NCBI GenBank assembly: GCA_902635335.1 | Contig: CACPNO010000001.1 | Coordinates: forward strand, 95,018 to 159,017 | DNA length: 64,000 nt | Source: an uncultured Pelagibacteraceae bacterium | Lineage (GTDB): Bacteria > Pseudomonadota > Alphaproteobacteria > Pelagibacterales > Pelagibacteraceae | Direction of reading: 5' to 3' | In this document: positions 1 through 64,000 of the stretch, piece by piece | How positions within the stretch are numbered: position 1 is the stretch's first letter | Layout: each line of letters begins with the position of its first letter | Made by a program: the position numbers and the translations under genes | Notes under the pieces: model-generated | The model's input: only the letters and a program-made list of their open reading frames with translations | Database searches by the model: none | What the model was told of the DNA's origin: nothing

Positions 1-1026
1 GATTCATTTAATGACTGTGATTTAATTCCAAATATCCTAAATAGTGTTGGTGAACCTGATTTAAAAACAGAGGTTTTTGGAACAAAGATGGATATGCCAA
101 TTTTTCTGTCACCTACAGCTATGCAAAGTTTATATCACCCGGATGGAGATAAAGCATCTGCTAGAGCTGCTGAAAAATTTGGAACGATTTATAGTATGTC
201 TACCATGGCATCTTTTTCGATTGAAGAAATTTCAAATCTTTCAAGTGGGCCAAAAATTTTCCAATTGTATATTCATAAGGATCAATCAATAACAAATGAC
301 TTAATTGATAGATGTAAGAGAGCAAACTTTAACGGAATGTGTATTACAGTTGATACAATTGTTGCTGGGAATAGAGAAAGAGATCATAGAACAGGTTTTA
401 CCACACCACCTAAATTCACCTTAGATAGTCTGATGAGTTTTGCGATGAGACCTCAGTGGGTGTTTAATTATTTTACGAATAAGAAATTTGAGTTAGCTAA
501 TCTCAAGGATAAAGTTGAGAAAGGTACTAATATTGCTCAATCTGTTATGGGATATATAAATGAACAATACGATCCTGCTATGAATTGGGAAGATGCAGAG
601 TATTGTATAAAGAAATGGAACGGTCCTATTGCACTTAAAGGAGTTATGTCAGTTGAAGATGCTAAAAGAGCAATAGATATTGGATGCACCGCTATAATGA
701 TATCAAATCATGGTGGAAGACAACTTGATGGGTCAAGATCTCCATTTGATCAAGTAAAGGCTATCAAAGATGCTGTAGGAGATAAATTAGAGGTAATTTT
801 AGATGGAGGAGTAAGAAGAGGAACGCATGTTCTAAAAGCATTAGCCGCGGGTGCGACAGCTTGTAGTTTTGGAAAAGCATTCTTGTTTAGTTTAGGTGCT
901 GGTGGACAGCAAGGTGTCGAGAGATTATTACAAAATATGCATGATGAAATAAGACGAAATATGATTTTGATGGGATGTAAAAGTATAAATGATCTAGACG
1001 AGTCAAAAATTATATATCGAAGATAA
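1..1026 (+). CDS. lldD: FMN-dependent alpha-hydroxy acid dehydrogenase (L-lactate dehydrogenase/glycolate oxidase family), 5'-truncated by window edge
   Basis: Frame is open from base 1 (DSFNDCDLIPN...). Motifs FQLY, LKG, SNHGGRQ and DGGVRRG. Substrate (lactate vs glycolate) not resolvable. Confidence 0.85.
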   Translation, partial: DSFNDCDLIPNILNSVGEPDLKTEVFGTKMDMPIFLSPTAMQSLYHPDGDKASARAAEKFGTIYSMSTMASFSIEEISNLSSGPKIFQLYIHKDQSITNDLIDRCKRANFNGMCITVDTIVAGNRERDHRTGFTTPPKFTLDSLMSFAMRPQWVFNYFTNKKFELANLKDKVEKGTNIAQSVMGYINEQYDPAMNWEDAEYCIKKWNGPIALKGVMSVEDAKRAIDIGCTAIMISNHGGRQLDGSRSPFDQVKAIKDAVGDKLEVILDGGVRRGTHVLKALAAGATACSFGKAFLFSLGAGGQQGVERLLQNMHDEIRRNMILMGCKSINDLDESKIIYRR

Positions 1027-1088
1027 AAAATTTTAATTAATAGACATAGTTAATCTTTTCAGTTAGTTTCCACTTTCAAAATAATTTT

Positions 1089-2255
1089 ATGAGACTTGCA
1101 AAGAATTTAGAAAATTTAGGAACCGAATCCGCTTTTAGTGTATTAGCTGAAGCAAAAGCATTAGAGGCTAAAGGCCACCCGATGATACACTTAGGTTTGG
1201 GACAACCAGATTTTAAAACTCCCAAACATGTAGTTGAAGCTGCAAAAAAGGCTTTGGATGATGGTCATCATGGATATGTTATGTCAAATGGAATTCCAGA
1301 ATGTAGGCAAGCTGTAACTAGATGGATTAAAAAACGTTATAATACTGACATAGATTTTGAGAGAATATTAATTATGCCAGGTGGAAAACCAACAATGAGT
1401 TATGCAATTCAGTGTTATGGTGAACCTGGAGCAGAGATAATTCATCCAACACCTGCTTTCCCAATTTATGAGTCAATGATTAACTATACTGGTTCTACTC
1501 CAGTGCCATATGATTTAACTGAGGATAAAGATCTAAAATTTGATCCAGATAAAATATTGTCACTAATAACAGATAAAACTAGATTATTAATTTTAATTAA
1601 TCCAAATAACCCAACAGGAAGCTTTGTTGAAAAACCAGTCATAGATTATTTTGCCAAAGAATTGGAAAAACATCCACATGTTACGATCTTAAGTGATGAA
1701 ATCTATAGCAGACAAATATTTGACTACAAAGAAATGCCATCGTTTTTTCATTATGAAAGTTTAAGAGACAGATTAATTGTATTAGAAGGTTGGAGTAAAG
1801 CATATTCAATGACTGGATGGAGATTAGGTTGGAGTTTTTGGCCAAAGGAACTAGTAGAGCATGTAAATAAATTATTAATCAACAGTGTATCTTGTGTAAA
1901 TGCTGCAGCACAATTTGCTGGTATAGCAGCTTTAGATGGTCCAGATGACTCAATTAAAGATATGTTAGACAAGTTTACTTTAAGAAGAAATTTAATTCAC
2001 AAAGGTTTAAATGATTTACCAGGAATTGAATGCAGTCTTCCAGGTGGAGCTTTCTATGCATTTCCAAATGTAAAAGGCACTGGAATGACAGGTGCAGAAT
2101 TTTGTAAAAAAGCAATGCATGAGGCAGGCGTTGCAATAGTTCCAGGAACTGCTTTTGGTAAAACTTGCCAAGATTATGTGAGATTTAGTTTTGCCGCATC
2201 CAGAGATAACATACAACAGGCCTTAGAAAACATAGGCAAGATGCTTTCTAAATAG
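1089..2255 (+). CDS. PLP-dependent aminotransferase class I/II (aspartate aminotransferase-like)
   Basis: GQPDF, NPNNPTG, DEIY and SKAYSMTGWRLG PLP-lysine motif. Confidence 0.9.
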   Translation: MRLAKNLENLGTESAFSVLAEAKALEAKGHPMIHLGLGQPDFKTPKHVVEAAKKALDDGHHGYVMSNGIPECRQAVTRWIKKRYNTDIDFERILIMPGGKPTMSYAIQCYGEPGAEIIHPTPAFPIYESMINYTGSTPVPYDLTEDKDLKFDPDKILSLITDKTRLLILINPNNPTGSFVEKPVIDYFAKELEKHPHVTILSDEIYSRQIFDYKEMPSFFHYESLRDRLIVLEGWSKAYSMTGWRLGWSFWPKELVEHVNKLLINSVSCVNAAAQFAGIAALDGPDDSIKDMLDKFTLRRNLIHKGLNDLPGIECSLPGGAFYAFPNVKGTGMTGAEFCKKAMHEAGVAIVPGTAFGKTCQDYVRFSFAASRDNIQQALENIGKMLSK

Positions 2256-2293
2256 ACTGTATTTTTTAAAAGAAACTTCTATAATATTTAATT

Positions 2294-3667
2294 ATGAATG
2301 AAATTGTTCAAACAGAATTAAAAAAAATTTTTAATGGAAGATTTTCAACATCAGAGTCCACTCGATCAAACTATGCTAGAGGTGAAGACACTTATGACCC
2401 AATACTTTCAAAAGCTGTAGTATTTCCAGAGACAAATGAAGAAGTTTCTCAATTATTAAAGCTATGTAATGAGCATAAAATTCCAGTTGTTCCATTTGGT
2501 ACAGGCACTTCTCTGGAAGGTCACGTTGTAGGAAATCAAAACGGTATTACTATTTCTCTTGAAAAAATGAACAAAGTTTTAAGCGTTAATGCTGAGGACT
2601 TTGATTGTAGAGTTCAAGCAAATGTTACAAGAAAACAATTAAATGAATATTTAAGAGAGGATGGAGTATTTTTTCCAATTGACCCGGGTGCAGACGCAGC
2701 TCTTGGTGGAATGGCTGCCACTTCGGCTTCTGGAACAATGGCTGTTAAATACGGTACAATGAGAACTGTAATTTCAGGTCTCACAGTTGTTCTTCCCAAT
2801 GGAGATATTATTAAAACAGGAGCTAGAACAAAAAAAACTTCTGCGGGATATAATCTCACAAATTTATTTATAGGTTCAGAAGGAACGCTTGGAATAATTA
2901 CTGAAGTACAATTAAGATTATCACCCATACCTGAAAGTATAATGAGTGCAGTTTGCTATTTCCCAGATTTAGACTCTGCAGTAAAAGCATCACAAGAAGT
3001 TATTCAGTACGGTGTTCCAATTGCAAGAATTGAAATGCTTAACAAAGATCAGATGGAAATTAGTATTAAATATTCAAAACTAGAAAACATAAAAGCATCA
3101 CCGACATTATTTTTTGAATTCCATGGGAGTGAGGCTTCAAATAATGAAAATATTGGTATTGTAGAGGAAATTTCTAAAAGTAATGGTGGAAGTGATTTTC
3201 AATGGGCATCTTCTCCCGAAGAACAAAAAAAATTATGGAAAGCAAGACATGATGTTTATTACTCTGTTAAAGCTTTAGGAAACGACATGAAAGTTTATTC
3301 AACAGACGTTTGTGTTCCAATTTCAAGATTAGTCGAGTGTATATCTTGGGCAGAAAAAGAAGTACAAAAACTAGGTTTAACTGCTCCAATGGTAGGCCAC
3401 GTAGGTGATGGAAATTTTCACTCTATTGTTCTTTATGACCCAGAGGATCATGAAAAACAAAAAAAAATTCGACAATACAGTGATGATTTAATAAACAAAG
3501 CACTTGAGCTTGAAGGAACAATCACTGGAGAACACGGTATAGGTCTTCAAAAGAAACATTATTTGCTTAGAGAACATCCAGACAATGTACCCGTTATGAA
3601 ATCTATTAAAAGATCTTTGGATGTAAATAACATAATGAATCCCGGTAAAATTTTCGATTTAAATTAA
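2294..3667 (+). CDS. FAD-linked oxidase, D-lactate dehydrogenase (cytochrome)/GlcD family
   Basis: PFGTGTSLEG, GSEGTLG, GHVGDGNFH, TGEHGIG and NPGK motifs. Confidence 0.88.
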   Translation: MNEIVQTELKKIFNGRFSTSESTRSNYARGEDTYDPILSKAVVFPETNEEVSQLLKLCNEHKIPVVPFGTGTSLEGHVVGNQNGITISLEKMNKVLSVNAEDFDCRVQANVTRKQLNEYLREDGVFFPIDPGADAALGGMAATSASGTMAVKYGTMRTVISGLTVVLPNGDIIKTGARTKKTSAGYNLTNLFIGSEGTLGIITEVQLRLSPIPESIMSAVCYFPDLDSAVKASQEVIQYGVPIARIEMLNKDQMEISIKYSKLENIKASPTLFFEFHGSEASNNENIGIVEEISKSNGGSDFQWASSPEEQKKLWKARHDVYYSVKALGNDMKVYSTDVCVPISRLVECISWAEKEVQKLGLTAPMVGHVGDGNFHSIVLYDPEDHEKQKKIRQYSDDLINKALELEGTITGEHGIGLQKKHYLLREHPDNVPVMKSIKRSLDVNNIMNPGKIFDLN

Positions 3668-3677
3668 TTACATATCT

Positions 3678-4631
3678 ATGAAAAAAATTTTGGTCACAAG
3701 AAGATTGCTAAGATCTTGTGAAGACAAGGCTAAAGAAATTTTTGATGCAAATTTGAATTTAAACGATGAACTATATTCTCAAAAAAAACTTGTTGAAATG
3801 AGCTATGGCTGTGATGGAATATTATCAGCTCTTACTGATAAGTTAGATGCTGAAACAATAAATCAATTACCCGATACTGTAAAAATATTATCAAATTTTG
3901 CAGTTGGTTTTGGAAATATTGATTTGGATGCAGCAAGAAATAGAGGAATTGCAGTGACTAATACTCCAGATGTTTTGACAGATGCAACAGCTGAAATAGG
4001 GGTTCTTTTAATATTGGGTGCTTGCAGGAGAGCTTCTGAGGGAATTGAAAGAGCAAGAGAAGGAGGTTGGGTTTGGTCAGCAGATTTATTAATAGGAAAA
4101 CAATTAACTGGAACTAGATTGGGAATATTAGGAATGGGAAGAATTGGACAAAAGATTGCAAAAGTCGCTAAATCGCTGGGTATGGTTATTCATTATCACA
4201 ATAGATCAAAGCTAACTGAGGATAAGGAGCAGGGAGCAGTTTATCATGACAACCTAAAAGATTTGTTATCAGTTTCAGATGTATTATCTGTTTGCTGTCC
4301 TGCATCGAAAGAGACAATTAACATGATAAACAAAGATACAATAGAATATTTGCCCAAAGGAGCAATTGTAACTAATGTTGCAAGGGGCGATATAATAGAG
4401 GATGAGGCAATGGTTGATGCTCTTGATAGAAGAAAAGTTTATGCAGTTGGATTAGATGTCTACAAAAATGAGCCAAATTTAAACAAAGGTTATTATAGGC
4501 ATAAAAGCGCGTTTATTCTTCCACATTTAGGTAGTGCAACCAAGGAAACTAGAACAGCAATGGCTAATTTAGCAATAGACAACCTTGATGAATTTTTTAA
4601 GACAGGAAATTGCAAAAATAAAGTCAATTAA
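3678..4631 (+). CDS. D-isomer-specific 2-hydroxyacid dehydrogenase (glyoxylate/hydroxypyruvate reductase, GyaR/GhrB-like)
   Basis: VTNTPDVLTDATA, GMGRIG Rossmann motif, NVARG, GLDVY..EP and LPHLGSAT. Confidence 0.88.
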   Translation: MKKILVTRRLLRSCEDKAKEIFDANLNLNDELYSQKKLVEMSYGCDGILSALTDKLDAETINQLPDTVKILSNFAVGFGNIDLDAARNRGIAVTNTPDVLTDATAEIGVLLILGACRRASEGIERAREGGWVWSADLLIGKQLTGTRLGILGMGRIGQKIAKVAKSLGMVIHYHNRSKLTEDKEQGAVYHDNLKDLLSVSDVLSVCCPASKETINMINKDTIEYLPKGAIVTNVARGDIIEDEAMVDALDRRKVYAVGLDVYKNEPNLNKGYYRHKSAFILPHLGSATKETRTAMANLAIDNLDEFFKTGNCKNKVN

Positions 4632-4720
4632 CAATCTCAAGTTGTATTTAACCTATTTGTCCTAATTTTTAAAATGACTCTAAGTTACATTTATGTTTAA
4701 TTATCATTAGTTAATTAACT

Positions 4721-4730
4721 AAAGAGGAGA
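4721..4730 (+). promoter_or_regulatory. Strong Shine-Dalgarno site for the TRAP solute-binding protein
   Basis: AAAGAGGAGA ending 5 nt before ATG at 4736. Confidence 0.75.
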
Positions 4731-4735
4731 AATAA

Positions 4736-5869
4736 ATGATTAAAGACAAAAAACTAATGAAGGTAAAAAAAACGCCTTCAAGACGTAAGTTCTTTAAAGC
4801 TGCTGCTGCAACAGGTGTTGCCGCTGTAGCTGCATCATCTTTGTCTGCTCCAGCTGTTGCCAAAGACAGAATTGAAGTTTCAATGGTAGCAACTTGGGGA
4901 AGAGATTTCCCAGGTCTAGGAACTGGTGCACAAAGATTTGCGCAAAGAATTGGTGATGTAAGTGATGGAAGAATTCAAGTTACTTACTACGCTGCTAACG
5001 AAAGAGTTAAGGCATTTGACTCATTTGATGAAGTTGCTTCAGGTAACTCTCAAATGTATCATGCTGCAGACTATTATTGGGTGAAAAAAGATCCTGCTTG
5101 GGGTTACTTCACTGCAGTACCTTTCGGTTTCACTTACACAGAAATGAATGCTTGGATCAGATTTGCTGGTGGTCAACAATTATGGGATGAATTAGCAGAT
5201 AAATTTGGTCTAAAAAATTTCATGTGTGGTGATACAGGAGTTCAAATGGGTGGATGGTTTAACAAGAAAATCAGAAGTCCAAATGACTTTAAAGGTTTAA
5301 AAATGCGTATGCCTGGATTAGGTGGTCAAGTTATTGGTAAACTTGGAGGATCTCCAGTTTCACTTCCTGGTGGACAGATTTATGAAAACTTAGTGTCTGG
5401 TGCAATTGATGCAACAGAATGGGTTGGTCCATGGAATGATGAAGCAATGAAATTCCAAGAAGCAGCTAAATACTACTACTATCCTGGAATGCACGAACCT
5501 GGTTCAATGTTAGCTTGTGGATGTAATAAATCTTGGTTTACAAGTTTATCAAAATCAGATCAGTTGTTAATCGAAGCTTGTGCATCTACTGAAAACGACG
5601 TTATGATGTCAGAGTACAATGCTAAAAACGGAGCAGCATTAGCTAGATTGATAAACGACCATGGTGTTAAACTAGAGAAGTTTAGTGATAAAGTTTACGA
5701 TGGTTTTGGAAAAGCAGCAGAGGAAGTTTTTGAGGAAACTAGAGCAAGTAGTGGTCTCGCTGAGAGAATCCACACAAGTTTCTTAAAAGCTAGAAAAGAA
5801 ATTGGTGCTTGGACAAACCTATCAGACTCACCTTACATTCAGCAAAGAAACAGAGTGCTAGGAATGTAA
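4736..5869 (+). CDS. dctP: TRAP transporter solute-binding protein, TakP-like (2-oxo/2-hydroxy monocarboxylate), Tat-exported
   Basis: Twin-arginine signal SRRKFFK. YYW, GVQMGGW, KMRMPG, TEWVGP and HEPG motifs of the TakP-like subfamily. Confidence 0.9.
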   Translation: MIKDKKLMKVKKTPSRRKFFKAAAATGVAAVAASSLSAPAVAKDRIEVSMVATWGRDFPGLGTGAQRFAQRIGDVSDGRIQVTYYAANERVKAFDSFDEVASGNSQMYHAADYYWVKKDPAWGYFTAVPFGFTYTEMNAWIRFAGGQQLWDELADKFGLKNFMCGDTGVQMGGWFNKKIRSPNDFKGLKMRMPGLGGQVIGKLGGSPVSLPGGQIYENLVSGAIDATEWVGPWNDEAMKFQEAAKYYYYPGMHEPGSMLACGCNKSWFTSLSKSDQLLIEACASTENDVMMSEYNAKNGAALARLINDHGVKLEKFSDKVYDGFGKAAEEVFEETRASSGLAERIHTSFLKARKEIGAWTNLSDSPYIQQRNRVLGM

Positions 5870-5888
5870 TTACGTCTTTTATGTAATT

Positions 5889-5918
5889 AAAAGGGCCCTT
5901 AATTGGGCCCTTTTTTTT
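5889..5918 (+). terminator. Rho-independent terminator between dctP and dctQ
   Basis: AAAAGGGCCC-TTAATT-GGGCCC stem-loop followed by 8 T. Confidence 0.9.
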
Positions 5919-5958
5919 AGTTTCAATAAAAGTAAATTTTTAGTATTAAAAAAAATCT

Positions 5959-7008
5959 ATGGACTCCGAAAGTAAGATTACAGCACGTTATTTAAGAATT
6001 TTAAGCTACTCTGTGTTAGCTTTTACGCTAGCATTTTTAATAAATAATATTCTTACAGTTTGGGTCGACTGGCCAGGAGTAAAAAAAATTTTTTCTCATT
6101 ACGAATTATTTGGTTTTAAACAAAAAGCACTTCAAGGATCAGAATTAAATTATGGTTATTTGCAAATTGGAATTTATTTGATTTGTATTGCTGGAGTTAT
6201 TTTATACGTATTTAAAACATATTCTCAGACACTGGAACATGATTCAGAAATATTATCAAAATTTTCTGCATATTTAGTTAGATCATCTTTTTGGGCTGTA
6301 TTTCTAGTTGGTGTTGCTGATTTTATAATTTCATTCATGGTTGTGGAAAGACTATGGGAAGCTATTTTTAGTCCTGAGGTTAAAGCTTTTATGGTTAAAG
6401 CTCCTGAAAGAATTACATTTATACATTTTCCAATTATTTTAGGATCTTTCATAATTGGATATTTTACAAAATCAGTCGGATTTATTTGGCTTGCAGTTCT
6501 AGTCGTACTAAGTGAATTTGTAATAGTATTATCAAGATTTATATTTTCTTATGAGCAAGCTTTTCAGGGAGACCTTGTGAGATTTTGGTATGCAGCGCTA
6601 TATCTATTTGCAAGTGCATATGCTCTAATACACGAAGGTCACGTAAGAGTAGATGTCCTTTACTCTTCTTTTAGTGAGAGAAAAAAAGCATGGACTAATT
6701 CGATAGGTTCAGCACTTCTTGGAGTACCACTTTGTTTAATAGTTATCTTTTATGGTTTAAACGGTAAAGCAAGTATTATTAACGGACCCGTAGTTGCTTT
6801 TGAAGTAACTCAGCAAGGTTCTAACGGACTATATCTACTTTATTTAATGGCTGTTTATTTAGGAGTTTTTGCAGTTACGATGTTGCTGCAATTCACAAGT
6901 TATTTTATGAGCAGTAGCCACAAACTTCTGCAAAATGATGAAGAGGTAAATATTTCAAAGGTCGATAAAACAAATAAAGTTAGTATCGAAAATATGGAAA
7001 GCCAATAA
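5959..7008 (+). CDS. dctQ: TRAP small permease, unusually long (349 aa)
   Basis: HVRVDVLY DctQ motif in the C-terminal half, multiple TM segments, located between dctP and dctM. Confidence 0.85.
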   Translation: MDSESKITARYLRILSYSVLAFTLAFLINNILTVWVDWPGVKKIFSHYELFGFKQKALQGSELNYGYLQIGIYLICIAGVILYVFKTYSQTLEHDSEILSKFSAYLVRSSFWAVFLVGVADFIISFMVVERLWEAIFSPEVKAFMVKAPERITFIHFPIILGSFIIGYFTKSVGFIWLAVLVVLSEFVIVLSRFIFSYEQAFQGDLVRFWYAALYLFASAYALIHEGHVRVDVLYSSFSERKKAWTNSIGSALLGVPLCLIVIFYGLNGKASIINGPVVAFEVTQQGSNGLYLLYLMAVYLGVFAVTMLLQFTSYFMSSSHKLLQNDEEVNISKVDKTNKVSIENMESQ

Positions 7009-9659
7009 TGGAATTATTTTTTTTAGCTATATTAGTTTTAATTATGATTGCAGCTCTAGCTTCAGGGTATCCAGTTGCCTTTGCTCTTCCTGGTTCAGCT
7101 ATCATATCTATCGGTTTAGCAGCTTTTTTTGGTTATATTTTTGCTGGCGATGTTGATGCTTACTTCGCTGTCGATGGTCCAACCGAATGGCTTGTTGCTG
7201 GAATTACAAATTTTAGAAGTAATTACTGGGACGTCGAGACTGACACTTTAATTGCAATTCCCTTATTTATTTTTATGGGAATTATGCTTCAAAAATCAAA
7301 AATTGCTGAGGATTTATTAATAACTATGGGTCAATTATTTGGCCCGATACCTGGTGGTTTAGGTATTTCGGTAATATTTGTTGGTGCATTATTAGCTGCA
7401 ACTACAGGTATTGTCGGAGCAACAGTCATTGCAATGGGATTAATTTCATTACCTACAATGTTAAACAACAATTATGACAGAAAACTTGCAAGTGGAATTG
7501 TTTGCTCTTCTGGAACTCTAGGACAGATTATTCCGCCATCAATTGTATTAATTATTATAGCGGACCAATTAGCGAGCGCATCAGATGTTGCCAATAACAT
7601 GAGGCAGAACGATTATAAAGCTTTAACAGGCGAATTTAACATGCCAGGTGAATTTAGAGTAGGTTCATCCAGTGCCGGTGACATGTTCCTGGGAGCACTT
7701 TTACCAGGATTAGTACTTGTAGCTTTATATATGATCTATGTATTTTTCTATGCAAGAATAAAAAAAGGGGTTGCCCCACCTGTTCCATTTAAAGGAAACT
7801 TTGATTTCAAATTTTGGATGAGAGTTATTGTTATAATTATTCCTCCACTTGCATTAATTTTTGCTGTTTTAGGATCGATTCTTATGGGTATTGCAACTGT
7901 GAACCAAGCTGGTTCTATAGGAGCAATTGGAGCAACATTAATGGCGGGTTACCGTCTATTTCAAGGTAAGAAAAGTGCCTTCTATCCACTTATAATGATA
8001 ATTGGATCATTAATACCCATTACTTTTTTTGCATCAAATTATGAACTTAACATAAAAAATATAGAAGAAAGAGATTTAGGAGCAATTTATATAACTGCTA
8101 TTTTTGTAATCACTTTGGTTTATGGAATAGCATGGAGTTTTTGGAGAACATATAAAACTGAAAATGTTCTTAAAGAAGTAGTAACCGAAACGTGCGTTAC
8201 AACTTCGATGGTATTTATTATTTTATTAGGTGCTGCAATGCTTACATCAGGATTTAGAGCATTTGGTGGTGAAGAATTAGTAAGAGACTTCCTTCAAGAT
8301 TTACCCGGGGGCTTTTGGACTCAGTTTGTAGTTGTAATGATTGTAATATTCTTACTTGGGTTCTTTTTAGATTTTATTGAAATCGCTGTTGTGGTTGTTC
8401 CAATAATTGCACCTATATTATTAGCTGAGACAGGAGCAAACGTTACAGCGGTCTGGTTAGGTGTTATGATTGGTGTCAATTTACAAACCTCTTTTTTAAC
8501 TCCCCCCTTTGGTTTTGCCTTATTTTATTTAAAAGGTGTTGCTCCAAAAGTGGTACAAACATTAGATATTTGGAAAGGTGTTGTTCCATTTATAATTTTA
8601 CAACTCATTGGCCTAGCAATTGTAGGGTCTTATCCAAGTCTGGTAAATTATCTTCCAAATAGAGTTTATCTGACTTCAAATGTAGCTCCACCTCCTATGA
8701 ACCCGAAACTTCAATATTGTTTGCAAGAATATAAATTTGTAAAATATACAAACAATGCAGATGAAATAAAGAATAGCATAGACGATTTTGATTCAATAAT
8801 ACTTGCAAATTTACCAGCCGATAAGTTAAGTTATTTCCAACGTCATGTTGATAATTCAAATTATACATTTGAATTAGTTGATGATGTAAAAAGTGCCGAA
8901 GCTATTTACAATGATTACGCTGTTGATTATCGAGATTTACATTTCAAAACGAGAAAAAAACAAAAGAAAATTTTTAAACTCAATAAAAAAATAGATAAAT
9001 TTAAAGCCGAAATTAGAAATTTAGATGATGATGAAGTTTCTGAAAAAAATAAAATTGAACAAAGAATTGAGAACATAAAACTCGAAATTGACGAAATAGA
9101 AAACTCAATTTCTAAAGATTGGAAATCAAGAAATGATGAATTTAACAAGATTAATAAAGCAAAAAACTTAGCAGTAAAAAAATATCGTAAAACTGCAGAC
9201 AATGCATATGATGATTTAATGTTGATAAAATTATTTATTTTAGATGGTGAAAAATTTGAAGAATTAAATGAAGATATCAAAATTCTTAAATCTAAAATTG
9301 ACAATAGAGGATATTTAGATGCAATTGATCATATTGATAATATGTTTGATAAAGTAGGAGAGATTTCTGGATCAGATGAATTTGCAGATAAATTAGATTA
9401 TCTAATAACTATAATGGATGAAGATGAAAAAGATCCAGAACAAATTCAAAAAATAGCTAGTGATACTTATGCACATTTTGATCAAGAAGTAAGTTGGAGA
9501 AATGAATTTGACAAAAAATATATGGATAGAATAAATAATCACTTAACTGTATTAAGTGAAACTATTGGATTGAGGTTACAACAAAAACTTACAAAAGAGC
9601 AAGCAATTTATGTTTCAAAATGTAATTCAGTACACAGAGATATTTCTCTCAATTTTTGA
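7008..9659 (+). CDS. dctM: TRAP large permease with internal insertion and ~330-aa soluble C-terminal extension
   Basis: LIAIPLFIFMG, GTLGQIIPPS, LGFFLD and FLTPPFG DctM motifs. 883 aa. Confidence 0.9.
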   Translation: MELFFLAILVLIMIAALASGYPVAFALPGSAIISIGLAAFFGYIFAGDVDAYFAVDGPTEWLVAGITNFRSNYWDVETDTLIAIPLFIFMGIMLQKSKIAEDLLITMGQLFGPIPGGLGISVIFVGALLAATTGIVGATVIAMGLISLPTMLNNNYDRKLASGIVCSSGTLGQIIPPSIVLIIIADQLASASDVANNMRQNDYKALTGEFNMPGEFRVGSSSAGDMFLGALLPGLVLVALYMIYVFFYARIKKGVAPPVPFKGNFDFKFWMRVIVIIIPPLALIFAVLGSILMGIATVNQAGSIGAIGATLMAGYRLFQGKKSAFYPLIMIIGSLIPITFFASNYELNIKNIEERDLGAIYITAIFVITLVYGIAWSFWRTYKTENVLKEVVTETCVTTSMVFIILLGAAMLTSGFRAFGGEELVRDFLQDLPGGFWTQFVVVMIVIFLLGFFLDFIEIAVVVVPIIAPILLAETGANVTAVWLGVMIGVNLQTSFLTPPFGFALFYLKGVAPKVVQTLDIWKGVVPFIILQLIGLAIVGSYPSLVNYLPNRVYLTSNVAPPPMNPKLQYCLQEYKFVKYTNNADEIKNSIDDFDSIILANLPADKLSYFQRHVDNSNYTFELVDDVKSAEAIYNDYAVDYRDLHFKTRKKQKKIFKLNKKIDKFKAEIRNLDDDEVSEKNKIEQRIENIKLEIDEIENSISKDWKSRNDEFNKINKAKNLAVKKYRKTADNAYDDLMLIKLFILDGEKFEELNEDIKILKSKIDNRGYLDAIDHIDNMFDKVGEISGSDEFADKLDYLITIMDEDEKDPEQIQKIASDTYAHFDQEVSWRNEFDKKYMDRINNHLTVLSETIGLRLQQKLTKEQAIYVSKCNSVHRDISLNF

Positions 9660-10676
9660 TTAACTTGTAATCTGTTCAATTATATTTGTCCTTTGATATA
9701 AACTAAGTCTTTCCGCTTTGTCTTTTAATTTGTTATACTCAGTTTTTAATGTAAAGGTTTTTACATTAACTTTATTTCCAATTTCAATTATTGATCCAAT
9801 AATTGGATCTATTTCTAAAGGACGTTTTGCATGTAAGTCTTGCGTTGTCGAGGGTTTGTGACCAATAATAGAGATAGTAGCTTTAATTCTTTGATCGATT
9901 GAGACGTTGAATTTTACACCTATTTTCTCTCCTACTAACTGACATTCTTCCATCAATTTTCTTACGGTGTTTAATAATTCTGGGTCATTACCAATTTCAT
10001 CCAAAGTCTTATCATATAGTGCGCTTACTATATTAAATGAGCAATTACCCCAGAGCTTTATCCATATTTCATCTCTTAGATTACTTTTTTGTGGAGCTTT
10101 TAAGCCTCCTGCAATTAATAAGTCTGCAATAATTTTAAGTCTTTCTGATTTTGATCCATCTGGTTCGCCTAATGTAAATCTTTCACCACCATTGTGTTTA
10201 ATAACACCAGGTTCAGTAATTTCAGCTGCTGGATAAACCACACATCCAAGAGCTCTTGAAGGATTCAAAGAATTCCAAATCTTACCATCAGGATCAACAC
10301 TATCTATATGTTTCTCATCTAAGTTTGTCCCCGTGTTAGCTTTATGAAAATACCACCAAGGTAAGCCATTCACAGCAGATATTATAGTTGTATTTTTTCC
10401 AATTAAGCTTTGAAGAGAATCAACTATATTAGAAATTGCATGAGCTTTTATTGAAATAAAAATATAATCTTGAATTCCAAGTTCTTTGGGATCATCTGTT
10501 ACTTTTAATTTAAAGTTTTCTGTTTTATCTTTTTTAATTAATGTTAAACCATTTTCCTCAATAGCTTTTTTGTGTAGACCTCTGGCTATAAGTGATAAAT
10601 CAATATTATTTTTACTCAAACACGCAGCTAAATATCCCCCAATCGATCCTGCACCAAATATACAAACTTTTGTCAT
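9660..10676 (-). CDS. PanE/ApbA-family reductase, likely oxalyl-CoA reductase type rather than true ketopantoate reductase
   Basis: GAGSIG, NGLPWWYFH insertion and EIWIKLWGN. Translationally coupled to an oxalate-CoA-ligase-like gene. Confidence 0.75.
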   Translation of the reverse strand: MTKVCIFGAGSIGGYLAACLSKNNIDLSLIARGLHKKAIEENGLTLIKKDKTENFKLKVTDDPKELGIQDYIFISIKAHAISNIVDSLQSLIGKNTTIISAVNGLPWWYFHKANTGTNLDEKHIDSVDPDGKIWNSLNPSRALGCVVYPAAEITEPGVIKHNGGERFTLGEPDGSKSERLKIIADLLIAGGLKAPQKSNLRDEIWIKLWGNCSFNIVSALYDKTLDEIGNDPELLNTVRKLMEECQLVGEKIGVKFNVSIDQRIKATISIIGHKPSTTQDLHAKRPLEIDPIIGSIIEIGNKVNVKTFTLKTEYNKLKDKAERLSLYQRTNIIEQITS

Positions 10677-12184
10677 TAATTATTTAAACCAAATTTTTTT
10701 GCTAAAACATTTCTTTGTAATTTTCCTGTTGCTCCTTTTGGAATTTCTTCAACAAAAAAAATTTTTTTTGGTATTTTAAATTTAGCAAGTTTTTCTTGAG
10801 CATATTCTAAAACATCATTTTCTGAAAATGCCTCACCACTTTTTATTATAATTGCACTAGCAATATTTTCTCCAAGCATTTTGTCTTCATATCCAAAACA
10901 AACTGCTTGATCTATTAATGGATGGTCCATTAATACATTATCAACTTCTAATGGAGATATTTTTTCTCCACCTTTATTAATTATTTCTTTCAATCTTCCT
11001 GAAATCTTTAAATAACCCTCATTGTCGAAATAACCTTGATCGCCAGTTCTAAACCAACCATTGGTAAAACTTGTTTTGTTTGCTTCTTCATTATTATCGT
11101 ATCCAAGAGTTACATTTTCACCTTTTATACACACTTCTCCTTCATCACCTTGTTTTAGCACTTCCCCATCTTCGTTCATAATACATACCTCTGGACCTGC
11201 TGGAAGGCCTACAAATCCTGCTTTTTGTTGCTTAGGTGGCAATGGATTAGAAGTCATTTGGTGAGTAGCTTCTGTCATACCGTATGCTTCAATTACTGGG
11301 CAACTAAAAACATCATTTAAATCTTTGAATACTGCTGGTGGTAAAGATGCAGATGATGATCTAATTAATCTTAGTTTTAGTAGCTTAGCAACTTCTAAAT
11401 TTCTACTTGCTCTTAATAAAATAGCCTGATGCATTGTAGGCACCCCTGAGTACCAAGTTATTTTTTCTGATTTAGCAATATCTAAAAACTTGATAGCATT
11501 AAAACCATTTGATGCACATACAGATGCCCCAGCTTTCATTGATGAAGCTAAAATAGCTATAAGACCATGTATATGAAAAAGTGGCATAATATTAAGACAA
11601 TGGTCATTTTTAGAAAGATTTAAACTTTTAGAAATATTTTCTGCAGAAGAAAAAATATTTTTATTTGTTAAAGGAACAATTTTTGGTCTTGATGTAGTAC
11701 CAGAAGTGTGTAGCACTAATGCTTCATCATTTTCATCAGGTAAAGAATATTCACTTTCTTTTTCATAAATATTAAATATTCCTGAAGGTCCATCCTTTTC
11801 TGGATTAATCTCACATAATTCTATTTTTAATTTTTTTGCTACATCGACAACTGGATTTTCAGAATTTTTCTCAACCAAAACAATTTTTGGATTTAAATCT
11901 TTTAAATAAAATTCATACTCCTCAGATTTATATGATGGATTTAAAGGTGCAGCAGACATATAGCTTGAAATAGCTAAAAAACTTGAAGCCATATATGGCC
12001 CATTTGGTAAAACTATCGCTGCTCTATCTTTGTTTGATAATCCATTTCCAGCCAGCTGTTTAGAAATTTTATCTATAAATGATTTTAAATCTTTGTAATT
12101 TAGTTTTGTACTGATTTCAGAGGTTAGAGCAATATTTTCATCATTCACATTTTCAAAAATGTTTCTAACAATTCTTTTTGACAT
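10676..12184 (-). CDS. Acyl-CoA synthetase, oxalate-CoA ligase (AAE3/Pcs60/Oxs)-like
   Basis: LHTSGTTSRPK, MPLFHIHGL, RSSSASL, EAYGMTEATHQMTSNPLPP, INKGGEKISPLEVD and PKGATGKLQR. Confidence 0.8.
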   Translation of the reverse strand: MSKRIVRNIFENVNDENIALTSEISTKLNYKDLKSFIDKISKQLAGNGLSNKDRAAIVLPNGPYMASSFLAISSYMSAAPLNPSYKSEEYEFYLKDLNPKIVLVEKNSENPVVDVAKKLKIELCEINPEKDGPSGIFNIYEKESEYSLPDENDEALVLHTSGTTSRPKIVPLTNKNIFSSAENISKSLNLSKNDHCLNIMPLFHIHGLIAILASSMKAGASVCASNGFNAIKFLDIAKSEKITWYSGVPTMHQAILLRASRNLEVAKLLKLRLIRSSSASLPPAVFKDLNDVFSCPVIEAYGMTEATHQMTSNPLPPKQQKAGFVGLPAGPEVCIMNEDGEVLKQGDEGEVCIKGENVTLGYDNNEEANKTSFTNGWFRTGDQGYFDNEGYLKISGRLKEIINKGGEKISPLEVDNVLMDHPLIDQAVCFGYEDKMLGENIASAIIIKSGEAFSENDVLEYAQEKLAKFKIPKKIFFVEEIPKGATGKLQRNVLAKKFGLNN

Positions 12185-12187
12185 TAT

Positions 12188-13771
12188 TTAGTACCCTTTT
12201 GCGTAACCATCTTTTCTAGGATCAGATCCTCCTAAAAGATCCCCTTCTGTACGATTTATTTTAATAGCTTGACCTCCACCATGAGTGCCATCAATATACT
12301 CAACATTATGACCGATTTCTTTCAATTCGTTAAAAATTTGATTGTCAACTGATTTTTCAAGCTTATAAATATTGTTAAAATGAAAGGCTCTTGGAAAACT
12401 TAAAGCCTCTTGAGGACCCATGCCGTAATCAATCATATTATTTAAAACATGCACCTGTCCTACTGGTTGATATTGCCCTCCCATAACTCCATAGCTCAAA
12501 GTTGTATTGTTATCTTTGTCAATGACCATACCTGGAATTATAGTGTGTAATGGTCTTTTTAAGCCCTCAATACAGTTTGGATGTCCATGCTCTACTCTGA
12601 AATTTGTACCCCTGTTATGTAAAAGTATTCCACTTTTATTTGTAGTGATACCTGACCCAAATACGTAACAAACTGAATTAATGATGGACACACTATTTAA
12701 GTCTTTATCTACAACTGTTAGATAAATAGTTTCTGGGTGAGCTGGAATATTTAAGTCACCAACATCACTGCATGAATTGAGCTTAATTTTATTAAAAATA
12801 TCCTCAATATTTTTATCACTTAAAATTTCATCTAAATCAAAATTTACAAAATTTGGATCGCCTAAGCTTGTTTCTTTAACTTTATAAGCTTGTTTTGTAA
12901 CTTCGGCTTCAAGATGAAATCTTTCAGTACTATTGAATTTATAGTTATGAATATTTAGTTTTTCTAACAATTTCATCATAATCAAAACAGTTACGCCAGG
13001 TCCATTTGGAGGACATTGATGAATAAAATCACCCTTATAACTAGATTTTATTGTTTCTGATCTTATTGTGTTCTGTTTAGAAAAATCCTCAAAAGTATGC
13101 ACACCCCCTAATTCACTTAAACTTTCAATTATATCTTTTGCAGTTTCACCTTCATAAAATTCTTTACTTCCTTTTTTACTAATTGCCTCTAATGTTTTTC
13201 CTAATGGGATATTTTTCATTAATTCATTTTCTTGATAAGTACGACCTTCTTTCAAAAAAATTTTTTTAGAATTTTCATTTCCATTAATTTTATTTAAGCT
13301 ATTATGCCAAGCATTTGACACTACTTTAGAAATCTTGTGACCATTTTTTGCAATCTCAATTGCACCTGTAAATAATTGTTCAAAATCTAATTTTCCAAAT
13401 TCTTTATGAATAGTTTCCCAAGCATGAACTGCACCAGGAATCGTTACTGAATGAGGACTTGTTAATCCAATTTTATCTATATTTTTTTCCTTGAAGAAAT
13501 CATAACTTAATTTCTCTGGTGCTAACCCAGATCCATTAAAAGATACTGCATCCTGATTATTCATTTTGACAATTGCAAAACAGTCTCCACCAATACTTGT
13601 TGCATTAGGCTCAACCACAGATAAAACAATTGAAGCTGCTATAGAAGCATCTACTGCATTTCCACCCATTTTTAGTATTTTTAAGGCCTCTTCGGTCGCT
13701 AATGGATGAGAAGTTGCAGCCATAGCATTTGATGAGCGTGCATCTTTATCTTTTGTTGATTGATTATTCAT
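12188..13771 (-). CDS. Gamma-glutamyltransferase-family Ntn hydrolase (YwrD/HpxW-like clade), no signal peptide
   Basis: GGNAVDA, nucleophile Thr in ETIYLTVVD, FGSG, KRPLHTIIPG, GVMGG and SDPRKDG. Confidence 0.88.
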   Translation of the reverse strand: MNNQSTKDKDARSSNAMAATSHPLATEEALKILKMGGNAVDASIAASIVLSVVEPNATSIGGDCFAIVKMNNQDAVSFNGSGLAPEKLSYDFFKEKNIDKIGLTSPHSVTIPGAVHAWETIHKEFGKLDFEQLFTGAIEIAKNGHKISKVVSNAWHNSLNKINGNENSKKIFLKEGRTYQENELMKNIPLGKTLEAISKKGSKEFYEGETAKDIIESLSELGGVHTFEDFSKQNTIRSETIKSSYKGDFIHQCPPNGPGVTVLIMMKLLEKLNIHNYKFNSTERFHLEAEVTKQAYKVKETSLGDPNFVNFDLDEILSDKNIEDIFNKIKLNSCSDVGDLNIPAHPETIYLTVVDKDLNSVSIINSVCYVFGSGITTNKSGILLHNRGTNFRVEHGHPNCIEGLKRPLHTIIPGMVIDKDNNTTLSYGVMGGQYQPVGQVHVLNNMIDYGMGPQEALSFPRAFHFNNIYKLEKSVDNQIFNELKEIGHNVEYIDGTHGGGQAIKINRTEGDLLGGSDPRKDGYAKGY

Positions 13772-13800
13772 AGTACAGATTAAATCTCAAAAATTTATAA

Positions 13801-15012
13801 ATGATTACTAAAGTAAATAAAAGCATTATCATATTTTGTATTTTTGCCTTTGGTTTTTTATTATCAAATCTTGTTAGATCTATCACTGCAACATTAACAC
13901 CAGTCCTGACATATGAATTCGATTTAACAGCAGGAAATTTAGGACTGTTAGCAGGAGGCTATTTTATTGGCTTTTCAATTATGCAAGTCCCAATAGGACT
14001 ACTTCTTGATAAATATGGACCAAAAAAAGTCGTTGGATATTTTTTAGTAATTGCATTGGTAGGAACCATATCATTTGCATTAGCAAAAAGTTTTTCTGGG
14101 TTACTTATTTCAAGAATATTTATTGGGATCGGCGTGAGCGCTTGTATGATGGGACCTCTAACAGGATACAGAGTTTGGTTTGCTGAAAAATATCAACAGC
14201 GTGCTAATTCATGGATGTTAATGGTAGCAAATATAGGTTTTGTATCATCTACTTTACCTGTACAGATTTTATTACCATACATAGGATGGAGATGGATTTT
14301 CATTTTAATAGCTATACTTATTTTAATAAGTATTATTTTAATTTTTTTATTCACTCCTAATTGGGAACAGAAAGAAAACTTCACTGTTGATGAAGAAAAA
14401 AAAGGTTTAGCACAAATTTGGAAGAATAAGTTTTTTATCAGTATGGTACCATTGGCATTTATTAATTATGGTGGTATACAGGCAATCCAAACGCTTTGGG
14501 CTGGTCCTTGGATGCTAAATATTACAGGTTATTCTCCATTTCAAAGTGCTACAGGCTTGTTTTGGATCAATGTAACTATGTTAGCATCATACTTTTTATG
14601 GGGATATATTCTTCCCAAACTCTCTGATTATGGAATAAGTAGTGTTAAACTAATTAAATTTGGACTCCCAGTAAGTTACTTTGTTTTTTTTCTAATAATC
14701 TTTTTTGGTCCTAAAGCTGGAGCTTTTTTATTTGCAATATACATTATGACTTCAATTGTAATTTCTCTAACTCAACCAGCTATAGCTTTAAACTTTTCAC
14801 AAAATTTAGCAGGCAAGTCACTTACTTCATATAATGTATTCATTCATTCAGGAACATTCTTTATGCAATGGGGTATTGGATTATTTATAGACTTATTTAA
14901 TTCTAAAGGATTTGATATTGTAAGTAGTTATAGAATTTCTTTTTCAATTTTTTTAATTCTTTGTATATTAAGTTATATTTTTTTCAGTTATCTAAATAGA
15001 AATAATGATTAA
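13801..15012 (+). CDS. MFS transporter
   Basis: About 12 hydrophobic segments and motif A GLLLDKYGPKK. Confidence 0.88.
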   Translation: MITKVNKSIIIFCIFAFGFLLSNLVRSITATLTPVLTYEFDLTAGNLGLLAGGYFIGFSIMQVPIGLLLDKYGPKKVVGYFLVIALVGTISFALAKSFSGLLISRIFIGIGVSACMMGPLTGYRVWFAEKYQQRANSWMLMVANIGFVSSTLPVQILLPYIGWRWIFILIAILILISIILIFLFTPNWEQKENFTVDEEKKGLAQIWKNKFFISMVPLAFINYGGIQAIQTLWAGPWMLNITGYSPFQSATGLFWINVTMLASYFLWGYILPKLSDYGISSVKLIKFGLPVSYFVFFLIIFFGPKAGAFLFAIYIMTSIVISLTQPAIALNFSQNLAGKSLTSYNVFIHSGTFFMQWGIGLFIDLFNSKGFDIVSSYRISFSIFLILCILSYIFFSYLNRNND

Positions 15013-15814
15013 TAAAAAAATGACACTAACAAATATATTATTATTAATATTAATTATTTATATGTTTATTTGCATTTTTATTTTTTTTTATCAAAGAAAT
15101 CTTCTGTACCATCCAGGAGAAAATAATTATTTAGACGAAGGACCTTTGAATCACAAAATAGAAAAGGTATTTATTAACTCTGAAAGTAGTTTGGTTGGAT
15201 GGCACTTTCAAAAGAACGAAAATTATAAGACTATATTACTTTTTCATGGCAATGCTGGCAAACTTGATAATCGTATTTATAAATTAAATGAATTCTCAAA
15301 AATGAATGTTAACTATTTGATATTCGCTTATAGAGGATTTAGTGGAAATGATGGAAAACCTTCAGAAATAGGCCTTTATGAAGATGCTTTGGCAGCAAAG
15401 AAATGGCTAAATTCCAAGAAAATTGAAGATAAAAATATAATCTTGTACGGGGAGTCGTTGGGTACAGCAATTGCATTAAATCTAGCACAAGATTATTCTT
15501 TTAGTGGTGTGATATTAGAGTCACCGTTCACATCTATGGAAACACTAGCAAAAAGTTATTATCCATATTTGCCAGTCAAATATTTGTTAAAAGATAAATA
15601 CAATTCGATTAGTAAATTGAATAAAAATACATCTCCAATTCTGGTAATGCATGGTATGAAAGATAAAATTGTACCATTTAAAATGGGAAAAGAAATTTAT
15701 GATAAATTTAATGGAAAAAAATCAAGTTTTTTTGTTGAAAATGATGATCATATGATGGATTTTAACGAAAATCTCATAAACTCAATTGAGTTATTTATTA
15801 CACAATTAAATTAA
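15005..15814 (+). CDS. Membrane-anchored alpha/beta hydrolase (Bem46/ABHD13-like)
   Basis: N-terminal TM, FHGNAG, YRGF, GESLG nucleophile, HGMKDKIVP and a C-terminal His. Confidence 0.85.
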   Translation: MINKKMTLTNILLLILIIYMFICIFIFFYQRNLLYHPGENNYLDEGPLNHKIEKVFINSESSLVGWHFQKNENYKTILLFHGNAGKLDNRIYKLNEFSKMNVNYLIFAYRGFSGNDGKPSEIGLYEDALAAKKWLNSKKIEDKNIILYGESLGTAIALNLAQDYSFSGVILESPFTSMETLAKSYYPYLPVKYLLKDKYNSISKLNKNTSPILVMHGMKDKIVPFKMGKEIYDKFNGKKSSFFVENDDHMMDFNENLINSIELFITQLN

Positions 15815-15863
15815 GACACAATTCAAACAAATATTAAGCAACTTTATATTTTTAAAGTCATAT

Positions 15864-16424
15864 ATGGCAAGAATTTTATCTATATTAATTGTAATTTTTT
15901 TTTCAAATTTTTCTTACGCTGAAATTAGCAACGAAACTAGGAATAAATATTTTTATGTTGGTAAAATGAAATCATATAATAGTCAATTTACATTATATTT
16001 CAAAACAAGAGACAAAGCCATTTTAGCTAGAGGAGAAGATGCAAACTATATTAATGATTATCCACAAGATCTATATATTTATAATCATAATTCAAAAGAG
16101 GATTTCCCTTTACTAACATATGAATGGTTTCCTAAAAAAGTTAAAAAACTTGTAAAAAATTATACCTATCCAGTTTTTCCTGAGGACTTTGCATATTATT
16201 TAATGAAAGATAATAATACTTTAATTTTAGTAAGTGGTAAAAAAAATTTTCATCAAAATCTAGAATATAATATTCAGTCTAAAAAATTAAAAAATTTCGA
16301 GAATGACGGGAAACTAAATTTCATTATTTCAAGTTATGCAAAAGTTTGTGGATATGAAACAAATAAGAATAATTTTGAATGTTCTATTGAAAAACCTTTA
16401 ATTTCTAAAAATCTAATTAATTAA
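15864..16424 (+). CDS. Hypothetical exported protein
   Basis: 186-aa ORF with signal-peptide-like N-terminus (MARILSILIVIFFSNFSYA). No recognised domain. Confidence 0.7.
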   Translation: MARILSILIVIFFSNFSYAEISNETRNKYFYVGKMKSYNSQFTLYFKTRDKAILARGEDANYINDYPQDLYIYNHNSKEDFPLLTYEWFPKKVKKLVKNYTYPVFPEDFAYYLMKDNNTLILVSGKKNFHQNLEYNIQSKKLKNFENDGKLNFIISSYAKVCGYETNKNNFECSIEKPLISKNLIN

Positions 16425-17334
16425 ATTGAGTAAATGCATCTGCAAATTGTTCAGCATTGAAAATTTGTAAATCGTCTTCTTTTTCTCCAAGTCCAAGGCC
16501 TAAAATTGGAACCTTATATTTTTTTGAAATTGCAATTAGTACTCCTCCTTTTGCTGTCCCATCAAGTTTTGTCATAATTAAACCGGTAATTTTTATAATT
16601 TTATCAAATTCTTCAAGTTGATTTATTATATTTTGCCCGGAGGTTGCATCTAGAACTAAAACAACATCATGAGGTGCACTTTCATCTGTTTTTTTTATAA
16701 CATTTGCAATTTTTTTGAATTCATCCATTAAATTTTTCTTATTTTGCAATCTGCCAGCGGTATCAATTAGTACCCGTTTAATATTGTTGTTTTTTGCATG
16801 TTCTATCGCTTTGTAAGCTACTGAAGCAGGGTCAGACCCTGGATTTGATTTGATAATTGACGCTCCAATCTTATCAGACCAAGACTCTAATTGCTCTATT
16901 GCTGCTGCCCTAAAGGTATCACAAGCAGAAAATATTACTTCTGAGCCGTTATCTTTAAATATTTTACCAATTTTACCGATAGTGGTCGTCTTACCTACCC
17001 CATTTACACCAGAAATTAATGTTACGTTTAAATTTTCTTTATTTTCAAAAAAATCTTTTCTTTCTAAGGGTACCATTAACTCTAAAATATATTCTTTTAA
17101 AATAGCATTTATTTCCTCAACCACATTTTTCTTAGGATCAATTTTTTTCTGAGAGATAATATTTTTTATTTCAGCTGAAGCGTCAATGCCAACATCAGAA
17201 CTAATCAAAAATTCCTCTATTTTGTTTAATGTTTCATCATCAATTTCCTTTTTTACTATTATATCTCTAAGTCCTGAAGAAATGCTATCAGCACTTTTTT
17301 TAAAACCTAATTTAAACTTTTCGAATATACCCAT
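16417..17334 (-). CDS. ftsY: SRP receptor FtsY (NG domain only)
   Basis: GVNGVGKTTT, DTFRAAA, DTAGR and TKLDGTAKGG. Confidence 0.97.
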   Translation of the reverse strand: MGIFEKFKLGFKKSADSISSGLRDIIVKKEIDDETLNKIEEFLISSDVGIDASAEIKNIISQKKIDPKKNVVEEINAILKEYILELMVPLERKDFFENKENLNVTLISGVNGVGKTTTIGKIGKIFKDNGSEVIFSACDTFRAAAIEQLESWSDKIGASIIKSNPGSDPASVAYKAIEHAKNNNIKRVLIDTAGRLQNKKNLMDEFKKIANVIKKTDESAPHDVVLVLDATSGQNIINQLEEFDKIIKITGLIMTKLDGTAKGGVLIAISKKYKVPILGLGLGEKEDDLQIFNAEQFADAFTQFN

Positions 17335-18158
17335 TAAATATTTATATCTATCTCTTTGATACTAGATACAGGTCCTTTCATATGAATTTGTTGACTTTCA
17401 TCAATAAAAATTATTAATTTTCCTAGACTGAATTCAATTTCAGTTTTAGAATTTTCTAACTTTTCTAAATTCGCAGCCACTGCTGTTGCACATGCAGCAG
17501 TCCCACATGCTTTCGTTAAACCTGCACCTCTTTCCCAAACTTTAATTTTATAATGATTTTTATTTAATTTTTGAGCAAGAGTGAAATTACATTTTTTTGG
17601 AAACAGTTCATGTTTTTCGATCTCAGGTCCAATTTTTTCCAAATTGAAATTTTCTACATTATCAACAAAAAAAATAGTATGAGGATTACCTACGTTAATA
17701 GCTATACCACCACTCACTTTTTGGTTATTGTTATCTTCTATTATTATTCCTAAATTTTTGGTATCGAGTTTTTTAGATAAAGGAATTTCTTTCCAGTTAG
17801 TTCTTGGTACACCAATTATTGTTTCAACTTGACCATCATCAAGTAATTTTGAATTCAACTTTTTTGATGCTACTTGAACGCTTATATTTTTTGTATTTTT
17901 TTCTTTTGATAATAAGAAGGCCACACATCTTGTACCGTTTCCACATGCGTCAGATTCCGAACCATCAGAGTTATAAAATTCTAGATCAGCATCAGCATTA
18001 TCACTGTTATTAATATAGATTAGTTGGTCACAACCAATAAAGTTTCGATCACAAATTTTAATTATTTGATCCTTGTTTAATTCCACATTATTTGACCTAT
18101 TATCAATAATTACAAAATCATTTCCAAGACCATCCATTTTAAAAGCTTTAAATTCCAT
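17334..18158 (-). CDS. dapF: Diaminopimelate epimerase
   Basis: GLGNDF, CGNG, GNPH and ERGAGLTKACGT. Confidence 0.96.
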   Translation of the reverse strand: MEFKAFKMDGLGNDFVIIDNRSNNVELNKDQIIKICDRNFIGCDQLIYINNSDNADADLEFYNSDGSESDACGNGTRCVAFLLSKEKNTKNISVQVASKKLNSKLLDDGQVETIIGVPRTNWKEIPLSKKLDTKNLGIIIEDNNNQKVSGGIAINVGNPHTIFFVDNVENFNLEKIGPEIEKHELFPKKCNFTLAQKLNKNHYKIKVWERGAGLTKACGTAACATAVAANLEKLENSKTEIEFSLGKLIIFIDESQQIHMKGPVSSIKEIDINI

Positions 18159-18182
18159 ATACTTCAGTATTTAACTTATTTA

Positions 18183-18210
18183 TTGACATTTTGAACCTCT
18201 ATTATAGTTT
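18183..18210 (+). promoter_or_regulatory. Probable sigma70 promoter for ffh leader
   Basis: TTGACA at 18183-18188, and TATAGTTT at 18203-18210 directly before the structured leader. Confidence 0.55.
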
Positions 18211-18318
18211 ATCGCCGTTTCCGCAAAATACAGCAATTTGCGGTGTCTTTGGTAACAAAGAGATCGACACCAGTCAGCGAGAGTTCGCCCACTGGTGCGA
18301 TACTTGCTGGATGTGATT
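18211..18318 (+). ncRNA. ffh leader structured RNA motif (cis-regulatory)
   Basis: GC-rich island with stems CCGCAAA/TTTGCGG, TCTTTG-GTAA-CAAAGA, CACCAGT/ACTGGTG and GCGA/TCGC, plus pseudoknot CAGCAA(18231-36)/TTGCTG(18304-09). An ffh 5' motif is known in Pelagibacter and other alphaproteobacteria. Confidence 0.85.
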
Positions 18319-19677
18319 ATGTTTGAAAATTTAACAAATAAATTTGAAGAAATATTTTCTTCTTTAAAAAAGGCACCTTCGCTTGATGAAAAACAAGTAG
18401 ATGAGGGTTTAAGAGAGATTAGGCTTGCTCTTTTAGAAGCGGATGTATCTTTAGAAGTTGTAAAAGAATTTATAAATAGAGTGAAACCCAAAGCTCTTGG
18501 TCAAGAGATCGTCAGATCTACTTCACCTGGACAGATGGTAGTTAAAGTTGTTAACGACGAGTTAATTTCTTTCTTAGGGGATAAAAACTCTGATATTGAA
18601 TTAAATGCAGTTCCTCCTGTTCCAGTGATGTTAGTTGGGTTACAGGGTTCTGGAAAAACTACAACTACTGCTAAGTTAGCAAGATTTTTAGAGGCTAACA
18701 AAAAGAAAAAAGTTATGATGGCTAGTCTAGACGTTTACAGACCTGCTGCACAAGAGCAACTAAGACTTTTGGGTGAGCAAAATAATATAATAACGCTTCC
18801 AGTCATCAAAGATCAACTTCCTGCAGATATTTGCAGAAGAGCGATTAGTGCTGCTAATCTTAATGGAGCAGATGTCATTCTATTTGATACAGCCGGAAGA
18901 ACTCAGATTGATTTACAAATGATGAGTGAAATTAAACAAATTGAAAGTATTATAAACCCTTCAGAAACAATTCTTGTTGCAGATTCTTTAACTGGTCAAG
19001 TAGCAGCTAATGTAGCTAAAGAATTTAAAAGCACAGTAAATCTGACAGGCATTATTCTTACAAGATCAGATGGTGATGGAAGAGGTGGAGCGGCATTAAG
19101 TATGAAATATGTTGCGGGTGTTCCAATAAAATTTTTAGGAGTTGGTGAAAAGATAGAAAATTTTGAAGTTTTTCATCCAGACAGAATTGCCAAAAGAATT
19201 TTAGGTATGGGAGATATTGTTTCCCTTGTTGAAAAGGCTGCAGAAGATCTAGATGAAGAAAAATTAAAAAAAACAGAGGAAAAATTAAAAAAAGGTCAGT
19301 TCTCGTTAGAGGATTATCTTACTCAGCTAAGACAAATGAAAAAAATGGGAGGTATTGAAGGTATAATGTCTTTTTTGCCTGGTGTTTCAAAAGTTAAATC
19401 TCAAATGGACCAAGCAGGAGTGGATGAAAAAATAATTACTCAAAACGAAGCAGTAATTTTATCAATGACTAAAAAAGAGCGTGAAAACCCTAAGATTATA
19501 GATGGTTCTAGAAAAAAAAGAATTGCTAATGGCTCAGGAACAGACGTAGCCACTATCAATAAATTGCTTAAGCAATTTAAGATGATGTCAGAAATGATGA
19601 AAAAAATGTCTAAAGGAAATACAAAAGGGATGATGGATAAAGGCATACCACCAGAACTTTTTAATCAATTAAAATAA
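18319..19677 (+). CDS. ffh: Signal recognition particle protein
   Basis: MFENL start (ATG 18319), GLQGSGKTTT, DTAGR, RILGMGD and Met-rich M domain. Confidence 0.98.
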   Translation: MFENLTNKFEEIFSSLKKAPSLDEKQVDEGLREIRLALLEADVSLEVVKEFINRVKPKALGQEIVRSTSPGQMVVKVVNDELISFLGDKNSDIELNAVPPVPVMLVGLQGSGKTTTTAKLARFLEANKKKKVMMASLDVYRPAAQEQLRLLGEQNNIITLPVIKDQLPADICRRAISAANLNGADVILFDTAGRTQIDLQMMSEIKQIESIINPSETILVADSLTGQVAANVAKEFKSTVNLTGIILTRSDGDGRGGAALSMKYVAGVPIKFLGVGEKIENFEVFHPDRIAKRILGMGDIVSLVEKAAEDLDEEKLKKTEEKLKKGQFSLEDYLTQLRQMKKMGGIEGIMSFLPGVSKVKSQMDQAGVDEKIITQNEAVILSMTKKERENPKIIDGSRKKRIANGSGTDVATINKLLKQFKMMSEMMKKMSKGNTKGMMDKGIPPELFNQLK

Positions 19678-19689
19678 ATAGGAGAACAA

Positions 19690-20148
19690 ATGTTAAAAAT
19701 GCGTTTATCAATGGGAGGAACTAAGAAGAGACCAGTTTATAAGATAGTGGTTGCTGATAGCAGATTTCCAAGAGATGGAAGGTTTATAGAAAAATTAGGT
19801 TTTTTTAATCCTCTAATTCCAAGAGAAAAAAAAGAAAGAATGGGATTAGATGTTGAGAGAGTTAAGTATTGGCTGGGTCAAGGGGCACAACCAACAACTA
19901 GAGTTGCAAGGTTATTAGGAGAAAATGAGATTATGCCTATGCCAGCAAAAGGTAATAATCCTCAAAAAGCTATTCCAAAAAAAGATAGAAAGAAAACTGA
20001 TGAGGGTGGCGATGCTAAAGCAGATGCTACTAAAGCAGATGCTACTAAAGCAGAAGAGCCAAAAACAGAGGCACCAAAAGAAGAAGCTAAACCAGAAGCT
20101 CCGAAGGAAGAAGCTAAACCAGAAGCTCCAAAGGAAGAAGCTAAATAG
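19690..20148 (+). CDS. rpsP: 30S ribosomal protein S16 with repetitive C-terminal tail
   Basis: [23 protein letters not shown] and GAQPT. SD AGGAG upstream. Confidence 0.97.
20016..20145 (+). repeat. In-frame tandem repeats in the rpsP tail (15-nt and 27-nt units)
   Basis: TAAAGCAGATGCTAC at 20016 and 20031 plus partial copy. GAAGAAGCTAAACCAGAAGCTCCRAAG at 20080 and 20107 plus partial copy at 20134. Confidence 0.9.
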
Positions 20149-20152
20149 AATA

Positions 20153-20836
20153 ATGTTTTTGTCTAGAGTATTTACGTTGTATCCTGAATATTTTCCTGGT
20201 TATTTGAGTAAAGGCCTTTTTGGAAAGTCAAAAGGAAAAGAATGGGATTTAGAAACAGTAAACATAAGAGATTATGCTTTAGACAAACATAAAACTGTTG
20301 ACGACACTCCTTATGGTGGAGGAAATGGAATGATTATGAAAGCAGATGTTTTGGCAAATTCATTAGATGCAAATATCAAGGCTAAAGAAAAAACCCTTTA
20401 TTTAAGTCCAAGAGGAAAAGTATTTAATTCTAAACTTGCAAGAGAGTTTTCGAATGAAAAAACAATCAATTTAATTTGTGGACACTTCGAAGGAGTAGAT
20501 GAGCGAATTTTAGAAAGTAGAGATATTGAAGAGATTAGCATTGGTGACTTTATATTGTCAGGGGGTGAAGTTGCTGCATTTGTTGTAACAGACTCTATTC
20601 TAAGATTTATTCCAGGAATTCTAGGAAATATTAATTCCTCAAGAGATGAGAGTTTTGAGAATGGCCTTCTTGAATATCCGCAATTCACAAAACCTCAAGT
20701 TTGGGAGGAAAAAAAGGTCCCAAATGTGCTAATTTCAGGGGATCATGCCAAAATTAAAGACTGGCGTTTATCTCAATCTGAGGCTATAACACGCGACCGA
20801 AGACCAGACTTGTGGCAAAAATATAAGAAAAATTAA
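20153..20836 (+). CDS. trmD: tRNA (guanine37-N1)-methyltransferase
   Basis: [31 protein letters not shown] and [11 protein letters not shown]. True start is ATG 20153. Confidence 0.96.
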
Positions 20837-20837
20837 A

Positions 20838-21380
20838 ATGAAAAATATTGAAGAAATAAACAGATTAAACTTAAACAAGATTATTTCTGAGAGAAAACAT
20901 CCTGATTTTTTCCCTGGTGATATCGTTAAAGTTGGGGTTAGGATAACAGAGGGTAAAAGAGACAGAATTCAATATTTTGAAGGTGTGTGTATCGCAAAAA
21001 AGAGTAGAGACATCAATTCATCTTTTACTGTTCGAAAAATTTCTTTTGGTGAGGGAGTAGAAAGAACTTTTGCATTATACAGCCCAATTGTAGATACAAT
21101 AAAAGTTGTAAGATCAGGGAAAGTAAGAAGAGCAAAATTATACTATCTTAGAGATAGAACTGGTAAATCTGCTAGAATAGCTGAAAAAATTAAGAAGACG
21201 ATCGGTATTGATTTAGAAACTAAAATTAATGAAGTTACTGAGGAAAACGTAATGCCATCAACTGATCCTCAAACAGAATCTCCAAAAGAAGGAGTTAAAG
21301 CTGAAGCTCCTAAAGAAGAAGTTAAAGCAGATTCTGCGAAAACAGAAGAAACGAAAGAAAATCAAGAACAGAAAAAATAA
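20838..21380 (+). CDS. rplS: 50S ribosomal protein L19 with acidic C-terminal tail
   Basis: RIQYFEG, FTVRKIS, GVERTF and [12 protein letters not shown]. Confidence 0.97.
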
Positions 21381-21391
21381 TTTTTTTCTAA

Positions 21392-22795
21392 ATGCCTTTT
21401 ACAACTTACGATAAAATTTGGAACGAACATCTTGTTGATGAGCAACCAGATGGTACATCGCTATTATTTGTAGATAGACATTTAATTCATGAAGTTACAA
21501 GCCCTCAAGCATTTGAAGGCTTAAGAAATTCAAATAGAAAAGTAAGACATCCTAAATTAACCCTTGCTGTTGCAGATCATAATGTTCCAACAACTGATAG
21601 GTCAAAAGGTATTTCAGATGAAGACTCGAGAATTCAAGTTGAAACTTTGAACAAAAACTGTAAGGAATTTGGTGTCGAGATATTTGGAATGGACGATAAA
21701 AGACAAGGCATTGTCCATATCATTGGACCCGAACAAGGTTTTACTCAGCCTGGAAATATTATTGTTTGTGGTGATAGTCATACCGCAACTCATGGAGCAT
21801 TTGGAGCTTTAGCGTTTGGTATAGGAACTTCTGAGGTAGAACACGTTTTAGCAACACAAACTTTAGTTCAGAAAAAATCTAAAAACTTTAGAATTAGCGT
21901 AAATGGCTCATTACCTATTGGAGTAACATCAAAGGATGTCATCTTGCAGATAATTGGAAAAATAGGAACAGCTGGTGGTACTGGTTATGTGATTGAGTAT
22001 GCTGGTAACCTTATATCTAATCTAAGTGTTGAACAAAGAATGACGATTTGCAACATGACTATTGAAGGTGGGGCAAGAGCAGGCCTAATTCAACCAGATG
22101 AAAAGATATTTCAATATTTAAAAGGTAAACCAATGTCACCAAAAGGAGACAACTGGGAAAAAGCTTTGGAATATTGGCATACATTGAAATCTGATAAGGA
22201 CGCAAACTTTGATAAAGAATTAACGTTAGATGGATCTCAAATTAAACCAATGGTAACTTGGGGAACATCTCCCCAGGATGTGGTTGAAATAGACGGTAAA
22301 GTTCCCAATCCTGAAAATGAAACTGACCCAGATAGAAAAAATTCAATTAATAGATCATTAAATTATATGGGATTAAAACCAAATACGAACATTCAAGATA
22401 TTAAGATTGATAAAGTTTTTATAGGAAGCTGCACTAATGGAAGAATAGAAGATATAAGAGAGGCAGCTAAAATATTAAAAGATAAAAAAGTTGCATCACA
22501 TGTACATGCAATGATTGTACCAGGTTCTGGTTTAGTTAAAGAACAAGCAGAGCAGGAGGGTCTAGATAAAATATTTTTACAATCAGGTTTTGAATGGAGA
22601 GAGCCAGGCTGTTCAATGTGTCTAGCAATGAATGCGGATAAGCTTAAACCTGAAGAAAGATGTGCATCTACCTCTAATAGAAATTTTGAGGGTAGACAGG
22701 GAAGAGGTGGTAGAACACACTTAGTTAGTCCAGCAATGGCTGCGGCAGCTGCAATTTCTGGTAACTTGGATGATGTTAGAAAATACCAAAATTAA
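21392..22795 (+). CDS. leuC: 3-isopropylmalate dehydratase large subunit
   Basis: [21 protein letters not shown] and CSMCLAMN. Confidence 0.98.
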
Positions 22796-23401
22796 ATGAA
22801 TAAATTTATCTCAATAAAAAGTGTTCCAGCTTATCTACCTATCGTCAATATAGATACAGACATGATAATTCCTAAACAGTTTTTAAAAACTATAAAAAGA
22901 ACTGGTCTAGGAAAAAATTTATTTTTTGAAATGAGATATGACCAAAGTGGTAAAGAGATAGATGACTTTATTTTAAATAATAGTCCGTATAATAATTCTA
23001 AAATTTTAATTGCAGGAAAGAATTTTGGATGTGGCTCTTCTAGAGAACATGCTCCTTGGGCTTTAATGGATTTTGGAATAACTTGTGTAATTAGTTCAAG
23101 TTATGCAGATATATTTTATAATAACTGTTTTAAGAATGGAATTCTCCCAATTACAATTTCAGAGGATCAAATCAAAGAAATTTCAGAGTACTCGAATAGA
23201 AAAGAGGAAATTTCTATAAATTTGCCTGAGCAAACAATAAGTTTTGGTAATAAAGAAATAAAATTTGAAATAGATCAATTTAAGAAAAAATGTCTAATAG
23301 AGGGATTAGATGACATTGCGTTATCTCTAGAAAAATCTGAAAAAATAGTTTCATACGAAAATAAAATTAAAGAGGCAAAACCTTGGATATTTAATGATTA
23401 A
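22796..23401 (+). CDS. leuD: 3-isopropylmalate dehydratase small subunit
   Basis: [13 protein letters not shown] and [15 protein letters not shown]. Confidence 0.98.
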
Positions 23402-24500
23402 AATTAAAAAAAGAAAAATTTTATTATTACCAGGGGATGGTATCGGACCCGAGGTAATTGCTGAAGTCAAAAAAATAATTGAATGGTTCAACTCAAATAA
23501 ATCCTTGGATTTTGAAATTGACCAAGATTTAGTTGGAGGGGCTGCTTATGATAAACATGGAACTCCAATAACTGATGAAGCTTTTTACAAGGCCCAAGAA
23601 AGCGCTGCAGTAATATTGGGTGCTGTTGGTGGACCAAAATGGGATAATATTGATTTTTCAAAAAAACCAGAGAGAGCTCTATTAAAATTAAGAAAAGAAT
23701 TAAAATTATTTGCAAATTTGAGACCTGCAATTTGTTTTAAACAACTCGTTGATGCCTCAAGTTTAAAGCCTGAATTTGTTTCTAATTTAGATATTCTTTT
23801 TGTTAGAGAATTAACAGGTGGGATTTACTTTGGTGAACCTAGAGGGATAAAACCAATTGACAATGGTGAAAGAAAAGGAATTAATACTCATGTCTATACT
23901 ACTAGTGAAATCGAGAGAGTAGCCCGTGTTGCATTTGATCTAGCCAGAAAAAGGAATAATAAAGTTACTTCCTGTGAAAAGTCGAATGTCATGGAGGCAG
24001 GTCAATTATGGAAAGAAGAAGTGCAAGCAATTCATGAAAAAGAATATAGTGATGTAGAATTAAAACATATGCTAGCAGATAACTGTGCAATGCAGTTAGT
24101 TAGAAATCCTAAACAATTTGATGTGATAGTAACAGATAATCTTTTTGGTGACATGTTATCAGATGAAGCTGCAATGTTGACTGGTTCACTAGGGCTTTTA
24201 CCATCTGCGTCTCTTGGAGCCAAAGATAAAAATGGTAATATGAGATCTTTATATGAGCCAGTCCATGGATCAGCACCCGATATAGCAGGTCAAGGTATTG
24301 CTAATCCAATAGCAACAATACTGAGTTTCGCAATGGCTTTAAGATATTCTTTAGACCTAGATAAAGAGGCAGATAGTTTAGAAAAAGCTGTTCAAGGTGT
24401 GCTTGATGAGGGTCTTAGAACTAAAGACATTATTTCTAAGGGAATGAAAGAAGTATCAACATCAGTAATGGGAGATGCGATAATTTCAAAATTGCAATAA
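23394..24500 (+). CDS. leuB: 3-isopropylmalate dehydrogenase
   Basis: [28 protein letters not shown] and [12 protein letters not shown]. Confidence 0.98.
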
Positions 24501-24526
24501 TTAAACATTTATTCTAAAGTATATTT

Positions 24527-26290
24527 ATGCCAACTTATAATGCACCTGTAGATGATATGATGTTTCTCTTTGATAAATTGAGGAACAATAAAAAATATAA
24601 TGAAATTGAGAAATATAAAGAAGTTAATACAGAATTAGTCAAAGATATTTTAGATGAAGCAGCAAAAATTACTCAAAACTTAATCTTACCTCTTGCAAAA
24701 AGTGGAGATGAAACGCCAGCTGTTTTAGAAAATGGTGTGGTTAGAACACCTCCAGGATATAAGGAAGCGTATCAAAAATTTATAGAGGATGGATGGATTT
24801 CTTTATCTTGTGATCCAAAATATGGTGGTCAGGGAATGCCGAAAACAGTAAGTACTTTCTTTGACGAAATGTTATCATCTGCAAGCTTATCTTTTAAACT
24901 TTACAGTGAATTAACCATTGGAGCATATAACTGTTTGTTAAGGCATGCTGATGATGAGATAAAAAATACTTATTTACCTAAAATGGTTGAGGGTAAATGG
25001 AGCGGCACAATGTGTTTAACAGAACCAGTATGTGGAACAGACTTAGGTCTTCTAAAAACAAAAGCAGTAGATCAAAATGATGGAACTTACAAAATAAGTG
25101 GTCAAAAAATTTTTATTACTTCTGGTGATCAAGATTTAACAGAAAATATCATTCATTTAGTATTAGCTCGATCAACAGACTCACCAGCAGGAACAAAAGG
25201 TATTAGTTTATTTTTAGTTCCAAAATTTGTTTTAAATAAAGATGGATCAGTTGGGCCAAGAAACGGAGTTTCAACAGGTTCAATAGAAAACAAAATGGGT
25301 ATTAAAGGATCTGCAACATGTGTGTTAAATTTTGATGATGCTGTTGGTTATATGATTGGACCTAAAAACAAAGGCCTTAACTCTATGTTTACAATGATGA
25401 ATTTGGAGAGAATTATTGTTGGAATTCAAGGTCTAGGCATTTCTGAAATTGCATACCAAAATTCCCTTACTTACGCTAAAGAAAGAAAACAAGGTAAGGC
25501 ATTTAATTCAAAATCGAATAATGGTGCAGATTTTATTATTGATCACGTTGATATTAGACGGTCACTATTGAGTATGAAATCTATGATAGAGGGGCAAAGA
25601 GCCTTGAGTTTTTGGCTGTCTCAACAAATTGAAGTTAGCTTAAATCATTCTGATGAAAAAATAAAACAAGAAGCCTCAGATCTTGTTTCATTAATGACAC
25701 CAGTTGTTAAATCTCTTTTCACAGATAATGCAATGGAGATAACAAGTGAAGCAATGCAAATTCATGGAGGATATGGATTTACGAAAGATCAAGGTATTGA
25801 ACAATTCTATAGAGACAATAGAATTACACCTATTTATGAGGGAACAAATTCTGTTCAAGCTGCCGACTTAGTTTTCAGAAAATTAATCAACAAAAATGGT
25901 GATATTATTGAAAACTATCTAAACTTAGTTAAAGATGAGATTAAAATTACTGACAAAAAAGCTGAACCCTTTGTAAAACAACTTAACTATCATATTGATA
26001 TTTTATCAAAATTTACTGATTGGATGAAGGAAAAGATAAAAAATTCTCCAGAAGATGCAAGCGGAGCCTGTAATGACTATTTAAAAGTTCTAGGTTTAGT
26101 TGCTACTGGGCATGCTTGGTTAAAGGTTCTAGAAGTCTCCTTCAAAGAATATGAGAGTAATAAAGATTTTTATGAGGACAAAATCCAAACAGCCAACTTT
26201 TTCTTTAATAGAGTGCTTCCTAGGATAGAAAGTAGTTATATTACTGCAACAACTGGAAGTAATTATATTATGAATTACAAATTTAATTAG
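24527..26290 (+). CDS. dmdC: Acyl-CoA dehydrogenase, 3-methylmercaptopropionyl-CoA dehydrogenase
   Basis: GTMCLTEP, KMGIKGSAT, GGYG and IYEGTN. Clustered with dmdB and dmdA. Confidence 0.85.
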   Translation: MPTYNAPVDDMMFLFDKLRNNKKYNEIEKYKEVNTELVKDILDEAAKITQNLILPLAKSGDETPAVLENGVVRTPPGYKEAYQKFIEDGWISLSCDPKYGGQGMPKTVSTFFDEMLSSASLSFKLYSELTIGAYNCLLRHADDEIKNTYLPKMVEGKWSGTMCLTEPVCGTDLGLLKTKAVDQNDGTYKISGQKIFITSGDQDLTENIIHLVLARSTDSPAGTKGISLFLVPKFVLNKDGSVGPRNGVSTGSIENKMGIKGSATCVLNFDDAVGYMIGPKNKGLNSMFTMMNLERIIVGIQGLGISEIAYQNSLTYAKERKQGKAFNSKSNNGADFIIDHVDIRRSLLSMKSMIEGQRALSFWLSQQIEVSLNHSDEKIKQEASDLVSLMTPVVKSLFTDNAMEITSEAMQIHGGYGFTKDQGIEQFYRDNRITPIYEGTNSVQAADLVFRKLINKNGDIIENYLNLVKDEIKITDKKAEPFVKQLNYHIDILSKFTDWMKEKIKNSPEDASGACNDYLKVLGLVATGHAWLKVLEVSFKEYESNKDFYEDKIQTANFFFNRVLPRIESSYITATTGSNYIMNYKFN

Positions 26291-26291
26291 A

Positions 26292-27920
26292 ATGAACCCT
26301 TATGAAACAAATTTGGACAAAAACCAAGCCAATTATGTTCCATTAACTCCTTTATCATTTCTAGAAAGAGCAAAAGATATTTATCCAAACTACGAAGCAG
26401 TAGTTTATGAAAGTAGAAAATACACTTGGAGTGAAGTTTACAAAAGATGTATTAAGTTTGCCAGTGCATTAGATAAATTAGGAATTAAAATAGGTGATAC
26501 GGTATCTGTTTTGGCTTTTAACACACCTGAAATATTCGAAGCGCATTATTCAATACCTATGGTTGGAGCAGTTATTAATGCAATTAATACAAGACTAGAT
26601 TCAAAAACAATTAGTTACATTTTAAATCACAGTGAAGCAAAGGTGCTAATTGTAGACAGACAATTTCATGATGTAGTAAAAAAAGCTTTAGAAGATGTTA
26701 AACAAGAAATAAAAATAATAGACATTGATGATAAAGACGCAAACTTAACCGACTCTAAAAATATTGGATCTTTGGAATATGAGGAATTTTTAAATTCTGG
26801 GGATGAAAATTTTAAATGGAAAATGCCAAAAGATGAGTGGCAAGCTATAGCTTTGGGTTATACTTCAGGTACAACCGGTAATCCGAAAGGAGTTGTTTAT
26901 CATCACAGAGGATCATATTTAATGGCAACTGGAAGTGCGGTAGCATGGAACATGCCTAATCAATTAAATTTTTTATACACAGTTCCAATGTTTCATTGTA
27001 ATGGCTGGTGCTATCCTTGGACAATGTCAATGATACACGGTCGAGTAATTTGTCTGAGAAATATTGATGTAAAAAAGATATTTGAATTAATTGAAAAATA
27101 TGAAGTTACTCATTTTGGTGGAGCACCAATAGTTTTAAACATGTTAGCTAATGCACCTGAGGATCAGCAAAAAGAGTTAAAAAGAAAGGTCTATGTATTA
27201 ACAGCAGGCGCTCCTCCTCCTAGTATAATTTTTGAAAAAATGCAAAAGTTAGGCTTTGAAGTAATGCATGTATATGGTCTAACGGAAACTTATGGTCATA
27301 TTTTGCAGTGTGCATGGAATCAAGAATGGGATGAATTAGATCAAAATAATCAAAATGAAATTAGAGCAAGACAAGGTGTAAGGTATCCCAATACAGAAGG
27401 CGTAATTGTTATGGACCCTGAAACCATGAAGCCTGTTCCTCATGACGGAAAAACAATGGGTGAGATAATGATTAGAGGAAATGTTGTAATGAAAGGGTAT
27501 TTTAAAGACAAAGAAGCTACAGAAAAATCAATGGATGGAGGATGGTTTCATTCCGGGGACTTAGCTGTAACGCATCCAAGTGGTTACATAAAAATACAAG
27601 ACCGATCAAAAGATATTATAATTTCAGGAGGAGAAAATATTTCATCTATTGAGATAGAAAATACGATTTCAAAACATCCTGCTGTATCACTCGCAGCTGT
27701 TGTAGCAAAACCAGATGAGAAATGGGGCGAAACACCTTGTGCTTTTGTTGAATTAATCGAGGGAAAATCAAGCTCAGAGGAAGAAATTATTAAATTTTGT
27801 CGAGAAACTCTTGCTGGATTTAAACTTCCTAAGAAGGTTGTATTTGCTCCGCTACCAAAGACATCCACTGGAAAGATTCAAAAGTTTGAACTGAGAAAAC
27901 AAGCTAAGGAATTAAACTAA
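26292..27920 (+). CDS. dmdB: Acyl-CoA ligase, 3-methylmercaptopropionate-CoA ligase
   Basis: NYVPLTPLSFL, YTSGTTGNPKG, PMFHCNGW and YGLTE. Located between dmdC and dmdA. Confidence 0.85.
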   Translation: MNPYETNLDKNQANYVPLTPLSFLERAKDIYPNYEAVVYESRKYTWSEVYKRCIKFASALDKLGIKIGDTVSVLAFNTPEIFEAHYSIPMVGAVINAINTRLDSKTISYILNHSEAKVLIVDRQFHDVVKKALEDVKQEIKIIDIDDKDANLTDSKNIGSLEYEEFLNSGDENFKWKMPKDEWQAIALGYTSGTTGNPKGVVYHHRGSYLMATGSAVAWNMPNQLNFLYTVPMFHCNGWCYPWTMSMIHGRVICLRNIDVKKIFELIEKYEVTHFGGAPIVLNMLANAPEDQQKELKRKVYVLTAGAPPPSIIFEKMQKLGFEVMHVYGLTETYGHILQCAWNQEWDELDQNNQNEIRARQGVRYPNTEGVIVMDPETMKPVPHDGKTMGEIMIRGNVVMKGYFKDKEATEKSMDGGWFHSGDLAVTHPSGYIKIQDRSKDIIISGGENISSIEIENTISKHPAVSLAAVVAKPDEKWGETPCAFVELIEGKSSSEEEIIKFCRETLAGFKLPKKVVFAPLPKTSTGKIQKFELRKQAKELN

Positions 27921-27970
27921 TATAGTTTCTTTACAAAAATCAAATAAGATGGCAGTAATGCTCAAAAAAA

Positions 27971-29080
27971 ATGAAAACTTTTTTAATAGCAAAATCAAGA
28001 AGGCTTAGAGGTACACCGTACACGTCTAGAATTGAAAAACAAGGTGTAACTGCTTATACTATATATAATCATATGTTGCTGCCAGCAGCATTCGGTTCTG
28101 TAGAAGATGCTTACCATCACTTAAAAGAGCATGTTCAGATTTGGGATGTTGCCGCTGAAAGACAAGTTGAAATTTCTGGTAAAGATTCAGCTAAATTAGT
28201 TCAATTGATGACTTGCAGAGATTTATCAAAATCCAAAGATGGAAGATGTTATTATTGCCCAATCATTGATGATAATGCAGGTTTAATTAATGATCCTGTA
28301 GTTCTAAGATTAAATGAAAATAGGTGGTGGGTTTCTTTAGCCGACTCAGATGTAATTCTATTTGCCAAAGGATTAGCGATTGGAAATAAATTTGATGTAA
28401 AAATTTCTGAACCTGATGTTGATATAATGGCAGTGCAAGGACCAAAATCATTTCAATTAATGGAAAAAGTTTTTGGAAAAAAAATTGTAGATTTAAAATT
28501 TTTTGGTTTTGATTATTTTGAATTTGGTGGAGATAAACATCTTATTGCGAAGTCTGGATGGTCTAAACAAGGTGGCTATGAAATTTATATGGAACACAAC
28601 GAGTCAGGTTTAAAACTATACGATCATCTTTTTGAAATTGGTAAGGAATTCAATATTAGACCAGGTGGACCAAACCTTATCGAACGTATTGAGAGTGGTT
28701 TACTTTCCCATGGTAATGATATGGACAATGGAGATAATCCATATGAATGTGGTTTTGATAAGTATGTAAATATAGATAGTGATGTTGATTTTTTAGGTAA
28801 AGAAAAACTGAAAAAAATTAAAGCTGAAGGAATTAAAAAAAAACTTATGGGAGTAAAAATTGATGCCAAGGAAATAAGTGTTAATGGCTCAATGGATCTA
28901 GTAGATGAAGATAATAATACAATCGGAGAATTAAGATCTGGTTGTTACAATCCGACCTTTGAGCAAGTCATTGGGATTGCAATGATTAACAAACCACACT
29001 TTGAGACTTCGAAATCCTTTAAAATCAATATAAATGGCTCTGATTTTGATGGAAAAGTTTGTGATTTACCTTTCATTTAG
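27971..29080 (+). CDS. dmdA: DMSP demethylase (GcvT fold)
   Basis: [38 protein letters not shown] and PNLIERIE closely match Pelagibacter DmdA as recalled. 369 aa. Confidence 0.95.
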
Positions 29081-29099
29081 TATAAAACTTTAAAATATC

Positions 29100-30110
29100 A
29101 TGAATATAGCAATAGTAGGAGCGACAGGAAACGTAGGTCGAAAATTAATGGAAGTTTTGGAAAAAAAAAACTTTCCAATAACAGAGGCTTATTTAGTTGC
29201 TTCCTCAAATAGTGAAGGAAAAAAAATTAATTTTTTAGGAAAAGAGCATACTGTTAGTAATTTAGAACAATTTGATTTCTCTAAAGTAAAAATTGCTTTT
29301 TTTGCAGCTGGTTCTTCAATTGCTGAAAAATGGGCACCCATTGCAGCTGAAAAAACAATTGTAATTGATAATTCAAAATTCTTTAGAAAAGATCCAGAAA
29401 TTCCTTTAATTGTTCCAGAGGTAAATTCCAAAGAGTTACCTAAATTTAAAAATAAGAATATTGTAGCAAATGCAAATTGTTCAGTAATACCAATAGTTGT
29501 AGCTCTCAAACCATTACATGATTTGTATAATGTAAAAAGGATAGTTGCATCAACTTATCAATCTGTATCAGGAGCAGGTAAGGCAGGTATGGATGAACTT
29601 ATATCTCAAACTAAAGAAGTGTTGGAAAATAAAGATGTTGAGTCAAAAAATTTTACTAAGCAAATCGCATTTAATGCTATACCGCATATTGATAGTTTTC
29701 TTGAAAATGGAAACACAAAAGAAGAGCAAAAAAATCATGATGAGGTAAAAAAAATTTTAGATAGTAAAATTAATATAACATCTACTTGTGTAAGAATTCC
29801 TGTTCTTGTTTCTCACTCCATAAGTGTGAATGTTGAATTTAACAAAAAACATGACTTAGAAGAAATAAGAAATGTCTTATCGTCATCACCAGGATGTAAG
29901 GTAGTTGATGAACAAAAAGATGGAGGATACATTACCCCTGTTGAAGCTGAAGACAAATTTGAAACATTTATATCAAGAATTCGTGAGGATTCTTCTCAAC
30001 CAAATTCAATTAATTTGTGGGTTGTGTCTGATAACTTATTAAAAGGTGCTGCACTTAATGCAGTTGAAATTGCTGAGGCTTTAGTAGAAAAAGATTTTTA
30101 TGGAAAATAA
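29100..30110 (+). CDS. asd: Aspartate-semialdehyde dehydrogenase
   Basis: GATGNVG, ANANCS, STYQSVSGAG and DNLLKGAALN. Confidence 0.96.
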   Translation: MNIAIVGATGNVGRKLMEVLEKKNFPITEAYLVASSNSEGKKINFLGKEHTVSNLEQFDFSKVKIAFFAAGSSIAEKWAPIAAEKTIVIDNSKFFRKDPEIPLIVPEVNSKELPKFKNKNIVANANCSVIPIVVALKPLHDLYNVKRIVASTYQSVSGAGKAGMDELISQTKEVLENKDVESKNFTKQIAFNAIPHIDSFLENGNTKEEQKNHDEVKKILDSKINITSTCVRIPVLVSHSISVNVEFNKKHDLEEIRNVLSSSPGCKVVDEQKDGGYITPVEAEDKFETFISRIREDSSQPNSINLWVVSDNLLKGAALNAVEIAEALVEKDFYGK

Positions 30111-30483
30111 AAGTCCAATATCACCACATATACAAATTTATAATTGGCATATCTCTTCGTTAGTTTCAATATCACATAGAATAACTGGAATAATAAATTT
30201 TTTTACAATAACCTTAATTGGTATATGGATAGCTTCTTTAATATTGGGTGAAAAAAACTATGAGTATACCAATTTATTCTTATCATCTTTTTTTGGTAAA
30301 TTTTTTTGTCTTGGAATAATTTGGTCATTTTCATTTCAAATGCTTAGTGAAATAAGACATTTGTTTATGGATTTAGGTTATGGTTTTGAGCCAAAAATAA
30401 CAAAAATAACTGGACTAGTAGTACTAATTGGATCATTTCCACTTACTGTAATTATCTTTGTTATTGGGAGAGTTTTAATTTGA
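30100..30483 (+). CDS. sdhC: Succinate dehydrogenase membrane anchor SdhC (heme-ligand His replaced by Gln)
   Basis: PISPHIQIY, SISHRITG and IRHL..D motifs. Confidence 0.93.
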   Translation: MENKSPISPHIQIYNWHISSLVSISHRITGIINFFTITLIGIWIASLILGEKNYEYTNLFLSSFFGKFFCLGIIWSFSFQMLSEIRHLFMDLGYGFEPKITKITGLVVLIGSFPLTVIIFVIGRVLI

Positions 30484-30806
30484 TGGGATCTGTTACAAAA
30501 AAATGGTTATTTTTAAAAGTAAGTTCAGCAATACTGGTACCATTAATGCTATGGTTTGCTATAAATTTTGCCTTTATATATGACAAAGGCTTTGAAAAGG
30601 TCCTAATATTTGTTTCCTCTCAACCTTCAAAGTTATTGATTAGCCTTTTTTTGATTTTTGCTTATTTTTTCTCTGCATTAAGCATCAGTGAGGTTTTTGA
30701 AGACTATATTGAAGATGAAAAAATCAAAAATGCCGCAAATAAATCTTTAAATATCTTTGCTATAGTATTTCCATTATTAATCATTATCTTAGTATTTAGT
30801 TTATAG
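30483..30806 (+). CDS. sdhD: Succinate dehydrogenase membrane anchor SdhD (contains no histidine)
   Basis: Three TM segments, EDY quinone-site motif, position between sdhC and sdhA, TGATG coupling. Confidence 0.9.
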
Positions 30807-30808
30807 TT

Positions 30809-32584
30809 ATGAGTGCGTACAAAATTATTGATCATGAATATGATGTAGTTGTTCTAGGTGCAGGTGGTTCTGGACTAAGAGCAGCTGTAGGGTTAAGCGA
30901 GGCTGGATTAAAAACAGCATGTGTATCCAAAGTATTCCCAACAAGAAGCCATACCTCTGCAGCGCAAGGTGGGATTTCAGCAGCACTTGGCAATATGGGT
31001 GAAGACGATTGGAGATGGCATATGTATGATACCGTTAAAGGTGCTGATTGGTTAGGAGATCAAGACTCTATCGAATATTTATGCAAAGAAGCTCCTGCAG
31101 CAGTTCTAGAATTAGAGAAATATGGAGTACCATTTAGCAGAACAGAAGATGGCAAAATTTATCAAAGACCTTTTGGTGGTATGACAAAAAACTATGGAAA
31201 TGAGACCGTACAAAGAACATGTGCTGCAGCTGATAGAACAGGACATGCAATACTACATACATTGTACGGGCAAGCCTTAAAGCATAATACAGAATTTTTT
31301 ATAGAATATTTTGCATTAGATTTAATAATGAAGGATGGGGCATGTAAGGGTATAATTGCCTGGAATCTTAATGATGGAACAATTCATAGATTTAGATCTC
31401 ATATTACAATAATAGCAACAGGAGGCTATGGGAAAGTATATTACTCAGCTACCTCAGCGCATACTTGTACTGGAGATGGTAACGCTATGGCTTTAAGAGC
31501 TGGTTTGCCTTTACAAGATATGGAATTTGTACAATTCCATCCTACAGGGATATATGGTCATGGCACTTTAATTTCTGAGGGAGTTAGAGGAGAAGGTGGT
31601 TATCTGGTAAACTCTAAAGGAGAGAGATTCATGGAGCGTTATGCTCCCAATGCAAAAGATTTAGCATCTAGGGATGTTGTAAGTAGATCAATTGCAGTAG
31701 AAATTAATGAGGGCAGAGGTATTGGTAAAGAACAAGATCACGTACATCTTCATATAGATCACTTAGATCCAAAAGTAATAGATGAGAGATTGCCTGGAAT
31801 TTCAGAGGCCTCAAAATTATTTGCCAATGTAGATGTAACGAAGGAACCTATACCCGTAGTACCAACAGTACATTATAATATGGGTGGAATACCAACAAAT
31901 TACAAAGCTGAGGTTTTAACAGTAAATGGATCTGAAAAAACCGTTCCTGGATTAATGGCTATTGGAGAGGCAGCTTGTGTTTCTGTACATGGAGCAAATA
32001 GATTAGGATCAAATTCATTAATTGATTTAGTTGTTTTTGGAAGAGCAGCAGCGAAAAGAGCAGCTGAATTAGTAAAACCAGGAATGAAACATGATGAGAT
32101 TGTTAAGAGTGAAACAGACAGATGTTTAGAAAGGTTTGATTCCCTAAGAAATTCAGAAGGTTCAAATCCAACATCTGAACTAAGACTTTCTATGCAAAAA
32201 ACAATGCAATCTAAGTGTGCTGTATTTAGATCAGAAAAAACTTTAAAAGAAGGTGTAGATGAAATCAGAAAACCTTATGATGGTATGGACTCTTTATCAG
32301 TAAAAGATAAATCATTAATATTTAATACTGACTTAGTTGAAACATTAGAATTTGATAATTTAATAAGACAAGCAATCACAACAATGGACTCTGCTTATAA
32401 TAGAAAAGAAAGTAGAGGGGCCCATGCAAGAGAAGATTTTCCAAAGAGAGATGACGAAAATTTTATGCAACATACTCTTTCATGGTGCAATGGTTCAAAA
32501 ACTAAAATTAGCTATAGACCTGTCCACAGATCAACACTAACAAATGATGTACAATATTTTCCTCCACAGGAAAGAGTATATTAA
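30809..32584 (+). CDS. sdhA: Succinate dehydrogenase flavoprotein
   Basis: [22 protein letters not shown] and HGANRLG. Confidence 0.98.
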
Positions 32585-33354
32585 TGGTCCAATTTAATTT
32601 ACCAGCAAATTCAAAGGTAAAAAAAGGGCAGTACTACAAAGATAACACAGGATCAAAAAACATAAGAAAAGTTAACGTATATAGATGGGATCCATCTAAA
32701 AATGAAAATCCAAGAATTGATACTTATGAAGTTGATATGGATAACTGTTCATCAAAAGTCCTAGATATATTAAATAAAATTAAAAATGAAATAGATCCTT
32801 CGATTGCGTATAGAAGATCATGTGCGCATGGTGTTTGTGGATCATGTGCAATGAATATGAATGGAAAAAACGGTTTAGCGTGTACTAAAGCTCATTCAGA
32901 ATTGGAAGGAGATATTGATATCTACCCTTTACCTCATTTAAAAGTTTTAAAAGATTTAATTGGAGATCTAAGTACATTGTATAAACAATATGAATCAGTT
33001 GAACCTTGGTTAAAAACCACAAAAAAAAATGATAAGGAAAATATTCAATCAAAAGAAGATAGAGCAAAATTGGATGGTTTCTATGAATGCATAATGTGTG
33101 CATGTTGTTCAACGTCTTGCCCAAGTTATTGGTGGAATGGTGAAAAATATTTAGGTCCGGCTGTTTTACTTCAGGCTTATAGATGGATAATCGATAGTAG
33201 AGATGAAGATAGAAAAGAAAGACTTAAAAAAGTTGCTGACGAGCTTAAACTTTATAGATGTCATACTATCTTGAATTGTACAAATGCTTGTCCCAAGGGC
33301 TTAAATCCTGCAAAAGCTATTGCAGAGATAAAGAAAATGCTTGCAACAGCTTGA
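32584..33354 (+). CDS. sdhB: Succinate dehydrogenase iron-sulfur subunit
   Basis: [22 protein letters not shown] and [12 protein letters not shown]. Confidence 0.98.
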
Positions 33355-33378
33355 TTACTTAATTAAATAATTTCAATC

Positions 33379-34872
33379 ATGAATTTAATCAAACATTTTG
33401 TTGGTGGAAAAGTAATATCAGGTAATTCAGAGAGAAAAGGAAAAATCTTTAACCCAGCTACCGGGGAACAAGAGTCTGAGGTTATCTTAGCCTCAAAAGC
33501 AGATTTGGATAGTGCAGTAGAAATTGCACAAAAAGCTTTTAAGACTTGGTCATTAAATCCTCCACTTCAAAGAGCAAGAATAATGTTTAAATTCAAAGAG
33601 CTTATCGAAAAAAATTTTGATGAATTGGCAAAATTAATAGTCTCAGAACATGGAAAAGTTTATGAGGATGCTAAGGGATCATTAATAAGAGGATTAGAAG
33701 TTGTTGAGTTTGCATGTGGAATTCCACACTTGCTCAAAGGAGAGTTTTCTGAAAATGTTGGAACAAACGTTGATAGTTATTCAATGCGACAGCCTTTGGG
33801 TGTTGCAGCAGGTATAACCCCATTTAATTTTCCAGCGATGGTACCGATGTGGATGTTTCCACTAGCTATAGCATGTGGTAATAGTTTTATTTTAAAACCA
33901 TCAGAAAAAGATCCCTCATGTCCGATGAAATTGGCAGAACTGCTTCATGAAGCTGGTCTTCCAGAAGGAGTTTTTAATGTTGTAAATGGTGATAAAGAGG
34001 TTGTTGATGCGATATTAACAAACCAAAATATTAAAGCAGTTAGTTTTGTTGGATCAACTCCTATTGCTAAATACATTTATGAAAATGCAGCTAAAAACGA
34101 AAAAAGAGTCCAAGCATTAGGTGGAGCAAAAAATCATTTAGTTGTAATGCCAGATTGTGATTTAGATAGTGCAGTGAATGGTTTAATGGGTGCTGCATAT
34201 GGTTCAGCTGGAGAAAGATGTATGGCGCAGTCAGTAGCAGTAGCGGTCGGCGATGTAGGTGATGAGTTAGTCTCAAGGCTATCAAAAAAAGCTGAAGCAT
34301 TAAAAATTGGACCGGGTATGGATAAATCATCTGAGATGGGCCCTTTAGTAACCAAAGAACATTTGGAAAAAGTAAAAGGCTATGTAGATATAGGAGTTAA
34401 AGAAGGAGCTAAACTTGTACTTGATGGAAGAAATTTGAAATTGCAGGGCTATGAAAATGGTTTTTATATTGGTGGGTGTCTTTTTGATCATGTGACTACT
34501 AACATGAGAATTTACAAAGAGGAAATATTTGGACCAGTTTTATCTGTCGTTAGAGCAAAAACATTTGAAGAGGCTACAAAAATGATTAATGAGCACGAAT
34601 ATGGAAATGGAGTTAGCATTTATACTAGGGATGGAGATGCAGGGAGAACATTCGCAAGCAAAATTCAAGTTGGAATGGTAGGAATAAATGTTCCAATACC
34701 AGTTCCAATGGCTTTTCATAGTTTCGGAGGATGGAAAAGGTCTTTATTTGGAGATAGTGGAACGCATGGTATGGAAGGTGTAAAATTTTATACTAAATTA
34801 AAAACTATTACTTCTAGATGGCCATCAGGAATTAGATCTAATCCTGAATTTATTATGCCAACAATGAAATAA
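33379..34872 (+). CDS. mmsA: CoA-acylating (methyl)malonate-semialdehyde dehydrogenase
   Basis: ITPFNFPAMVPMW, KPSEKDP, GAKNH, GERCMA, EIFGP and INVPIPVP. Confidence 0.93.
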   Translation: MNLIKHFVGGKVISGNSERKGKIFNPATGEQESEVILASKADLDSAVEIAQKAFKTWSLNPPLQRARIMFKFKELIEKNFDELAKLIVSEHGKVYEDAKGSLIRGLEVVEFACGIPHLLKGEFSENVGTNVDSYSMRQPLGVAAGITPFNFPAMVPMWMFPLAIACGNSFILKPSEKDPSCPMKLAELLHEAGLPEGVFNVVNGDKEVVDAILTNQNIKAVSFVGSTPIAKYIYENAAKNEKRVQALGGAKNHLVVMPDCDLDSAVNGLMGAAYGSAGERCMAQSVAVAVGDVGDELVSRLSKKAEALKIGPGMDKSSEMGPLVTKEHLEKVKGYVDIGVKEGAKLVLDGRNLKLQGYENGFYIGGCLFDHVTTNMRIYKEEIFGPVLSVVRAKTFEEATKMINEHEYGNGVSIYTRDGDAGRTFASKIQVGMVGINVPIPVPMAFHSFGGWKRSLFGDSGTHGMEGVKFYTKLKTITSRWPSGIRSNPEFIMPTMK

Positions 34873-35841
<969 letters not shown>

Positions 35842-37002
35842 ATGAATATCCACGAGCACCAGGCAAAAGAAATACTTAAAAAGTATGGCGCGGTTGTACC
35901 CGAAGGCGTTTATGCTCTTAATGTAAATGAATTAATTGAAAAAGTAAAAAATCTCAAAGCCGTTAAGTATGTATTAAAAGCTCAAATTCATGCTGGAGGC
36001 AGAGGAAAGGCTGGAGGAGTAAAAATTGTTGATAATATAGCTCTTTTGGAAGAGGAAGCGAAAAAATTGTTTGGTAAAACATTGGTTACCCACCAAACTG
36101 GACCCTCAGGAAGAGAGGTGAAAAGATTGTATGTTGAAACAGCATCAGAAATAGAAAAAGAATTCTATCTGTCTTGTCTTGTTGATAGAACTTCTGCGAA
36201 AATTGCATTTATTTCCAGCGATCAGGGTGGAATGAATATTGAGGAAGTTGCTGAAAAATCACCAGATAAAATAATAACTACTAAAGTAGATTTTAATGAA
36301 AGTATTTCAGAGGAAGACTGTAACAAAATTATTAAAATTTTTAATTTAGACAACGATGCAAGTAAACAAGCAGTCAATTTAATAAAATCAATTTACAAAA
36401 TGTTCATTAATACAGATGCAAACTTAGTAGAGATAAATCCTCTCATTTTAACAAAAAAAAACAAAATTGTATGTTTGGATGCAAAGATGACTTTTGATGA
36501 AAATGCATTATTTAAACATCCAGAAATTCAGAAACTTAGAGATTTTAATGAGGAAGAAGAAACAGAAATTGAAGCAAGCAAACATGATCTGGCATACATT
36601 AAATTGGATGGAAATATTGGATGTATGGTAAATGGTGCTGGATTAGCAATGGCTACTATGGATATTATTAAATTATATGGAGAAGAGCCTGCAAATTTTT
36701 TAGATGTAGGTGGTGGTGCCTCTAAAGAAAAAGTTTCAGCAGCATTTAAAATTATCTTATCTGATAAAAATGTAAAAGGAATACTAATAAATATTTTTGG
36801 AGGAATAATGAGATGTGATGTACTCGCACAAGGTGTTGTAGATGCAGCAAAAGAAATTAAAATTAAAGTTCCTTTAGTAGTGAGACTAGCAGGCACAAAT
36901 TTCCAAGAGGGAAAAGAAATTTTAGATAATTCTGGATTAGAGATTATTTCTGCAAATGATTTATCCGATGCAGCAAAAAAAATTGTTGAGGCAATTAAAT
37001 AA
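35842..37002 (+). CDS. sucC: Succinyl-CoA synthetase beta
   Basis: [20 protein letters not shown] and [11 protein letters not shown]. Confidence 0.98.
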
Positions 37003-37877
37003 TGTCAGTTTTAATTAACAAGGATACAAAAGTAATTTGTCAAGGTTTCACTGGCGCTCATGGAACTTTTCATTCTGAACAATCTATTAAGTATGGAACT
37101 AACTTGGTTGGTGGAGTTACTCCTAAAAAAGGAGGTCAAATTCATTTGGAAAGACCAGTATTTAATACTGTTAAAGAAGCTAAAGATCAGACAGGTGCAA
37201 ATGCAACAATGATTTATGTTCCTGCAAAGTTTGCAGCTTCAGCAATTATAGAGGCAATTGATTCATCTATAGAATTGATTGTATGTATAAGTGAGGGAAT
37301 TCCAGTTTTAGACATGCTTAAAGTAAAAAGAAGACTTTCGAACTCTAAATCGAGACTTATTGGTCCCAACTGTCCAGGTATAATAACTCCTGATGAATGT
37401 AAAATTGGAATAATGCCTGGAAATATTCATAAAAAAGGAACAGTAGGAATTGTTTCTAGGTCAGGAACATTAACTTACGAGGCTGTAGCCCAAACCTCAG
37501 AAAATGGCCTCGGTCAATCTACATGTATAGGAATCGGTGGAGATCCAATAAATGGTACAAATTTTATTGATTGTCTAGATCTGTTTTTAAATGATGAAAA
37601 TACTGAGTCTATAGTCATGATTGGTGAGATCGGAGGTACTGCTGAAGAAGAAGCTGCTGAATTTATAAAAAATCATAAGATAAAAAAACCAATGGTTGGA
37701 TTTATAGCTGGAATTACAGCACCACCTGGTAGACGAATGGGTCATGCTGGTGCAATAATATCAGGAGGAAAAGGTAACGCTCATGAAAAAATTAAAATTA
37801 TGGAAAAATCTGGCATTACAATGGCAAAATCACCATCTGAAATTGGAATAACTCTATTGAATAAATTGTCTAATTGA
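37002..37877 (+). CDS. sucD: Succinyl-CoA synthetase alpha
   Basis: QGFTG, GPNCPG and RMGHAGA. Confidence 0.98.
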
Positions 37878-37910
37878 TAACACCTTATTCGTATATAATT
37901 ATATATAAAA

Positions 37911-40811
37911 ATGTCATCATCTAAAAATATAGAATACAAAAAAACTTCATTTCTTAATAAATCAAATAGTGCATTTATAGAACAAATGTATGTGAAGTAT
38001 GTAAATAATGATCCAAATTTACCTGAGAGTTGGAAAAAATATTTTATAGATATTGGCGATGATATTAATTCAATTGTTAAAGAGGTTAATGGACCATCTT
38101 GGAGTCCAAGAAAAAATAAAATTGATGAGAGTAAAATACTTGAAAATGAAATTGAGCTTCCAGAAAGTCAAAATAAAAATATAGATCAAAAAGATATAGT
38201 TGTAAGTAACAGTAATTCTATTAAAGCAGTCTCTTTGATTAGAGCTTATAGACAGCGTGGTCATTTATTATCAAAAGTTGATCCATTAGAAATGAGAGAA
38301 AGTGAGTATCTTGACGAATTACATCCTGAAAATTATGGATTTAAAAAAGATGACTATAGTAAAAAAATTTACTTAGATGGTGTCTTAAATAAAGAATATT
38401 CTAACATAAAAGAAATTCTCTCTATATTAAGAAAAATTTATTGTGGAAATATTGGTTACGAATATATGCATATTTCAAATCCAACAGAAAGAAAATGGTT
38501 TCGAGATAGAGTTGAAAAAGATGAAAATGCATTGAAATTTACAGTAAATGGAAAAAATGCAATCTTAAACAAATTAATACAAGCTGAAGGTTTTGAAAAA
38601 TTCTTACACACAAAATATGTAGGGTCAAAAAGATTTGGTCTTGATGGTGGTGAAAGTTTGATACCCGCGTTAGAGCAAATAATTAAAATTGGTGGTCAGT
38701 CAAATATTAAAGAAGTTAAAATTGGCATGTCTCACAGGGGAAGACTAAATGTTTTAGCTAACGTTTTACAAAAATCATACAAAAGAATATTTAACGAGTT
38801 TGCTGGTGAAATTAATAATACAGATGAAGATAGCGCTGGTGATGTAAAATATCATTTGGGTGCATCTTCTGATAGAGAATTTGATGGAAATGTTGTTCAT
38901 GTAAGTCTAACTGATAATCCCTCACATTTAGAAGCAGTCAATCCAGTAGTCCTAGGTCAAACCAGAGCAAAGCAATTTTTTCACAAAGATGCAAAAAGAA
39001 ATAAGGTTATTCCAATTTTAATTCATGGAGATGCTGCTTTTGCTGGACAAGGTGTAGTAGCTGAATGTTTTGCAATGTCTGGTTTGCCAGGTCACAATAC
39101 AGGCGGAACAATTCACATAATTGTAAATAATCAAATTGGGTTTACAACTAGCCCAAGATTTGCAAGATCCTCACCTCACCCATCAGATATTGCTAAAATG
39201 GTTGAAGCTCCAATAATACACGTCAATGGAGATGATCCAGAGGCTGTAGTTTATGGATCAAGAATTGCAACTGAGTTCAGGCTTAAATTCAATCGAGATG
39301 TGGTTTTAGATTTAGTTTGTTATAGAAGATTTGGACATAATGAGGGAGATGAGCCCTCTTTCACACAACCTCTTATGTACAAAAAAATAAGATCACATCC
39401 TTCTGCGGCAAAAATTTATGGATCAAAACTTATAGATGAGGATTTACTTTCAGAAAATGATTTAAATAATCAAATTAAAAAATTTAAAACTTTATTAGAT
39501 GATCAATTTAAAACTGCAAAAGATTACAAACCAAAAATAGAATGGTTTGAAGGAGCTTGGTCGAGTTATAAGCCTAAAAAAGGAAAAGATAAAAAAGGAA
39601 TTACAGGTGCAGATCCTGATTTATTAAAAAATATCTCAAATAAAATAAATGTAATTCCTGATGAGACTAATGTTCACAAGACTATTAGCAAAATATTTCA
39701 AAACAGAAAAAAAACAATTGATCAAGGTTTTAATATTGATTGGTCATCAGCAGAAGCACTTGCTTTTGGTTCATTGTTGGAAGAGGGTTTCCCAGTAAGG
39801 TTTGTAGGTCAAGACTCTGGAAGAGGAACTTTTAGTCAAAGGCACTCAGTTTTACGTAATCAATTAGATAATACTAGATATATACCTTTAAATAGTATTT
39901 CAAAAAATCAAAAGAAATTCGAAATTGTAGATAGTTTCTTATCGGAGTTAGCAGTTCTTGGTTTTGAGTATGGTTATAGTTTAGTTGAGCCCAATACATT
40001 AACAATCTGGGAAGCGCAATTTGGTGATTTTGCTAATGGAGCACAAGTTATAATAGATCAATTTATATCTTCAGGTGAAAGAAAATGGCAGAGAGCCTCT
40101 GGTTTAGTAATGTTATTACCTCATGGATATGAAGGCCAGGGTCCCGAGCATTCATCTGCAAGATTAGAAAGATTTTTACAGTTATGTGCTAATGATAATC
40201 TTCAAGTGATGAATTGTACAACGCCAGCTAATTACTTTCATGCTCTTAGAAGACAGATTCATCGTGACTTTAGAAAACCTTTAGTTTTAATGACACCAAA
40301 GTCACTTTTAAGAAACAAATATTGTGTTTCAAGTATTGAGGACTTTAATAAGCAAACTTCATTTCACCGAATTTTATGGGACCACGCACTAAATAAAGAT
40401 TCTAAAAATTTTATAAAATTGAAAAAACCTGCAGAAATTAAAAAAGTTATTCTCTGCTCTGGAAAAGTTTATTTCGACTTATTAGCTGCTAGAGAAAAAA
40501 TTAAAAGAGACGATGTAATCTTGTTTAGAATAGAACAATTATATCCTTTTCCTGTAAAAAGCTTAGTCAAAGAACTTAAGCCTTACGCAAATAATGCCAA
40601 ATTTTATTGGTGCCAAGAAGAACCAAAAAATATGGGAGCATGGTTTTCAGTGAGAGATTATATTCAATGGACATTAGAAACTATTAAAGCTAAAAATAAT
40701 ATTATTTCATATATAGGAAGAAATCCTGATGCATCTCCCGCAACTGGCTATGCAAAAAGGCATATGGTAGAACAAGAAGAGATTATAAAAAAAGTTTTTG
40801 ATAATGAGTGA
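37911..40811 (+). CDS. sucA: 2-oxoglutarate dehydrogenase E1
   Basis: [29 protein letters not shown] and GPEHSSAR. Confidence 0.98.
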
Positions 40812-42144
40812 AAAAATATTAGTTCCTGCGTTAGGTGAGAGTATAACGGAAGCAACTGTTTCAAAATGGCTTAAAAAAGTTGGAGATCCAGTTGAAGCAG
40901 ATGAAGCGATTGTTGAACTTGAGACTGATAAAGTTAACTTAGAAGTTCCATCACCAATAAATGGAATATTATCAGAAATGAATTCTAAAGATGGAGATAC
41001 TGTTGAAGTTGGGGCAGTGCTGGGTTCTGTTTCTGAAGGTAAATCAAATTTAGAAAAAAAAGCACCCTCAAAGCAAGAAAAAGAAGTAGAAACTATTTCT
41101 GAGGATCTCATAAAAGAGGAAAATACAAATGTAATAAATCTAGAAATAGAGAAAAAACCTACTCCAAAATTAGGTAAAATTTCTGCAACTAGCAAAGAAG
41201 AGCCAATGGAACTTTTAGGTGAGATTAATGAAGAACCTCTTCTACTAACTGACGAAGTTCAAACAACCCAAACCACAAAAGTTAATCCTTTTGTTCTTTC
41301 ACCAGCGGTGAGAAAAATTGCTGCTGAAAATAATATTGATGTAGAAAAGGTTAAAGGTACAGGAAGAGATGGCAGAGTATTAAAAGGTGACCTTTTAAGC
41401 TTGATGGGGACAAATCCACAACCTAATCAAAGAAGAATTCAATATGGTGAAGAAGAGAGAATTAAAATGACAAGGCTAAGACAAACTATAGCTAAAAGAC
41501 TTAAACAAGCCCAGGAAAATGCAGCAATGTTAACAACTTTTAATGAAGTTGATATGTCTGGTATAATGTCGATGAGAAAGGACAACCAAGAAGATTTTAA
41601 AAGTAGGTATGGAATAAAGCTAGGATTAATGTCATTCTTTGTAAAAGCCTGTGTCGTTGGCTTAAAATTATTTCCAGCAATAAATGCTGAAATTGAAGGT
41701 GAAGATATTATTTACAAAAATTATTATAATATAAGTTTCGCAGTTGGTACTGATAAAGGATTGGTTGTGCCTGTTTTGAGAAATGCGGACGAAATGTCAT
41801 TTGCTGATATAGAAAAAGAAATTAAAAGACTTTCAGAAAAAGCCAACAGCGGAAATTTATCAATTGAAGATCTTCAGGGAGGAACATTCACAATTAGTAA
41901 TGGTGGAGTTTATGGTTCTATGTTATCAACTCCTATTTTAAACCCACCTCAATCTGGAGTATTGGGAATGCATAACATTGTTGAAAGACCAGTTAATATT
42001 AACGGCGAAATAAAAATTAAACCTATAATGTATTTAGCATTATCATATGATCATAGAATAGTAGATGGAAAAGAGTCCGTCACATTTTTAAAAACTGTTA
42101 AGGAGAATCTTGAAGACCCTAGAAGATTATTTTTAAATATATAA
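40804..42144 (+). CDS. sucB: Dihydrolipoamide succinyltransferase E2
   Basis: Lipoyl motif ETDKV, GTGRDGR binding domain and YDHRIVDG. Start ATG 40804. Confidence 0.97.
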
Positions 42145-43538
42145 TGGCTGATAAATTTGATGTTACAGTAATTGGTGGTGGTCCTGCAGGATACGTTTGT
42201 GCTATAAGATTAGCTCAATTAGGCTTAAACACTGCATGTATTGAGTCAAGAGGATCTTTAGGAGGAACATGTTTAAATATTGGATGTATACCATCAAAAA
42301 GTTTATTAAATCTATCTGAGAATTTTCATAAAGCAAAAAATTTTGCAAATATTGGTATTGAGACAGGTGAGATTAAATTAAATTTAAAAAAAATGATGGA
42401 AAATAAAGAAAAATCTGTATCAACATTGACAAAAGGCGTGGAATTTTTGTTTAAAAAAAATAAGGTTACTTACATTAAAGGGACCGGAACATTAAAAACT
42501 AAAGATGAAATACTAGTAAAAAATAATAATCAAGAGACAAAAATAAAATCGAATAAAATAATAATTAGTACTGGCTCAGCCCCTTTACCTCTTCCTGGTA
42601 TAGAGTTTGATGAAAAGCAAATACTATCTTCTACAGGCGCATTATCGATTTCTAAGCTACCAAAAAAAATGATTGTTGTAGGTGGTGGCTATATTGGTTT
42701 AGAAATGGGATCAATTTGGTCGCGATTGGGAACTGAGGTTCAAGTTATAGAGTATCTAGATCATATTACTCCCGGATTAGATAAAGAAATTTCTAGCGAG
42801 TTTATGAAAATTTTAAAAAAACAGAATATTAAATTTGATTTAAATACTAAAGTTGAAAAAATTTCTAAAAATAGTGAAGGAGTTACCGTTGAAATTTCAA
42901 ATGAAGGAAAAAAAAGTAAGTTAGAAGCAGATGTGGTTCTTATTTCAGTAGGTCGAAAACCTTATACTGATAATTTAAATCTAGATAAAATTGGTGTTAG
43001 CCTTGATAAAAAAGGTAGAATTAAAGTTGATAAAAATTTTGAGACAAACGTTAAAAATATTTACGCAATAGGCGATGTGATAGATGGTCCTATGCTTGCT
43101 CACAAGGCAGAGGAAGAAGGAATTGCTGTTGCGGAACTTATTGCAGGCCAATCAGGTCATGTAAATTATAATTTGATACCAGGGGTAATATATACATCTC
43201 CAGAAGTTGCTTATGTAGGTGAAAATGAAGAACAGCTTAAAAAAAAAAATATTAGCTATAAAATTGGAAAATTTCCATTCATGGCAAATTCAAGAGCAAA
43301 AGCAATAAATGAGCCTGAGGGATTCGTTAAAATATTAGCCGATAGCTCGACAGACCGCGTTTTAGGCGTGCATATTATTGGTCCACACGCAGGAGAAATG
43401 ATTGCTGAGATGTCTGTGGCAATGGAATTTGGTGCTAGTTCTGAGGATATTGCAAGAACTTGTCATGCTCATCCAACTTTTTCAGAGGCAATAAAAGAGG
43501 CAGCATTATCTGTAGATAAAAGGCAGATTCACTCTTAA
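42144..43538 (+). CDS. lpdA: Dihydrolipoamide dehydrogenase
   Basis: GGTCLNIGCIPSK and HAHPTFSE. Confidence 0.97.
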   Translation: MADKFDVTVIGGGPAGYVCAIRLAQLGLNTACIESRGSLGGTCLNIGCIPSKSLLNLSENFHKAKNFANIGIETGEIKLNLKKMMENKEKSVSTLTKGVEFLFKKNKVTYIKGTGTLKTKDEILVKNNNQETKIKSNKIIISTGSAPLPLPGIEFDEKQILSSTGALSISKLPKKMIVVGGGYIGLEMGSIWSRLGTEVQVIEYLDHITPGLDKEISSEFMKILKKQNIKFDLNTKVEKISKNSEGVTVEISNEGKKSKLEADVVLISVGRKPYTDNLNLDKIGVSLDKKGRIKVDKNFETNVKNIYAIGDVIDGPMLAHKAEEEGIAVAELIAGQSGHVNYNLIPGVIYTSPEVAYVGENEEQLKKKNISYKIGKFPFMANSRAKAINEPEGFVKILADSSTDRVLGVHIIGPHAGEMIAEMSVAMEFGASSEDIARTCHAHPTFSEAIKEAALSVDKRQIHS

Positions 43539-43558
43539 TATATTTCATAACTTAATTT

Positions 43559-45514
43559 ATGAAATATCCAGTTCTTTTACCAAATATTTTTGATTATCCA
43601 TTCACTTATAAGAGTAATTTAAATTTAAAAGTTGGAGAGTATGTAAAGGTTTCGTTTGGTAAATCAAAAATTACAGGAGTCGTTTGGGATAATTTTGAAA
43701 AAAATGGTAATAAAAGTTTCAAAATAAAAGAAATTGATAAAAGGTTAAACATCAAACCTCTGAAAAAAGAGACAATCAAGTTTTTAAATTGGTTTTCTGA
43801 ATATAACATAGTTCCCAAAGGTATGTCTTTAAAATTACATTTGTTAAGCGGTGAAGCTATCGAAAATTTTGATGACGAAGAATATAATTTTTTTTTAAAA
43901 AGAGATAATGTTAAAGAATTTAGACTATCCAAAGATCAAAATAAAATATTAAATGAATTAAAAAATAAAGATAATAAATTTAGGGTTCATTTATTACAAG
44001 GCACAACTGGTTCTGGAAAAACTATTGTATATTTTAAACACATATTAGAAATTTTAGAAAAAAATAAGCAAGCTTTAATACTGTTACCTGAAATTGGATT
44101 AACAGCTGAATTTGAGAGAAAATTCAAAGAATTTTTTGGATTTAATCCGTCTGTTTGGCATTCCGGCATCAGTCTAAAAAGAAAAAAAGTAATTTGGAGT
44201 GGTCTTTCATCTGGAAAAATAAACGTAGTAATTGGAGCTAGATCATCTCTATTTTTACCTTTTAAGAATATAGGTTTAATAATTGTCGATGAAGAACATG
44301 ATCAATCTTTCAAACAAGATGAGGGAGTAATTTATAATGCCAGAGATATGGCCATCTCTAGAGCAAAATTTGAGAATATTCCTATTAATTTAGTTACTGC
44401 TGTTCCGTCAATTGAAACTTATTCAAACGTAAAAAAAAATAAGTATTCAGGCTCTAGGTTATTAAAAAGATATAAAGATGCAAATTTACCCTCTTATGAA
44501 ATAATAGATCTAAATTTAAGTAAACTTAATAAAAATTCTTGGATATCTAATAAAACTATAGAAAAAGTCAAAGAACATTTAATTAAAAAAGATCAAGTAT
44601 TATTTTTTATTAATAGAAGAGGTTTTGCACCTTTTGCATTATGCAAAAATTGTTTAAATGTATATTCTTGTCCACATTGCTCAATTAATCTTGTCTTTCA
44701 CAAAAACAAAAAAAAACTTTTATGTCATTACTGTGGTTTTAAAAGTGATCTTAATAGAGATTGTAAAAAAGGTAATGAATGTGATCTAGTTTTTAGCGGA
44801 AGTGGTGTTGAAAGAGTTGCTGAGGAAGTAAAATTATTATTTCCTGATAAAAATATTTCAATATTTTCAAGTGACACAATGAGTAAAAAATCTTCTATAG
44901 AAAAACTAAAACAAATAATTAGTGGTGAAATTGATATTTTAGTAGGTACTCAGTTAATTTCAAAAGGTTTTCATTTTCCTAAATTGAATTGCATTGTTGT
45001 ATTAGATATTGATTTAACATTAAATGGTCATGATTTAAGAGTGGCAGAAAAAAATTTGCAACTCTATCATCAACTTTCAGGAAGAGCTGGCAGAGCAGGT
45101 AAACCTGCAACGGTATATTTTCAAACTTTTGGAAAAAATCAAAAAATAATTAGTCAAATTACAGATCCTGACCCATTTATATTTTTAGATAATGAACTTA
45201 AATTAAGAGAAAATTATAATTTACCCCCTTTTCAAAGATTTGTATCTTTGATTTTGACATCTCCTAAAGAGTTAAAATTAGAGCAAGAGTCTAATAATCT
45301 TAAGAATTATTTAGTAAATAATCTAGATGATCGAGTTCTTGGACCCGTTAACGCACCTATCTATAAAGTTAGGGGGAGATATAGAAATCGATTACTTATT
45401 AGATCTAATAAAAATAGAAAAATACAAAAAAAATTAAGTCAAATATTGAATAATTATAAATTACCAAAAGAAATAAAACTGACAGTTGATGTTGACCCAA
45501 TATCCTTCAATTAA
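43559..45514 (+). CDS. priA: Primosomal protein N'
   Basis: GTTGSGKT, DEEH, Cys-rich zinc region and SGRAGR. Confidence 0.95.
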   Translation: MKYPVLLPNIFDYPFTYKSNLNLKVGEYVKVSFGKSKITGVVWDNFEKNGNKSFKIKEIDKRLNIKPLKKETIKFLNWFSEYNIVPKGMSLKLHLLSGEAIENFDDEEYNFFLKRDNVKEFRLSKDQNKILNELKNKDNKFRVHLLQGTTGSGKTIVYFKHILEILEKNKQALILLPEIGLTAEFERKFKEFFGFNPSVWHSGISLKRKKVIWSGLSSGKINVVIGARSSLFLPFKNIGLIIVDEEHDQSFKQDEGVIYNARDMAISRAKFENIPINLVTAVPSIETYSNVKKNKYSGSRLLKRYKDANLPSYEIIDLNLSKLNKNSWISNKTIEKVKEHLIKKDQVLFFINRRGFAPFALCKNCLNVYSCPHCSINLVFHKNKKKLLCHYCGFKSDLNRDCKKGNECDLVFSGSGVERVAEEVKLLFPDKNISIFSSDTMSKKSSIEKLKQIISGEIDILVGTQLISKGFHFPKLNCIVVLDIDLTLNGHDLRVAEKNLQLYHQLSGRAGRAGKPATVYFQTFGKNQKIISQITDPDPFIFLDNELKLRENYNLPPFQRFVSLILTSPKELKLEQESNNLKNYLVNNLDDRVLGPVNAPIYKVRGRYRNRLLIRSNKNRKIQKKLSQILNNYKLPKEIKLTVDVDPISFN

Positions 45515-45549
45515 CTTTAAAATTTAATAATATTTGGTCAATCTGATAC

Positions 45550-45578
45550 TTGAAGACAACAGAGTCATGTGCTACTTA
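45550..45578 (+). promoter_or_regulatory. Possible promoter of the F1 ATPase operon
   Basis: TTGAAG-N17-TACTTA with TG extension in the priA-atpH spacer. Confidence 0.35.
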
Positions 45579-45612
45579 CTCGAGAAAATCATAGTAATAA
45601 TAAGAGTTAAAA

Positions 45613-46170
45613 TTGAGTAAAAATAACAGTTTTTCAGTAACCACCGCGAGTAGATACTCGTTAGCACTTTATGAATTATCACATGAGGAGAATTCATTAG
45701 AAGAAGTAGAAAGTCACTCTAACCTCTTTTTAAAATTAATTCAGGAGAGTAAGGATTTTAATTCTTTAATAAAAGACCCGACAAACTCAATTAAGGATTT
45801 AAATAATGTTTTATCAAAAATTGCAGAGACGTATAATTTGAATAAATTACTTATTAAATTTCTGAGTTTTTTGATTTCAAAAAGAAGATTTTTTTATGTT
45901 AAAATAATTCTTCAAGATTTTGTTAACACTTGTTCAAAAAAAAGAGGGGAAGTAAAAGCTGAACTTATTTCTTCTAAAGAATTATCAGGAGATCAAGTAA
46001 ACAGAATAAAAGATGAATTATCTCAAAATTTTAACGCAAAAATAAAATTAGACTATAAATATGATAAAGGTTTAATTGGAGGTTTAATAATACAAGTTGG
46101 AAGTATTATGGTAGACACCTCTATTAAAAATAAATTGCAACAAATCCAAAATACAATGATAGAGGCATAA
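45613..46170 (+). CDS. atpH: ATP synthase delta
   Basis: RYSLAL and LIGGLIIQVGS..VDTSI. TTG start. Confidence 0.93.
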   Translation: MSKNNSFSVTTASRYSLALYELSHEENSLEEVESHSNLFLKLIQESKDFNSLIKDPTNSIKDLNNVLSKIAETYNLNKLLIKFLSFLISKRRFFYVKIILQDFVNTCSKKRGEVKAELISSKELSGDQVNRIKDELSQNFNAKIKLDYKYDKGLIGGLIIQVGSIMVDTSIKNKLQQIQNTMIEA

Positions 46171-47706
46171 ATGGAAATAAATCCTTCAGAAGTTACAAAA
46201 ATATTAAAAGAACAAATTAAAAAGTTTGGAGACAAAGCTGAGGTTACCGAAGTTGGTCAAGTTCTATCTGTAGGAGATGGTATAGCAAGAATTTATGGAT
46301 TAGATAATGTTCAAGCTGGAGAAATGGTTGAATTTTCTGATGGCTCAAAAGGAATGGCATTAAACTTAGAGAGTGAAAATGTAGGTGTTGTAATTTTTGG
46401 TGATGATAAAGCAGTCAAAGAAGGTGATACTGTAAAAAGAACTGGTGCGATTGTAGATACACCAGTTGGAAAAGAATTACTTGGTAGAGTAGTTGATGGT
46501 TTAGGAAACCCAATTGATGGAAAAGGTGCATTAGATAAAAGTTTAAAAAGAAGCAGGGTTGAGGTTAAAGCTCCTGGAATAATTCCCCGTAAATCAGTTA
46601 GTGAACCAATGCAGACAGGTCTTAAATCAATTGATAGCCTAGTTCCAATTGGAAGAGGACAAAGAGAATTAATTATTGGTGACAGACAAACTGGTAAAAC
46701 AGCAGTTGCGATTGATGCTATAATTAACCAGAAAAAAATTAATGAGTCTGGAGACGAAAAGAAAAAATTATATTGTATTTACGTAGCCGTAGGACAAAAA
46801 AGATCTACAGTTAGACAAATTGAAAAAACATTAGAAGAAGCTGGTGCAATGGAATATACAACAATTGTTGCAGCAACGGCATCAGATGCAGCACCTCTAC
46901 AATTTTTAGCCCCATACACTGGATGTACTATGGGTGAATATTTTAGAGATAATGGAATGCATGCTTTAATAATATATGACGATTTGTCAAAACAAGCTGT
47001 TGCTTACAGACAAATGTCTCTATTGTTAAGAAGACCTCCTGGAAGAGAGGCGTATCCTGGTGATGTCTTTTATTTACACAGTAGATTACTAGAAAGAGCA
47101 GCAAAATTAGGTGATGAACATGGTGGAGGCTCTTTAACAGCTCTTCCAATCATTGAAACTCAAGGAGGTGACGTATCTGCATTTATACCAACAAATGTGA
47201 TCTCAATTACTGATGGACAAATTTTCCTTGAAACTGAACTTTTTAACCAAGGTATAAGACCAGCAATTAACGTTGGTTTATCTGTATCAAGGGTAGGATC
47301 TTCTGCCCAGACAAAGGCTATGAAAAAAGTATCAGGGTCGATGAAGTTAGAATTGGCCCAATATAGAGAAATGGCTGCATTTGCACAGTTTGGTTCAGAC
47401 CTTGATGCATCTACTCAAAAATTACTTAACAGAGGTTCAAAATTAACTGAACTATTAAAACAAAATCAATATTCACCCATGACAGTTGCAGAACAAGTTA
47501 TTTCTGTATTTTGTGGAGTTAGAGGACATCTTGATGATATTGAACAAAAGGATATTTCAAGTTTTGAGAGTAAAATTATTGAAAAATGTAAAGCTGAAAA
47601 GCCAGATATCATTGAGTCAATCACAGCTTCAGGAAAACTTGAAGATGATAAAGAGAAAGAATTGAATGAAATTATTTTACAACTTAAGAAAGATTTTAAC
47701 TCATAA
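46171..47706 (+). CDS. atpA: ATP synthase alpha
   Basis: GDRQTGKT and [20 protein letters not shown]. Confidence 0.99.
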
Positions 47707-47712
47707 AAAATA

Positions 47713-50008
<2,296 letters not shown>

Positions 50009-50009
<1 letters not shown>

Positions 50010-50401
50010 TGAGCGAAGAATATTCTGTAGAAATAGTAAATCCTGAAAAATCATTTTTATCAAAAAATGATGTCACAGAAGTAGTCGTTCCTGCATTTGA
50101 AGGTGAGATAGGTATTTTAAAAGACCATATTTCTATAATTTCTTTTTTAAAACCAGGAATAATTAAAATATTTTCAAAGTCTGGTGAGGAAAGTTTTTAT
50201 GTAAATGATGGAATAATTGAATTTAAAGATAATAATCTTTCTATTCTTACAAGTCTTATTTTAAATTTAAAAGATATTGATAAAGAAAAAATTTCAGAAA
50301 TCCAAAAATCTGCTGAAGAAGAGTTCAAAAGGTCTGATATAAATGATCAGGAAAAATATTTGCTAGATCAAAAGCTAGAAGTATTAAAATCAATTAACTA
50401 A
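50009..50401 (+). CDS. atpC: ATP synthase epsilon
   Basis: IVNPE and GEIGILKDH. Last gene of the F1 operon. Confidence 0.92.
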
Positions 50402-50869
50402 AATTTTTTTAACCTCTTTTTGAATCTTCTCGTATACATGTACTTTAAATTCTACCACAAGTTCAGTAATTTTATCTAAATCTACCCACTTCCATTCAAG
50501 AAATTCCGGATTTTTTGTTTTAATATTAATTTCTTTTTCATCACCATTAAATCTCATTACATACCATTGTTGTTTTTGACCTTTAAATTTACCTTTCCAA
50601 ATAATTCCTAATAATTCATTTGGTAAATGGTACGTAAGCAAGCCATCAATTTTTTTAATTAAACTTACTGATTTAATGCTAGTTTCTTCTTCTAATTCTC
50701 TTATTGCAGCTTCATAAAAGTCTTCACCTTTGTCAACTCCACCCTGTGGCATTTGCCAAAAGTTTTTTTTATTATCTATTCTTTTTGCGACAAAAATTTT
50801 GTTTTCTTTATTTAAAACAACTATCCCAACACCACTTCTAAGTGGTAAATTTTTATATTTCTCTTTCAT
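50390..50869 (-). CDS. rppH: RNA pyrophosphohydrolase (Nudix)
   Basis: WQMPQGG..GE....AAIRELEEET and GQKQQW. Confidence 0.93.
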   Translation of the reverse strand: MKEKYKNLPLRSGVGIVVLNKENKIFVAKRIDNKKNFWQMPQGGVDKGEDFYEAAIRELEEETSIKSVSLIKKIDGLLTYHLPNELLGIIWKGKFKGQKQQWYVMRFNGDEKEINIKTKNPEFLEWKWVDLDKITELVVEFKVHVYEKIQKEVKKILVN

Positions 50870-50870
50870 T

Positions 50871-52013
50871 TTAGCCGTTTAAAAGCTCTAAAGCGAATTG
50901 AAGTTGATTGTCAGTATCAGTATTAAACCTAAAGTCATCAGATCCTTCAGCTATTTCAATATCAGGCGAAACACCTATTTCTGAAATAGATTTTCCAGAT
51001 GGAAGATAATATTTTGATACAGTTAATCTTATTGCACCTTTATTTTTGAGTGGAATAATTGATTGCACAGAGCCTTTACCATAGCTATTTTCTCCTATTA
51101 TTATTGCCCTTTTGTGATCCTTTAGTGCACCTGCTACAATTTCCGAGGCAGATGCAGAACCGTAATTTATTAAAACAACAATTGTGTTCCCATCCAATAT
51201 ATCACCTTTTTTTGCAAAGAATTTTCTACTTTCATATTTTCTTTTACTTTTTGTTGAAACAATTTCTCCACTATCTATAAAAAAATCTGTGATTTTAATT
51301 GCTTGAGAAAGCAGCCCACCAGGATTATTTCTTAAATCTAAAATATAATTTTTAACATTTTTTTTTTTTTTAAATTCTTTAATTTTATCTCTGATTTGAC
51401 CACTACTATTTTCATTAAATGAGGTAAGTCTTAAATAACCAGTTTGATCATCTAATATCTCAGATTTTACAGATGAAACTTTAATTTTTTCTCTTGTAAT
51501 ATTAAAAATTAACGCCTTTCGTTCACCTCTTCTTCTGACTGTTATTTCAATATCTGATCCGACAGGACCTCTCATTATGTCAACAGCTTCACTTAAAGAT
51601 TTACCTTGAACCTGAATATCATTAATTCTTACTATGTAATCACCAGCTTTAACTCCTGCTTTAGCAGCAGGTGAATCGTCCATAGGAGTTATTACTTTTA
51701 TAACTCCAGCTTCCATACTCACTTCAATTCCAAGACCTCCAAATTCACCACTCGTTTCTGTTTGCATACTTTGATAAGATTCTGGTGACATATAAGCAGA
51801 ATAAGGATCTAAAGATTGAAGAACACCGTTGATTGCAGCATCCATAGCATCACTTTGGTTTACCTCATCAACAAATTCTTTATTAATTTTATCCAAGACC
51901 TCTGAAAAAACATCTATTTTTTTGTATATATCATTATCTTCTGACGAACTAACAATGCTAGTTGTTAAAAGAAAAATGAGTAATGATAAAGTATAGGTTT
52001 TAAAACTTTTCAT
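50871..52013 (-). CDS. ctpA: S41 C-terminal processing protease
   Basis: LDPYS, GGLGI PDZ, DLRNNPGG, SASASE and GKGSVQ. Confidence 0.94.
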   Translation of the reverse strand: MKSFKTYTLSLLIFLLTTSIVSSSEDNDIYKKIDVFSEVLDKINKEFVDEVNQSDAMDAAINGVLQSLDPYSAYMSPESYQSMQTETSGEFGGLGIEVSMEAGVIKVITPMDDSPAAKAGVKAGDYIVRINDIQVQGKSLSEAVDIMRGPVGSDIEITVRRRGERKALIFNITREKIKVSSVKSEILDDQTGYLRLTSFNENSSGQIRDKIKEFKKKKNVKNYILDLRNNPGGLLSQAIKITDFFIDSGEIVSTKSKRKYESRKFFAKKGDILDGNTIVVLINYGSASASEIVAGALKDHKRAIIIGENSYGKGSVQSIIPLKNKGAIRLTVSKYYLPSGKSISEIGVSPDIEIAEGSDDFRFNTDTDNQLQFALELLNG

Positions 52014-52363
52014 TATATAATTACTTTTTCTTTAGGTATCAATTCTGACCATATTTTTTCTAATTCATAAAATTTTCTTTTTTCGGGATTGAAAATATGA
52101 ATAATAAGGTCTATTCCATCGACAAGTTTCCAATCACTACTTTCTCTTCCTTCAATCTTACAATTGTTTACACCATTTTTTTTTAAGTATTCATATACTT
52201 GTTCTGATAAAGCCTGGATATGTCTAGAGGATGTTCCACTAGCAATTATCATTTGATCTGCTATTGATGATTTTCCATCTAAATCTATTGAAACAATATC
52301 TAAGGCTTTATTTGCATCTAAAAGATTGACTACATCTTTGTGAAGAGAAGAGATTTTGTCCAT
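52013..52363 (-). CDS. rsfS: Ribosome silencing factor (Iojap)
   Basis: IIASGTSSRH, WKLVD and FYELEKIW. Likely start ATG 52363. Confidence 0.92.
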   Translation of the reverse strand: MDKISSLHKDVVNLLDANKALDIVSIDLDGKSSIADQMIIASGTSSRHIQALSEQVYEYLKKNGVNNCKIEGRESSDWKLVDGIDLIIHIFNPEKRKFYELEKIWSELIPKEKVII

Positions 52364-52380
52364 TAATAATGAAAAGAGTA

Positions 52381-52917
52381 TCAAATTTTTCTTAATTTAG
52401 AAGATGAAATATTGACCTTATTAAATTTTATAAATTTTAAGCTTTTTTTACTGTATTTTTTAAAGCTTTTAGAACTTAATGATTTAGACTTATATCTGTC
52501 TCTATCAAATACAAGAATATTACAAATTGATGAAATTAAATCAGAATTTTTCCATTTATGAAAATTAATCAAACTATCCGCTCCCATTATGAAATAAATG
52601 TCAGTATTTTTATTATTTTTTTTTATATATTTTATCAGATCAACTGTTCTATTAGATTTAATTTTATCCTCAAAATATTTTACTTTTATAAATGGATATA
52701 ATTGAGTAAATTTTTTTGCAAAATTTATTCTTTTATTTAAACTTAAACTACTTTCATCTTTAAATGGATTTTTTTTGGTAACTGCCCAAATAATCCTGTC
52801 AATACCAATTCTTTTTTTAGCCTCTTTAGAGATACTTAAATGACCTTTATGCGCTGGATCAAAGGTTCCTCCAAGAATACCAATTTTTTTTTTATTTTCT
52901 CGTTTGTCCAGATCCAT
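52381..52917 (-). CDS. nadD: Nicotinate-nucleotide adenylyltransferase
   Basis: GGTFDPAHKGH, IMGAD and ISSS. Start position approximate. Confidence 0.92.
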   Translation of the reverse strand: MDLDKRENKKKIGILGGTFDPAHKGHLSISKEAKKRIGIDRIIWAVTKKNPFKDESSLSLNKRINFAKKFTQLYPFIKVKYFEDKIKSNRTVDLIKYIKKNNKNTDIYFIMGADSLINFHKWKNSDLISSICNILVFDRDRYKSKSLSSKSFKKYSKKSLKFIKFNKVNISSSKLRKI

Positions 52918-54135
52918 ATATCTCATACTTATAACTGACAAGCTGGTTTAGACCAACCGGACCTCTTGGTGGAAGTTTATTTGTTGAAATTCCAACTTCC
53001 CCTCCAAAACCAAATTCTCCTCCATCAGCATACTGTGTTGAAGAATTGTGAATAGCAATCGAACTTTTAATATTTTTTATAAAAAATTTTGCAGAAATTT
53101 TATTATTTGTAATTATCGCATCAGTATGCATTGTTCCATATTTATTAATATGATTTACTGCTTCATTTATATTATTTACTAGTTTTACAGAAATTTTTGC
53201 AGATAAATGTTCCTTCGACCATGTTTTATTGTTTGCTAATCTTGAATTTCCGTTAAACAATTTAGAAATTTCTCTATCAGCATAAATAGAACAACCTCTC
53301 GTAGTGAGTTCATTTAATATCTCATTTACATTTTTAGATTTATTTTTATGTATTAAAAGTGTCTCGGTAGCTCCACAAATACTAGTATTACGCAATTTGG
53401 CATTGATTAATATTTTTTTTGCCATTGAAAGATTTGCATCTTTATCAATATAAGTATGACATATACCTTCAAGGTGTCCAATGACAGGAACAGAGGACAA
53501 ATCTTGAACTTTTTTTACAAGATTTTTTCCACCTCTTGGAATAATAACATCTATATATTCTGACATTTTTGACAGCATATAGTCGACAAGCTTCCTATTT
53601 TTATTCTCTACAAACTGAACAAAATTCTTATTTATTTTATTTTTTTCTAAAGATTTTCTAAAAAGATCAGCTAAAATTTTATTACTAAAGTAAGCCTCTG
53701 ACCCTCCTCTTAATATTACGCAGTTTCCAGATTTAAAACAAAGTGTGGATACATCAGAAGTAACATTTGGTCTACTTTCATAAATTACACCAATAATACC
53801 AATTGGAATTGATACTTTCTTAAGTTTTAAGCCGTTTGGTCTTTTCCAGGTTTCTATATCAACATCTACTGGATCCTTAAATTTTGCAATAGTTTCAATT
53901 GATTTTATAATTGAGCTTATTTTGTCATTATTAAGAGCAAGTCTTTTAATTAAATTTTCTTTAAGTTTTTTAGATTTGGCTATTTTTATATCTTTTGTAT
54001 TTTCGACTAAAATTTTTTTTTGGTTTTTTTTAATAAGTTTAATGTAATAATTTAATACTTTATTTTTTTTTTTATTACTTATTTTTTTTTGAAAAGCAAT
54101 TTTCGCATTTGTACCAATTTTTTCTAAGTTTTTAC

Positions 54136-54139
<4 letters not shown>
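52892..54139 (-). CDS. proA: Gamma-glutamyl phosphate reductase
   Basis: IYESRPNVT, IPRGG, CGATET and GISTNKL..RGPVGL. Confidence 0.96.
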
Positions 54140-56230
<2,091 letters not shown>

Positions 56231-56245
56231 TTAATTAGCTGTCTA

Positions 56246-56500
56246 CTAATTAGGCTTTACTGATACGTAAGTTCTGTCTGATTTACTTTTTTTAAAAACA
56301 ACTTTTCCTTTAACAACAGAAAAAATTGAGTGGTCTTTACCCATTCCAACATTTTCCCCAGGAAAAATTTTAGTGCCGCGTTGTCTTACAATAATATTTC
56401 CAGGTATTACTAATTCACCACCATATTTTTTCACGCCTAGTCTTCGGCCTGCACTATCTCTTCCGTTTCTCGATGATCCACCTGCTTTTTTTGTTGCCAT
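56246..56500 (-). CDS. rpmA: 50S ribosomal protein L27
   Basis: [16 protein letters not shown] and IIVRQRGT. Confidence 0.98.
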
Positions 56501-56511
56501 AAATTACCTAT

Positions 56512-56922
56512 TTATTTTGAAGCCTCAGTTTTTTCTTTTTTAGCTTCTTTAACTACAACTTCGCTTTTTTTCATCTTTTCAGCCTCTGATAAAACTTTAC
56601 CATCTTTTGAAAAAATTTTGTTAATTCTAATTAGTGAATACTGTTGTCTGTGCCCGTTTTTACGTCTCGAATTTTTTCTTCTCCTTTTTTTAAAAATTAG
56701 AACAGTTCTTTCTTTGCCATTTTTTAATAGTTCAGCTTCAACTTTCGCACCATCTACTGTAGGTGCACCTAATTCAATGCTCTTATCATCTCCATAAGCT
56801 AAAATTTCTTTAAATTCCACTTTAGTGGCTGGATTTGACTCAGCTAATTTTTCTATTTTAATTATTTCGCCAGCTGAGACTTTGTACTGTTTTCCACCTG
56901 TTTCTATAACTGCGTATGACAT
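56512..56922 (-). CDS. rplU: 50S ribosomal protein L21 with short charged C-terminal tail
   Basis: YAVIETGGKQYKV and GHRQ. Confidence 0.97.
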   Translation of the reverse strand: MSYAVIETGGKQYKVSAGEIIKIEKLAESNPATKVEFKEILAYGDDKSIELGAPTVDGAKVEAELLKNGKERTVLIFKKRRRKNSRRKNGHRQQYSLIRINKIFSKDGKVLSEAEKMKKSEVVVKEAKKEKTEASK

Positions 56923-56949
56923 TAAAGATCCTAATTTTTAGTTATCAGC

Positions 56950-56977
56950 AATATAGTCAGGGCCCTATTTTAGTCAA
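56950..56977 (-). promoter_or_regulatory. sigma70 promoter of the rplU-rpmA-obgE operon
   Basis: Minus strand TTGACT-N16-TATATT. Confidence 0.65.
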
Positions 56978-56987
56978 GCTGAATAAG

Positions 56988-57707
56988 CTAGAAATTATCC
57001 TTTAAATCTCTCAATTTTGAAAAGTTTTCAACATTTTTTGATCTTAAAAAAATATTAGTTTGAAGCTCCTCTTTAAGTGTCGATGGAATAGTTGGCTGAC
57101 CTTTGGCCAGACGATTTTTTATAAACTCAATTTTGGAAATTAAAGCTTTATTTTCTGGATCGTGTTTTAGGCAAAAATCTGAATTTTTTAATGTATATTC
57201 ATGTCCACAATAAATTTCTGTCTCAATTGGTAAACTCTTTAACAACTGCAAAGAATTAAACATCTGTTCATGAGTGCCCTCAAACACTCTTCCACAACCT
57301 AATGAAAATAATGTATCTCCAGAAAATAATGCATTTTCATTAAAAAAATAGAAACATATATGGCCTAAAGTATGACCTGGAATATGAAAAACTTTTGCTT
57401 CAAATATACCGTCTTTCCAAGTTTCATCATTTTTTAAAGATATATCTATTTCAGGTATTCTATGCTTATCTTCATTAAAACCTATAACCTTAGCATTATA
57501 TAATTTCTTGAGCTCTTTATTGCCTCCAACGTGATCATAATGATGGTGAGTGTTCATTATGAATTTTAATTTTAGATTAAGACTTTCAATTTTATTTATA
57601 ATAGGCTCTGCTTCACTAGGATCTATTACAATGCTAGACTTTGTTAACTCATCAATTAATAAATACGAAAAATTATCTTCTAAACATTTTATAATTTCTA
57701 TTTTCAT
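56988..57707 (-). CDS. gloB: Hydroxyacylglutathione hydrolase (glyoxalase II)
   Basis: THHHYDH, PGHTLGH, GDTLFSLGCG and CGHEY. Confidence 0.95.
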   Translation of the reverse strand: MKIEIIKCLEDNFSYLLIDELTKSSIVIDPSEAEPIINKIESLNLKLKFIMNTHHHYDHVGGNKELKKLYNAKVIGFNEDKHRIPEIDISLKNDETWKDGIFEAKVFHIPGHTLGHICFYFFNENALFSGDTLFSLGCGRVFEGTHEQMFNSLQLLKSLPIETEIYCGHEYTLKNSDFCLKHDPENKALISKIEFIKNRLAKGQPTIPSTLKEELQTNIFLRSKNVENFSKLRDLKDNF

Positions 57708-57708
57708 T

Positions 57709-58305
57709 TTACTTTTCTAATAAAAAAATACCTAATTCAGATATTAGGTTTTTATATCTCAAATTTGAAGTTGTAATATTTGAAATTTTCTCTCCATTTA
57801 AAGAAATTGATTTATAAATATTAACTCTTTTGTTGTTACAAAAATTATAAAAGTCTTGAATTGTGCACATATGTAGGTTGGGAGTATTATACCATTGATA
57901 AGGTAAATTCTTTGTAACTGGCATTTCTCCTTTTAATAGTAAATCTAGTCTAACTTTCCAATGTCCGAAATTTGGAATTGTAACAATTACCTTTTTTCCC
58001 ACTCGTAATAAATTTTCAATGACGTTTTCTGGGCTCATAAATGCTTGAAGAGTTTGACTTAGTATTACGTAATCAAATGATAAATCTGGAAATTGCTTTA
58101 AATCATTCTCTGCGTCACCTTCAATAACAGTTAAACCATTAGACAAACATTTTTTTACTTTTTCTTTAGAAATTTCAAGCCCTCTGACATCTACCACTTT
58201 ATTTTTTGATAGATATTCCATCAAAATTCCATCACCACATCCAACGTCCAAGACTCTTGATTTTTCCTCAATAAACTTGGAAATGACCTTAAATTCTTCT
58301 TTCAT
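57709..58305 (-). CDS. metW: Methionine biosynthesis protein MetW
   Basis: VLDVGCGDG, LSQTLQ, PNFGHW and WYNTPNLH. Follows metX. Confidence 0.95.
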   Translation of the reverse strand: MKEEFKVISKFIEEKSRVLDVGCGDGILMEYLSKNKVVDVRGLEISKEKVKKCLSNGLTVIEGDAENDLKQFPDLSFDYVILSQTLQAFMSPENVIENLLRVGKKVIVTIPNFGHWKVRLDLLLKGEMPVTKNLPYQWYNTPNLHMCTIQDFYNFCNNKRVNIYKSISLNGEKISNITTSNLRYKNLISELGIFLLEK

Positions 58306-59422
58306 TAATATTAGAATAAGTTGTATTTAAATAATTTTTAATAGTGCTTAAAAAATCTGGTACGTCTAACAAAAAGGAATCGTGGCCTTTGTCAGTTTTA
58401 ATTTCTACAAAACCAACATCGGCACCAATTGCATTAAGCGCTATTACAATATCTTTATTCTCAGAGGTTGGGTATAACCAATCAGAAGTAAAGGAAATGA
58501 TGAAAAATTTTGTTTTGGTATCTTTAAATGCTTTGGAAAGGTTTCCTCCAAATTGTTTAGTTAAATCAAAATAATCCATTGCTCTAGTGATATACAAATA
58601 ACTATTTGCATCGAATCTATCTACAAATACAGAACCTTGATATCTCAAATAACTCTCAATTTGAAAGTCAGCATCAAATCCAAATTTTAAATCAGATCTT
58701 TCTTGAAGATTCCTTCCAAACTTTTCTTGCAAACCTTGTTTTGATAAATAAGTGATATGAGCAGCCATTCTAGCAACAGCCAAACCTTTATCTGGATTTG
58801 TTGATTTTTCATCATACAATCCTTCTTTCCAATTGCTATCAGACATTATTGCTTGTCTTCCAAGTTCATTAAAAGCAATATTTTGAGCTGAATGACTAGC
58901 CGTACAAGCAATTGGTAAAGCTACTCTAGCCTTATTCGGAAAGTTTGATACGAATTGTAAAACTTGCATTCCACCCATGGATCCGCCAGCAACTGCAAAT
59001 AATTTTTCTATTTTTAAGTAATCTAATAGATTGTATTGAGCGTTAACCATATCGTTAATTGTAATTACAGGAAAATTTGTACCTATAGGTTTATTGGTCA
59101 AAGGATCAATAGTTCCTGGTCCGTAGGATCCCATACATCCACCAATGACATTCGCACATATAACAAAAAATTTATCTGTATCGAATGACTTGCCTGGACC
59201 AACTGCATAGTTCCACCAACCCTCTTTTTTTGTAATTGGATTGATGCCTGAAGCATACTGGTCGCCAGTTAGTGCATGAAAAATTAATATAGCATTATCT
59301 TTCTTCTCATTAAGATTTCCATAAGTCTCATAAGCTAAAGGAAATTTAGATATTTCTTTGCCACAATCAAGTTTAAGAGTTTTCTCAATAATTATATTTT
59401 TCATTTTATTTAAATTGCTCAT
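58289..59422 (-). CDS. metX: Homoserine O-acyltransferase
   Basis: HALTGD, GGSMGG, SDWLY and GHDSFLL. Alternative start at 59404. Confidence 0.96.
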   Translation of the reverse strand: MSNLNKMKNIIIEKTLKLDCGKEISKFPLAYETYGNLNEKKDNAILIFHALTGDQYASGINPITKKEGWWNYAVGPGKSFDTDKFFVICANVIGGCMGSYGPGTIDPLTNKPIGTNFPVITINDMVNAQYNLLDYLKIEKLFAVAGGSMGGMQVLQFVSNFPNKARVALPIACTASHSAQNIAFNELGRQAIMSDSNWKEGLYDEKSTNPDKGLAVARMAAHITYLSKQGLQEKFGRNLQERSDLKFGFDADFQIESYLRYQGSVFVDRFDANSYLYITRAMDYFDLTKQFGGNLSKAFKDTKTKFFIISFTSDWLYPTSENKDIVIALNAIGADVGFVEIKTDKGHDSFLLDVPDFLSTIKNYLNTTYSNINERRI

Positions 59423-59455
59423 AAAAATTTTGCTGAAATGAATTGTGAGAAAAAA

Positions 59456-59510
59456 AACTTATTTAGCAGGTTTTTTAAAGCGCTCGCAATTCAGTTAAAT
59501 CAGCGCAAAA
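59456..59510 (-). ncRNA. SAM-II riboswitch aptamer upstream of metX
   Basis: Minus strand GCGCTGATTTAACTGAATTGCGAGCGC-tttaaaaaacct-GCTAAATAAG has the SAM-II core (UGAUUU, UUGC, GCUAAA), and its pseudoknot pairings are maintained by compensatory changes. Confidence 0.92.
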
Positions 59511-59512
59511 AG

Positions 59513-59541
59513 CTTTTATAAGATAGCTTTTTAGATGTCAA
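59513..59541 (-). promoter_or_regulatory. Probable promoter for SAM-II/metXW
   Basis: TTGACA at 59541-59536 (minus) and TATAAAAG at 59520-59513 just upstream of the aptamer. Confidence 0.55.
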
Positions 59542-59605
59542 TTTTTTTAGAATTATTGATTGTATTATCTAATTATCTGACTATTTATTAATAAAACTAA
59601 GCATC

Positions 59606-60691
59606 ATGAATACTCCATTATTTAGAAAATTAAACCTAGAGGCCTACAAGCCTGGAAGATCCTTCTTAAATAAAAAAAAAAGTATTATAAAACTATCAGC
59701 TAATGAGTCAGCCCTAGGCATGAGCAAAAATGCTAATAAAGCAATAATAAAATCCAAAAATAATATATCAAAGTATCCAGATGGAAAATTTAAGGAATTA
59801 ACATCCACAATTTCAAAAAAATATAATTGCAAGCAAAATCAGATTATCTGTGGATCAGGATCTGATGAAATTATTCAAATGATTTGTCAGTTATTTTTGA
59901 ACAAAGGAGACGAAGTAGTCGTGCCAGAGTACAGTTTTTTAATGTACAGAATTTATGCAAAAATAGTAGGGGCAAAAGTTATATTTTCTAAAGAAAAAAA
60001 TTTTAAAGTCTCAAACGATGAAATTATAAAAAAAACAACTAATAGAACTAAGATTGTATTTATAGCTAATCCAAATAATCCTACAGGCACATATATTTCT
60101 AAAAATCAACTGTTGGACCTAAGGAGGCGATTAAATAAAAAAATTTTATTGGTGGTTGATGATGCGTATTTTGAATATATGTTAAATAAAGATTATAGAT
60201 CAGGCCTGGAACTTTTTAAAAATCAAAATAACGTATTTATATTAAGAACTTTTTCAAAAATTTATGGTCTTGCATCTTTAAGAGTTGGATGGGGTTATGG
60301 AAGTAAAAAAATTATAGATGCTTTATATAAAATTAAACCACCATTTAATGTAAATAAGATAGCACAGGAATGTGCAGTTGAATCTCTTAAAGATAAAAGT
60401 TTTATAAAAAAATCTGTAAAACATAATCTAGATTGGGCTATAAAAATAAAAAAAATAATGAATTCTTATAGTATTCAAACAAATGAAGTTGGACCAAATT
60501 TTTTTCTTTTAGATTTTAAACGTTGTAAGTTAAATGCAAGATTTGTTGAGAAAAATCTTGAAAAATCAGGAATTGTTCTTAGAGAGATGAATTCGTATGG
60601 TATTAAAAATTGTTTAAGGCTTACAATTGGAAATGTGAAAGAAAATATACTTTTTATTAAACAGATGAAAAAAATTTTTAAAAATGTTTAA
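59606..60691 (+). CDS. hisC: Histidinol-phosphate aminotransferase
   Basis: KLSANES, GSDE, NPNNPTG, DDAY and RTFSKIYGLASLRVG. Confidence 0.94.
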   Translation: MNTPLFRKLNLEAYKPGRSFLNKKKSIIKLSANESALGMSKNANKAIIKSKNNISKYPDGKFKELTSTISKKYNCKQNQIICGSGSDEIIQMICQLFLNKGDEVVVPEYSFLMYRIYAKIVGAKVIFSKEKNFKVSNDEIIKKTTNRTKIVFIANPNNPTGTYISKNQLLDLRRRLNKKILLVVDDAYFEYMLNKDYRSGLELFKNQNNVFILRTFSKIYGLASLRVGWGYGSKKIIDALYKIKPPFNVNKIAQECAVESLKDKSFIKKSVKHNLDWAIKIKKIMNSYSIQTNEVGPNFFLLDFKRCKLNARFVEKNLEKSGIVLREMNSYGIKNCLRLTIGNVKENILFIKQMKKIFKNV

Positions 60692-61583
60692 AAATATATT
60701 AATCGTTGGTTGTGGGTTAATTGGATCTTCAATTTTAAGGGCATCTATAAATAAAAAAACTTCCAAAAACTTATTTGTTTTCGAAAAATCAAAAAAAAAT
60801 ATTAGAGAAATTAAAAAAATAAATAAAAAAATAATTATTTTAAAGAAATTAGATAATAAAATCTCAGATATTGATCTTATTATACTTGCAACTCCGATGA
60901 GTCAGTATGAAAGAGTTATCCCATATTTAAATAAGTATTTAAGTAAAAAATCTTTAATTACCGATGTAGGCTCCACAAAGGAAAATATTAGAAAATTAAA
61001 AAATAATTGTCTTTCAAAGTCACTTGACTGGATTATGAGTCATCCTATATCTGGATCAGAGGTAAGTGGACCAAAGTATGGAAGTGAAAGTCTATTTATT
61101 AATAAATGGTGTATAGTTTTTAGTGACAAAAACAAAATTAAACAGAAAAAATTAGTTAATTTTTGGAAAAAGATTGGTTCTAAAGTAATAATTATGGATG
61201 AGAAAGTTCACGATAAGATATTTTCAATTACAAGTCATTTACCCCACTTAATAGCTTACAATTTAATAAAGACCGCCCAAGATTTTCAAAAAACTCAAAA
61301 AAAAGATATAATTAAATTTAGCGCAGGAGGGTTAAGAGATTTTTCAAGGATAGCTGCATCAAACGAAATAATGTGGAGAGATATTTTTTTTAACAACAAA
61401 AAAAATGTTGTTAGTGCAATAAACTTATTTATCAAAAATTTAAAATCTTTTAAAAAAAATATTGAAAATTTAGATGACAATACTTTGAGAAAAAAATTAG
61501 TAAATTCAAAAAAAGTAAGAAAGCAAATATTGAATTTAAAACAAGATATAGCGAAACCAGATTTTGGAAGAGATCAAAACTAA
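60684..61583 (+). CDS. tyrA: Prephenate/cyclohexadienyl dehydrogenase
   Basis: GCGLIG, TDVGSTK, HPISGSE, SHLPH and GLRDFSRIA. Confidence 0.93.
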   Translation: MFKNILIVGCGLIGSSILRASINKKTSKNLFVFEKSKKNIREIKKINKKIIILKKLDNKISDIDLIILATPMSQYERVIPYLNKYLSKKSLITDVGSTKENIRKLKNNCLSKSLDWIMSHPISGSEVSGPKYGSESLFINKWCIVFSDKNKIKQKKLVNFWKKIGSKVIIMDEKVHDKIFSITSHLPHLIAYNLIKTAQDFQKTQKKDIIKFSAGGLRDFSRIAASNEIMWRDIFFNNKKNVVSAINLFIKNLKSFKKNIENLDDNTLRKKLVNSKKVRKQILNLKQDIAKPDFGRDQN

Positions 61584-62335
61584 ATCGATATAATTTTAAT
61601 CACTTTTAAATTTGTAGTCTTTTCAATTAATTTAATGGTTTTTATTATTGGCATTTTTATTACTTTTTTTCTTGGACCATATGCATGAATTAATTCTTTT
61701 GTATTTAAACAAACTGCAACATGTCCTTTCCAAAAAATAATATCTCCTTTCTTAAATACTCTTTTATTCTTAACACCTTTTTTGATTTTAACTTGATCTT
61801 TTGTATCTCTAGGAAAGAACTTATGGTTATATTTGTAAAAAATTTGGAGTAATGCCGAACAATCAATACCGTCAAAAGTTTTACCACCCCATTTATATTT
61901 AATATTCAAAAAAAGTTTTAATATTTTACTAAAATTATAATTTCTTTTATTTAATCTTTGTAATTCGTTTAATTTTATCCATTTATTTTTTTCAAACATT
62001 ACAAAGTTATTTTCTTTATTTAAAATCTGAATTTCAGATGAAAATGGAAGGTATTTTTTTGTTAAAAATTTAATATTGTTTTTTGGTTTATTATAAATCT
62101 TTGATTTTAATATACTGACTTTGTGGGTTTTGTTTAAAACTTTATTAAATTTTTTGATTTTTATAAAACCTAAGTAATTGTCAAAATCAGTTCTGATCTT
62201 AAAAAAATCTTTTTTTTTTCCAATTATCCTAAATTTTTCACCATAAATTAATTGTGTACTTATATTTGATTTCTTTGAGGCCAGCTCATAGACGTTTAAA
62301 TAGGAATTCTTACAGAAATAGCTATTTTGAAACAA
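61580..62335 (-). CDS. NlpC/P60 (C40) peptidase with N-terminal SH3-like region
   Basis: YKWGG, GIDCSAL and WKGHVA. TTG start overlapping the ampG end. Confidence 0.88.
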   Translation of the reverse strand: MFQNSYFCKNSYLNVYELASKKSNISTQLIYGEKFRIIGKKKDFFKIRTDFDNYLGFIKIKKFNKVLNKTHKVSILKSKIYNKPKNNIKFLTKKYLPFSSEIQILNKENNFVMFEKNKWIKLNELQRLNKRNYNFSKILKLFLNIKYKWGGKTFDGIDCSALLQIFYKYNHKFFPRDTKDQVKIKKGVKNKRVFKKGDIIFWKGHVAVCLNTKELIHAYGPRKKVIKMPIIKTIKLIEKTTNLKVIKIISI

Positions 62336-63695
62336 TTTTAACTTTATTCCTTATAAACCAAAGACAAATTAGTGATGGTATCACCATTACAGTTGTTATT
62401 ACAAAAAATGTACCCCAGTCCCCATTTAACCAATCTACTAGTGCACCTGATGAAGAGGCAAGGGTAGTTCTTCCAGCAGTTCCAATGGATGCTAATAATG
62501 CATATTGAGTTGCAGTATAGGTCCTATCTACTAGTAAAGAAATAAAAGCAACAAATGCAACTGTTGCAAATGCAGCTGTTATATCATCAGCTATTACAGC
62601 TATTGCAAATAATAATTCTGATTTACCTGTCCAGGCCAATAATGCGAAAAGTAAATTAGTAACAGCCATCAAACCTCCAGCAAAAAACATAGTTTTGACT
62701 GTTCCAGCTCTCATCGCCATTACACCACCTATTAAAGTGAAAACTACGGTTGTTATCCATCCTAATCCTTTAGAATAAATTGCTATTTGTCCTTTTGAAA
62801 ATCCAACTTCTTTATAAAAAACAATAGACATACGTCCTAAAAATGCCTCACCTATTTTAAATAAAAACACAAATCCCAATATCCCAACTGCAATTGCAAA
62901 ACCATTTTTCTTGAAAAAACTTATTATTGGTCCACCAATAGTTCCCGAAATGTAAGCAATAAAATTTGTTAAAACATTATTTGATCCAAGCTTGTTTATA
63001 ATCATTTGATCTGTTTCTTTTTGACTATTTTGTCTGTTATTATCAATTGGTTCATGAACAAACATTAAACAAATATTCATTAAAATAATTAAAACACCTA
63101 AAACTAAAAAAGTAGCTTGCCAATAATCTGCTACTCCCATATTTTGAAAAAATTCAGCTGTAAATAATGCTACAACGCCTCCTAATTTATAACCGGTCCA
63201 CCAACCAACTACTGCCATAGCTGCACCTGCTGCCATGGATTTGCCCTCATTTGCATCAATTTGTTCAATTCTTAAAGCATCAACAGTTATATCTTGAGTT
63301 GCAGAAGCTATCGCAATTATTAATCCAACACTAATCAAAAGTGCTAAATTTTGTGTAGGATTTATAAAACTCCAAACTATCAAGCTGAGTAAAATGATTA
63401 ATTGCATTAAGACGATCCAACCTCGTCTATGTCCCAATTTTTTTGTCAAAAGTGGAATTTGTATTCTATCAATTATTGGAGCCCATAAATAATTAAATGC
63501 ATACACGCCAAATATTAATCCTGCCCAACCAATTGTTGATCTACTTAACCCCTCTTCTTTTAACCAAAGACTTAGGCTGCTTGCAATTAATACCCAAGGA
63601 AAACCACTTATTGCTCCAAGAAGCAATATTCTTAACATTCTAATATCTTTATAAACTAATAAAGATTCTACCCAAGTTTGTTTAGTTTCAGACAT
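62322..63695 (-). CDS. ampG: AmpG-family muropeptide MFS permease
   Basis: SGFP, LWAPIIDR, GHRRGW, SATQDITVDA and TATQYALL. Start ATG 63695. Confidence 0.92.
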   Translation of the reverse strand: MSETKQTWVESLLVYKDIRMLRILLLGAISGFPWVLIASSLSLWLKEEGLSRSTIGWAGLIFGVYAFNYLWAPIIDRIQIPLLTKKLGHRRGWIVLMQLIILLSLIVWSFINPTQNLALLISVGLIIAIASATQDITVDALRIEQIDANEGKSMAAGAAMAVVGWWTGYKLGGVVALFTAEFFQNMGVADYWQATFLVLGVLIILMNICLMFVHEPIDNNRQNSQKETDQMIINKLGSNNVLTNFIAYISGTIGGPIISFFKKNGFAIAVGILGFVFLFKIGEAFLGRMSIVFYKEVGFSKGQIAIYSKGLGWITTVVFTLIGGVMAMRAGTVKTMFFAGGLMAVTNLLFALLAWTGKSELLFAIAVIADDITAAFATVAFVAFISLLVDRTYTATQYALLASIGTAGRTTLASSSGALVDWLNGDWGTFFVITTVMVIPSLICLWFIRNKVKIVSK

Positions 63696-64000
63696 TAATA
63701 TTTTCTCCAAAAAGATGGAATAAATAATACTAATACAGCAAACAATTCTAATCTACCTAAAATCATCGCTAAACTTAAAACCCATTTAGAAAAATCAGAT
63801 AAATTAGAAAAATTACCATTTGGACCAATAATATCACCTAAACCAGGGCCTACATTTGATATTGAAGTGGCTGCGGCTGATATTGAGGTTGTCAAATCTA
63901 AACCGCTTGTTGATAAAAGGGCAGTTATAACAAAAAAAATTACAACATATAAAAATATAAAAGATATTATTGATGCTAAAAATTTTTCATCAATATTATT
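63695..64000 (-). CDS. trkH: Trk potassium uptake membrane protein, 3' end only
   Basis: SNVGPGLG selectivity motif and MILGRLEL. Runs off the window end. Confidence 0.92.

Follow-up and report, generated by a model that had tools for sequence, protein, structure and literature searches.

Either/or distribution of LldD1 plus Dld and GlcDEF in a conserved small-acid locus of Pelagibacter

Pelagibacter genomes carry either lldD1 and dld or glcDEF in one conserved gene cluster. These two oxidase states were never found together in 151 genomes, and they have repeatedly switched along the tree. The residue pattern of Dld sets it apart from GlcD. As the best explanation, to which we give a probability of about 0.5 as a whole, lldD-aspC-[oxidase]-ghr constitutes a conserved Pelagibacter small-acid locus, and uptake and catabolic cassettes are exchanged in a slot behind it. 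It is an even bet that LldD1 and Dld are together an iron-free replacement of GlcDEF, in which an LldD paralogue took over glycolate.

The growth substrates open to SAR11 depend on its need for glycine and pyruvate, and whether a strain can be fed glycolate by Prochlorococcus has so far been read from the presence of glcDEF. The either/or pattern points to two small soluble-type flavoproteins, with which glcDEF-negative strains may have kept the glycolate route or traded it for lactate. Because the two states were never found together, strains recorded as non-users of glycolate should be tested again. If LldD1 is a glycolate enzyme, between half and three quarters of the Pelagibacter genomes, now scored as glcDEF-negative, would still turn phytoplankton glycolate into glycine via AspC.

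Organization of the locus

The window is a stretch of 64,000 nucleotides from an uncultured Pelagibacteraceae bacterium. The features of the locus are as follows (coordinates are those of the window unless stated otherwise).

G000:C1:93741-94895 of this genome, directly upstream of and outside the window: lldD1, lldD2 paralogue, 384 aa
1..1026, + strand: lldD2, FMN (S)-2-hydroxy-acid oxidase/dehydrogenase (PF01070, E 1.6e-119), 383 aa, its first 126 bp lying outside the window
1089..2255, + strand: aspC, class I/II PLP aminotransferase (PF00155)
2294..3667, + strand: dld, single-subunit FAD D-lactate/D-2-hydroxyacid dehydrogenase of the LDHD/DLD1 type, in the slot of glcDEF in other strains
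3678..4631, + strand: ghr, NAD(P)H glyoxylate/hydroxypyruvate reductase-like D-2-hydroxyacid dehydrogenase
4736..5869, + strand: TakP-family TRAP binding protein DctP (PDB 4pet/5cm6/7ug8/2hzk)
5889..5914, + strand: GC-rich hairpin with T-run after dctP, intrinsic-terminator-like (10-pair stem, from a consensus scan only)
5959..7008, + strand: dctQ, TRAP small permease (PF04290)
7008..9659, + strand: dctM, TRAP large permease (PF06808, TIGR00786), with a soluble C-terminal extension of ~330 aa
9660..10676, - strand: PanE2/ApbA2-type reductase, putative oxalyl-CoA reductase (PRK06522 subfamily)
10676..12184, - strand: acyl-CoA ligase, oxalate-CoA ligase of the AAE3/Oxs/Pcs60 type by PDB matches and motifs
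12188..13771, - strand: GGT-family Ntn hydrolase (TIGR00066)
13801..15012, + strand: MFS transporter, just past the range (1-13771) covered by an earlier sequence-only reading
56988..57707, - strand: gloB, glyoxalase II (TIGR03413, 278 bits against a cut-off of 200.8)

All the genes named in the sequence-only reading were found as intact ORFs at these coordinates. The genes from the oxidases to the TRAP transporter are co-oriented and run head-on into the minus-strand oxalate-like operon, as it had described, with dctM and panE2 meeting stop to stop (0 bp gap). Its gene list was right within the window, but missed lldD1, which lay outside its view, and the exchange with glcDEF. The synteny comparison that it called for showed the core genes to be syntenic across Pelagibacter. 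The core order lldD-aspC-oxidase-ghr recurred in 31 of the 31 loci read and is therefore not a matter of chance; ghr followed the oxidase slot in 29 of the 30 loci reaching that far.

The locus is the already known SAR11 lactate/glycolate gene cluster, and there is little new in the hub idea itself. The HTCC1062 locus lldD-aspC-glcDEF-ghr-MFS (SAR11_0274-0280; PMC3870248, PMC6775983) resembles the present one in position, aspC (83%), the flanking lldD2 and ghr, and a related MFS, and the same glycolate to glyoxylate to glycine logic was proposed for it (Carini et al. 2013 via PMC3870248, PMC6775983). Unlike the HTCC1062 locus, the present one has dld in place of glcDEF, an extra lldD1 and another TakP-family TRAP, followed by the oxalate cassette.

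Exchange of the oxidase genes

One draw of 151 genomes contained 110 with lldD1, 106 with dld and 33 with glcF. Both lldD1 and dld were present in 105 of the genomes, and neither was present in any of the 33 glcF genomes. Likewise, lldD1 and dld were absent from all 70 glcF loci that covered both slots; these loci overlap partly with the 151-genome sample. Among five lldD1-only cases read, four are cut off by a break in the contig or assembly. lldD1 was found in 37 of 74 near-complete genomes and 110 of 151 broader genomes, related genomes being counted as if independent. The same split was seen in a second genus. Among strains, HTCC1062 and HIMB5 have the GlcDEF form, and HTCC7211 and the present genome the Dld plus LldD1 form; no glcF match was found in the present genome (64% complete), whose oxidase slot itself is intact.

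On an RpoB tree, the oxidase state switched at least 7 times, with 10 as the best estimate. AspC and LldD2, encoded between the two slots, were not sorted by state in gene trees (at least 4 forced changes each); all these trees were short and quick. Simple hitchhiking of one block therefore fails to explain the exchange. We consider it highly improbable that two ancient haplotypes of a ~7 kb block were swapped whole by recombination, with lldD1 and glcDEF functionally unrelated. SAR11 recombines often, the slots are only 2.4 kb apart, and AspC of HTCC7211 is 96% identical to that of the window versus about 80% for its neighbours, all of which would suit such neutral linkage. However, no recombinant with lldD1 and glcDEF appeared in the 33 genomes and 70 loci, and the mixing of the between-slot genes across states shows that recombination does occur there.

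Two 4Fe-4S motifs were found in GlcF and none in Dld or LldD. The exchange yields a concrete iron-economy hypothesis: saving iron may plausibly have driven the LldD1 plus Dld form, since this two-gene form is ~1.5 kb shorter than the GlcDEF form and is devoid of an Fe-S subunit. Our literature search found no paper describing a swap between LldD1 plus Dld and GlcDEF.

Dld is of the LDHD/DLD1 type

The best PDB match of Dld was mouse LDHD (E 2.4e-131). Dld keeps R318, H369, H376, E413 and H414, equivalent to LDHD Arg347, His398, His405, Glu442 and His443, and thereby shares all five subsite-A residues of mouse/human LDHD and yeast DLD1, which are FAD- and Mn2+-dependent D-2-hydroxyacid dehydrogenases (PMC10589216). 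Its subsite B is likewise hydrophobic, with Val334 where GlcD has the Tyr that specifies glycolate. At the positions of LDHD W351/A363, GlcD has Phe/Tyr in 24 of 24 sequences and Dld was without that Tyr in 45 of 45; unlike LDHD, Dld has Tyr for Trp351 and Val for Ala363. The GlcDEF enzyme of E. coli acts on glycolate about as fast as on D-lactate (PMC10272880), and mouse LDHD is inactive on glycolate (PMC10589216). This residue pattern marks Dld, at the sequence level, as a D-lactate rather than a glycolate enzyme. Glyoxylate production by Dld, which the sequence-only reading had envisaged for a Dld/GlcD-family oxidase, is thus unlikely. An assignment of Dld to GlcD/GlcDEF was rejected (TIGR00387, 339 bits against a cut-off of 567.9; Val instead of Tyr in the Phe341/Tyr351 pocket). 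In some genomes dld is inverted.

LldD1, LldD2 and the fate of glycolate

LldD1 and LldD2 are 55% identical. lldD2 is near-universal in the family, and lldD1 is a paralogue co-varying with dld. Both proteins keep the catalytic Tyr/Tyr/Arg/Lys/His/Arg set and the FMN-binding motif of FMN (S)-2-hydroxy-acid oxidases (PF01070), and score below the cut-offs of the named LldD/LOX profiles. Six lldD1 loci have no lldD2, and two dld loci have no lldD1, one of the two genomes encoding lldD1 at another site; the two LldDs may therefore overlap. LldD1 was the most conserved core gene product (mean 94% versus 83-89% for the others).

At the signature positions 82/112/212 (No-LOX numbering), LldD1 has T/L/F and LldD2 T/M/I. 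The plant glycolate oxidase signature is T/W/V and that of cyanobacterial L-lactate oxidase M/L/F (PMC7020209). Neither LldD has T/W/V; LldD1 matches M/L/F at 2 of 3 positions and LldD2 at none, the signature having been defined on distant enzymes. We tentatively propose that LldD1 is a bacterial glycolate oxidase/dehydrogenase with a non-plant signature, and that LldD1 plus Dld has repeatedly taken the place of GlcDEF as an iron-free, non-orthologous substitute. Plants use an FMN glycolate oxidase and a mitochondrial D-lactate dehydrogenase versus the bacterial GlcDEF. By analogy, the same two protein families would here split the two activities of GlcDEF, although LldD1 is only about 40% homologous to plant glycolate oxidase.

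In the proposed scheme, the GlcDEF form (FAD and 4Fe-4S) oxidises both glycolate and D-lactate. In the other form, Dld would take over D-lactate to pyruvate, and an LldD paralogue, probably LldD1, would take over glycolate to glyoxylate, the other LldD converting L-lactate to pyruvate. AspC would aminate glyoxylate to glycine, and Ghr would drain excess glyoxylate or hydroxypyruvate. The oxalate-CoA ligase/PanE2 cassette may be a second glyoxylate source in about a quarter of genomes.

In favour of replacement we counted the either/or distribution, the switching, the unsorted AspC and LldD2, the GlcD/Dld residues, the conservation of LldD1, the lack of 4Fe-4S motifs in Dld and LldD, and the persisting MFS. 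The MFS of the window is 52% identical to the proposed glycolate importer behind glcDEF in HTCC1062 (G609:276225-277418), and such an MFS is kept in some dld-type genomes, including this one. Against replacement we counted the T/L/F of LldD1, nearer to cyanobacterial M/L/F than to plant T/W/V (PMC7020209), the possible overlap between the LldDs, and the phenotype of HTCC7211. The glycine need of this lldD1 plus dld strain was not rescued by glycolate-producing Prochlorococcus MED4 (PMC6775983), yet HTCC7211 is also without the MFS.

The signature of LldD1 and the HTCC7211 phenotype would also fit a substrate trade, which we regard as rather doubtful. Here LldD1 (L-lactate) and Dld (D-lactate) would form a stereo-complete lactate to pyruvate cassette that displaced GlcDEF with loss of glycolate use, leaving isocitrate lyase, and the oxalate cassette in genomes that have it, as the only sources of glyoxylate for AspC. 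aceA is present in this genome, and 33 of the 37 oxalate cassettes occur in lldD1/dld genomes, as if replacing a missing glyoxylate source, but this enrichment is confounded by kinship. The trade also fails to explain why lldD1 never stands beside glcDEF, given that lldD2 already resembles an L-lactate enzyme. Among non-SAR11 LldD1 homologues, a contig that seemed to combine an LldD1 homologue, a class V enzyme and SHMT (GOX-AGT-SHMT-like) was dropped on identifying the class V gene as IscS; the neighbours of the others were uninformative.

The aminotransferase AspC

AspC is 83% identical to HTCC1062 AspC (Q4FNY9; G609:282450-283610, directly before glcD), and this identity and the same gene order beside the glcDEF slot make them orthologues. 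By name and gene order, we take the HTCC1062 protein to be SAR11_0279. Its glyoxylate-to-glycine role was proposed in 2013 (Carini et al. via PMC3870248), so the idea is an already published, decade-old assignment; the pocket residues now give a residue-level reason to re-examine it.

AspC shares with subgroup Ib aspartate aminotransferases (Thermus, Phormidium, Rhizobium AatA/B) the fold (TM about 0.9), the PLP lysine (K237), the alpha-carboxylate arginine (R365) and the Lys109 equivalent (K100), the last invariant in 87 homologues. It differs from them in the distal-carboxylate pocket, where E13, A15 and F124, again invariant in 87 homologues, replace an N-terminal Ser, a Thr and Trp140, which bind the distal carboxylate. 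A separate canonical AatA in this genome keeps S/T/W. AspC is thus not a canonical Asp/2-oxoglutarate enzyme, in keeping with the sequence-only reading, and is a candidate glyoxylate or small 2-oxo-acid aminotransferase with a remodelled side-chain pocket. It is at most 36% identical to any solved structure, and AlphaFold/Foldseek model and ESM Atlas searches returned generic class I aminotransferases only. AspC matched PF00155 and not PF00266, the class V alanine/serine-glyoxylate aminotransferase family, which makes AspC less likely to be an AGT but does not bear on activity with glyoxylate.

It is possible, if somewhat less than an even chance, that AspC serves mainly in nitrogen assimilation or amino-acid scavenging, as a transaminase of Gln/Glu/Ala with various 2-oxo acids, and entered the operon from elsewhere, with glycine synthesis a side activity at most. 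The family adjoins glnB-glnA in 14 of 18 non-SAR11 alphaproteobacterial loci, AspC is not a class V AGT, and the AspC protein of HTCC1062 showed a 2-fold increase, alongside GlnA and GltBD, when N was limiting, no other core gene appearing in that table (PMC3870248). However, aspC lies between 2-hydroxy-acid oxidases in every Pelagibacteraceae locus read, sister genus included, and HTCC1062 can use glycolate in partial replacement of glycine (PMC6775983), for which some glyoxylate aminotransferase is needed. Such a nitrogen role is compatible with either reading of the oxidases.

Accessory cassettes

The ligase/PanE2/GGT operon was present in 37 of 151 genomes. The top PDB matches of the ligase were all oxalate-CoA ligases (E 5.8e-127 versus 6.7e-61 for the next family). 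Its H204/S278/H308 align to AtAAE3 H214/S289/H319, functional residues of that oxalate-CoA ligase, and the motifs were invariant in 12 SAR11 copies. A PanE2 gene adjoins the ligase gene in 25 of 29 alphaproteobacterial loci, and this genome has a separate housekeeping PanE-family gene (26% identical), consistent with a putative oxalyl-CoA reductase activity of PanE2. As in Methylorubrum extorquens (Oxs and PanE2), Cupriavidus necator (ApbA2; PMC7486775) and Arabidopsis (AAE3), the ligase adjoins a PanE-family reductase and keeps the oxalate-ligase motifs. Unlike these systems, it has an added GGT-family hydrolase, and no Oxc was found above the cut-off in five genomes tested. The Oxc/Frc branch was therefore rejected, and oxalyl-CoA could only be reduced. 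The operon thus looks like a real oxalate to oxalyl-CoA to glyoxylate route without a decarboxylase branch; the sequence-only reading had likewise taken the oxalate branch to yield glyoxylate. The GGT-family hydrolase, found in 36 of the 37 ligase-positive genomes, had no visible signal peptide, and its suspected substrate is an oxalyl amide. It was rejected as the oxamate amidohydrolase HpxW (the 5hft large chain scored 87 bits, other large chains 164 and 2nlz 251).

DctP resembles solved 2-keto-acid/pyruvate binders and has a twin-arginine-type leader, as predicted for the TakP family. Orthology to SAR11_0266, the DctP that HTCC1062 encodes at this slot and which is without an assigned ligand in the literature (PMC11485210), was rejected, the best HTCC1062 match being 32%.

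The sequence-only reading had taken all 14 kb as one hub, and in its full form both oxidases, the TRAP, the oxalate operon and glyoxalase II would be co-regulated and jointly meet the pyruvate and glycine needs. The oxalate operon is indeed head-on to dctM of this TRAP in every ligase-positive locus read, 36 of 37 ligase genomes carry the window-type DctP, and reduction is the sole fate left to oxalyl-CoA. However, the TRAP (59/151) and the oxalate operon are accessory cassettes in a variable slot, lie on opposite strands, and in many cases have an ABC or another cassette between them and the core, and dld can be inverted. Promoter-like sites in the region were at chance level. A single hub is thus improbable. 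An Rfam scan of the window detected only an ffh element and no glycine riboswitch. Glyoxalase II is a real gene, but no specific link to the cluster was seen: gloB lies 43 kb from it and is a generic D-lactate/glycolate source. A 2025 paper already lists D-lactate and oxalate among the compounds used by offshore SAR11 (PMC12636525).

Gene organisation of the locus

The ORF map and family scans confirmed all the genes and strands of the sequence-only reading, as well as the stop-to-stop junction at which dctM ends (9659) and the PanE-family gene ends (9660). The window starts within an lldD gene (lldD2), and a second paralogue, lldD1, lies just outside it and is central to the revised reading of the locus.

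Features of the locus (window coordinates unless stated)
G000:C1:93741-94895 (L001:16742-17896 in the extended locus): lldD1, overlapping the start of lldD2, 55% identical
1-1026, plus: lldD2
1089-2255, plus: aspC
2294-3667, plus: dld
3678-4631, plus: ghr
4736-9659, plus: TRAP genes dctP, dctQ and dctM
9660-10676, minus: PanE-family reductase
10676-12184, minus: oxalate-CoA ligase
12188-13771, minus: GGT-family hydrolase
13801-15012: MFS gene, homologue of a proposed glycolate importer (52% identity)

Intergenic gaps on the plus strand were 62, 38, 10, 104, 89 and -1 bp in order, and those of the minus-strand operon -1 and 3 bp. The genome of the window (G000; completeness 64%) belongs to the genus of Pelagibacter HTCC1062, HTCC7211 and HIMB5. 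No riboswitch and no excess of promoter-like sites were found in the window. DctM (7008-9659) has a charged soluble C-terminal extension of about 330 aa, which is kept in relatives.

Conserved core and accessory cassettes

Gene order was read around the aminotransferase in 31 loci. All of them kept the order ccm genes, pagL-like gene, lldD, aspC and oxidase, and ghr came next in 29 of the 30 loci reaching that far. At least 32 of 36 genomes of the same genus carried aspC; a search of 24 genomes of another family gave no match. The slot downstream of ghr was variable, carrying a different TakP-family TRAP with an amidase, a sugar ABC system, an MFS gene or the window-type TRAP. Of 151 genomes, 59 carried the window-type TRAP and 37 the oxalate-type ligase; 36 of the 37 also encoded GGT and the window-type DctP. 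The oxalate operon was head-on to window-type dctM in every locus read. Since the TRAP and ligase occur in only part of the genomes and the slot after ghr varies, the region is not one unit. The proposed single C2/C3 acid hub for pyruvate and glycine thus gives way to a core of four to five genes, whose order is kept in relatives, and an accessory TRAP/oxalate/MFS cassette. The earlier interpretation stands in part, and much of it was anticipated by the literature. Glyoxalase II (56988-57707), suggested as a feeder, is genuine in identity but far from the locus and linked to it by generic chemistry. One lineage (loci L047, L115, L401 and L424) has dld in the opposite orientation to the operon.

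Exchange of glcDEF with lldD1 and dld

In a single draw of 151 genomes, lldD1 was found in 110, dld in 106 and both in 105, while glcF, found in 33, co-occurred with lldD1 or dld in none. As relatives among these genomes are not independent, the counts are given without a Fisher value. glcDEF occupies exactly the dld slot, and neither lldD1 nor dld was found in 70 glcF loci spanning both slots (genomes partly shared with the 151). A second genus shows both states, equally exclusive. The arrangement lldD2-aspC-glcDEF prevails in sister genera, suggesting that glcDEF is the older state. On quick trees, with related genomes not independent, RpoB (52 genomes) implied 10 changes of oxidase state, at least seven forced by well-supported branches, and AspC and LldD2, encoded between the two variable slots, each required at least four. 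The middle genes therefore recombine while the end slots remain coupled. We could not find this strict, recurrent exchange described in the literature searched; it is apparently the undescribed part of a variant of a known locus.

Loci lacking lldD2 but keeping lldD1 (L174-L178, L180), and those lacking lldD1 but keeping lldD2 (L050, L187), without exception show the dld state. Frameshifts or stops interrupt glcF in four genomes (L094, L095, L096, G083); further genes are split in L094 and L096, which suggests assembly errors there.

Predicted substrates of the exchanged oxidases

In Dld, the five catalytic and metal residues are all retained, and the best solved-structure match is mouse LDHD, which is inactive on glycolate (PMC10589216). 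The Tyr shaping the glycolate pocket of GlcD never occurs in Dld; a Phe/Tyr pair is present in 24 of 24 SAR11 GlcD sequences. Because the GlcDEF enzyme of E. coli acts about equally fast on glycolate and on D-lactate (PMC10272880), these residues argue that Dld would cover the D-lactate half only, and its suggested role as a glyoxylate producer was not upheld.

LldD1 is the constant companion of Dld, the most conserved product of the core and a member of a family that includes glycolate oxidase. Given the narrower range of Dld, the simplest inference is that LldD1 or its paralogue covers glycolate, so that the pair would replace GlcDEF, with D-lactate taken by Dld. Against this, the LldD1 signature T/L/F is nearer to lactate oxidase (M/L/F) than to glycolate oxidase (T/W/V), and glycolate-producing MED4 failed to rescue HTCC7211 (PMC6775983), a strain that carries lldD1 and dld. 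The latter test is confounded, since HTCC7211 lacks the MFS proposed as glycolate importer. GlcF has two 4Fe-4S motifs and the LldD1-Dld pair none, and coding length is 2.5 kb for lldD1 and dld versus 4.0 kb for glcDEF; iron economy may lie behind the exchange. Whether glcDEF-negative SAR11 can turn cross-fed glycolate into glycine thus becomes a matter for a three-enzyme assay.

An LldD1 homologue (84%) is also encoded on a 234 kb JGI contig (L390:1-7611), co-oriented with cox2, cox1, iscS, glyA, peroxiredoxin and clpP and adjoining unannotated and HNH genes; the set may represent auxiliary metabolic genes carried by a large phage.

Aminotransferase AspC

Compared with Phormidium AspAT and the canonical AatA encoded elsewhere in G000, AspC retains a lysine equivalent to Lys109 (K100), whereas the Ser, Thr and Trp that bind the distal carboxylate in canonical enzymes are replaced by Glu13, Ala15 and Phe124. 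The three replacements showed no variation across 59 sequences from SAR11 and 28 from elsewhere, and they make a strictly Asp/2-oxoglutarate enzyme unlikely. Assignment as a class V AGT was rejected.

AspC is 83% identical to HTCC1062 Q4FNY9, whose gene directly precedes glcD. Glycine formation from glyoxylate by this orthologue was, according to PMC3870248, already proposed from glcDEF adjacency, so the key idea of the sequence-only reading is a published hypothesis. A dedicated glycine role is weakened because the subfamily, which starts with an invariant LGTE-x-AF, occurs in about one third of alphaproteobacteria, and adjoins glnB-glnA in 14 of 18 non-SAR11 loci (L220-L237), and because the HTCC1062 protein increased 2-fold under N limitation together with GlnA and GltBD (PMC3870248). 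No characterised member of the subfamily was found. On balance, we consider it slightly more likely than not that amination of glyoxylate by AspC matters physiologically. HTCC7211 AspC (L113:6010-7176) is 96% identical to that of the window, with neighbours at 77-87%, and is a recent single-gene recombination.

Oxalate cassette

The ligase matched plant and yeast oxalate-CoA ligases by a wide margin over other families, and the His/Ser/His of the substrate site aligned as well. In 25 of 29 loci of diverse alphaproteobacteria its gene lies immediately before that of the PanE-family protein, like the Oxs/PanE2 pair and C. necator ApbA2 (PMC7486775). Because no Oxc scored above the cut-off in five ligase-carrying genomes (four near-complete), oxalyl-CoA would quite probably be reduced to glyoxylate, and these observations together support the predicted oxalate branch. 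Use of oxalate and D-lactate is already listed for offshore Pelagibacteraceae (PMC12636525). Sequence comparison rejected an HpxW-like identity for GGT. A more distant GGT-family gene (21-23%) adjoins oxs-panE2 in two other alphaproteobacteria (L255, L261), which makes the link of Ntn amidases to oxalate operons a recurring one.

Elsewhere in the window, consecutive genes for acyl-CoA dehydrogenase, acyl-CoA ligase and dmdA (24527-29080) are DMSP demethylation genes, and Rfam places an ffh sRNA element (18253-18305) upstream of ffh.

Follow-up and report, generated by a model that had tools for sequence, protein, structure and literature searches.

A putative oxalate assimilation gene pair downstream of a candidate GGT-fold amidase gene in a SAR11-type genome

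INTRODUCTION

The GGT-fold enzyme HpxW of Klebsiella hydrolyzes oxamate to oxalate and ammonia. To our knowledge, it is the only enzyme with an assigned role in the class marked by NRG, HT, and GGxxQP motifs, and its product is oxalate. In plants, oxalyl-CoA passes to oxalyl-CoA decarboxylase and is not reduced. Deletion of ApbA2 in Cupriavidus necator impairs growth on oxalate, and ApbA2 is 51% identical to PanE2 of Methylobacterium extorquens (bioRxiv 10.1101/2020.05.08.083683), which has served as an in vitro oxalyl-CoA reductase (PMC8411744). With respect to the GGT fold, the D433N substitution in Escherichia coli GGT abolishes transpeptidation, brings a gain of glutaryl-amide acylase activity, and pushes the enzyme towards amides of dicarboxylates that have no amino group, and YwrD-type homologs (2nlz and 2i3o) are without an assigned physiological role (PMC8062742).

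Here we analyze a 64,000-nucleotide stretch of DNA (the window) from an uncultured Pelagibacteraceae bacterium (GCA_902635335.1 CACPNO010000001.1:95018-159017), in which three adjacent genes had been predicted to form a complete route from an amide through oxalate to glyoxylate. The assignment to a SAR11-type genome is upheld, as the nearest named genomes are those of uncultured Pelagibacteraceae. On the evidence of sequence comparisons, the identification of two of the genes as an oxalate-to-glyoxylate pair is well supported, and the feeding of this pair from an amide is a hypothesis only, albeit a reasonable one.

RESULTS

Three open reading frames on the minus strand make up the locus: a GGT-fold Ntn amidohydrolase gene (P0001, 527 aa; positions 12188 to 13771; PF01019, 433 bits), a gene for a putative AAE3/Pcs60-type oxalate-CoA ligase (P0002, 502 aa; 10676 to 12184; PDB matches 5ie0, 6qjz, and 8aff), and a gene for a PanE2/ApbA2-type reductase (P0003, 338 aa; 9660 to 10676; NCBIfam NF005089). 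The open reading frame coordinates confirm the tight coupling described earlier: the stop of the GGT-like gene and the start of the ligase gene are 3 nt apart, and the ligase stop and the start of the PanE-like gene have one base in common. Pfam domains were G_glu_transpept (433 bits) in the first protein, AMP-binding and AMP-binding_C in the second, and ApbA and ApbA_C in the third. Near-identical public proteins are labeled “gamma-glutamyltranspeptidase/glutathione hydrolase,” “acyl-CoA synthetase (AMP-forming),” and “2-dehydropantoate 2-reductase,” names that match those expected of automated annotation (ggt, acyl-CoA synthetase, and panE). All of the motifs quoted in the original prediction were found, namely, LHTSGTTSRPK (ligase residues 158 to 168), EAYGMTEATHQM... 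(beginning at ligase residue 299), and NGLPWWYFH in the reductase. Seawater RNA libraries from four studies contain contigs in which all three genes were covered and both junctions were bridged; such contigs are proof neither of a single transcript nor of freedom from contaminating DNA.

The trio is flanked by transporter genes. An MFS transporter gene (13801 to 15012, plus strand; PF07690) is divergent from the GGT-like gene across a 29-nt spacer and is a candidate importer of the amidase substrate; its family membership says little more about its role. On the other side, genes for a DctP-DctQ-DctM TRAP transporter (4736 to 9659, plus strand; Pfam DctP, DctQ, and DctM) converge on the trio, and the stop codons abut; this transporter is possibly a carboxylate importer with a putative tie to the trio. 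Glycolate- and glyoxylate-type genes are present upstream in the window.

By bit score, characterized oxalate-CoA ligases are nearer to P0002 than ANL ligases of any other kind. Its top solved matches, all oxalate-CoA ligases, were 5ie0 (the Arabidopsis enzyme, 428 bits), 6qjz (416 bits), and 8aff (385 bits), whereas the next family, MenE, scored 210 bits, and FadD13 and MatB scored 203 and 195 bits; the FadD7 model reached 393 against a cut-off of 650. Alignment with AtAAE3, for which the roles of the oxalate-pocket residues have been described (PMC8905533), showed that His216, Ser289, Met314, His319, and Lys500 are identical in P0002 and that the three remaining pocket residues are changed conservatively (Val to Ile, Cys to Ser, and Ala to Gly). 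Ser289 and His319, which contact oxalate and are said to be conserved among oxalyl-CoA synthetases only (PMC8905533), correspond to Ser278 (codon at 11351 to 11353, minus strand) and His308 (codon at 11261 to 11263, minus strand) of P0002, and Lys500 corresponds to Lys488; the equivalents of these three residues are invariant in 80/80 pair-linked ligases. The resemblance to AAE3 and Pcs60 that had been noted from motifs is thus seen in both scores and pocket, and P0002 is very probably an AAE3/Pcs60-type oxalate-CoA ligase (EC 6.2.1.8), with oxalate as its predicted substrate. AtAAE3, grass pea LsOCS, and yeast Pcs60 are alike in being its top solved matches and in the five identical pocket residues, but P0002 is bacterial, is translationally coupled to a reductase, and carries no peroxisomal signal.

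P0003 falls within NF005089 (390 bits; cut-off, 223), the NCBIfam subfamily that also holds C. necator ApbA2 (515 bits), with which it is 47% identical; the tie of P0003 to M. extorquens PanE2 runs via ApbA2. ApbA2 is the sole gene of the NF005089 type in the C. necator genome, where a true frc gene lies 1.4 kb off and a true oxc gene 7.3 kb off. The NGLPWWYFH motif (residues 103 to 111; positions 10344 to 10370, minus strand) is a hallmark of the reductase clade and precedes an insertion not seen in canonical PanE; N103, G104, P106, W108, and Y109 are invariant among 23 clade members. The TIGR00745 match to P0003 is broken at this motif, although P0003 nevertheless passes that model. We rejected the ketopantoate reductase PanE as the identity of P0003 because a separate canonical PanE tracks panB: a second candidate on contig 13 of the same genome (240 bits) gives an unbroken TIGR00745 match and co-occurs with panB, and another genome (G085) has neither canonical PanE nor panB and retains the P0003-type paralog. 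We propose that P0003 is likely to be a PanE2/ApbA2-type NAD(P)H-dependent oxalyl-CoA reductase (EC 1.2.1.17). The original prediction of a PanE paralog of the oxalyl-CoA reductase type is in keeping with its place in the ApbA2/PanE2 clade and with the linkage of such genes, in dozens of species, to those for oxalyl-CoA-making enzymes.

A ligase gene was found directly upstream of P0003 relatives, on the same strand, at 61/80 named species loci and at 18 of the 30 sampled loci. Among loci with no adjacent ligase, frc was present in five from the 80-species set and in seven from the 30-locus sample. At these loci the missing ligase is replaced by Frc, which also forms oxalyl-CoA, and this counts against another acid as the substrate of the pair.

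Neither oxc nor frc was found in the window, and the cut-offs of the corresponding NCBIfam models (TIGR03253 and TIGR03254) were passed by no gene of this genome, which is 64% complete, or of four trio-carrying relatives (94 to 99% complete); the best scores in these five genomes were 196 (cut-off, 504) and 214 (cut-off, 739). Malate synthase G is present. Oxalyl-CoA is an intermediate common to this pair and to Frc/Oxc decarboxylation, but here, with no gene over the cut-offs, carbon is apparently kept and not burnt, which fits the earlier reading of the route as assimilatory rather than energy yielding. An organism of this kind would escape surveys based on frc/oxc markers.

We considered whether the ligase and reductase might instead serve some other small acid (glyoxylate, glycolate, or malonate, for example). 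Glyoxylate is measurably used by the grass pea oxalate ligase, with an activity 61-fold below that on oxalate (PMC8905533), the ApbA2/PanE2 reaction has been treated as reversible in C. necator (bioRxiv 10.1101/2020.05.08.083683), and the glycolate- and glyoxylate-type genes in the window would suit such a substrate. However, the conservation of the oxalate-contacting residues throughout the pair-linked ligases, the push of flux to the thioester by an AMP-forming ligase, the substitution of Frc for the ligase, and the failure to find an oxc or frc gene that would use oxalyl-CoA derived from glyoxylate make this reading improbable.

Judged by its sequence, P0001 is a cytoplasmic GGT-fold Ntn hydrolase of the YwrD/class IV acylase/HpxW class. 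Thr348 (codon at 12728 to 12730, minus strand) is predicted to be the nucleophile for both autoprocessing and catalysis; in alignments it matches Thr391 of E. coli GGT and the first residue of the HpxW small subunit, and it is invariant among 40 relatives. The oxyanion Gly-Gly is present as Gly431-Gly432. The residues that bind the gamma-glutamyl alpha-carboxylate and alpha-amino group in E. coli GGT (Arg114, Asn411, Gln430, Asp433, Ser462, and Ser463) are replaced by Ser81, Cys368, Arg387, Asn390, His409, and Thr410, respectively. Arg387-Gly-Thr-Asn390 (12602 to 12613, minus strand) aligns with Gln430...Asp433, the site that binds the glutamate alpha-amino group in canonical GGT. Direct reading of the sequence revealed no export signal: the N-terminus is polar and has no hydrophobic stretch, and homology begins at residue 13. 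With the glutamate-binding residues replaced and the export signal absent, we rejected a canonical gamma-glutamyltransferase/glutathione hydrolase, even though the catalytic Thr and the Gly-Gly are kept.

The best solved relative of P0001 is the YwrD-type protein 2nlz, at 251 bits, with canonical GGTs at 217 bits; HpxW (5hft) scored 87 bits for the large subunit and 75 bits for the small subunit and so is not its nearest characterized relative. P0001 and HpxW have in common the GGT fold, the Thr nucleophile, and the small-subunit motifs NRG, P-x-HT, and MGG-x-x-QP, which are unlike those of canonical GGT, but the similarity is weak, the Asp433 position is Asn in P0001 and Ala in HpxW, and Pfam and NCBIfam scans of the genes neighboring P0001 detected no purine or ureide gene. 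At the variable pocket positions, we found no signature common to the clades in which such genes are linked to the pair, nor one common to those clades and HpxW. The YwrD/class IV cephalosporin acylase homologs (2nlz and 2i3o) are the closest solved proteins, are cytoplasmic, and have Asn at the Asp433 position and Ser for Arg114; P0001 differs in having a conserved operon partner, which suggests a role. Of the proposed amide-to-glyoxylate route, the ligase and reductase steps hold up, whereas the oxamate step is no more than plausible, and the suggested placement of P0001 with HpxW is supported by motifs but not by scores.

Could the database names simply be right, with a glutathione hydrolase, a fatty acyl-CoA ligase, and a ketopantoate reductase as chance neighbors? 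The source labels agree with this, P0001 passes TIGR00066 (374 bits; cut-off, 358), and P0003 passes TIGR00745. This reading is nonetheless very hard to sustain, given the altered glutamate site and missing signal peptide of P0001, the FadD7 score far under its cut-off beside oxalate ligases as top solved matches, a better PanE candidate that tracks panB, and the pairing of ligase and reductase genes at most of the species loci.

Three separate clades have a GGT-like gene of the P0001 class next to the pair: Pelagibacter, an alphaproteobacterial genus with genomes of 6 to 7 Mb (seven genomes, with the GGT-ligase-reductase order seen in the window), and a Poriferihabitaceae metagenome-assembled genome (MAG) with the order ligase-reductase-GGT. 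Well-supported tree branches force at least three separate linkage events, which is far more than would be expected if genes became neighbors by chance in genomes that hold thousands of them. Co-occurrence of the trio is seen across these clades but is incomplete within SAR11, where 5 of the 21 sampled genomes with a P0001 ortholog lack the ligase and reductase genes and hold the GGT-like gene at the same TRAP-GGT-MFS locus. Two of the genomes with a TRAP-GGT-MFS locus and no pair (G091 and G059) encode GGT-like proteins 91% identical and MFS proteins 95 to 96% identical to those of the window, and two others (G065 and G136) have the pair elsewhere and no GGT-like gene. The nearest non-SAR11 relatives of P0001 (43 to 45% identity) are not beside the pair and have heterogeneous neighbors. 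In a phylum sample, 15 genomes had both the pair and a GGT-like gene of this class, which were linked in only 7, all of one genus. The imperfect co-occurrence in SAR11 looks like that of two modules able to work apart.

These patterns bear on an account in which the amidase and the MFS transporter, perhaps with the TRAP transporter, act, chiefly to obtain nitrogen, on a substrate other than oxalate compounds, such as an amide of the glutaryl or succinyl type or a gamma-glutamyl compound of an unusual kind, and the pair was inserted beside them in some SAR11 lineages. The separate occurrence of the two modules in G091, G059, G065, and G136, the unlinked non-SAR11 relatives, and a best solved relative with no assigned role all favor it. 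Against it stand the ligase start 3 nt past the GGT stop, the recurrence of the same gene order in a distant genus and of a related arrangement in the Poriferihabitaceae MAG, the repeated linkage events, and the fact that HpxW, the one enzyme of the motif class with an assigned role that we know of, yields oxalate. We regard this account as unlikely overall but as one that carries real weight, and we put forward the feeding of oxalate into the pair by the amidase only tentatively.

DISCUSSION

We favor, with some reservation, the explanation that the locus encodes an oxalate assimilation pair fed by an upstream GGT-fold amidase. The analysis shows to which families the proteins belong, which residues line their pockets, and how the genes are ordered and how far that order is conserved; from these we infer every substrate and the direction in which flux would run. 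Most likely, cytoplasmic P0001 would cleave a small monoamide of a dicarboxylic acid taken up by the cell, either oxamate or a different N-oxalyl compound, releasing oxalate plus ammonium or an amine, and the downstream pair would salvage the oxalate. The ligase would convert oxalate, ATP, and CoA to oxalyl-CoA, which the PanE2/ApbA2-type reductase would reduce to glyoxylate at the expense of NAD(P)H. This product could then enter malate via malate synthase G or be transaminated to glycine, and the route may in this way supply a glycine precursor that meets the SAR11 glycine requirement.

A broader and more speculative suggestion is that a marine route begins with the YwrD/HpxW-class amidase and draws nitrogen as well as a C2 skeleton out of oxamate or other N-oxalyl compounds; these might, for example, be products that photo-oxidation or the breakdown of purines leaves in dissolved organic nitrogen. 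If such a route exists, SAR11 would gain ammonium and glyoxylate, bypassing its glycine requirement, and the large orphan YwrD-type family would receive its first physiological role beyond that of Klebsiella HpxW.

The closest counterpart of the downstream pair is the M. extorquens PanE2/C. necator ApbA2 route, which likewise has an NF005089 reductase tied to an oxalyl-CoA-forming enzyme and directs glyoxylate to assimilation. Here, however, an ATP-dependent AAE3-type ligase, not a formyl-CoA transferase, would make oxalyl-CoA. The new element is the addition of the GGT-fold gene, which lies ahead of the pair in a streamlined host genome of ~1.3 Mb.

Gene trio and its setting

Open reading frames confirmed three tightly coupled genes on the minus strand, as the original prediction had proposed: P0001, a protein of the gamma-glutamyltransferase (GGT) fold with 527 amino acids (positions 12188-13771; Pfam gamma-glutamyltranspeptidase family); P0002, an AAE3-type ligase of 502 amino acids (10676-12184; Pfam AMP-binding family); and P0003, a PanE2-like reductase of 338 amino acids (9660-10676; Pfam ApbA/PanE family). 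P0001 and P0002 are separated by 3 nt, and P0002 and P0003 overlap by one base. The generic labels expected from automated annotation were also borne out, in that the sources naming near-identical proteins carry exactly those labels. The G+C content of the window is ~30%, and its nearest named relatives are single-cell genomes of uncultured Pelagibacteraceae. Encoded upstream in the window are an FMN-dependent 2-hydroxyacid dehydrogenase, an aminotransferase, a GlcD-like oxidase, a glyoxylate-reductase-like dehydrogenase, and a TRAP transporter; the trio thus lies in a setting of C2/C3 acid metabolism.

Assignment of the ligase and the reductase

Compared with all solved structures, P0002 matched Arabidopsis AAE3 (428 bits), grass pea LsOCS (416 bits), and yeast Pcs60 (385 bits), and the next family after these oxalate-CoA ligases was o-succinylbenzoate-CoA ligase, at 210 bits. 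It passed no NCBIfam model, the best being FadD7 (393, with a cut-off of 650). According to the LsOCS paper (PMC8905533), eight residues shape the oxalate pocket of AtAAE3; two of these, Ser289 and His319, touch the oxalate itself, and their conservation is limited to oxalyl-CoA synthetases. In our alignment, these two residues correspond to Ser278 and His308 of P0002. His216, Met314, and Lys500 of the AtAAE3 pocket are identical in P0002 too, and the remaining three positions differ conservatively (Val to Ile, Cys to Ser, and Ala to Gly). The pocket Ser, His, Met, and Lys were invariant in 80 ligases whose genes adjoin a PanE2-like gene. On the strength of these matches and residues, we consider the assignment of P0002 as an oxalate-CoA ligase to be strong and very probably correct.

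P0003 showed just ~32 bits of similarity to Escherichia coli PanE and 205 bits to an uncharacterised Ralstonia “ketopantoate reductase,” and it passed NCBIfam model NF005089 (390 bits; cut-off, 223). A similarity search with P0003 returned close SAR11 relatives only. Scanning one genome per species yielded 80 loci with 42 to 91% identity, Cupriavidus necator among them, and a representative search added little besides a few fused forms. The C. necator relative is the sole gene of its type in that genome; its product scores 515 bits with NF005089 and is 47% identical to P0003. A formyl-CoA transferase gene passing the equivalog cut-off is located 1.4 kb away, and a true oxalyl-CoA decarboxylase gene 7.3 kb away. 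These features fit the published description of apbA2, a gene near frc-oxc that was found by BLAST with Methylobacterium extorquens PanE2 (51% identity) and whose deletion slowed growth on oxalate (bioRxiv 10.1101/2020.05.08.083683). PanE2 has been used in vitro for the conversion of oxalyl-CoA to glyoxylate (PMC8411744). The NG-x-PWWYF motif that had been flagged in P0003 proved to be invariant across the reductase clade. Taken as a whole, the data make it likely that P0003 is an oxalyl-CoA reductase.

Membership in the PanE family would formally allow P0003 to be a pantothenate enzyme instead. We rejected this reading: the window's own genome (G000) and three close relatives have a second PanE-family gene with a better, unbroken match to TIGR00745 (240 bits), which co-occurs with panB, and another relative, G085, lacks both of these genes yet retains the P0003 type. 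The canonical PanE gene of G000, located outside the window (contig 13, 80-2805), adjoins a weak panB-like paralog; the true panB is on contig 26. Among the proteins related to P0003, P0151 (604 amino acids, from the representative search) has the PanE2-like domain fused behind a fumarylacetoacetate-hydrolase-family domain, and in P0209 an ACT domain follows the reductase.

The ligase-reductase pair and the probable route to glyoxylate

Locus neighbours were mapped by tblastn. In 61 of 80 PanE2-like loci from named species, an AAE3-like ligase gene lay directly upstream on the same strand, and 5 loci lacked the ligase but contained Frc; in an even phylum sample of 30 such loci, the corresponding numbers were 18 and 7. 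The reductase therefore almost always accompanies one of the two known oxalyl-CoA-making enzymes. PanE2-like loci occurred in, among others, SAR116, Planktomarina, many Rhodobacterales, Rhodospirillales, Hyphomicrobiales, and some Burkholderiaceae and Gammaproteobacteria. The ligases and reductases of four loci from SAR116, “Ca. Levibacter,” and Planktomarina (L091 to L094) were 67 to 69% and 61 to 64% identical, respectively, to the SAR11 pair, much higher than the values of about 50% and 45% for other Alphaproteobacteria. This closeness suggests that the pair may have been exchanged among marine surface lineages.

Within SAR11, we surveyed 201 evenly sampled Pelagibacterales species genomes, 153 of them of high quality. 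The ligase was present in 20 genomes, including G000 (19 of the 153 high-quality ones). Roughly one in eight of the high-quality species genomes in the sample carries the pair. Nearly all carriers belong to the window's own genus. The reductase gene adjoined the ligase gene in all 20, and the complete trio was found in 17. One carrier from another genus has the order reductase-ligase, at ~50% identity.

[quoted passage not shown] Of the proposed route from oxamate or oxalate, the part from oxalate through oxalyl-CoA to glyoxylate is supported by family matches, pocket residues, and pair synteny, whereas the preceding amide step is a plausible hypothesis.

SAR11 bacteria are the most abundant heterotrophs of the surface ocean, cultured strains require glycine or a precursor, and oxalate is a frequent end product of photochemical and biological oxidation. 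SAR11 has few carbon sources, and conversion of oxalate to glyoxylate by the ligase and reductase would provide a further one. This route would escape surveys based on frc/oxc markers as well as default annotation, which renders the reductase as a vitamin B5 gene and the ligase as generic. Reduction of oxalyl-CoA has itself already been described in M. extorquens and C. necator. A SAR11 habitat paper of 2025 mentions that offshore genera have the genetic potential to use oxalate; we found no details of the genes behind this remark (PMC12636525).

The GGT-like protein

P0001 retains Thr348 as its catalytic Thr, along with the oxyanion Gly-Gly pair. In contrast, all six of the compared E. coli GGT residues, which bind glutamate through its alpha-carboxylate and alpha-amino groups, are replaced: Arg114 by Ser81, Asn411 by Cys368, Gln430 by Arg387, Asp433 by Asn390, Ser462 by His409, and Ser463 by Thr410. 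Thirty-seven relatives of this class showed almost no variation at the Arg, His-Thr, and Ser81 positions, and none had an acidic residue at the Asp433 position. The D433N mutation of E. coli GGT abolishes transpeptidation and confers glutaryl-amide acylase activity, and class IV cephalosporin acylases naturally have Asn at this position (reviewed in PMC8062742). The best solved relative of P0001 was the YwrD-type structure 2nlz (251 bits); YwrD has no assigned role (PMC8062742). With the Klebsiella oxamate amidohydrolase HpxW (5hft), the large subunit gave 87 bits and the small subunit 75 bits. A small-subunit alignment revealed NRG, HT, and GGxxQP motifs common to HpxW, P0001, 2nlz, and the solved GGT homolog 2i3o and absent from canonical GGTs. 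Because the glutamate-holding residues are replaced, no signal sequence is visible, and HpxW-class motifs are present, P0001 is predicted to be a cytoplasmic amidase acting on an acyl group that lacks the alpha-amino group. By the same comparisons, it belongs to the class of HpxW, with which it shares these motifs, and yet is not an HpxW ortholog, being far closer to 2nlz. We take HpxW to be the one known oxalate-forming member of this class.

Association of the amidase with the pair

The order GGT-ligase-reductase also occurred in seven genomes (6 to 7 Mb) of one alphaproteobacterial genus, in which a PotD-type ABC transporter precedes the trio and a GntR/FCD regulator is divergent. In one of these loci (L068, 1-10912), a PotD/SBP_bac_8-type binding protein, an ABC ATPase, and two permeases are encoded before the trio, with the divergent GntR/FCD regulator; the transporter class therefore differs from that in SAR11, for what may be the same substrate. 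A Poriferihabitaceae metagenome-assembled genome (MAG) has the order ligase-reductase-GGT, and in three further MAGs, more distant GGT types adjoin the pair or are encoded close to the reductase. In a Rhodobacteraceae MAG (L147, 9045-10826, minus strand), a different GGT type is convergent and directly follows the pair; it scores 619 bits with PDB 6j3a and is 24% identical to P0001.

In a quick maximum-likelihood tree, pair-linked GGT genes fell into at least three separate clades; the linkage has therefore arisen, or been kept, several times. The nearest P0001 relatives outside SAR11 (43 to 45% identity) were unlinked to the pair. The pair and a GGT of this class were found together in 15 sampled genomes and were linked in just 7 of these, all of one genus. 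The ligase was missing from 5 of the 21 SAR11 genomes with a GGT ortholog, and in two other Pelagibacterales genomes (G065 and G136) the pair is present but the GGT is not. Two of the five ligase-free loci read TRAP-GGT-MFS, with the pair simply missing. Outside SAR11, GGT neighbourhoods were heterogeneous and gave no clue to the substrate, and we found no pocket residues common to the pair-linked GGT clades or to those clades and HpxW.

The picture is one of two modules, GGT with MFS and ligase with reductase, that are able to work separately and have repeatedly been joined. It fits an amidase that first serves nitrogen supply, with salvage of its acid product in genomes that also have the pair. 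That the amidase feeds oxalate to the pair is a tentative proposal, somewhat against the balance of probability. If it does so, nitrogen scavenging would be coupled to glycine supply, and the many GGT homologs of this family, which have no established role, would gain a function. The recurrent attachment of a YwrD/HpxW-class amidase to the pair is the element for which we found no description.

Expression and neighbouring genes

Seawater metatranscriptome contigs from four studies covered all three genes at 92 to 100% identity, bridging the reductase/ligase junction in three runs and the ligase/GGT junction in two. These contigs are compatible with co-transcription of the trio but do not prove it, because neither strand, transcript ends, nor expression level can be read from them and they may stem in part from DNA carry-over. 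A promoter scan was at chance level (24 sites, with 26 expected), and an Rfam search detected no riboswitch near the trio.

A role for the MFS transporter as an oxalate or oxamate carrier was unsupported: its best PDB match was NorA, at 36 bits, and its NCBIfam matches were far under the cut-offs. The end of the MFS gene overlaps an alpha/beta hydrolase gene (15005-15814, plus strand) by 8 nt; the two are therefore probably co-transcribed, and the hydrolase may act on the compound imported by the transporter. In relatives, the hydrolase is just 52 to 53% identical, compared to 95 to 96% for the MFS protein. The DctM gene (7008-9659, plus strand) encodes 883 amino acids, about twice the usual length, and its stop codon abuts that of the convergent PanE-like gene with zero bases between them; the long form is retained in related genomes at 73 to 99% identity. 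An Rfam ffh small RNA (RF01793; 18253-18305, plus strand; 58.7 bits) lies just 5′ of the ffh gene and overlaps its start.

What the first reader, a model, noticed from the sequence alone, without database searches (positions are those of the whole stretch)
30100..30806. Succinate dehydrogenase with both heme-b axial histidines replaced: a naturally heme-free complex II?
Seen: SdhC reads FQMLSEIRHL where E. coli has YHVVVGIRHM. The ligand His84 position is Gln80 (CAA, 30337-30339) and the heme-packing Gly is Glu84. SdhD reads [15 protein letters not shown] where E. coli has LIHAWIGMWQVLTDY. The ligand His71 position is Phe63 (TTC, 30669-30671), the Gly is Ser, and the whole protein contains no His. 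The quinone-site motifs (SxxHR in SdhC, DY in SdhD) and the SdhA/SdhB cofactor motifs are intact. Established: these two His ligate heme b556 in type C SQR, and heme-less E. coli mutants keep quinone reductase activity. Inference: four coordinated changes over two genes argue against sequencing error and suggest the pocket was filled by bulkier side chains, which would be an iron/heme-sparing adaptation in an oligotroph.
Basis: partly seen in the sequence, partly recalled or inferred. Interest (0 to 1): 0.78.

Follow-up and report, generated by a model that had tools for sequence, protein, structure and literature searches.

The report
SAR11 succinate dehydrogenase without heme ligands
This Pelagibacter (SAR11) genome, like its whole genus, has an intact succinate dehydrogenase whose two membrane-anchor subunits have replaced both histidines that normally hold the heme, so the ocean's most abundant heterotroph probably runs a heme-free complex II of the kind shown so far only in yeast, a few protists and engineered E. 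coli.

Summary
In the sdhCDAB operon, SdhC Gln80 (CAA) and Glu84 sit where E. coli has His84 and Gly88. SdhD Phe63 (TTC) and Ser67 sit where E. coli has His71 and Gly75, and SdhD has no His. The quinone-site, FAD and Fe-S motifs are intact.

It is not a sequencing error: the exact SdhD occurs on 43 contigs, and the signature holds in all 34 sampled Pelagibacter species, including cultured HTCC7211. Among 80 other Alphaproteobacteria, SdhC keeps the His in 78 and SdhD in 80.

Relatives show a stepwise path. A sister genus has lost only the SdhD His but already carries the Glu. The IMCC9063 group keeps both His. A second Pelagibacterales family changed only the SdhC His, to Tyr or Asn.

The Gly-to-Glu change mirrors heme-free yeast complex II. 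There, a Glu at His+4 replaces a heme propionate.

Heme absence is inferred (about 0.8), not measured. The iron-sparing motive is untested: the trait is fixed by clade and saves one Fe in ten.

I found no paper reporting this for a bacterium. Earlier runs of this scan reached the same reading on several other SAR11 genomes. Verdict: a new bacterial member of a known kind, of moderate interest.

The parts
30100..30483 (+). sdhC, large membrane-anchor subunit (127 aa); its start overlaps the end of asd by 11 nt
   Evidence: PF01127 E 5.7e-26. TIGR02970 113.9 bits against a cut-off of 52.3. phmmer to E. coli SdhC 1nek_C E 3.4e-13.
30337..30339 (+). SdhC Gln80 (CAA), at the position of the heme axial ligand His84 of E. 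coli
   Evidence: Alignments. Gln in 34/34 species of the genus; His in 78/80 other Alphaproteobacteria.
30349..30351 (+). SdhC Glu84 (GAA), at the position of the heme-packing Gly88. Proposed stand-in for a heme propionate.
   Evidence: Glu in 34/34 species of the genus and 2/2 of the sister genus; Gly in 79/80 other Alphaproteobacteria. Yeast Sdh4 Glu112 at His+4 plays this role (PMC13066397).
30166..30180 (+). SdhC Ser23-Ile-Ser-His26-Arg27, the quinone-site and propionate-side motif (E. coli S27, H30, R31), retained
30355..30360 (+). SdhC Arg86-His87 (E. coli R90-H91; H91 hydrogen-bonds the distal heme propionate in E. coli), retained
   Evidence: PMC3290573.
30483..30806 (+). sdhD, small membrane-anchor subunit (107 aa, ATG at 30483 overlapping the sdhC stop); contains no His
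   Evidence: TIGR02968 45.5 bits against a cut-off of 41.8. PF01127 26.3 bits. The exact protein is on 43 contigs. No His.
30669..30671 (+). SdhD Phe63 (TTC), at the position of the heme axial ligand His71 of E. coli
   Evidence: Phe 30, Tyr 3, His 1 among 34 species of the genus; His in 80/80 other Alphaproteobacteria.
30681..30683 (+). SdhD Ser67 (AGC), at the position of the heme-packing Gly75
   Evidence: Ser/Thr/Asn in 34/34 species of the genus; Gly in 79/80 other Alphaproteobacteria.
30513..30518 (+). SdhD Leu11-Lys12, where heme-type Alphaproteobacteria have Gln-Arg. The Arg equals E. coli SdhD R20, a partner of the distal propionate.
   Evidence: Gln in 74/80 and Arg in 73/80 other Alphaproteobacteria; Leu/Met and Lys/Arg in the genus. 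PMC3290573.
30702..30707 (+). SdhD Asp74-Tyr75 (E. coli D82-Y83), quinone-site residues, retained
30809..32584 (+). sdhA flavoprotein (591 aa) with the covalent-FAD His48 in HTSAAQGG; the Gln is of the SQR type
   Evidence: PF00890 E 5e-127 and PF02910 E 2.9e-45; motif.
32584..33354 (+). sdhB iron-sulfur protein (256 aa) with all three cluster motifs
   Evidence: PF13085 E 1.6e-34. Motifs C-x4-C-x2-C-x11-C at residue 80, C-x2-C-x2-C-x3-CP at 169 and C-x5-C-x3-CP at 226.

Best explanation
The window carries the single sdhCDAB operon of a Candidatus Pelagibacter (SAR11) genome. It encodes a working succinate:ubiquinone oxidoreductase that descends from the one-heme 'type C' enzymes but no longer binds heme b. 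Electrons would run FAD, then 2Fe-2S, 4Fe-4S and 3Fe-4S, to ubiquinone at the retained proximal quinone site (SdhB, SdhC Ser23/Arg27, SdhD Asp74/Tyr75). In heme-containing enzymes the heme lies off this path. The four-helix bundle that normally encloses the heme is held together by side chains instead. Gln80 (SdhC) and Phe63 (SdhD) take the place of the two axial His. Ser67 replaces the SdhD glycine that packs on the porphyrin. The carboxylate of SdhC Glu84 replaces a heme propionate, probably pairing with SdhD Lys12 and/or SdhC His87. Shown here: the substitutions, their conservation, their order of appearance, and the intact remainder of the enzyme. Inferred: the absence of heme, the contacts of Glu84, and catalytic competence.
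For: 1. Both axial ligands and both heme-packing glycines are replaced. These positions are nearly invariant in 80 other Alphaproteobacteria: 78, 79, 80 and 79 of 80.
2. No lineage-specific substitute ligand exists. SdhD has no His (101 of 120 close homologues have none). The four His of SdhC are the same ones that heme-type relatives have.
3. The variant is under selection. Gln/Glu holds in 34/34 species of the genus, which span 58-100% SdhC identity to the window protein. At about 91-93% SdhA identity, SdhD is 61-63% identical between this genus and its sister, against 37-43% between heme-type genera.
4. The rest of the enzyme is intact. No second anchor gene was found in the genome, which is 64% complete.
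5. There is a proven parallel. Yeast complex II has Tyr in place of the Sdh4 His and Glu112 in place of the Gly at His+4. That Glu salt-bridges the quinone-site Arg in place of a propionate, and cryo-EM and spectra show no heme (PMC13066397, PMC12508127).
6. A heme-free E. coli variant keeps about half its activity and supports growth on succinate (PMC3290573).
7. The order of events is stepwise on the SdhA tree. The sister genus g5 has SdhD Phe and SdhC Glu but still has the SdhC His. The window's genus, nested inside, then changed that His to Gln. This is what one expects if the His became useless once heme was lost.
8. An acidic residue at SdhC His+4 also appears in two further lineages that lost the SdhC His: g9 (Asn/Asp) and G415 (Tyr/Glu).
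Against: No heme measurement exists for any SAR11 enzyme, and none can be made with these tools. Single axial-ligand mutants of E. coli SQR are reported to retain heme (title of Maklashina et al. 2001, cited in PMC13066397), so ligand loss alone does not prove heme loss. Five-coordinate or non-His ligation cannot be excluded from sequence. The Glu84 contacts rest on pseudo-symmetry with yeast and E. coli, not on a model. The link between His loss and Gly replacement rests on only 3-4 independent contrasts (sign test p 0.25 or more). Public annotation still calls SdhC a 'cytochrome b556 subunit', though that is by homology only.
Confidence: 0.8

Rival explanations
1. Heme b is still bound, through unconventional ligation: five-coordinate, or ligated by another SdhC residue such as His87 or His26, a Met or a Tyr. 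The enzyme would then remain a cytochrome-containing type C SQR.
For: Single-ligand E. coli mutants are reported to retain heme (reference title cited in PMC13066397). SdhC His26 and His87 lie close to the heme edge and propionate in E. coli (PMC3290573) and are retained here.
Against: Both ligands are gone, not one. Both glycines that make room for the porphyrin are replaced, one of them by a charged Glu inside the bundle. His26 and His87 are equally present in heme-type relatives, where they are not ligands. SdhD offers no His, and its position 63 varies among Phe, Tyr and His in the genus, which is not how a ligand behaves. In yeast a single His-to-Tyr change plus a Glu suffices to exclude heme.
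Confidence: 0.12
2. On the cause of the loss: it is an adaptive iron- or heme-sparing trait of an open-ocean oligotroph.
For: The lineages that lost ligands are marine Pelagibacterales. The group that holds IMCC9063 keeps both His. Losses arose at least twice within the order.
Against: The saving is 1 of 10 Fe atoms per enzyme (9 in Fe-S clusters plus 1 heme; established stoichiometry). The trait is fixed across the genus in all 34 sampled species rather than varying with habitat. Ferrochelatase and cytochrome b are retained. There are only about four independent events, too few for any test. A marine genus of the second family (g7) keeps both His.
Confidence: 0.3
3. On the cause of the loss: it is a neutral loss of a dispensable cofactor, driven by AT-biased mutation in a streamlined genome and then locked in by compensating packing substitutions.
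For: Heme is off the electron path and dispensable in E. coli and yeast. The changes are consistent with GC-to-AT steps in a window of 31% GC: Gly GGN to Glu GAA, and His CAY to Tyr TAY to Phe TTY. His CAY to Gln CAA is also in that direction if the ancestral codon was CAC. The stepwise order has an intermediate genus. After the loss SdhD became more, not less, conserved, as expected if protein-protein packing replaced heme-mediated packing.
Against: The loss recurs in Pelagibacterales (at least twice) against 2 of 80 single-His cases elsewhere. That hints at a lineage-specific pressure or permissiveness. Neutrality cannot be shown from sequence.
Confidence: 0.45
4. It is an artefact: a sequencing or assembly error, or a decaying pseudogene in an incomplete metagenome-assembled genome.
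For: The genome is only 64% complete, in 36 contigs.
Against: The frames are open and translationally coupled. The exact SdhD is on 43 contigs and the SdhC cluster has 53 members. Thousands of metagenomic homologues exist, and 118 of 120 close SdhC and all 120 close SdhD sequences keep the ligand substitutions. The same state occurs in closed genomes and cultured strains.
Confidence: 0.01

Closest known systems
Saccharomyces cerevisiae mitochondrial complex II (Sdh1-4), heme-free by cryo-EM and spectroscopy (PMC13066397, PMC12508127; PDB 9KPS/9KQ3 appear as weak SdhC matches)
   Same: It descends from the type C SdhC/SdhD anchors and keeps the proximal quinone site. An axial His is replaced by an aromatic residue, and the Gly at His+4 is replaced by a Glu that stands in for a heme propionate. 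Electron transfer runs by FAD and three Fe-S clusters only.
   Different: Yeast lost only the Sdh4 (SdhD) His, to Tyr, which hydrogen-bonds the retained Sdh3 His. Its Glu is in Sdh4. Here both His are gone (Gln and Phe) and the Glu is in SdhC, the pseudo-symmetric partner. The SAR11 enzyme is bacterial, and its heme content is unmeasured.
E. coli SdhCDAB (type C SQR, PDB 1NEK) and its engineered heme-free variant (Tran et al. 2007, as cited in PMC3290573)
   Same: Same operon order, same two three-helix anchors and the same quinone-site residues (S27/R31, D82/Y83). The engineered variant shows that a heme-free enzyme assembles and works at about half rate.
   Different: Wild-type E. coli binds heme b556 through SdhC His84 and SdhD His71. 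The SAR11 proteins have Gln and Phe there by nature, plus compensating changes at Gly88, Gly75 and the SdhD Gln-Arg motif.
E. coli fumarate reductase FrdABCD (classical type D: two anchors, no heme)
   Same: Two hydrophobic anchor subunits and no heme.
   Different: It is a different anchor lineage. SdhC gives only a sub-threshold match to PF02313 (19.4 bits against a cut-off of 25). FrdABCD is a menaquinol:fumarate reductase of anaerobic respiration. SAR11 SdhA has the SQR-type Gln in the AQGG motif (the SQR/QFR meaning of that residue is from my own knowledge).
Divergent heme-less complex II of Tetrahymena thermophila and Perkinsus marinus (cited in PMC13066397)
   Same: There is no heme in the membrane domain.
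   Different: These are highly divergent, many-subunit mitochondrial enzymes inside supercomplexes. The SAR11 enzyme is a plain four-subunit bacterial one.

Membership tests
Type C succinate:quinone oxidoreductase (SdhCDAB, two anchors, one heme b) | Four-gene sdhCDAB operon with two small three-helix anchors of the Sdh_cyt family | tested here: met
   Gene order. PF01127 for both anchors. TIGR02970 and TIGR02968 both above cut-off.
Type C succinate:quinone oxidoreductase (SdhCDAB, two anchors, one heme b) | Flavoprotein with the covalent-FAD His, and iron-sulfur protein with ligands for 2Fe-2S, 4Fe-4S and 3Fe-4S | tested here: met
   Motifs found at SdhA residue 48 and SdhB residues 80, 169 and 226; Pfam domains.
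Type C succinate:quinone oxidoreductase (SdhCDAB, two anchors, one heme b) | Proximal quinone-site residues (E. coli SdhC Ser27/Arg31, SdhD Asp82/Tyr83) | tested here: met
   SdhC Ser23/Arg27 and SdhD Asp74/Tyr75.
Type C succinate:quinone oxidoreductase (SdhCDAB, two anchors, one heme b) | One axial His from each anchor ligating heme b (E. coli SdhC His84, SdhD His71) | tested here: not met
   Gln80 and Phe63 occupy these positions. By descent the enzyme is type C; by this cofactor criterion it is not.
Type C succinate:quinone oxidoreductase (SdhCDAB, two anchors, one heme b) | Stoichiometric heme b in the isolated enzyme | not testable with these tools
   Needs spectroscopy or a structure.
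Heme-free complex II derived from type C anchors (yeast-like; 'type D' by cofactor content) | At least one axial His replaced by a residue that cannot ligate heme or that blocks the site | tested here: met
   Both are replaced.
Heme-free complex II derived from type C anchors (yeast-like; 'type D' by cofactor content) | Gly at His+4 replaced by an acidic residue that can take over a propionate's salt bridge (yeast Sdh4 Glu112) | tested here: met
   SdhC Glu84 is at His+4, but in the other subunit than in yeast. Its contacts are inferred, not modelled.
Heme-free complex II derived from type C anchors (yeast-like; 'type D' by cofactor content) | Absence of heme shown by spectra or density | not testable with these tools
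   No experimental data were found for SAR11.
Classical type D quinol:fumarate reductase anchors (FrdC/FrdD) | Membership of the FrdC/FrdD families by sequence | tested here: not met
   There is only a sub-threshold PF02313 match for SdhC (19.4 bits against 25). The best matches are the SdhC and SdhD models.

The most novel reading that the evidence does not exclude
Heme b was shed from complex II several times independently within Alphaproteobacteria: at least twice in Pelagibacterales and in two further small-genome lineages in my sample. Each time it followed a reproducible route: block one axial position with Tyr, Phe, Gln or Asn, then put a carboxylate at His+4 to replace a propionate. 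This is the route that yeast mitochondria also took. The neighbouring Pelagibacterales genera preserve every step (His/His, one His lost, both lost). That makes a natural series with which the long-open question of what the complex II heme is for (stability, ROS control, electron buffering) could be tested directly, in the most abundant aerobic heterotroph in the sea.
Probability: 0.55. Interest if true: 0.72.

Novelty: new member of a known kind. Interest (0 to 1): 0.58.

Why it matters
The function of the heme b in complex II has been argued over for decades. It is conserved from E. coli to humans, yet it lies off the electron path. Engineered E. coli and, since 2025-26, yeast structures show that the enzyme can do without it.

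If SAR11 lacks it too, then a large share of marine aerobic succinate oxidation runs through a heme-free enzyme. The public annotation 'cytochrome b556 subunit' would be wrong for thousands of sequences. Iron-quota estimates for SAR11 respiration would drop slightly.

More usefully, sister lineages with two, one or no axial His, several of them cultured, would give a natural comparison set. With it one could test the roles proposed for the heme in stability and ROS control.

Tried and rejected
1. Sequencing error or pseudogene: rejected.
2. A second, heme-type anchor elsewhere in the genome: not found with PF01127 in G000, which is 64% complete. Two weak extra hits in complete congeners are full of stop codons.
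3. General loss of heme metabolism: rejected. Ferrochelatase and cytochrome b are present in G000 and in four congeners.
4. Relaxed selection on the anchors: not supported. SdhD is more conserved in the heme-ligand-free clade than between heme-type genera at equal SdhA divergence.
5. Strict co-occurrence of the two His losses: rejected. Genus g5 lost only the SdhD His. Genera g6, g8 and g9, and genomes G304 and G415, lost only the SdhC His. G149 has SdhC Gln with SdhD His.
6. A statistical test that Gly replacement follows His loss: only 3-4 independent contrasts, p 0.25 or more, so it is only suggestive.
7. Literature: four searches found no report of a natural heme-free type C SQR in SAR11 or any other bacterium. 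Tran 2007 and Maklashina 2010 are not held, so I cite them only through PMC3290573 and PMC13066397.
9. Structure and complex prediction were not run. The tools return scores, not coordinates, so they could show neither heme occupancy nor the Glu84 contacts, and SdhC-SdhD binding is not in question.
10. Genome G182 (unpublished) was among the 301 genomes tallied.
Full report
**What is there.** The window (31% GC) carries dmdA, asd and sdhC-sdhD-sdhA-sdhB, followed by a methylmalonate-semialdehyde dehydrogenase gene.
- sdhC (30100-30483, 127 aa) matches PF01127 (E 5.7e-26) and TIGR02970 well above cut-off.
- sdhD (30483-30806, 107 aa) matches TIGR02968 just above cut-off. Its ATG overlaps the sdhC stop as TGATG, and database homologues are 107 aa, so the ATG rather than the TTG at 30480 is the start.
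- The genome is a 0.81 Mb assembly, 64% complete, of the genus that holds Candidatus Pelagibacter sp. HTCC7211, Ca. P. communis, RS39 and RS40.

- phmmer against E. coli SdhC (1nek_C) aligns FQMLSEIRHL with YHVVVGIRHM. Gln80 (CAA, 30337-30339) lies under His84 and Glu84 (GAA) under Gly88.
- I aligned SdhD with E. coli sdhD taken from NC_000913 and with 130 relatives. Phe63 (TTC, 30669-30671) lies under His71 and Ser67 under Gly75.
- SdhD has no His.
- The quinone-site residues are kept: SdhC Ser23/Arg27 and SdhD Asp74/Tyr75. So are SdhC His26 and His87, the SdhA FAD motif and all three SdhB cluster motifs.

**It is neither an error nor chance.**
- The exact SdhD is on 43 contigs, and the SdhC cluster has 53 members.
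- Among 120 close homologues of each protein, 118 SdhC match the Q-x3-E-x-RH motif and all 120 SdhD have Phe at the His71 position.
- In 34 species of the genus, SdhC is Gln/Glu in all. SdhD position 63 is Phe in 30, Tyr in 3 and His in 1, and the Gly position is Ser, Thr or Asn in all.
- In 80 other Alphaproteobacteria from 80 loci, the SdhC His is kept in 78, its Gly in 79, the SdhD His in 80 and its Gly in 79.
- Among 97 informative 50%-identity cluster representatives nearest the query, 30 are Gln/Glu, 10 are His/Glu and 52 are His/Gly. The remaining 5 show other combinations.

**The history can be read from relatives.** I sampled 150 genomes of the order, fetched loci from every genus and built an SdhA tree.
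- The family of the window splits into two clades. One keeps both His (genera g2, g3, g4); g4's SdhC clusters at 90% identity with that of IMCC9063.
- The other clade (support 98) has the two g5 genomes branching first, with the window's genus nested inside.
- g5 has SdhD Phe and SdhC Glu but still has the SdhC His (FHILNEIRHL).
- So the SdhD His, the SdhD Gly and the SdhC Gly went first. The now ligand-less partner His changed to Gln later.
- Within the genus, SdhD position 63 wanders among Phe, Tyr and His. That is how a filler behaves, not a ligand.
- In the second family of the order, g7 keeps both His. Genera g6 and g8 have SdhC Tyr and g9 has SdhC Asn, with the Gly replaced by Cys, Ser or Asp. 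All of them keep the SdhD His.
- Two unrelated small genomes also changed only the SdhC His: G304 to Gln, and G415 to Tyr with Gly to Glu.
- On a 128-locus tree, loss of at least one His needs four origins. This is too few for statistics (p 0.25 or more). The Gly was replaced in 42 of the 43 ligand-lacking loci and in none of the 85 that keep both His. The exception is G304.

**Mechanism.** In E. coli the heme propionates are held by SdhC His91, SdhB His207 and SdhD Arg20 (distal) and by SdhC Arg31 and SdhD Gln78 (proximal). SdhD Arg20 and SdhC Arg31 are pseudo-symmetric (PMC3290573).

Yeast complex II is now shown to be heme-free. Tyr108 of Sdh4 replaces the His and hydrogen-bonds the retained Sdh3 His. 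Glu112 of Sdh4 replaces the Gly at His+4 and salt-bridges the quinone-site Arg in place of a propionate. Extra hydrophobic contacts and a lipid fill the rest (PMC13066397, PMC12508127).

SAR11 has the mirror image. Its Glu at His+4 is in SdhC. By symmetry it should face SdhD Lys12 (the Arg20 position) and SdhC His87. The conserved Gln-Arg of SdhD has become Leu/Met-Lys/Arg. These contacts are inference.

Heme is dispensable in principle. A heme-free E. coli variant keeps roughly half its activity and supports growth on succinate (PMC3290573).

The anchors are not decaying. At about 91-93% SdhA identity, SdhD is 61-63% identical between the window's genus and g5, against 37-43% between heme-type genera. 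That fits side-chain packing having replaced packing on a porphyrin.

**Why it happened is open.**
- The cells still make heme (ferrochelatase) and use cytochrome b. Only this enzyme changed.
- The saving is one Fe in ten.
- The trait is fixed across the genus in all 34 sampled species, including several named strains. It therefore does not track iron regime within the genus.
- The substitutions are consistent with GC-to-AT steps.
- I rate a compensated neutral loss at 0.45 and an iron- or heme-sparing adaptation at 0.3. The two could combine.

**Comparison and novelty.** By descent and by every tested feature except the ligands, this is a type C SQR. By cofactor it would fall with the heme-free enzymes. 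It is not related to the classical type D FrdCD anchors.

Four literature searches found no report of a natural heme-free type C enzyme in SAR11 or any other bacterium. That is absence in a partial library only.

Earlier notes of this scan reached the same reading on several other SAR11 genomes, and on a Brevundimonas genome. I had already reached the yeast comparison from the papers. I re-derived the rest independently.

**Limits.**
- Heme absence is not measured.
- Coordinate-level models were not available.
The clade names rest on protein-cluster annotations and, for the subclade labels, on my own knowledge.

Noticed in passing
window 27971-29080 (+): Two genes upstream of sdhC, just before asd, lies a 369-aa dimethylsulfoniopropionate demethylase (DmdA). 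It matches NCBIfam equivalog NF009133 at 571 bits against a cut-off of 410. The local gene order is therefore dmdA-asd-sdhCDAB-mmsA.
   Followed up: partly
window 30100-30110, 30481-30485, 32584: The genes are tightly coupled. asd overlaps sdhC by 11 nt. The sdhC stop and sdhD start share TGATG. The sdhA stop and sdhB start share one base (TAATG).
   Followed up: yes
L130 (G415:C15:26664-29414): An unrelated alphaproteobacterium of 1.8 Mb has SdhC FYFLAEVRYL. The axial His is Tyr, the Gly is Glu and the propionate-side His (E. coli H91) is Tyr. SdhD keeps its His. This is another candidate heme-free lineage.
   Followed up: partly
L064 (G304:C21:6888-9623): A 1.3 Mb alphaproteobacterium has SdhC Gln at the axial His position, but the Gly and the SdhD His are intact. 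This may be an early step of the same path, or a heme with one protein ligand.
   Followed up: no
L132 (G336:C3:49640-52384): Its SdhC keeps the axial His but has Asn for E. coli His30 and Phe for His91 (SFLNRITG, RFL). The propionate-side residues have changed while the ligands are intact.
   Followed up: no
L035 (G149:C8:9448-12228): One species of the window's genus has His at the SdhD ligand position (FFHSALTISEIFEDY) beside SdhC Gln/Glu and no SdhD Gly. This is probably a Tyr-to-His change at a position that is no longer a ligand.
   Followed up: partly
protein clusters (cluster 6; cluster 9): Two 90%-identity clusters mix SdhC proteins of 123-127 aa with proteins of 330-337 aa; those in cluster 6 are named aspartate-semialdehyde dehydrogenase, those in cluster 9 carry no name. 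This is presumably a clustering artefact of the overlapping asd/sdhC genes or of fused gene calls.
   Followed up: no
P0563, P0585, P0616: Some cluster representatives carry the genus-like motif but with His at the SdhC ligand position (SFSFHILSEIRHLIM). The His/Glu intermediate state is therefore commoner in metagenomes than the two g5 genomes suggest.
   Followed up: no

Follow-up and report, generated by a model that had tools for sequence, protein, structure and literature searches.

The window, a stretch of 64,000 nucleotides from a Pelagibacter (SAR11) genome that is 64% complete and has a GC content of ~29%, carries metX with metW overlapping its end, and the two genes probably form one operon. 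metX is separated by 184 nt from a divergent aminotransferase gene, and a SAM-II leader lies inside this interval on the minus strand (Table 1). The aptamer thus has metX and metW behind it, the leader position of a methionine/SAM gene that is expected of its class. It is an already known SAM-II riboswitch: Meyer et al. 2009 (PMC2704228; Rfam RF00521) place SAM-II before SAR11_0217, which is the same element, although their paper names the aptamer alone (70 nt, 30% GC). The promoter consensus scan did not list a metX promoter, but both boxes can be read by eye. The TTGACA box starts 35 nt ahead of the start of P1 in 102 of 109 related loci, and the -10 region of the relatives reads TACAAA or TAAAAG at identical spacing. 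From the fixed distance between TTGACA and P1 we infer that the RNA starts at P1, with its first base at about G59506. A promoter abutting P1 has already been remarked on for the SAM-II class by Corbino et al. (PMC1273637), and the metX leader agrees with this.

Table 1. Features of the metX locus, in positions of the window
Feature	Position	Strand	Basis and remarks
-35 box of the metX promoter, TTGACA	59536..59541	-	Read from sequence; present in 109/109 related loci
-10-like box, TAAAAG	59513..59518	-	Read from sequence; 17 nt past the -35 box, P1 ~7 nt downstream
SAM-II aptamer	59456..59506	-	Core motifs aligned to RF00521 and RF01726, both sub-threshold
P1, GCGCU with AGCGC	59506-59502 with 59484-59480	-	Five standard pairs in at least 114/115 distinct leaders; aligned to model P1
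L1 and P2 5' strand	59501-59485	-	Part of the SAM-II aptamer; the P1-enclosed loop reads GAUUUAACUGAAUUGCG
Aptamer strand targeted by the anti-aptamer strand, TGAATTGCGAG (UGAAUUGCGAG)	59493-59483	-	
A-rich L3	59479-59468	-	
P2 3' strand	59467-59456	-	Tail GCTAAATAAG (GCUAAAUAAG) at 59467-59458
U8 run	59450..59457	-	First two U able to extend P2a; in the alternative fold predicted to pair with the L3 A run 59476-59471 (helix iii)
Anti-aptamer strand, CTCACAATTCA	59439..59449	-	Predicted to pair with 59493-59483 (helix ii), 10/11 complementary
TCAGC	59432..59436	-	Predicted to pair with GCTGA 59504-59500 (helix i), extending the alternative hairpin; in the minimum-energy fold of the window leader
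metX, homoserine O-acetyltransferase	58289..59422	-	NCBIfam NF001209, 506 bits (cut-off 331); AUG at 59422
metW	57709..58305	-	Pfam PF07021, 249.7 bits; NCBIfam TIGR02081, 240 bits (cut-off 189.5)

Rfam at its gathering thresholds gives no match at the metX leader. When the models were run on a 301-nt stretch, SAM_alpha (RF00521) reached 28.1 bits, short of its cut-off of 36 (E 1.2e-4), and RF01726, the long-loop SAM-II model, likewise 28.1 bits, short of 44; in five complete genomes of the genus, SAM-II scores 24-31 bits, below the Rfam value of 36 in all five. The low score stems from AT-rich, short variable parts, and the core is intact: the GAUUU, UUGC, and GCUAAA motifs are all aligned to the consensus of both models. 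The sole Rfam family that passes its gathering cut-off in the window is the ffh sRNA motif (RF01793, 18253-18305, plus strand, 58.7 bits). P2b has standard pairs in all 115 distinct leaders and P2 shows double changes relative to other genera (C-G to U-A, U-A to A-U, and A-U to G-C), so the H-type pseudoknot is supported by covariation; the U-A to A-U change is also seen in one metagenome copy (L203). The earlier note had read an intact SAM-II core on the minus strand, with three compensatory pair swaps relative to the crystallised aptamer. Both points are borne out, and the swaps hold against the natural leader L032 (C16-G50 to U-A, U18-A48 to A-U, and A24-U40 to G-C), which fits all six construct positions named in PMC3326309 (U1, C6, U7, A25, G26, and G52). 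SAM binding has been demonstrated for the near-identical aptamers from the Sargasso Sea and A. tumefaciens (PMC3326309, PMC1273637) and, by analogy with these, the aptamer of the window is presumably a SAM binder.

The aptamer and its location being known, it is the expression platform, conserved across the genus, that is unusual. We collected metX leaders from 22 congeneric species plus a single one from a neighbouring genus, from 80 further Pelagibacter genomes, and from ~110 marine metagenome contigs; motifs were counted in 101 Pelagibacter-genus genomes, folds were predicted with RNAfold for 93 distinct genus leaders, and pairs were counted in 115 distinct leaders. In all 101 genomes, the aptamer is followed by the same order of elements: a run of 6-9 U immediately after G, 0-2 bases, the motif CUC-x-CAAUUC-A/G, a spacer of free sequence, and the AUG. 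The U run recurs throughout the ~110 metagenome contigs, and the CUC-x-CAAUUC-A/G motif in nearly all of these copies. The spacer between this motif, the anti-aptamer strand, and the AUG measures 7-19 nt in the 93 distinct leaders; that of the window is UUUCAGCAAAAUUUUU, which places the AUG 16 nt past the strand, without an SD, at a start that is conserved across relatives. Runs of at least seven U abound in this genome, with 2706 counted over 807 kb and most of them within genes, and by itself the U run is uninformative; it is its conservation that tells.

The anti-aptamer strand is complementary to an aptamer segment made up of the P2 5' strand and some of the P1 3' strand, so that helix ii disrupts P2 and P1. 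At ten of the 11 positions in the anti-aptamer strand, a pair forms in 110-115 of the 115 distinct leaders (at least 96%). The remaining position, which faces a C of the aptamer, is paired in none of the 115 (A in 69, U in 39, C in five, a gap in two, and never G) and is the only one of the 11 to vary freely. Other changes in the strand are few and mostly A to G facing U, which keeps U.G pairs; in one genome (L090), a G inserted in the aptamer strand is matched by an extra C in the anti-aptamer strand. Because the aptamer strand is nearly invariant, a scan of the metagenome copies for compensatory changes in helix ii yielded nothing beyond compatible changes and a handful of weakened variants (L172 and L272). 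Pairing between the U run and the L3 region is predicted in 93/93 minimum-energy folds, with pair counts of 111-115/115; the lengths of the L3 A run and the U run give r = 0.10 over 214 leaders, which is uninformative. Helix i is limited to certain clades: it is found in the clade of the window and some others (as UCAGC, UUAGC, or UUGGC) and is missing where the spacer is A-rich. The U run and the 11-mer, together with UCAGC where it is present, make up one continuous anti-aptamer strand.

The complementarity of helix ii exceeds chance. The alternative hairpin of helices ii and iii is the predicted minimum-energy fold of every one of the 93 distinct genus leaders; with the 11-mer shuffled, they lose 5.2 kcal/mol on average. 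In the clade of the window, the alternative hairpin is predicted at -16.7 kcal/mol, compared to -6.9 kcal/mol for P1 alone. Since the pairing is kept in 115 leaders and recurs in 93/93 folds, comparative analysis indicates that the metX leader has two mutually exclusive folds and that the second is under selection through its anti-aptamer strand. We regard this, together with the identity of the aptamer, the genus-specific platform, and the off switch seen in mRNA (below), as the firm part of the analysis. The earlier note had located the U8 run, CTCACAATTCA, and TCAGC correctly, and the complementarity that it described, at 10 of 11 positions in the aptamer strand and between TCAGC and GCTGA, is real. 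It had also named covariation of the anti-aptamer strand in SAR11 metX leaders as a check; what such leaders reveal is pairing retained in 110-115 of 115, with changes that are compatible rather than compensatory save for the single G/C insertion pair. A limited literature search found no prior description of this expression platform, which is confined to Pelagibacter and a single neighbouring genus.

Sister genera have the same aptamer followed by a classical GC-rich terminator or an SD-like run. In seven genera (g2-g5, g8, g9, and g11), the metX aptamer is followed by GCCCAG-UUUAG-CUGGGC and nine U, and the loop and 3' strand of this terminator are complementary to the aptamer's CAGCUAAA; these leaders have a classical terminator with an antiterminator. 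Most of these genera also have a short U run past the aptamer, the place of which is taken by different bases in two of them. We rejected this run as evidence of a pause or of a first terminator, as it is merely the loop of the antiterminator hairpin. Four other genera (g10, g12, g15, and g17; L119-L127, L133-L138, L150, and L153-L156) have a short-L3 SAM-II with GAGGA or AAGGA in its 3' strand, then a small conserved hairpin (e.g., AAAUCGC..GCGAUUU), with the AUG ~25-30 nt from the SD-like run. This may be a third type of platform, in which an SD acts across the hairpin or the hairpin is a weak attenuator. In genus g14 (L128-L132, L151, and L152), no SAM-II aptamer was found before metX, the start of which overlaps the end of the upstream gene; riboswitch control of metX has there been lost or was never present. 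The HTCC1062-type genome, in which the ffh motif and the glycine riboswitch lie where they have been published for HTCC1062, has a metX leader of the window's type, with the same aptamer, a U7 run, and then CUCACAAUUCA, which in the window is found at 59449-59439 directly past U8. At bhmT, it has two riboswitches in a row, first SAM-II with a classical terminator and then SAM-V with an SD. We note that its TPP riboswitch (L287:120-208) also scores below the Rfam cut-off (43.3 bits versus 54.3); the start codon of the transporter lies within the P1 3' strand and an AGGGAG within the aptamer, a compact direct occlusion unlike the metX leader.

The crystallised Sargasso Sea metX SAM-II (PDB 2QWY; Gilbert 2008) is of the same class, and precedes the same gene, as that of the window; the cores are identical apart from the three compensated pair changes. 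It has been described as SD-sequestering (PMC3326309, PMC9373788). The leader type that the crystal construct fits (L032, also L149 and L148) belongs to another Pelagibacteraceae genus, and its natural sequence continues into GCCCAG-UUUAG-CUGGGC-U9, with the metX AUG beyond U9. The SD-masking reading is therefore probably wrong for the native context of the crystallised RNA, and the description fits neither of the natural leader types that we found, that of the window or that of L032. Unlike the L032 type, the window has no GCCCAG terminator. Nor does it have an SD-like purine run in the P2 3' strand at 5-10 nt before the start: the strand ends in AAUAAG, the AUG is 35 nt downstream, and the AAG of the tail is not kept in relatives, which have AUG, UAG, or UUG instead. 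The 19 nt before the metX AUG are predicted to pair with the anti-SD at +1.2 kcal/mol. True SD-sequestering examples do exist within the genus (L283 and L288). The earlier note had stressed a U tract in place of an SD, and the pseudoknot strand is indeed without one; the observation carries less weight than it was given, as an SD (GGAG, GAGG, or AGGA) stands ahead of just 10 of the 51 long ORFs in the window and its absence is the rule here.

Terminator-type SAM-II leaders (metX of the sister genera, bhmT of HTCC1062, and many alphaproteobacterial metA/metZ; Corbino 2005, PMC1273637) have three traits in common with the leader in the window: a promoter directly against P1, SAM as the off signal, and a competitor strand that pairs with an aptamer strand when SAM is absent. 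The competitors differ. In the terminator type, the partner of the competitor is the P2 3' strand (CAGCUAAA with UUUAGCUG), and the competitor also provides one half of the GC-rich terminator. In the window, its predicted partners are L3 and the strands P2 5' and P1 3', and no terminator hairpin comes after it.

Published arrays of HTCC1062 (Smith et al. 2016, Data Set S1, PMC5069961) give values for SAR11_0217 (metX) of 6.89 in control and 8.13 in sulfur-limited cultures, both in exponential growth. If the values are log2, the change that we compute from them is 2.4-fold (Welch p 0.002); in the same data, SAR11_0219 rises 2.8-fold and the divergent neighbour SAR11_0216 is unchanged. The operon mRNA is thus lower when sulfur, and presumably SAM, is plentiful, and the metX leader acts as an off switch that is visible in mRNA. 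Of course, the control cultures also show a rise on leaving exponential growth, so promoter or growth phase could cause the change. Our literature search found no Term-seq or other 3'-end data for SAR11.

We suggest that it is the exposed leader strand that is read. Without SAM, the leader would zip outwards from the hairpin of L3 and the U run into a hairpin of ~55 nt, the base of which would end 7-19 nt before the AUG, leaving almost no naked leader outside the ribosome footprint in the expressed mRNA. With SAM, the pseudoknot and triplex would hold L3 and both switching strands, and the 26-38 nt from the U run to the AUG would remain single-stranded; this exposed stretch would let Rho load or RNase E cut, giving less full-length mRNA. 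The stretch consists of 47% U, 18% C, and 3.6% G, and its C-minus-G skew is in the top 2% of the 5' regions of the genome. The C-richness does not count as independent support, since it follows, at least in part, from the pairing with the G's of the aptamer. Rho and RNase E/G are found in all five of the complete genus genomes (G023, G041, G066, G087, and G120; 99%-complete) and Hfq in none; binding of Hfq to the U run was considered and rejected, as its Pfam family was not found in these five genomes.

The riboswitch of E. coli lysC and the ribB and mgtA leaders act by exposing RNase E or Rho sites. They share with our proposal the logic that the ligand-bound fold leaves single-stranded a stretch that lowers the mRNA; they differ in that they also mask the SD, and enzyme action in the window is something we propose from sequence. 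Riboswitches that uncover an RNase site once the ligand is bound have been described (PMC9373788).

We favour exposure to Rho or RNase E because it gives every conserved element a job. It also fits the gap of 7-19 nt between hairpin and AUG, the direction and the mRNA level of the control, and the mismatch that stays unrepaired, a hint that the hairpin has to be kept from growing too strong. Against it, the start region is predicted to be equally or more open in the SAM-bound fold, so that ribosomes might protect the mRNA, and Rho would normally need more than ~35 nt to load. Both the role of the exposed strand as the element read and the choice of enzyme are our best guess. The full statement, in which a known SAM-II switch has a genus-specific anti-aptamer platform and its SAM-bound fold exposes a G-poor leader to Rho or RNase E, is put forward tentatively; even with its firm part included, we rate it at somewhat less than an even chance.

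The earlier note had proposed that the ligand-stabilised pseudoknot itself serves as the terminator. SAM-locked P2 in the exit channel would act as the terminator stem while the polymerase is on the U run, releasing an RNA of ~60 nt, and read-through RNA would refold to the anti-aptamer hairpin. The geometry of this idea stands, in that the P2 3' strand adjoins 6-9 U without a spacer in 101/101 genomes as in an intrinsic terminator, and control at the mRNA level in the observed direction is what it predicts. Moreover, in the clade of the window the alternative hairpin is far more stable than P1 alone, which suggests that SAM may count only during transcription, before the anti-aptamer strand is made, and favours a decision at the U run. 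The remaining evidence leans the other way. An intrinsic terminator has a stable GC-rich hairpin at a run of at least about six U; the leader has the run and lacks the hairpin, and a terminator scan of 59300-59700 found none. As a plain hairpin, P2 is predicted at +2.8 kcal/mol at 37 °C, a calculation that leaves tertiary and SAM stabilisation outside, compared to the genome's own terminators, for which 16 gene-following U runs have adjacent hairpins of -8 kcal/mol or below, most of them -14 to -21 kcal/mol. P2a, which lies beside the U run, is poorly kept, its A-U pair being broken in 22/115 leaders and its U-A pair in 20/115. The U run is already accounted for by helix iii, and the proposal has no task for the invariant anti-aptamer strand or its unrepaired mismatch. 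Finally, where SAM-II does terminate, at bhmT of HTCC1062 and at metX of the seven sister genera, it uses a classical terminator. We consider a pseudoknot terminator unlikely, though it is the strongest of the alternatives to leader exposure. As a separate observation, genuine terminators are strikingly GC-rich (e.g., GGGCCC..GGGCCC plus U8) for a genome of such low GC content.

Less likely again, in our judgement, is translational control without an SD, which the earlier note had raised as its second possibility. Here, one of the folds would hinder binding of 30S or S1, for example through the freed strand pairing around the start codon or the pseudoknot trapping the subunit, and the change in mRNA would be secondary. 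With so few genes preceded by an SD, AU-rich RNA that is open must be what initiation relies on. The hairpin base keeps a distance of 7-19 nt from the AUG, and other SAR11 riboswitches act on the start site, the TPP aptamer covering the AUG and SAM-V holding AAGGAG. The accessibility calculations give the idea no support, however. From -15 to +11, the predicted unpaired probability is at least as high with the aptamer fixed in place (0.52-0.57) as in the free fold (0.46-0.55) at 15, 25, and 37 °C, and from -12 to +5 around the AUG it is 0.60 with the aptamer fixed and 0.52 in the free fold. The predicted openness goes the wrong way, and we rejected, in its present form, the idea that local structure masks the start site. 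Nor does the anti-aptamer strand prefer the metX start region (-2.8 kcal/mol) over 51 other starts (-2.2 kcal/mol), and on this ground we also rejected a three-state model that had the freed strand paired to AUGAAU or AUGAG; the spacer has no conserved motif. Two further candidates were discarded: an in-frame AUU within the anti-aptamer strand as an alternative start, as it is in frame in just ~57% of leaders, and a 5' leader helix pairing with the AUG, which was seen in one fold and uses sequence upstream of the inferred transcription start, outside the RNA.

That the U run is a pause site giving SAM time to bind, with the bound pseudoknot prolonging or releasing the pause so that polymerase kinetics decide, has a precedent in the interplay of preQ1 riboswitch pseudoknots with paused polymerase and draws on the U run being the sole conserved element between the aptamer and its competitor, but we find it improbable, as a polymerase on the U run would still enclose the P2 3' strand and the sister-genus U run is an antiterminator loop, exchanged for other bases in two genera.

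Among pseudoknot riboswitches, SAM-II is a textbook case. The member studied best was taken from SAR11 metX leaders and is routinely called SD-masking. The crystallised leader type runs into a classical terminator, and the Pelagibacter type has neither a terminator nor an SD. A practical consequence of our analysis is that Rfam cut-offs overlook the metX SAM-II in every genome of the genus that we tested, the five complete genomes and the window. Pelagibacter is the most abundant marine heterotroph, and the readout of its metX switch would show how a sensor is coupled to its output in a streamlined cell that is mostly SD-less and has no Hfq; it could bring to light either an aptamer with a second role as terminator or a switch working solely through exposure of the mRNA. 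Were the pseudoknot the terminator, sensor and terminator would be one, with no separate hairpin and with a downstream strand that only erases the sensor in read-through mRNA, and the metX leader would be the most compact transcriptional off-riboswitch known.
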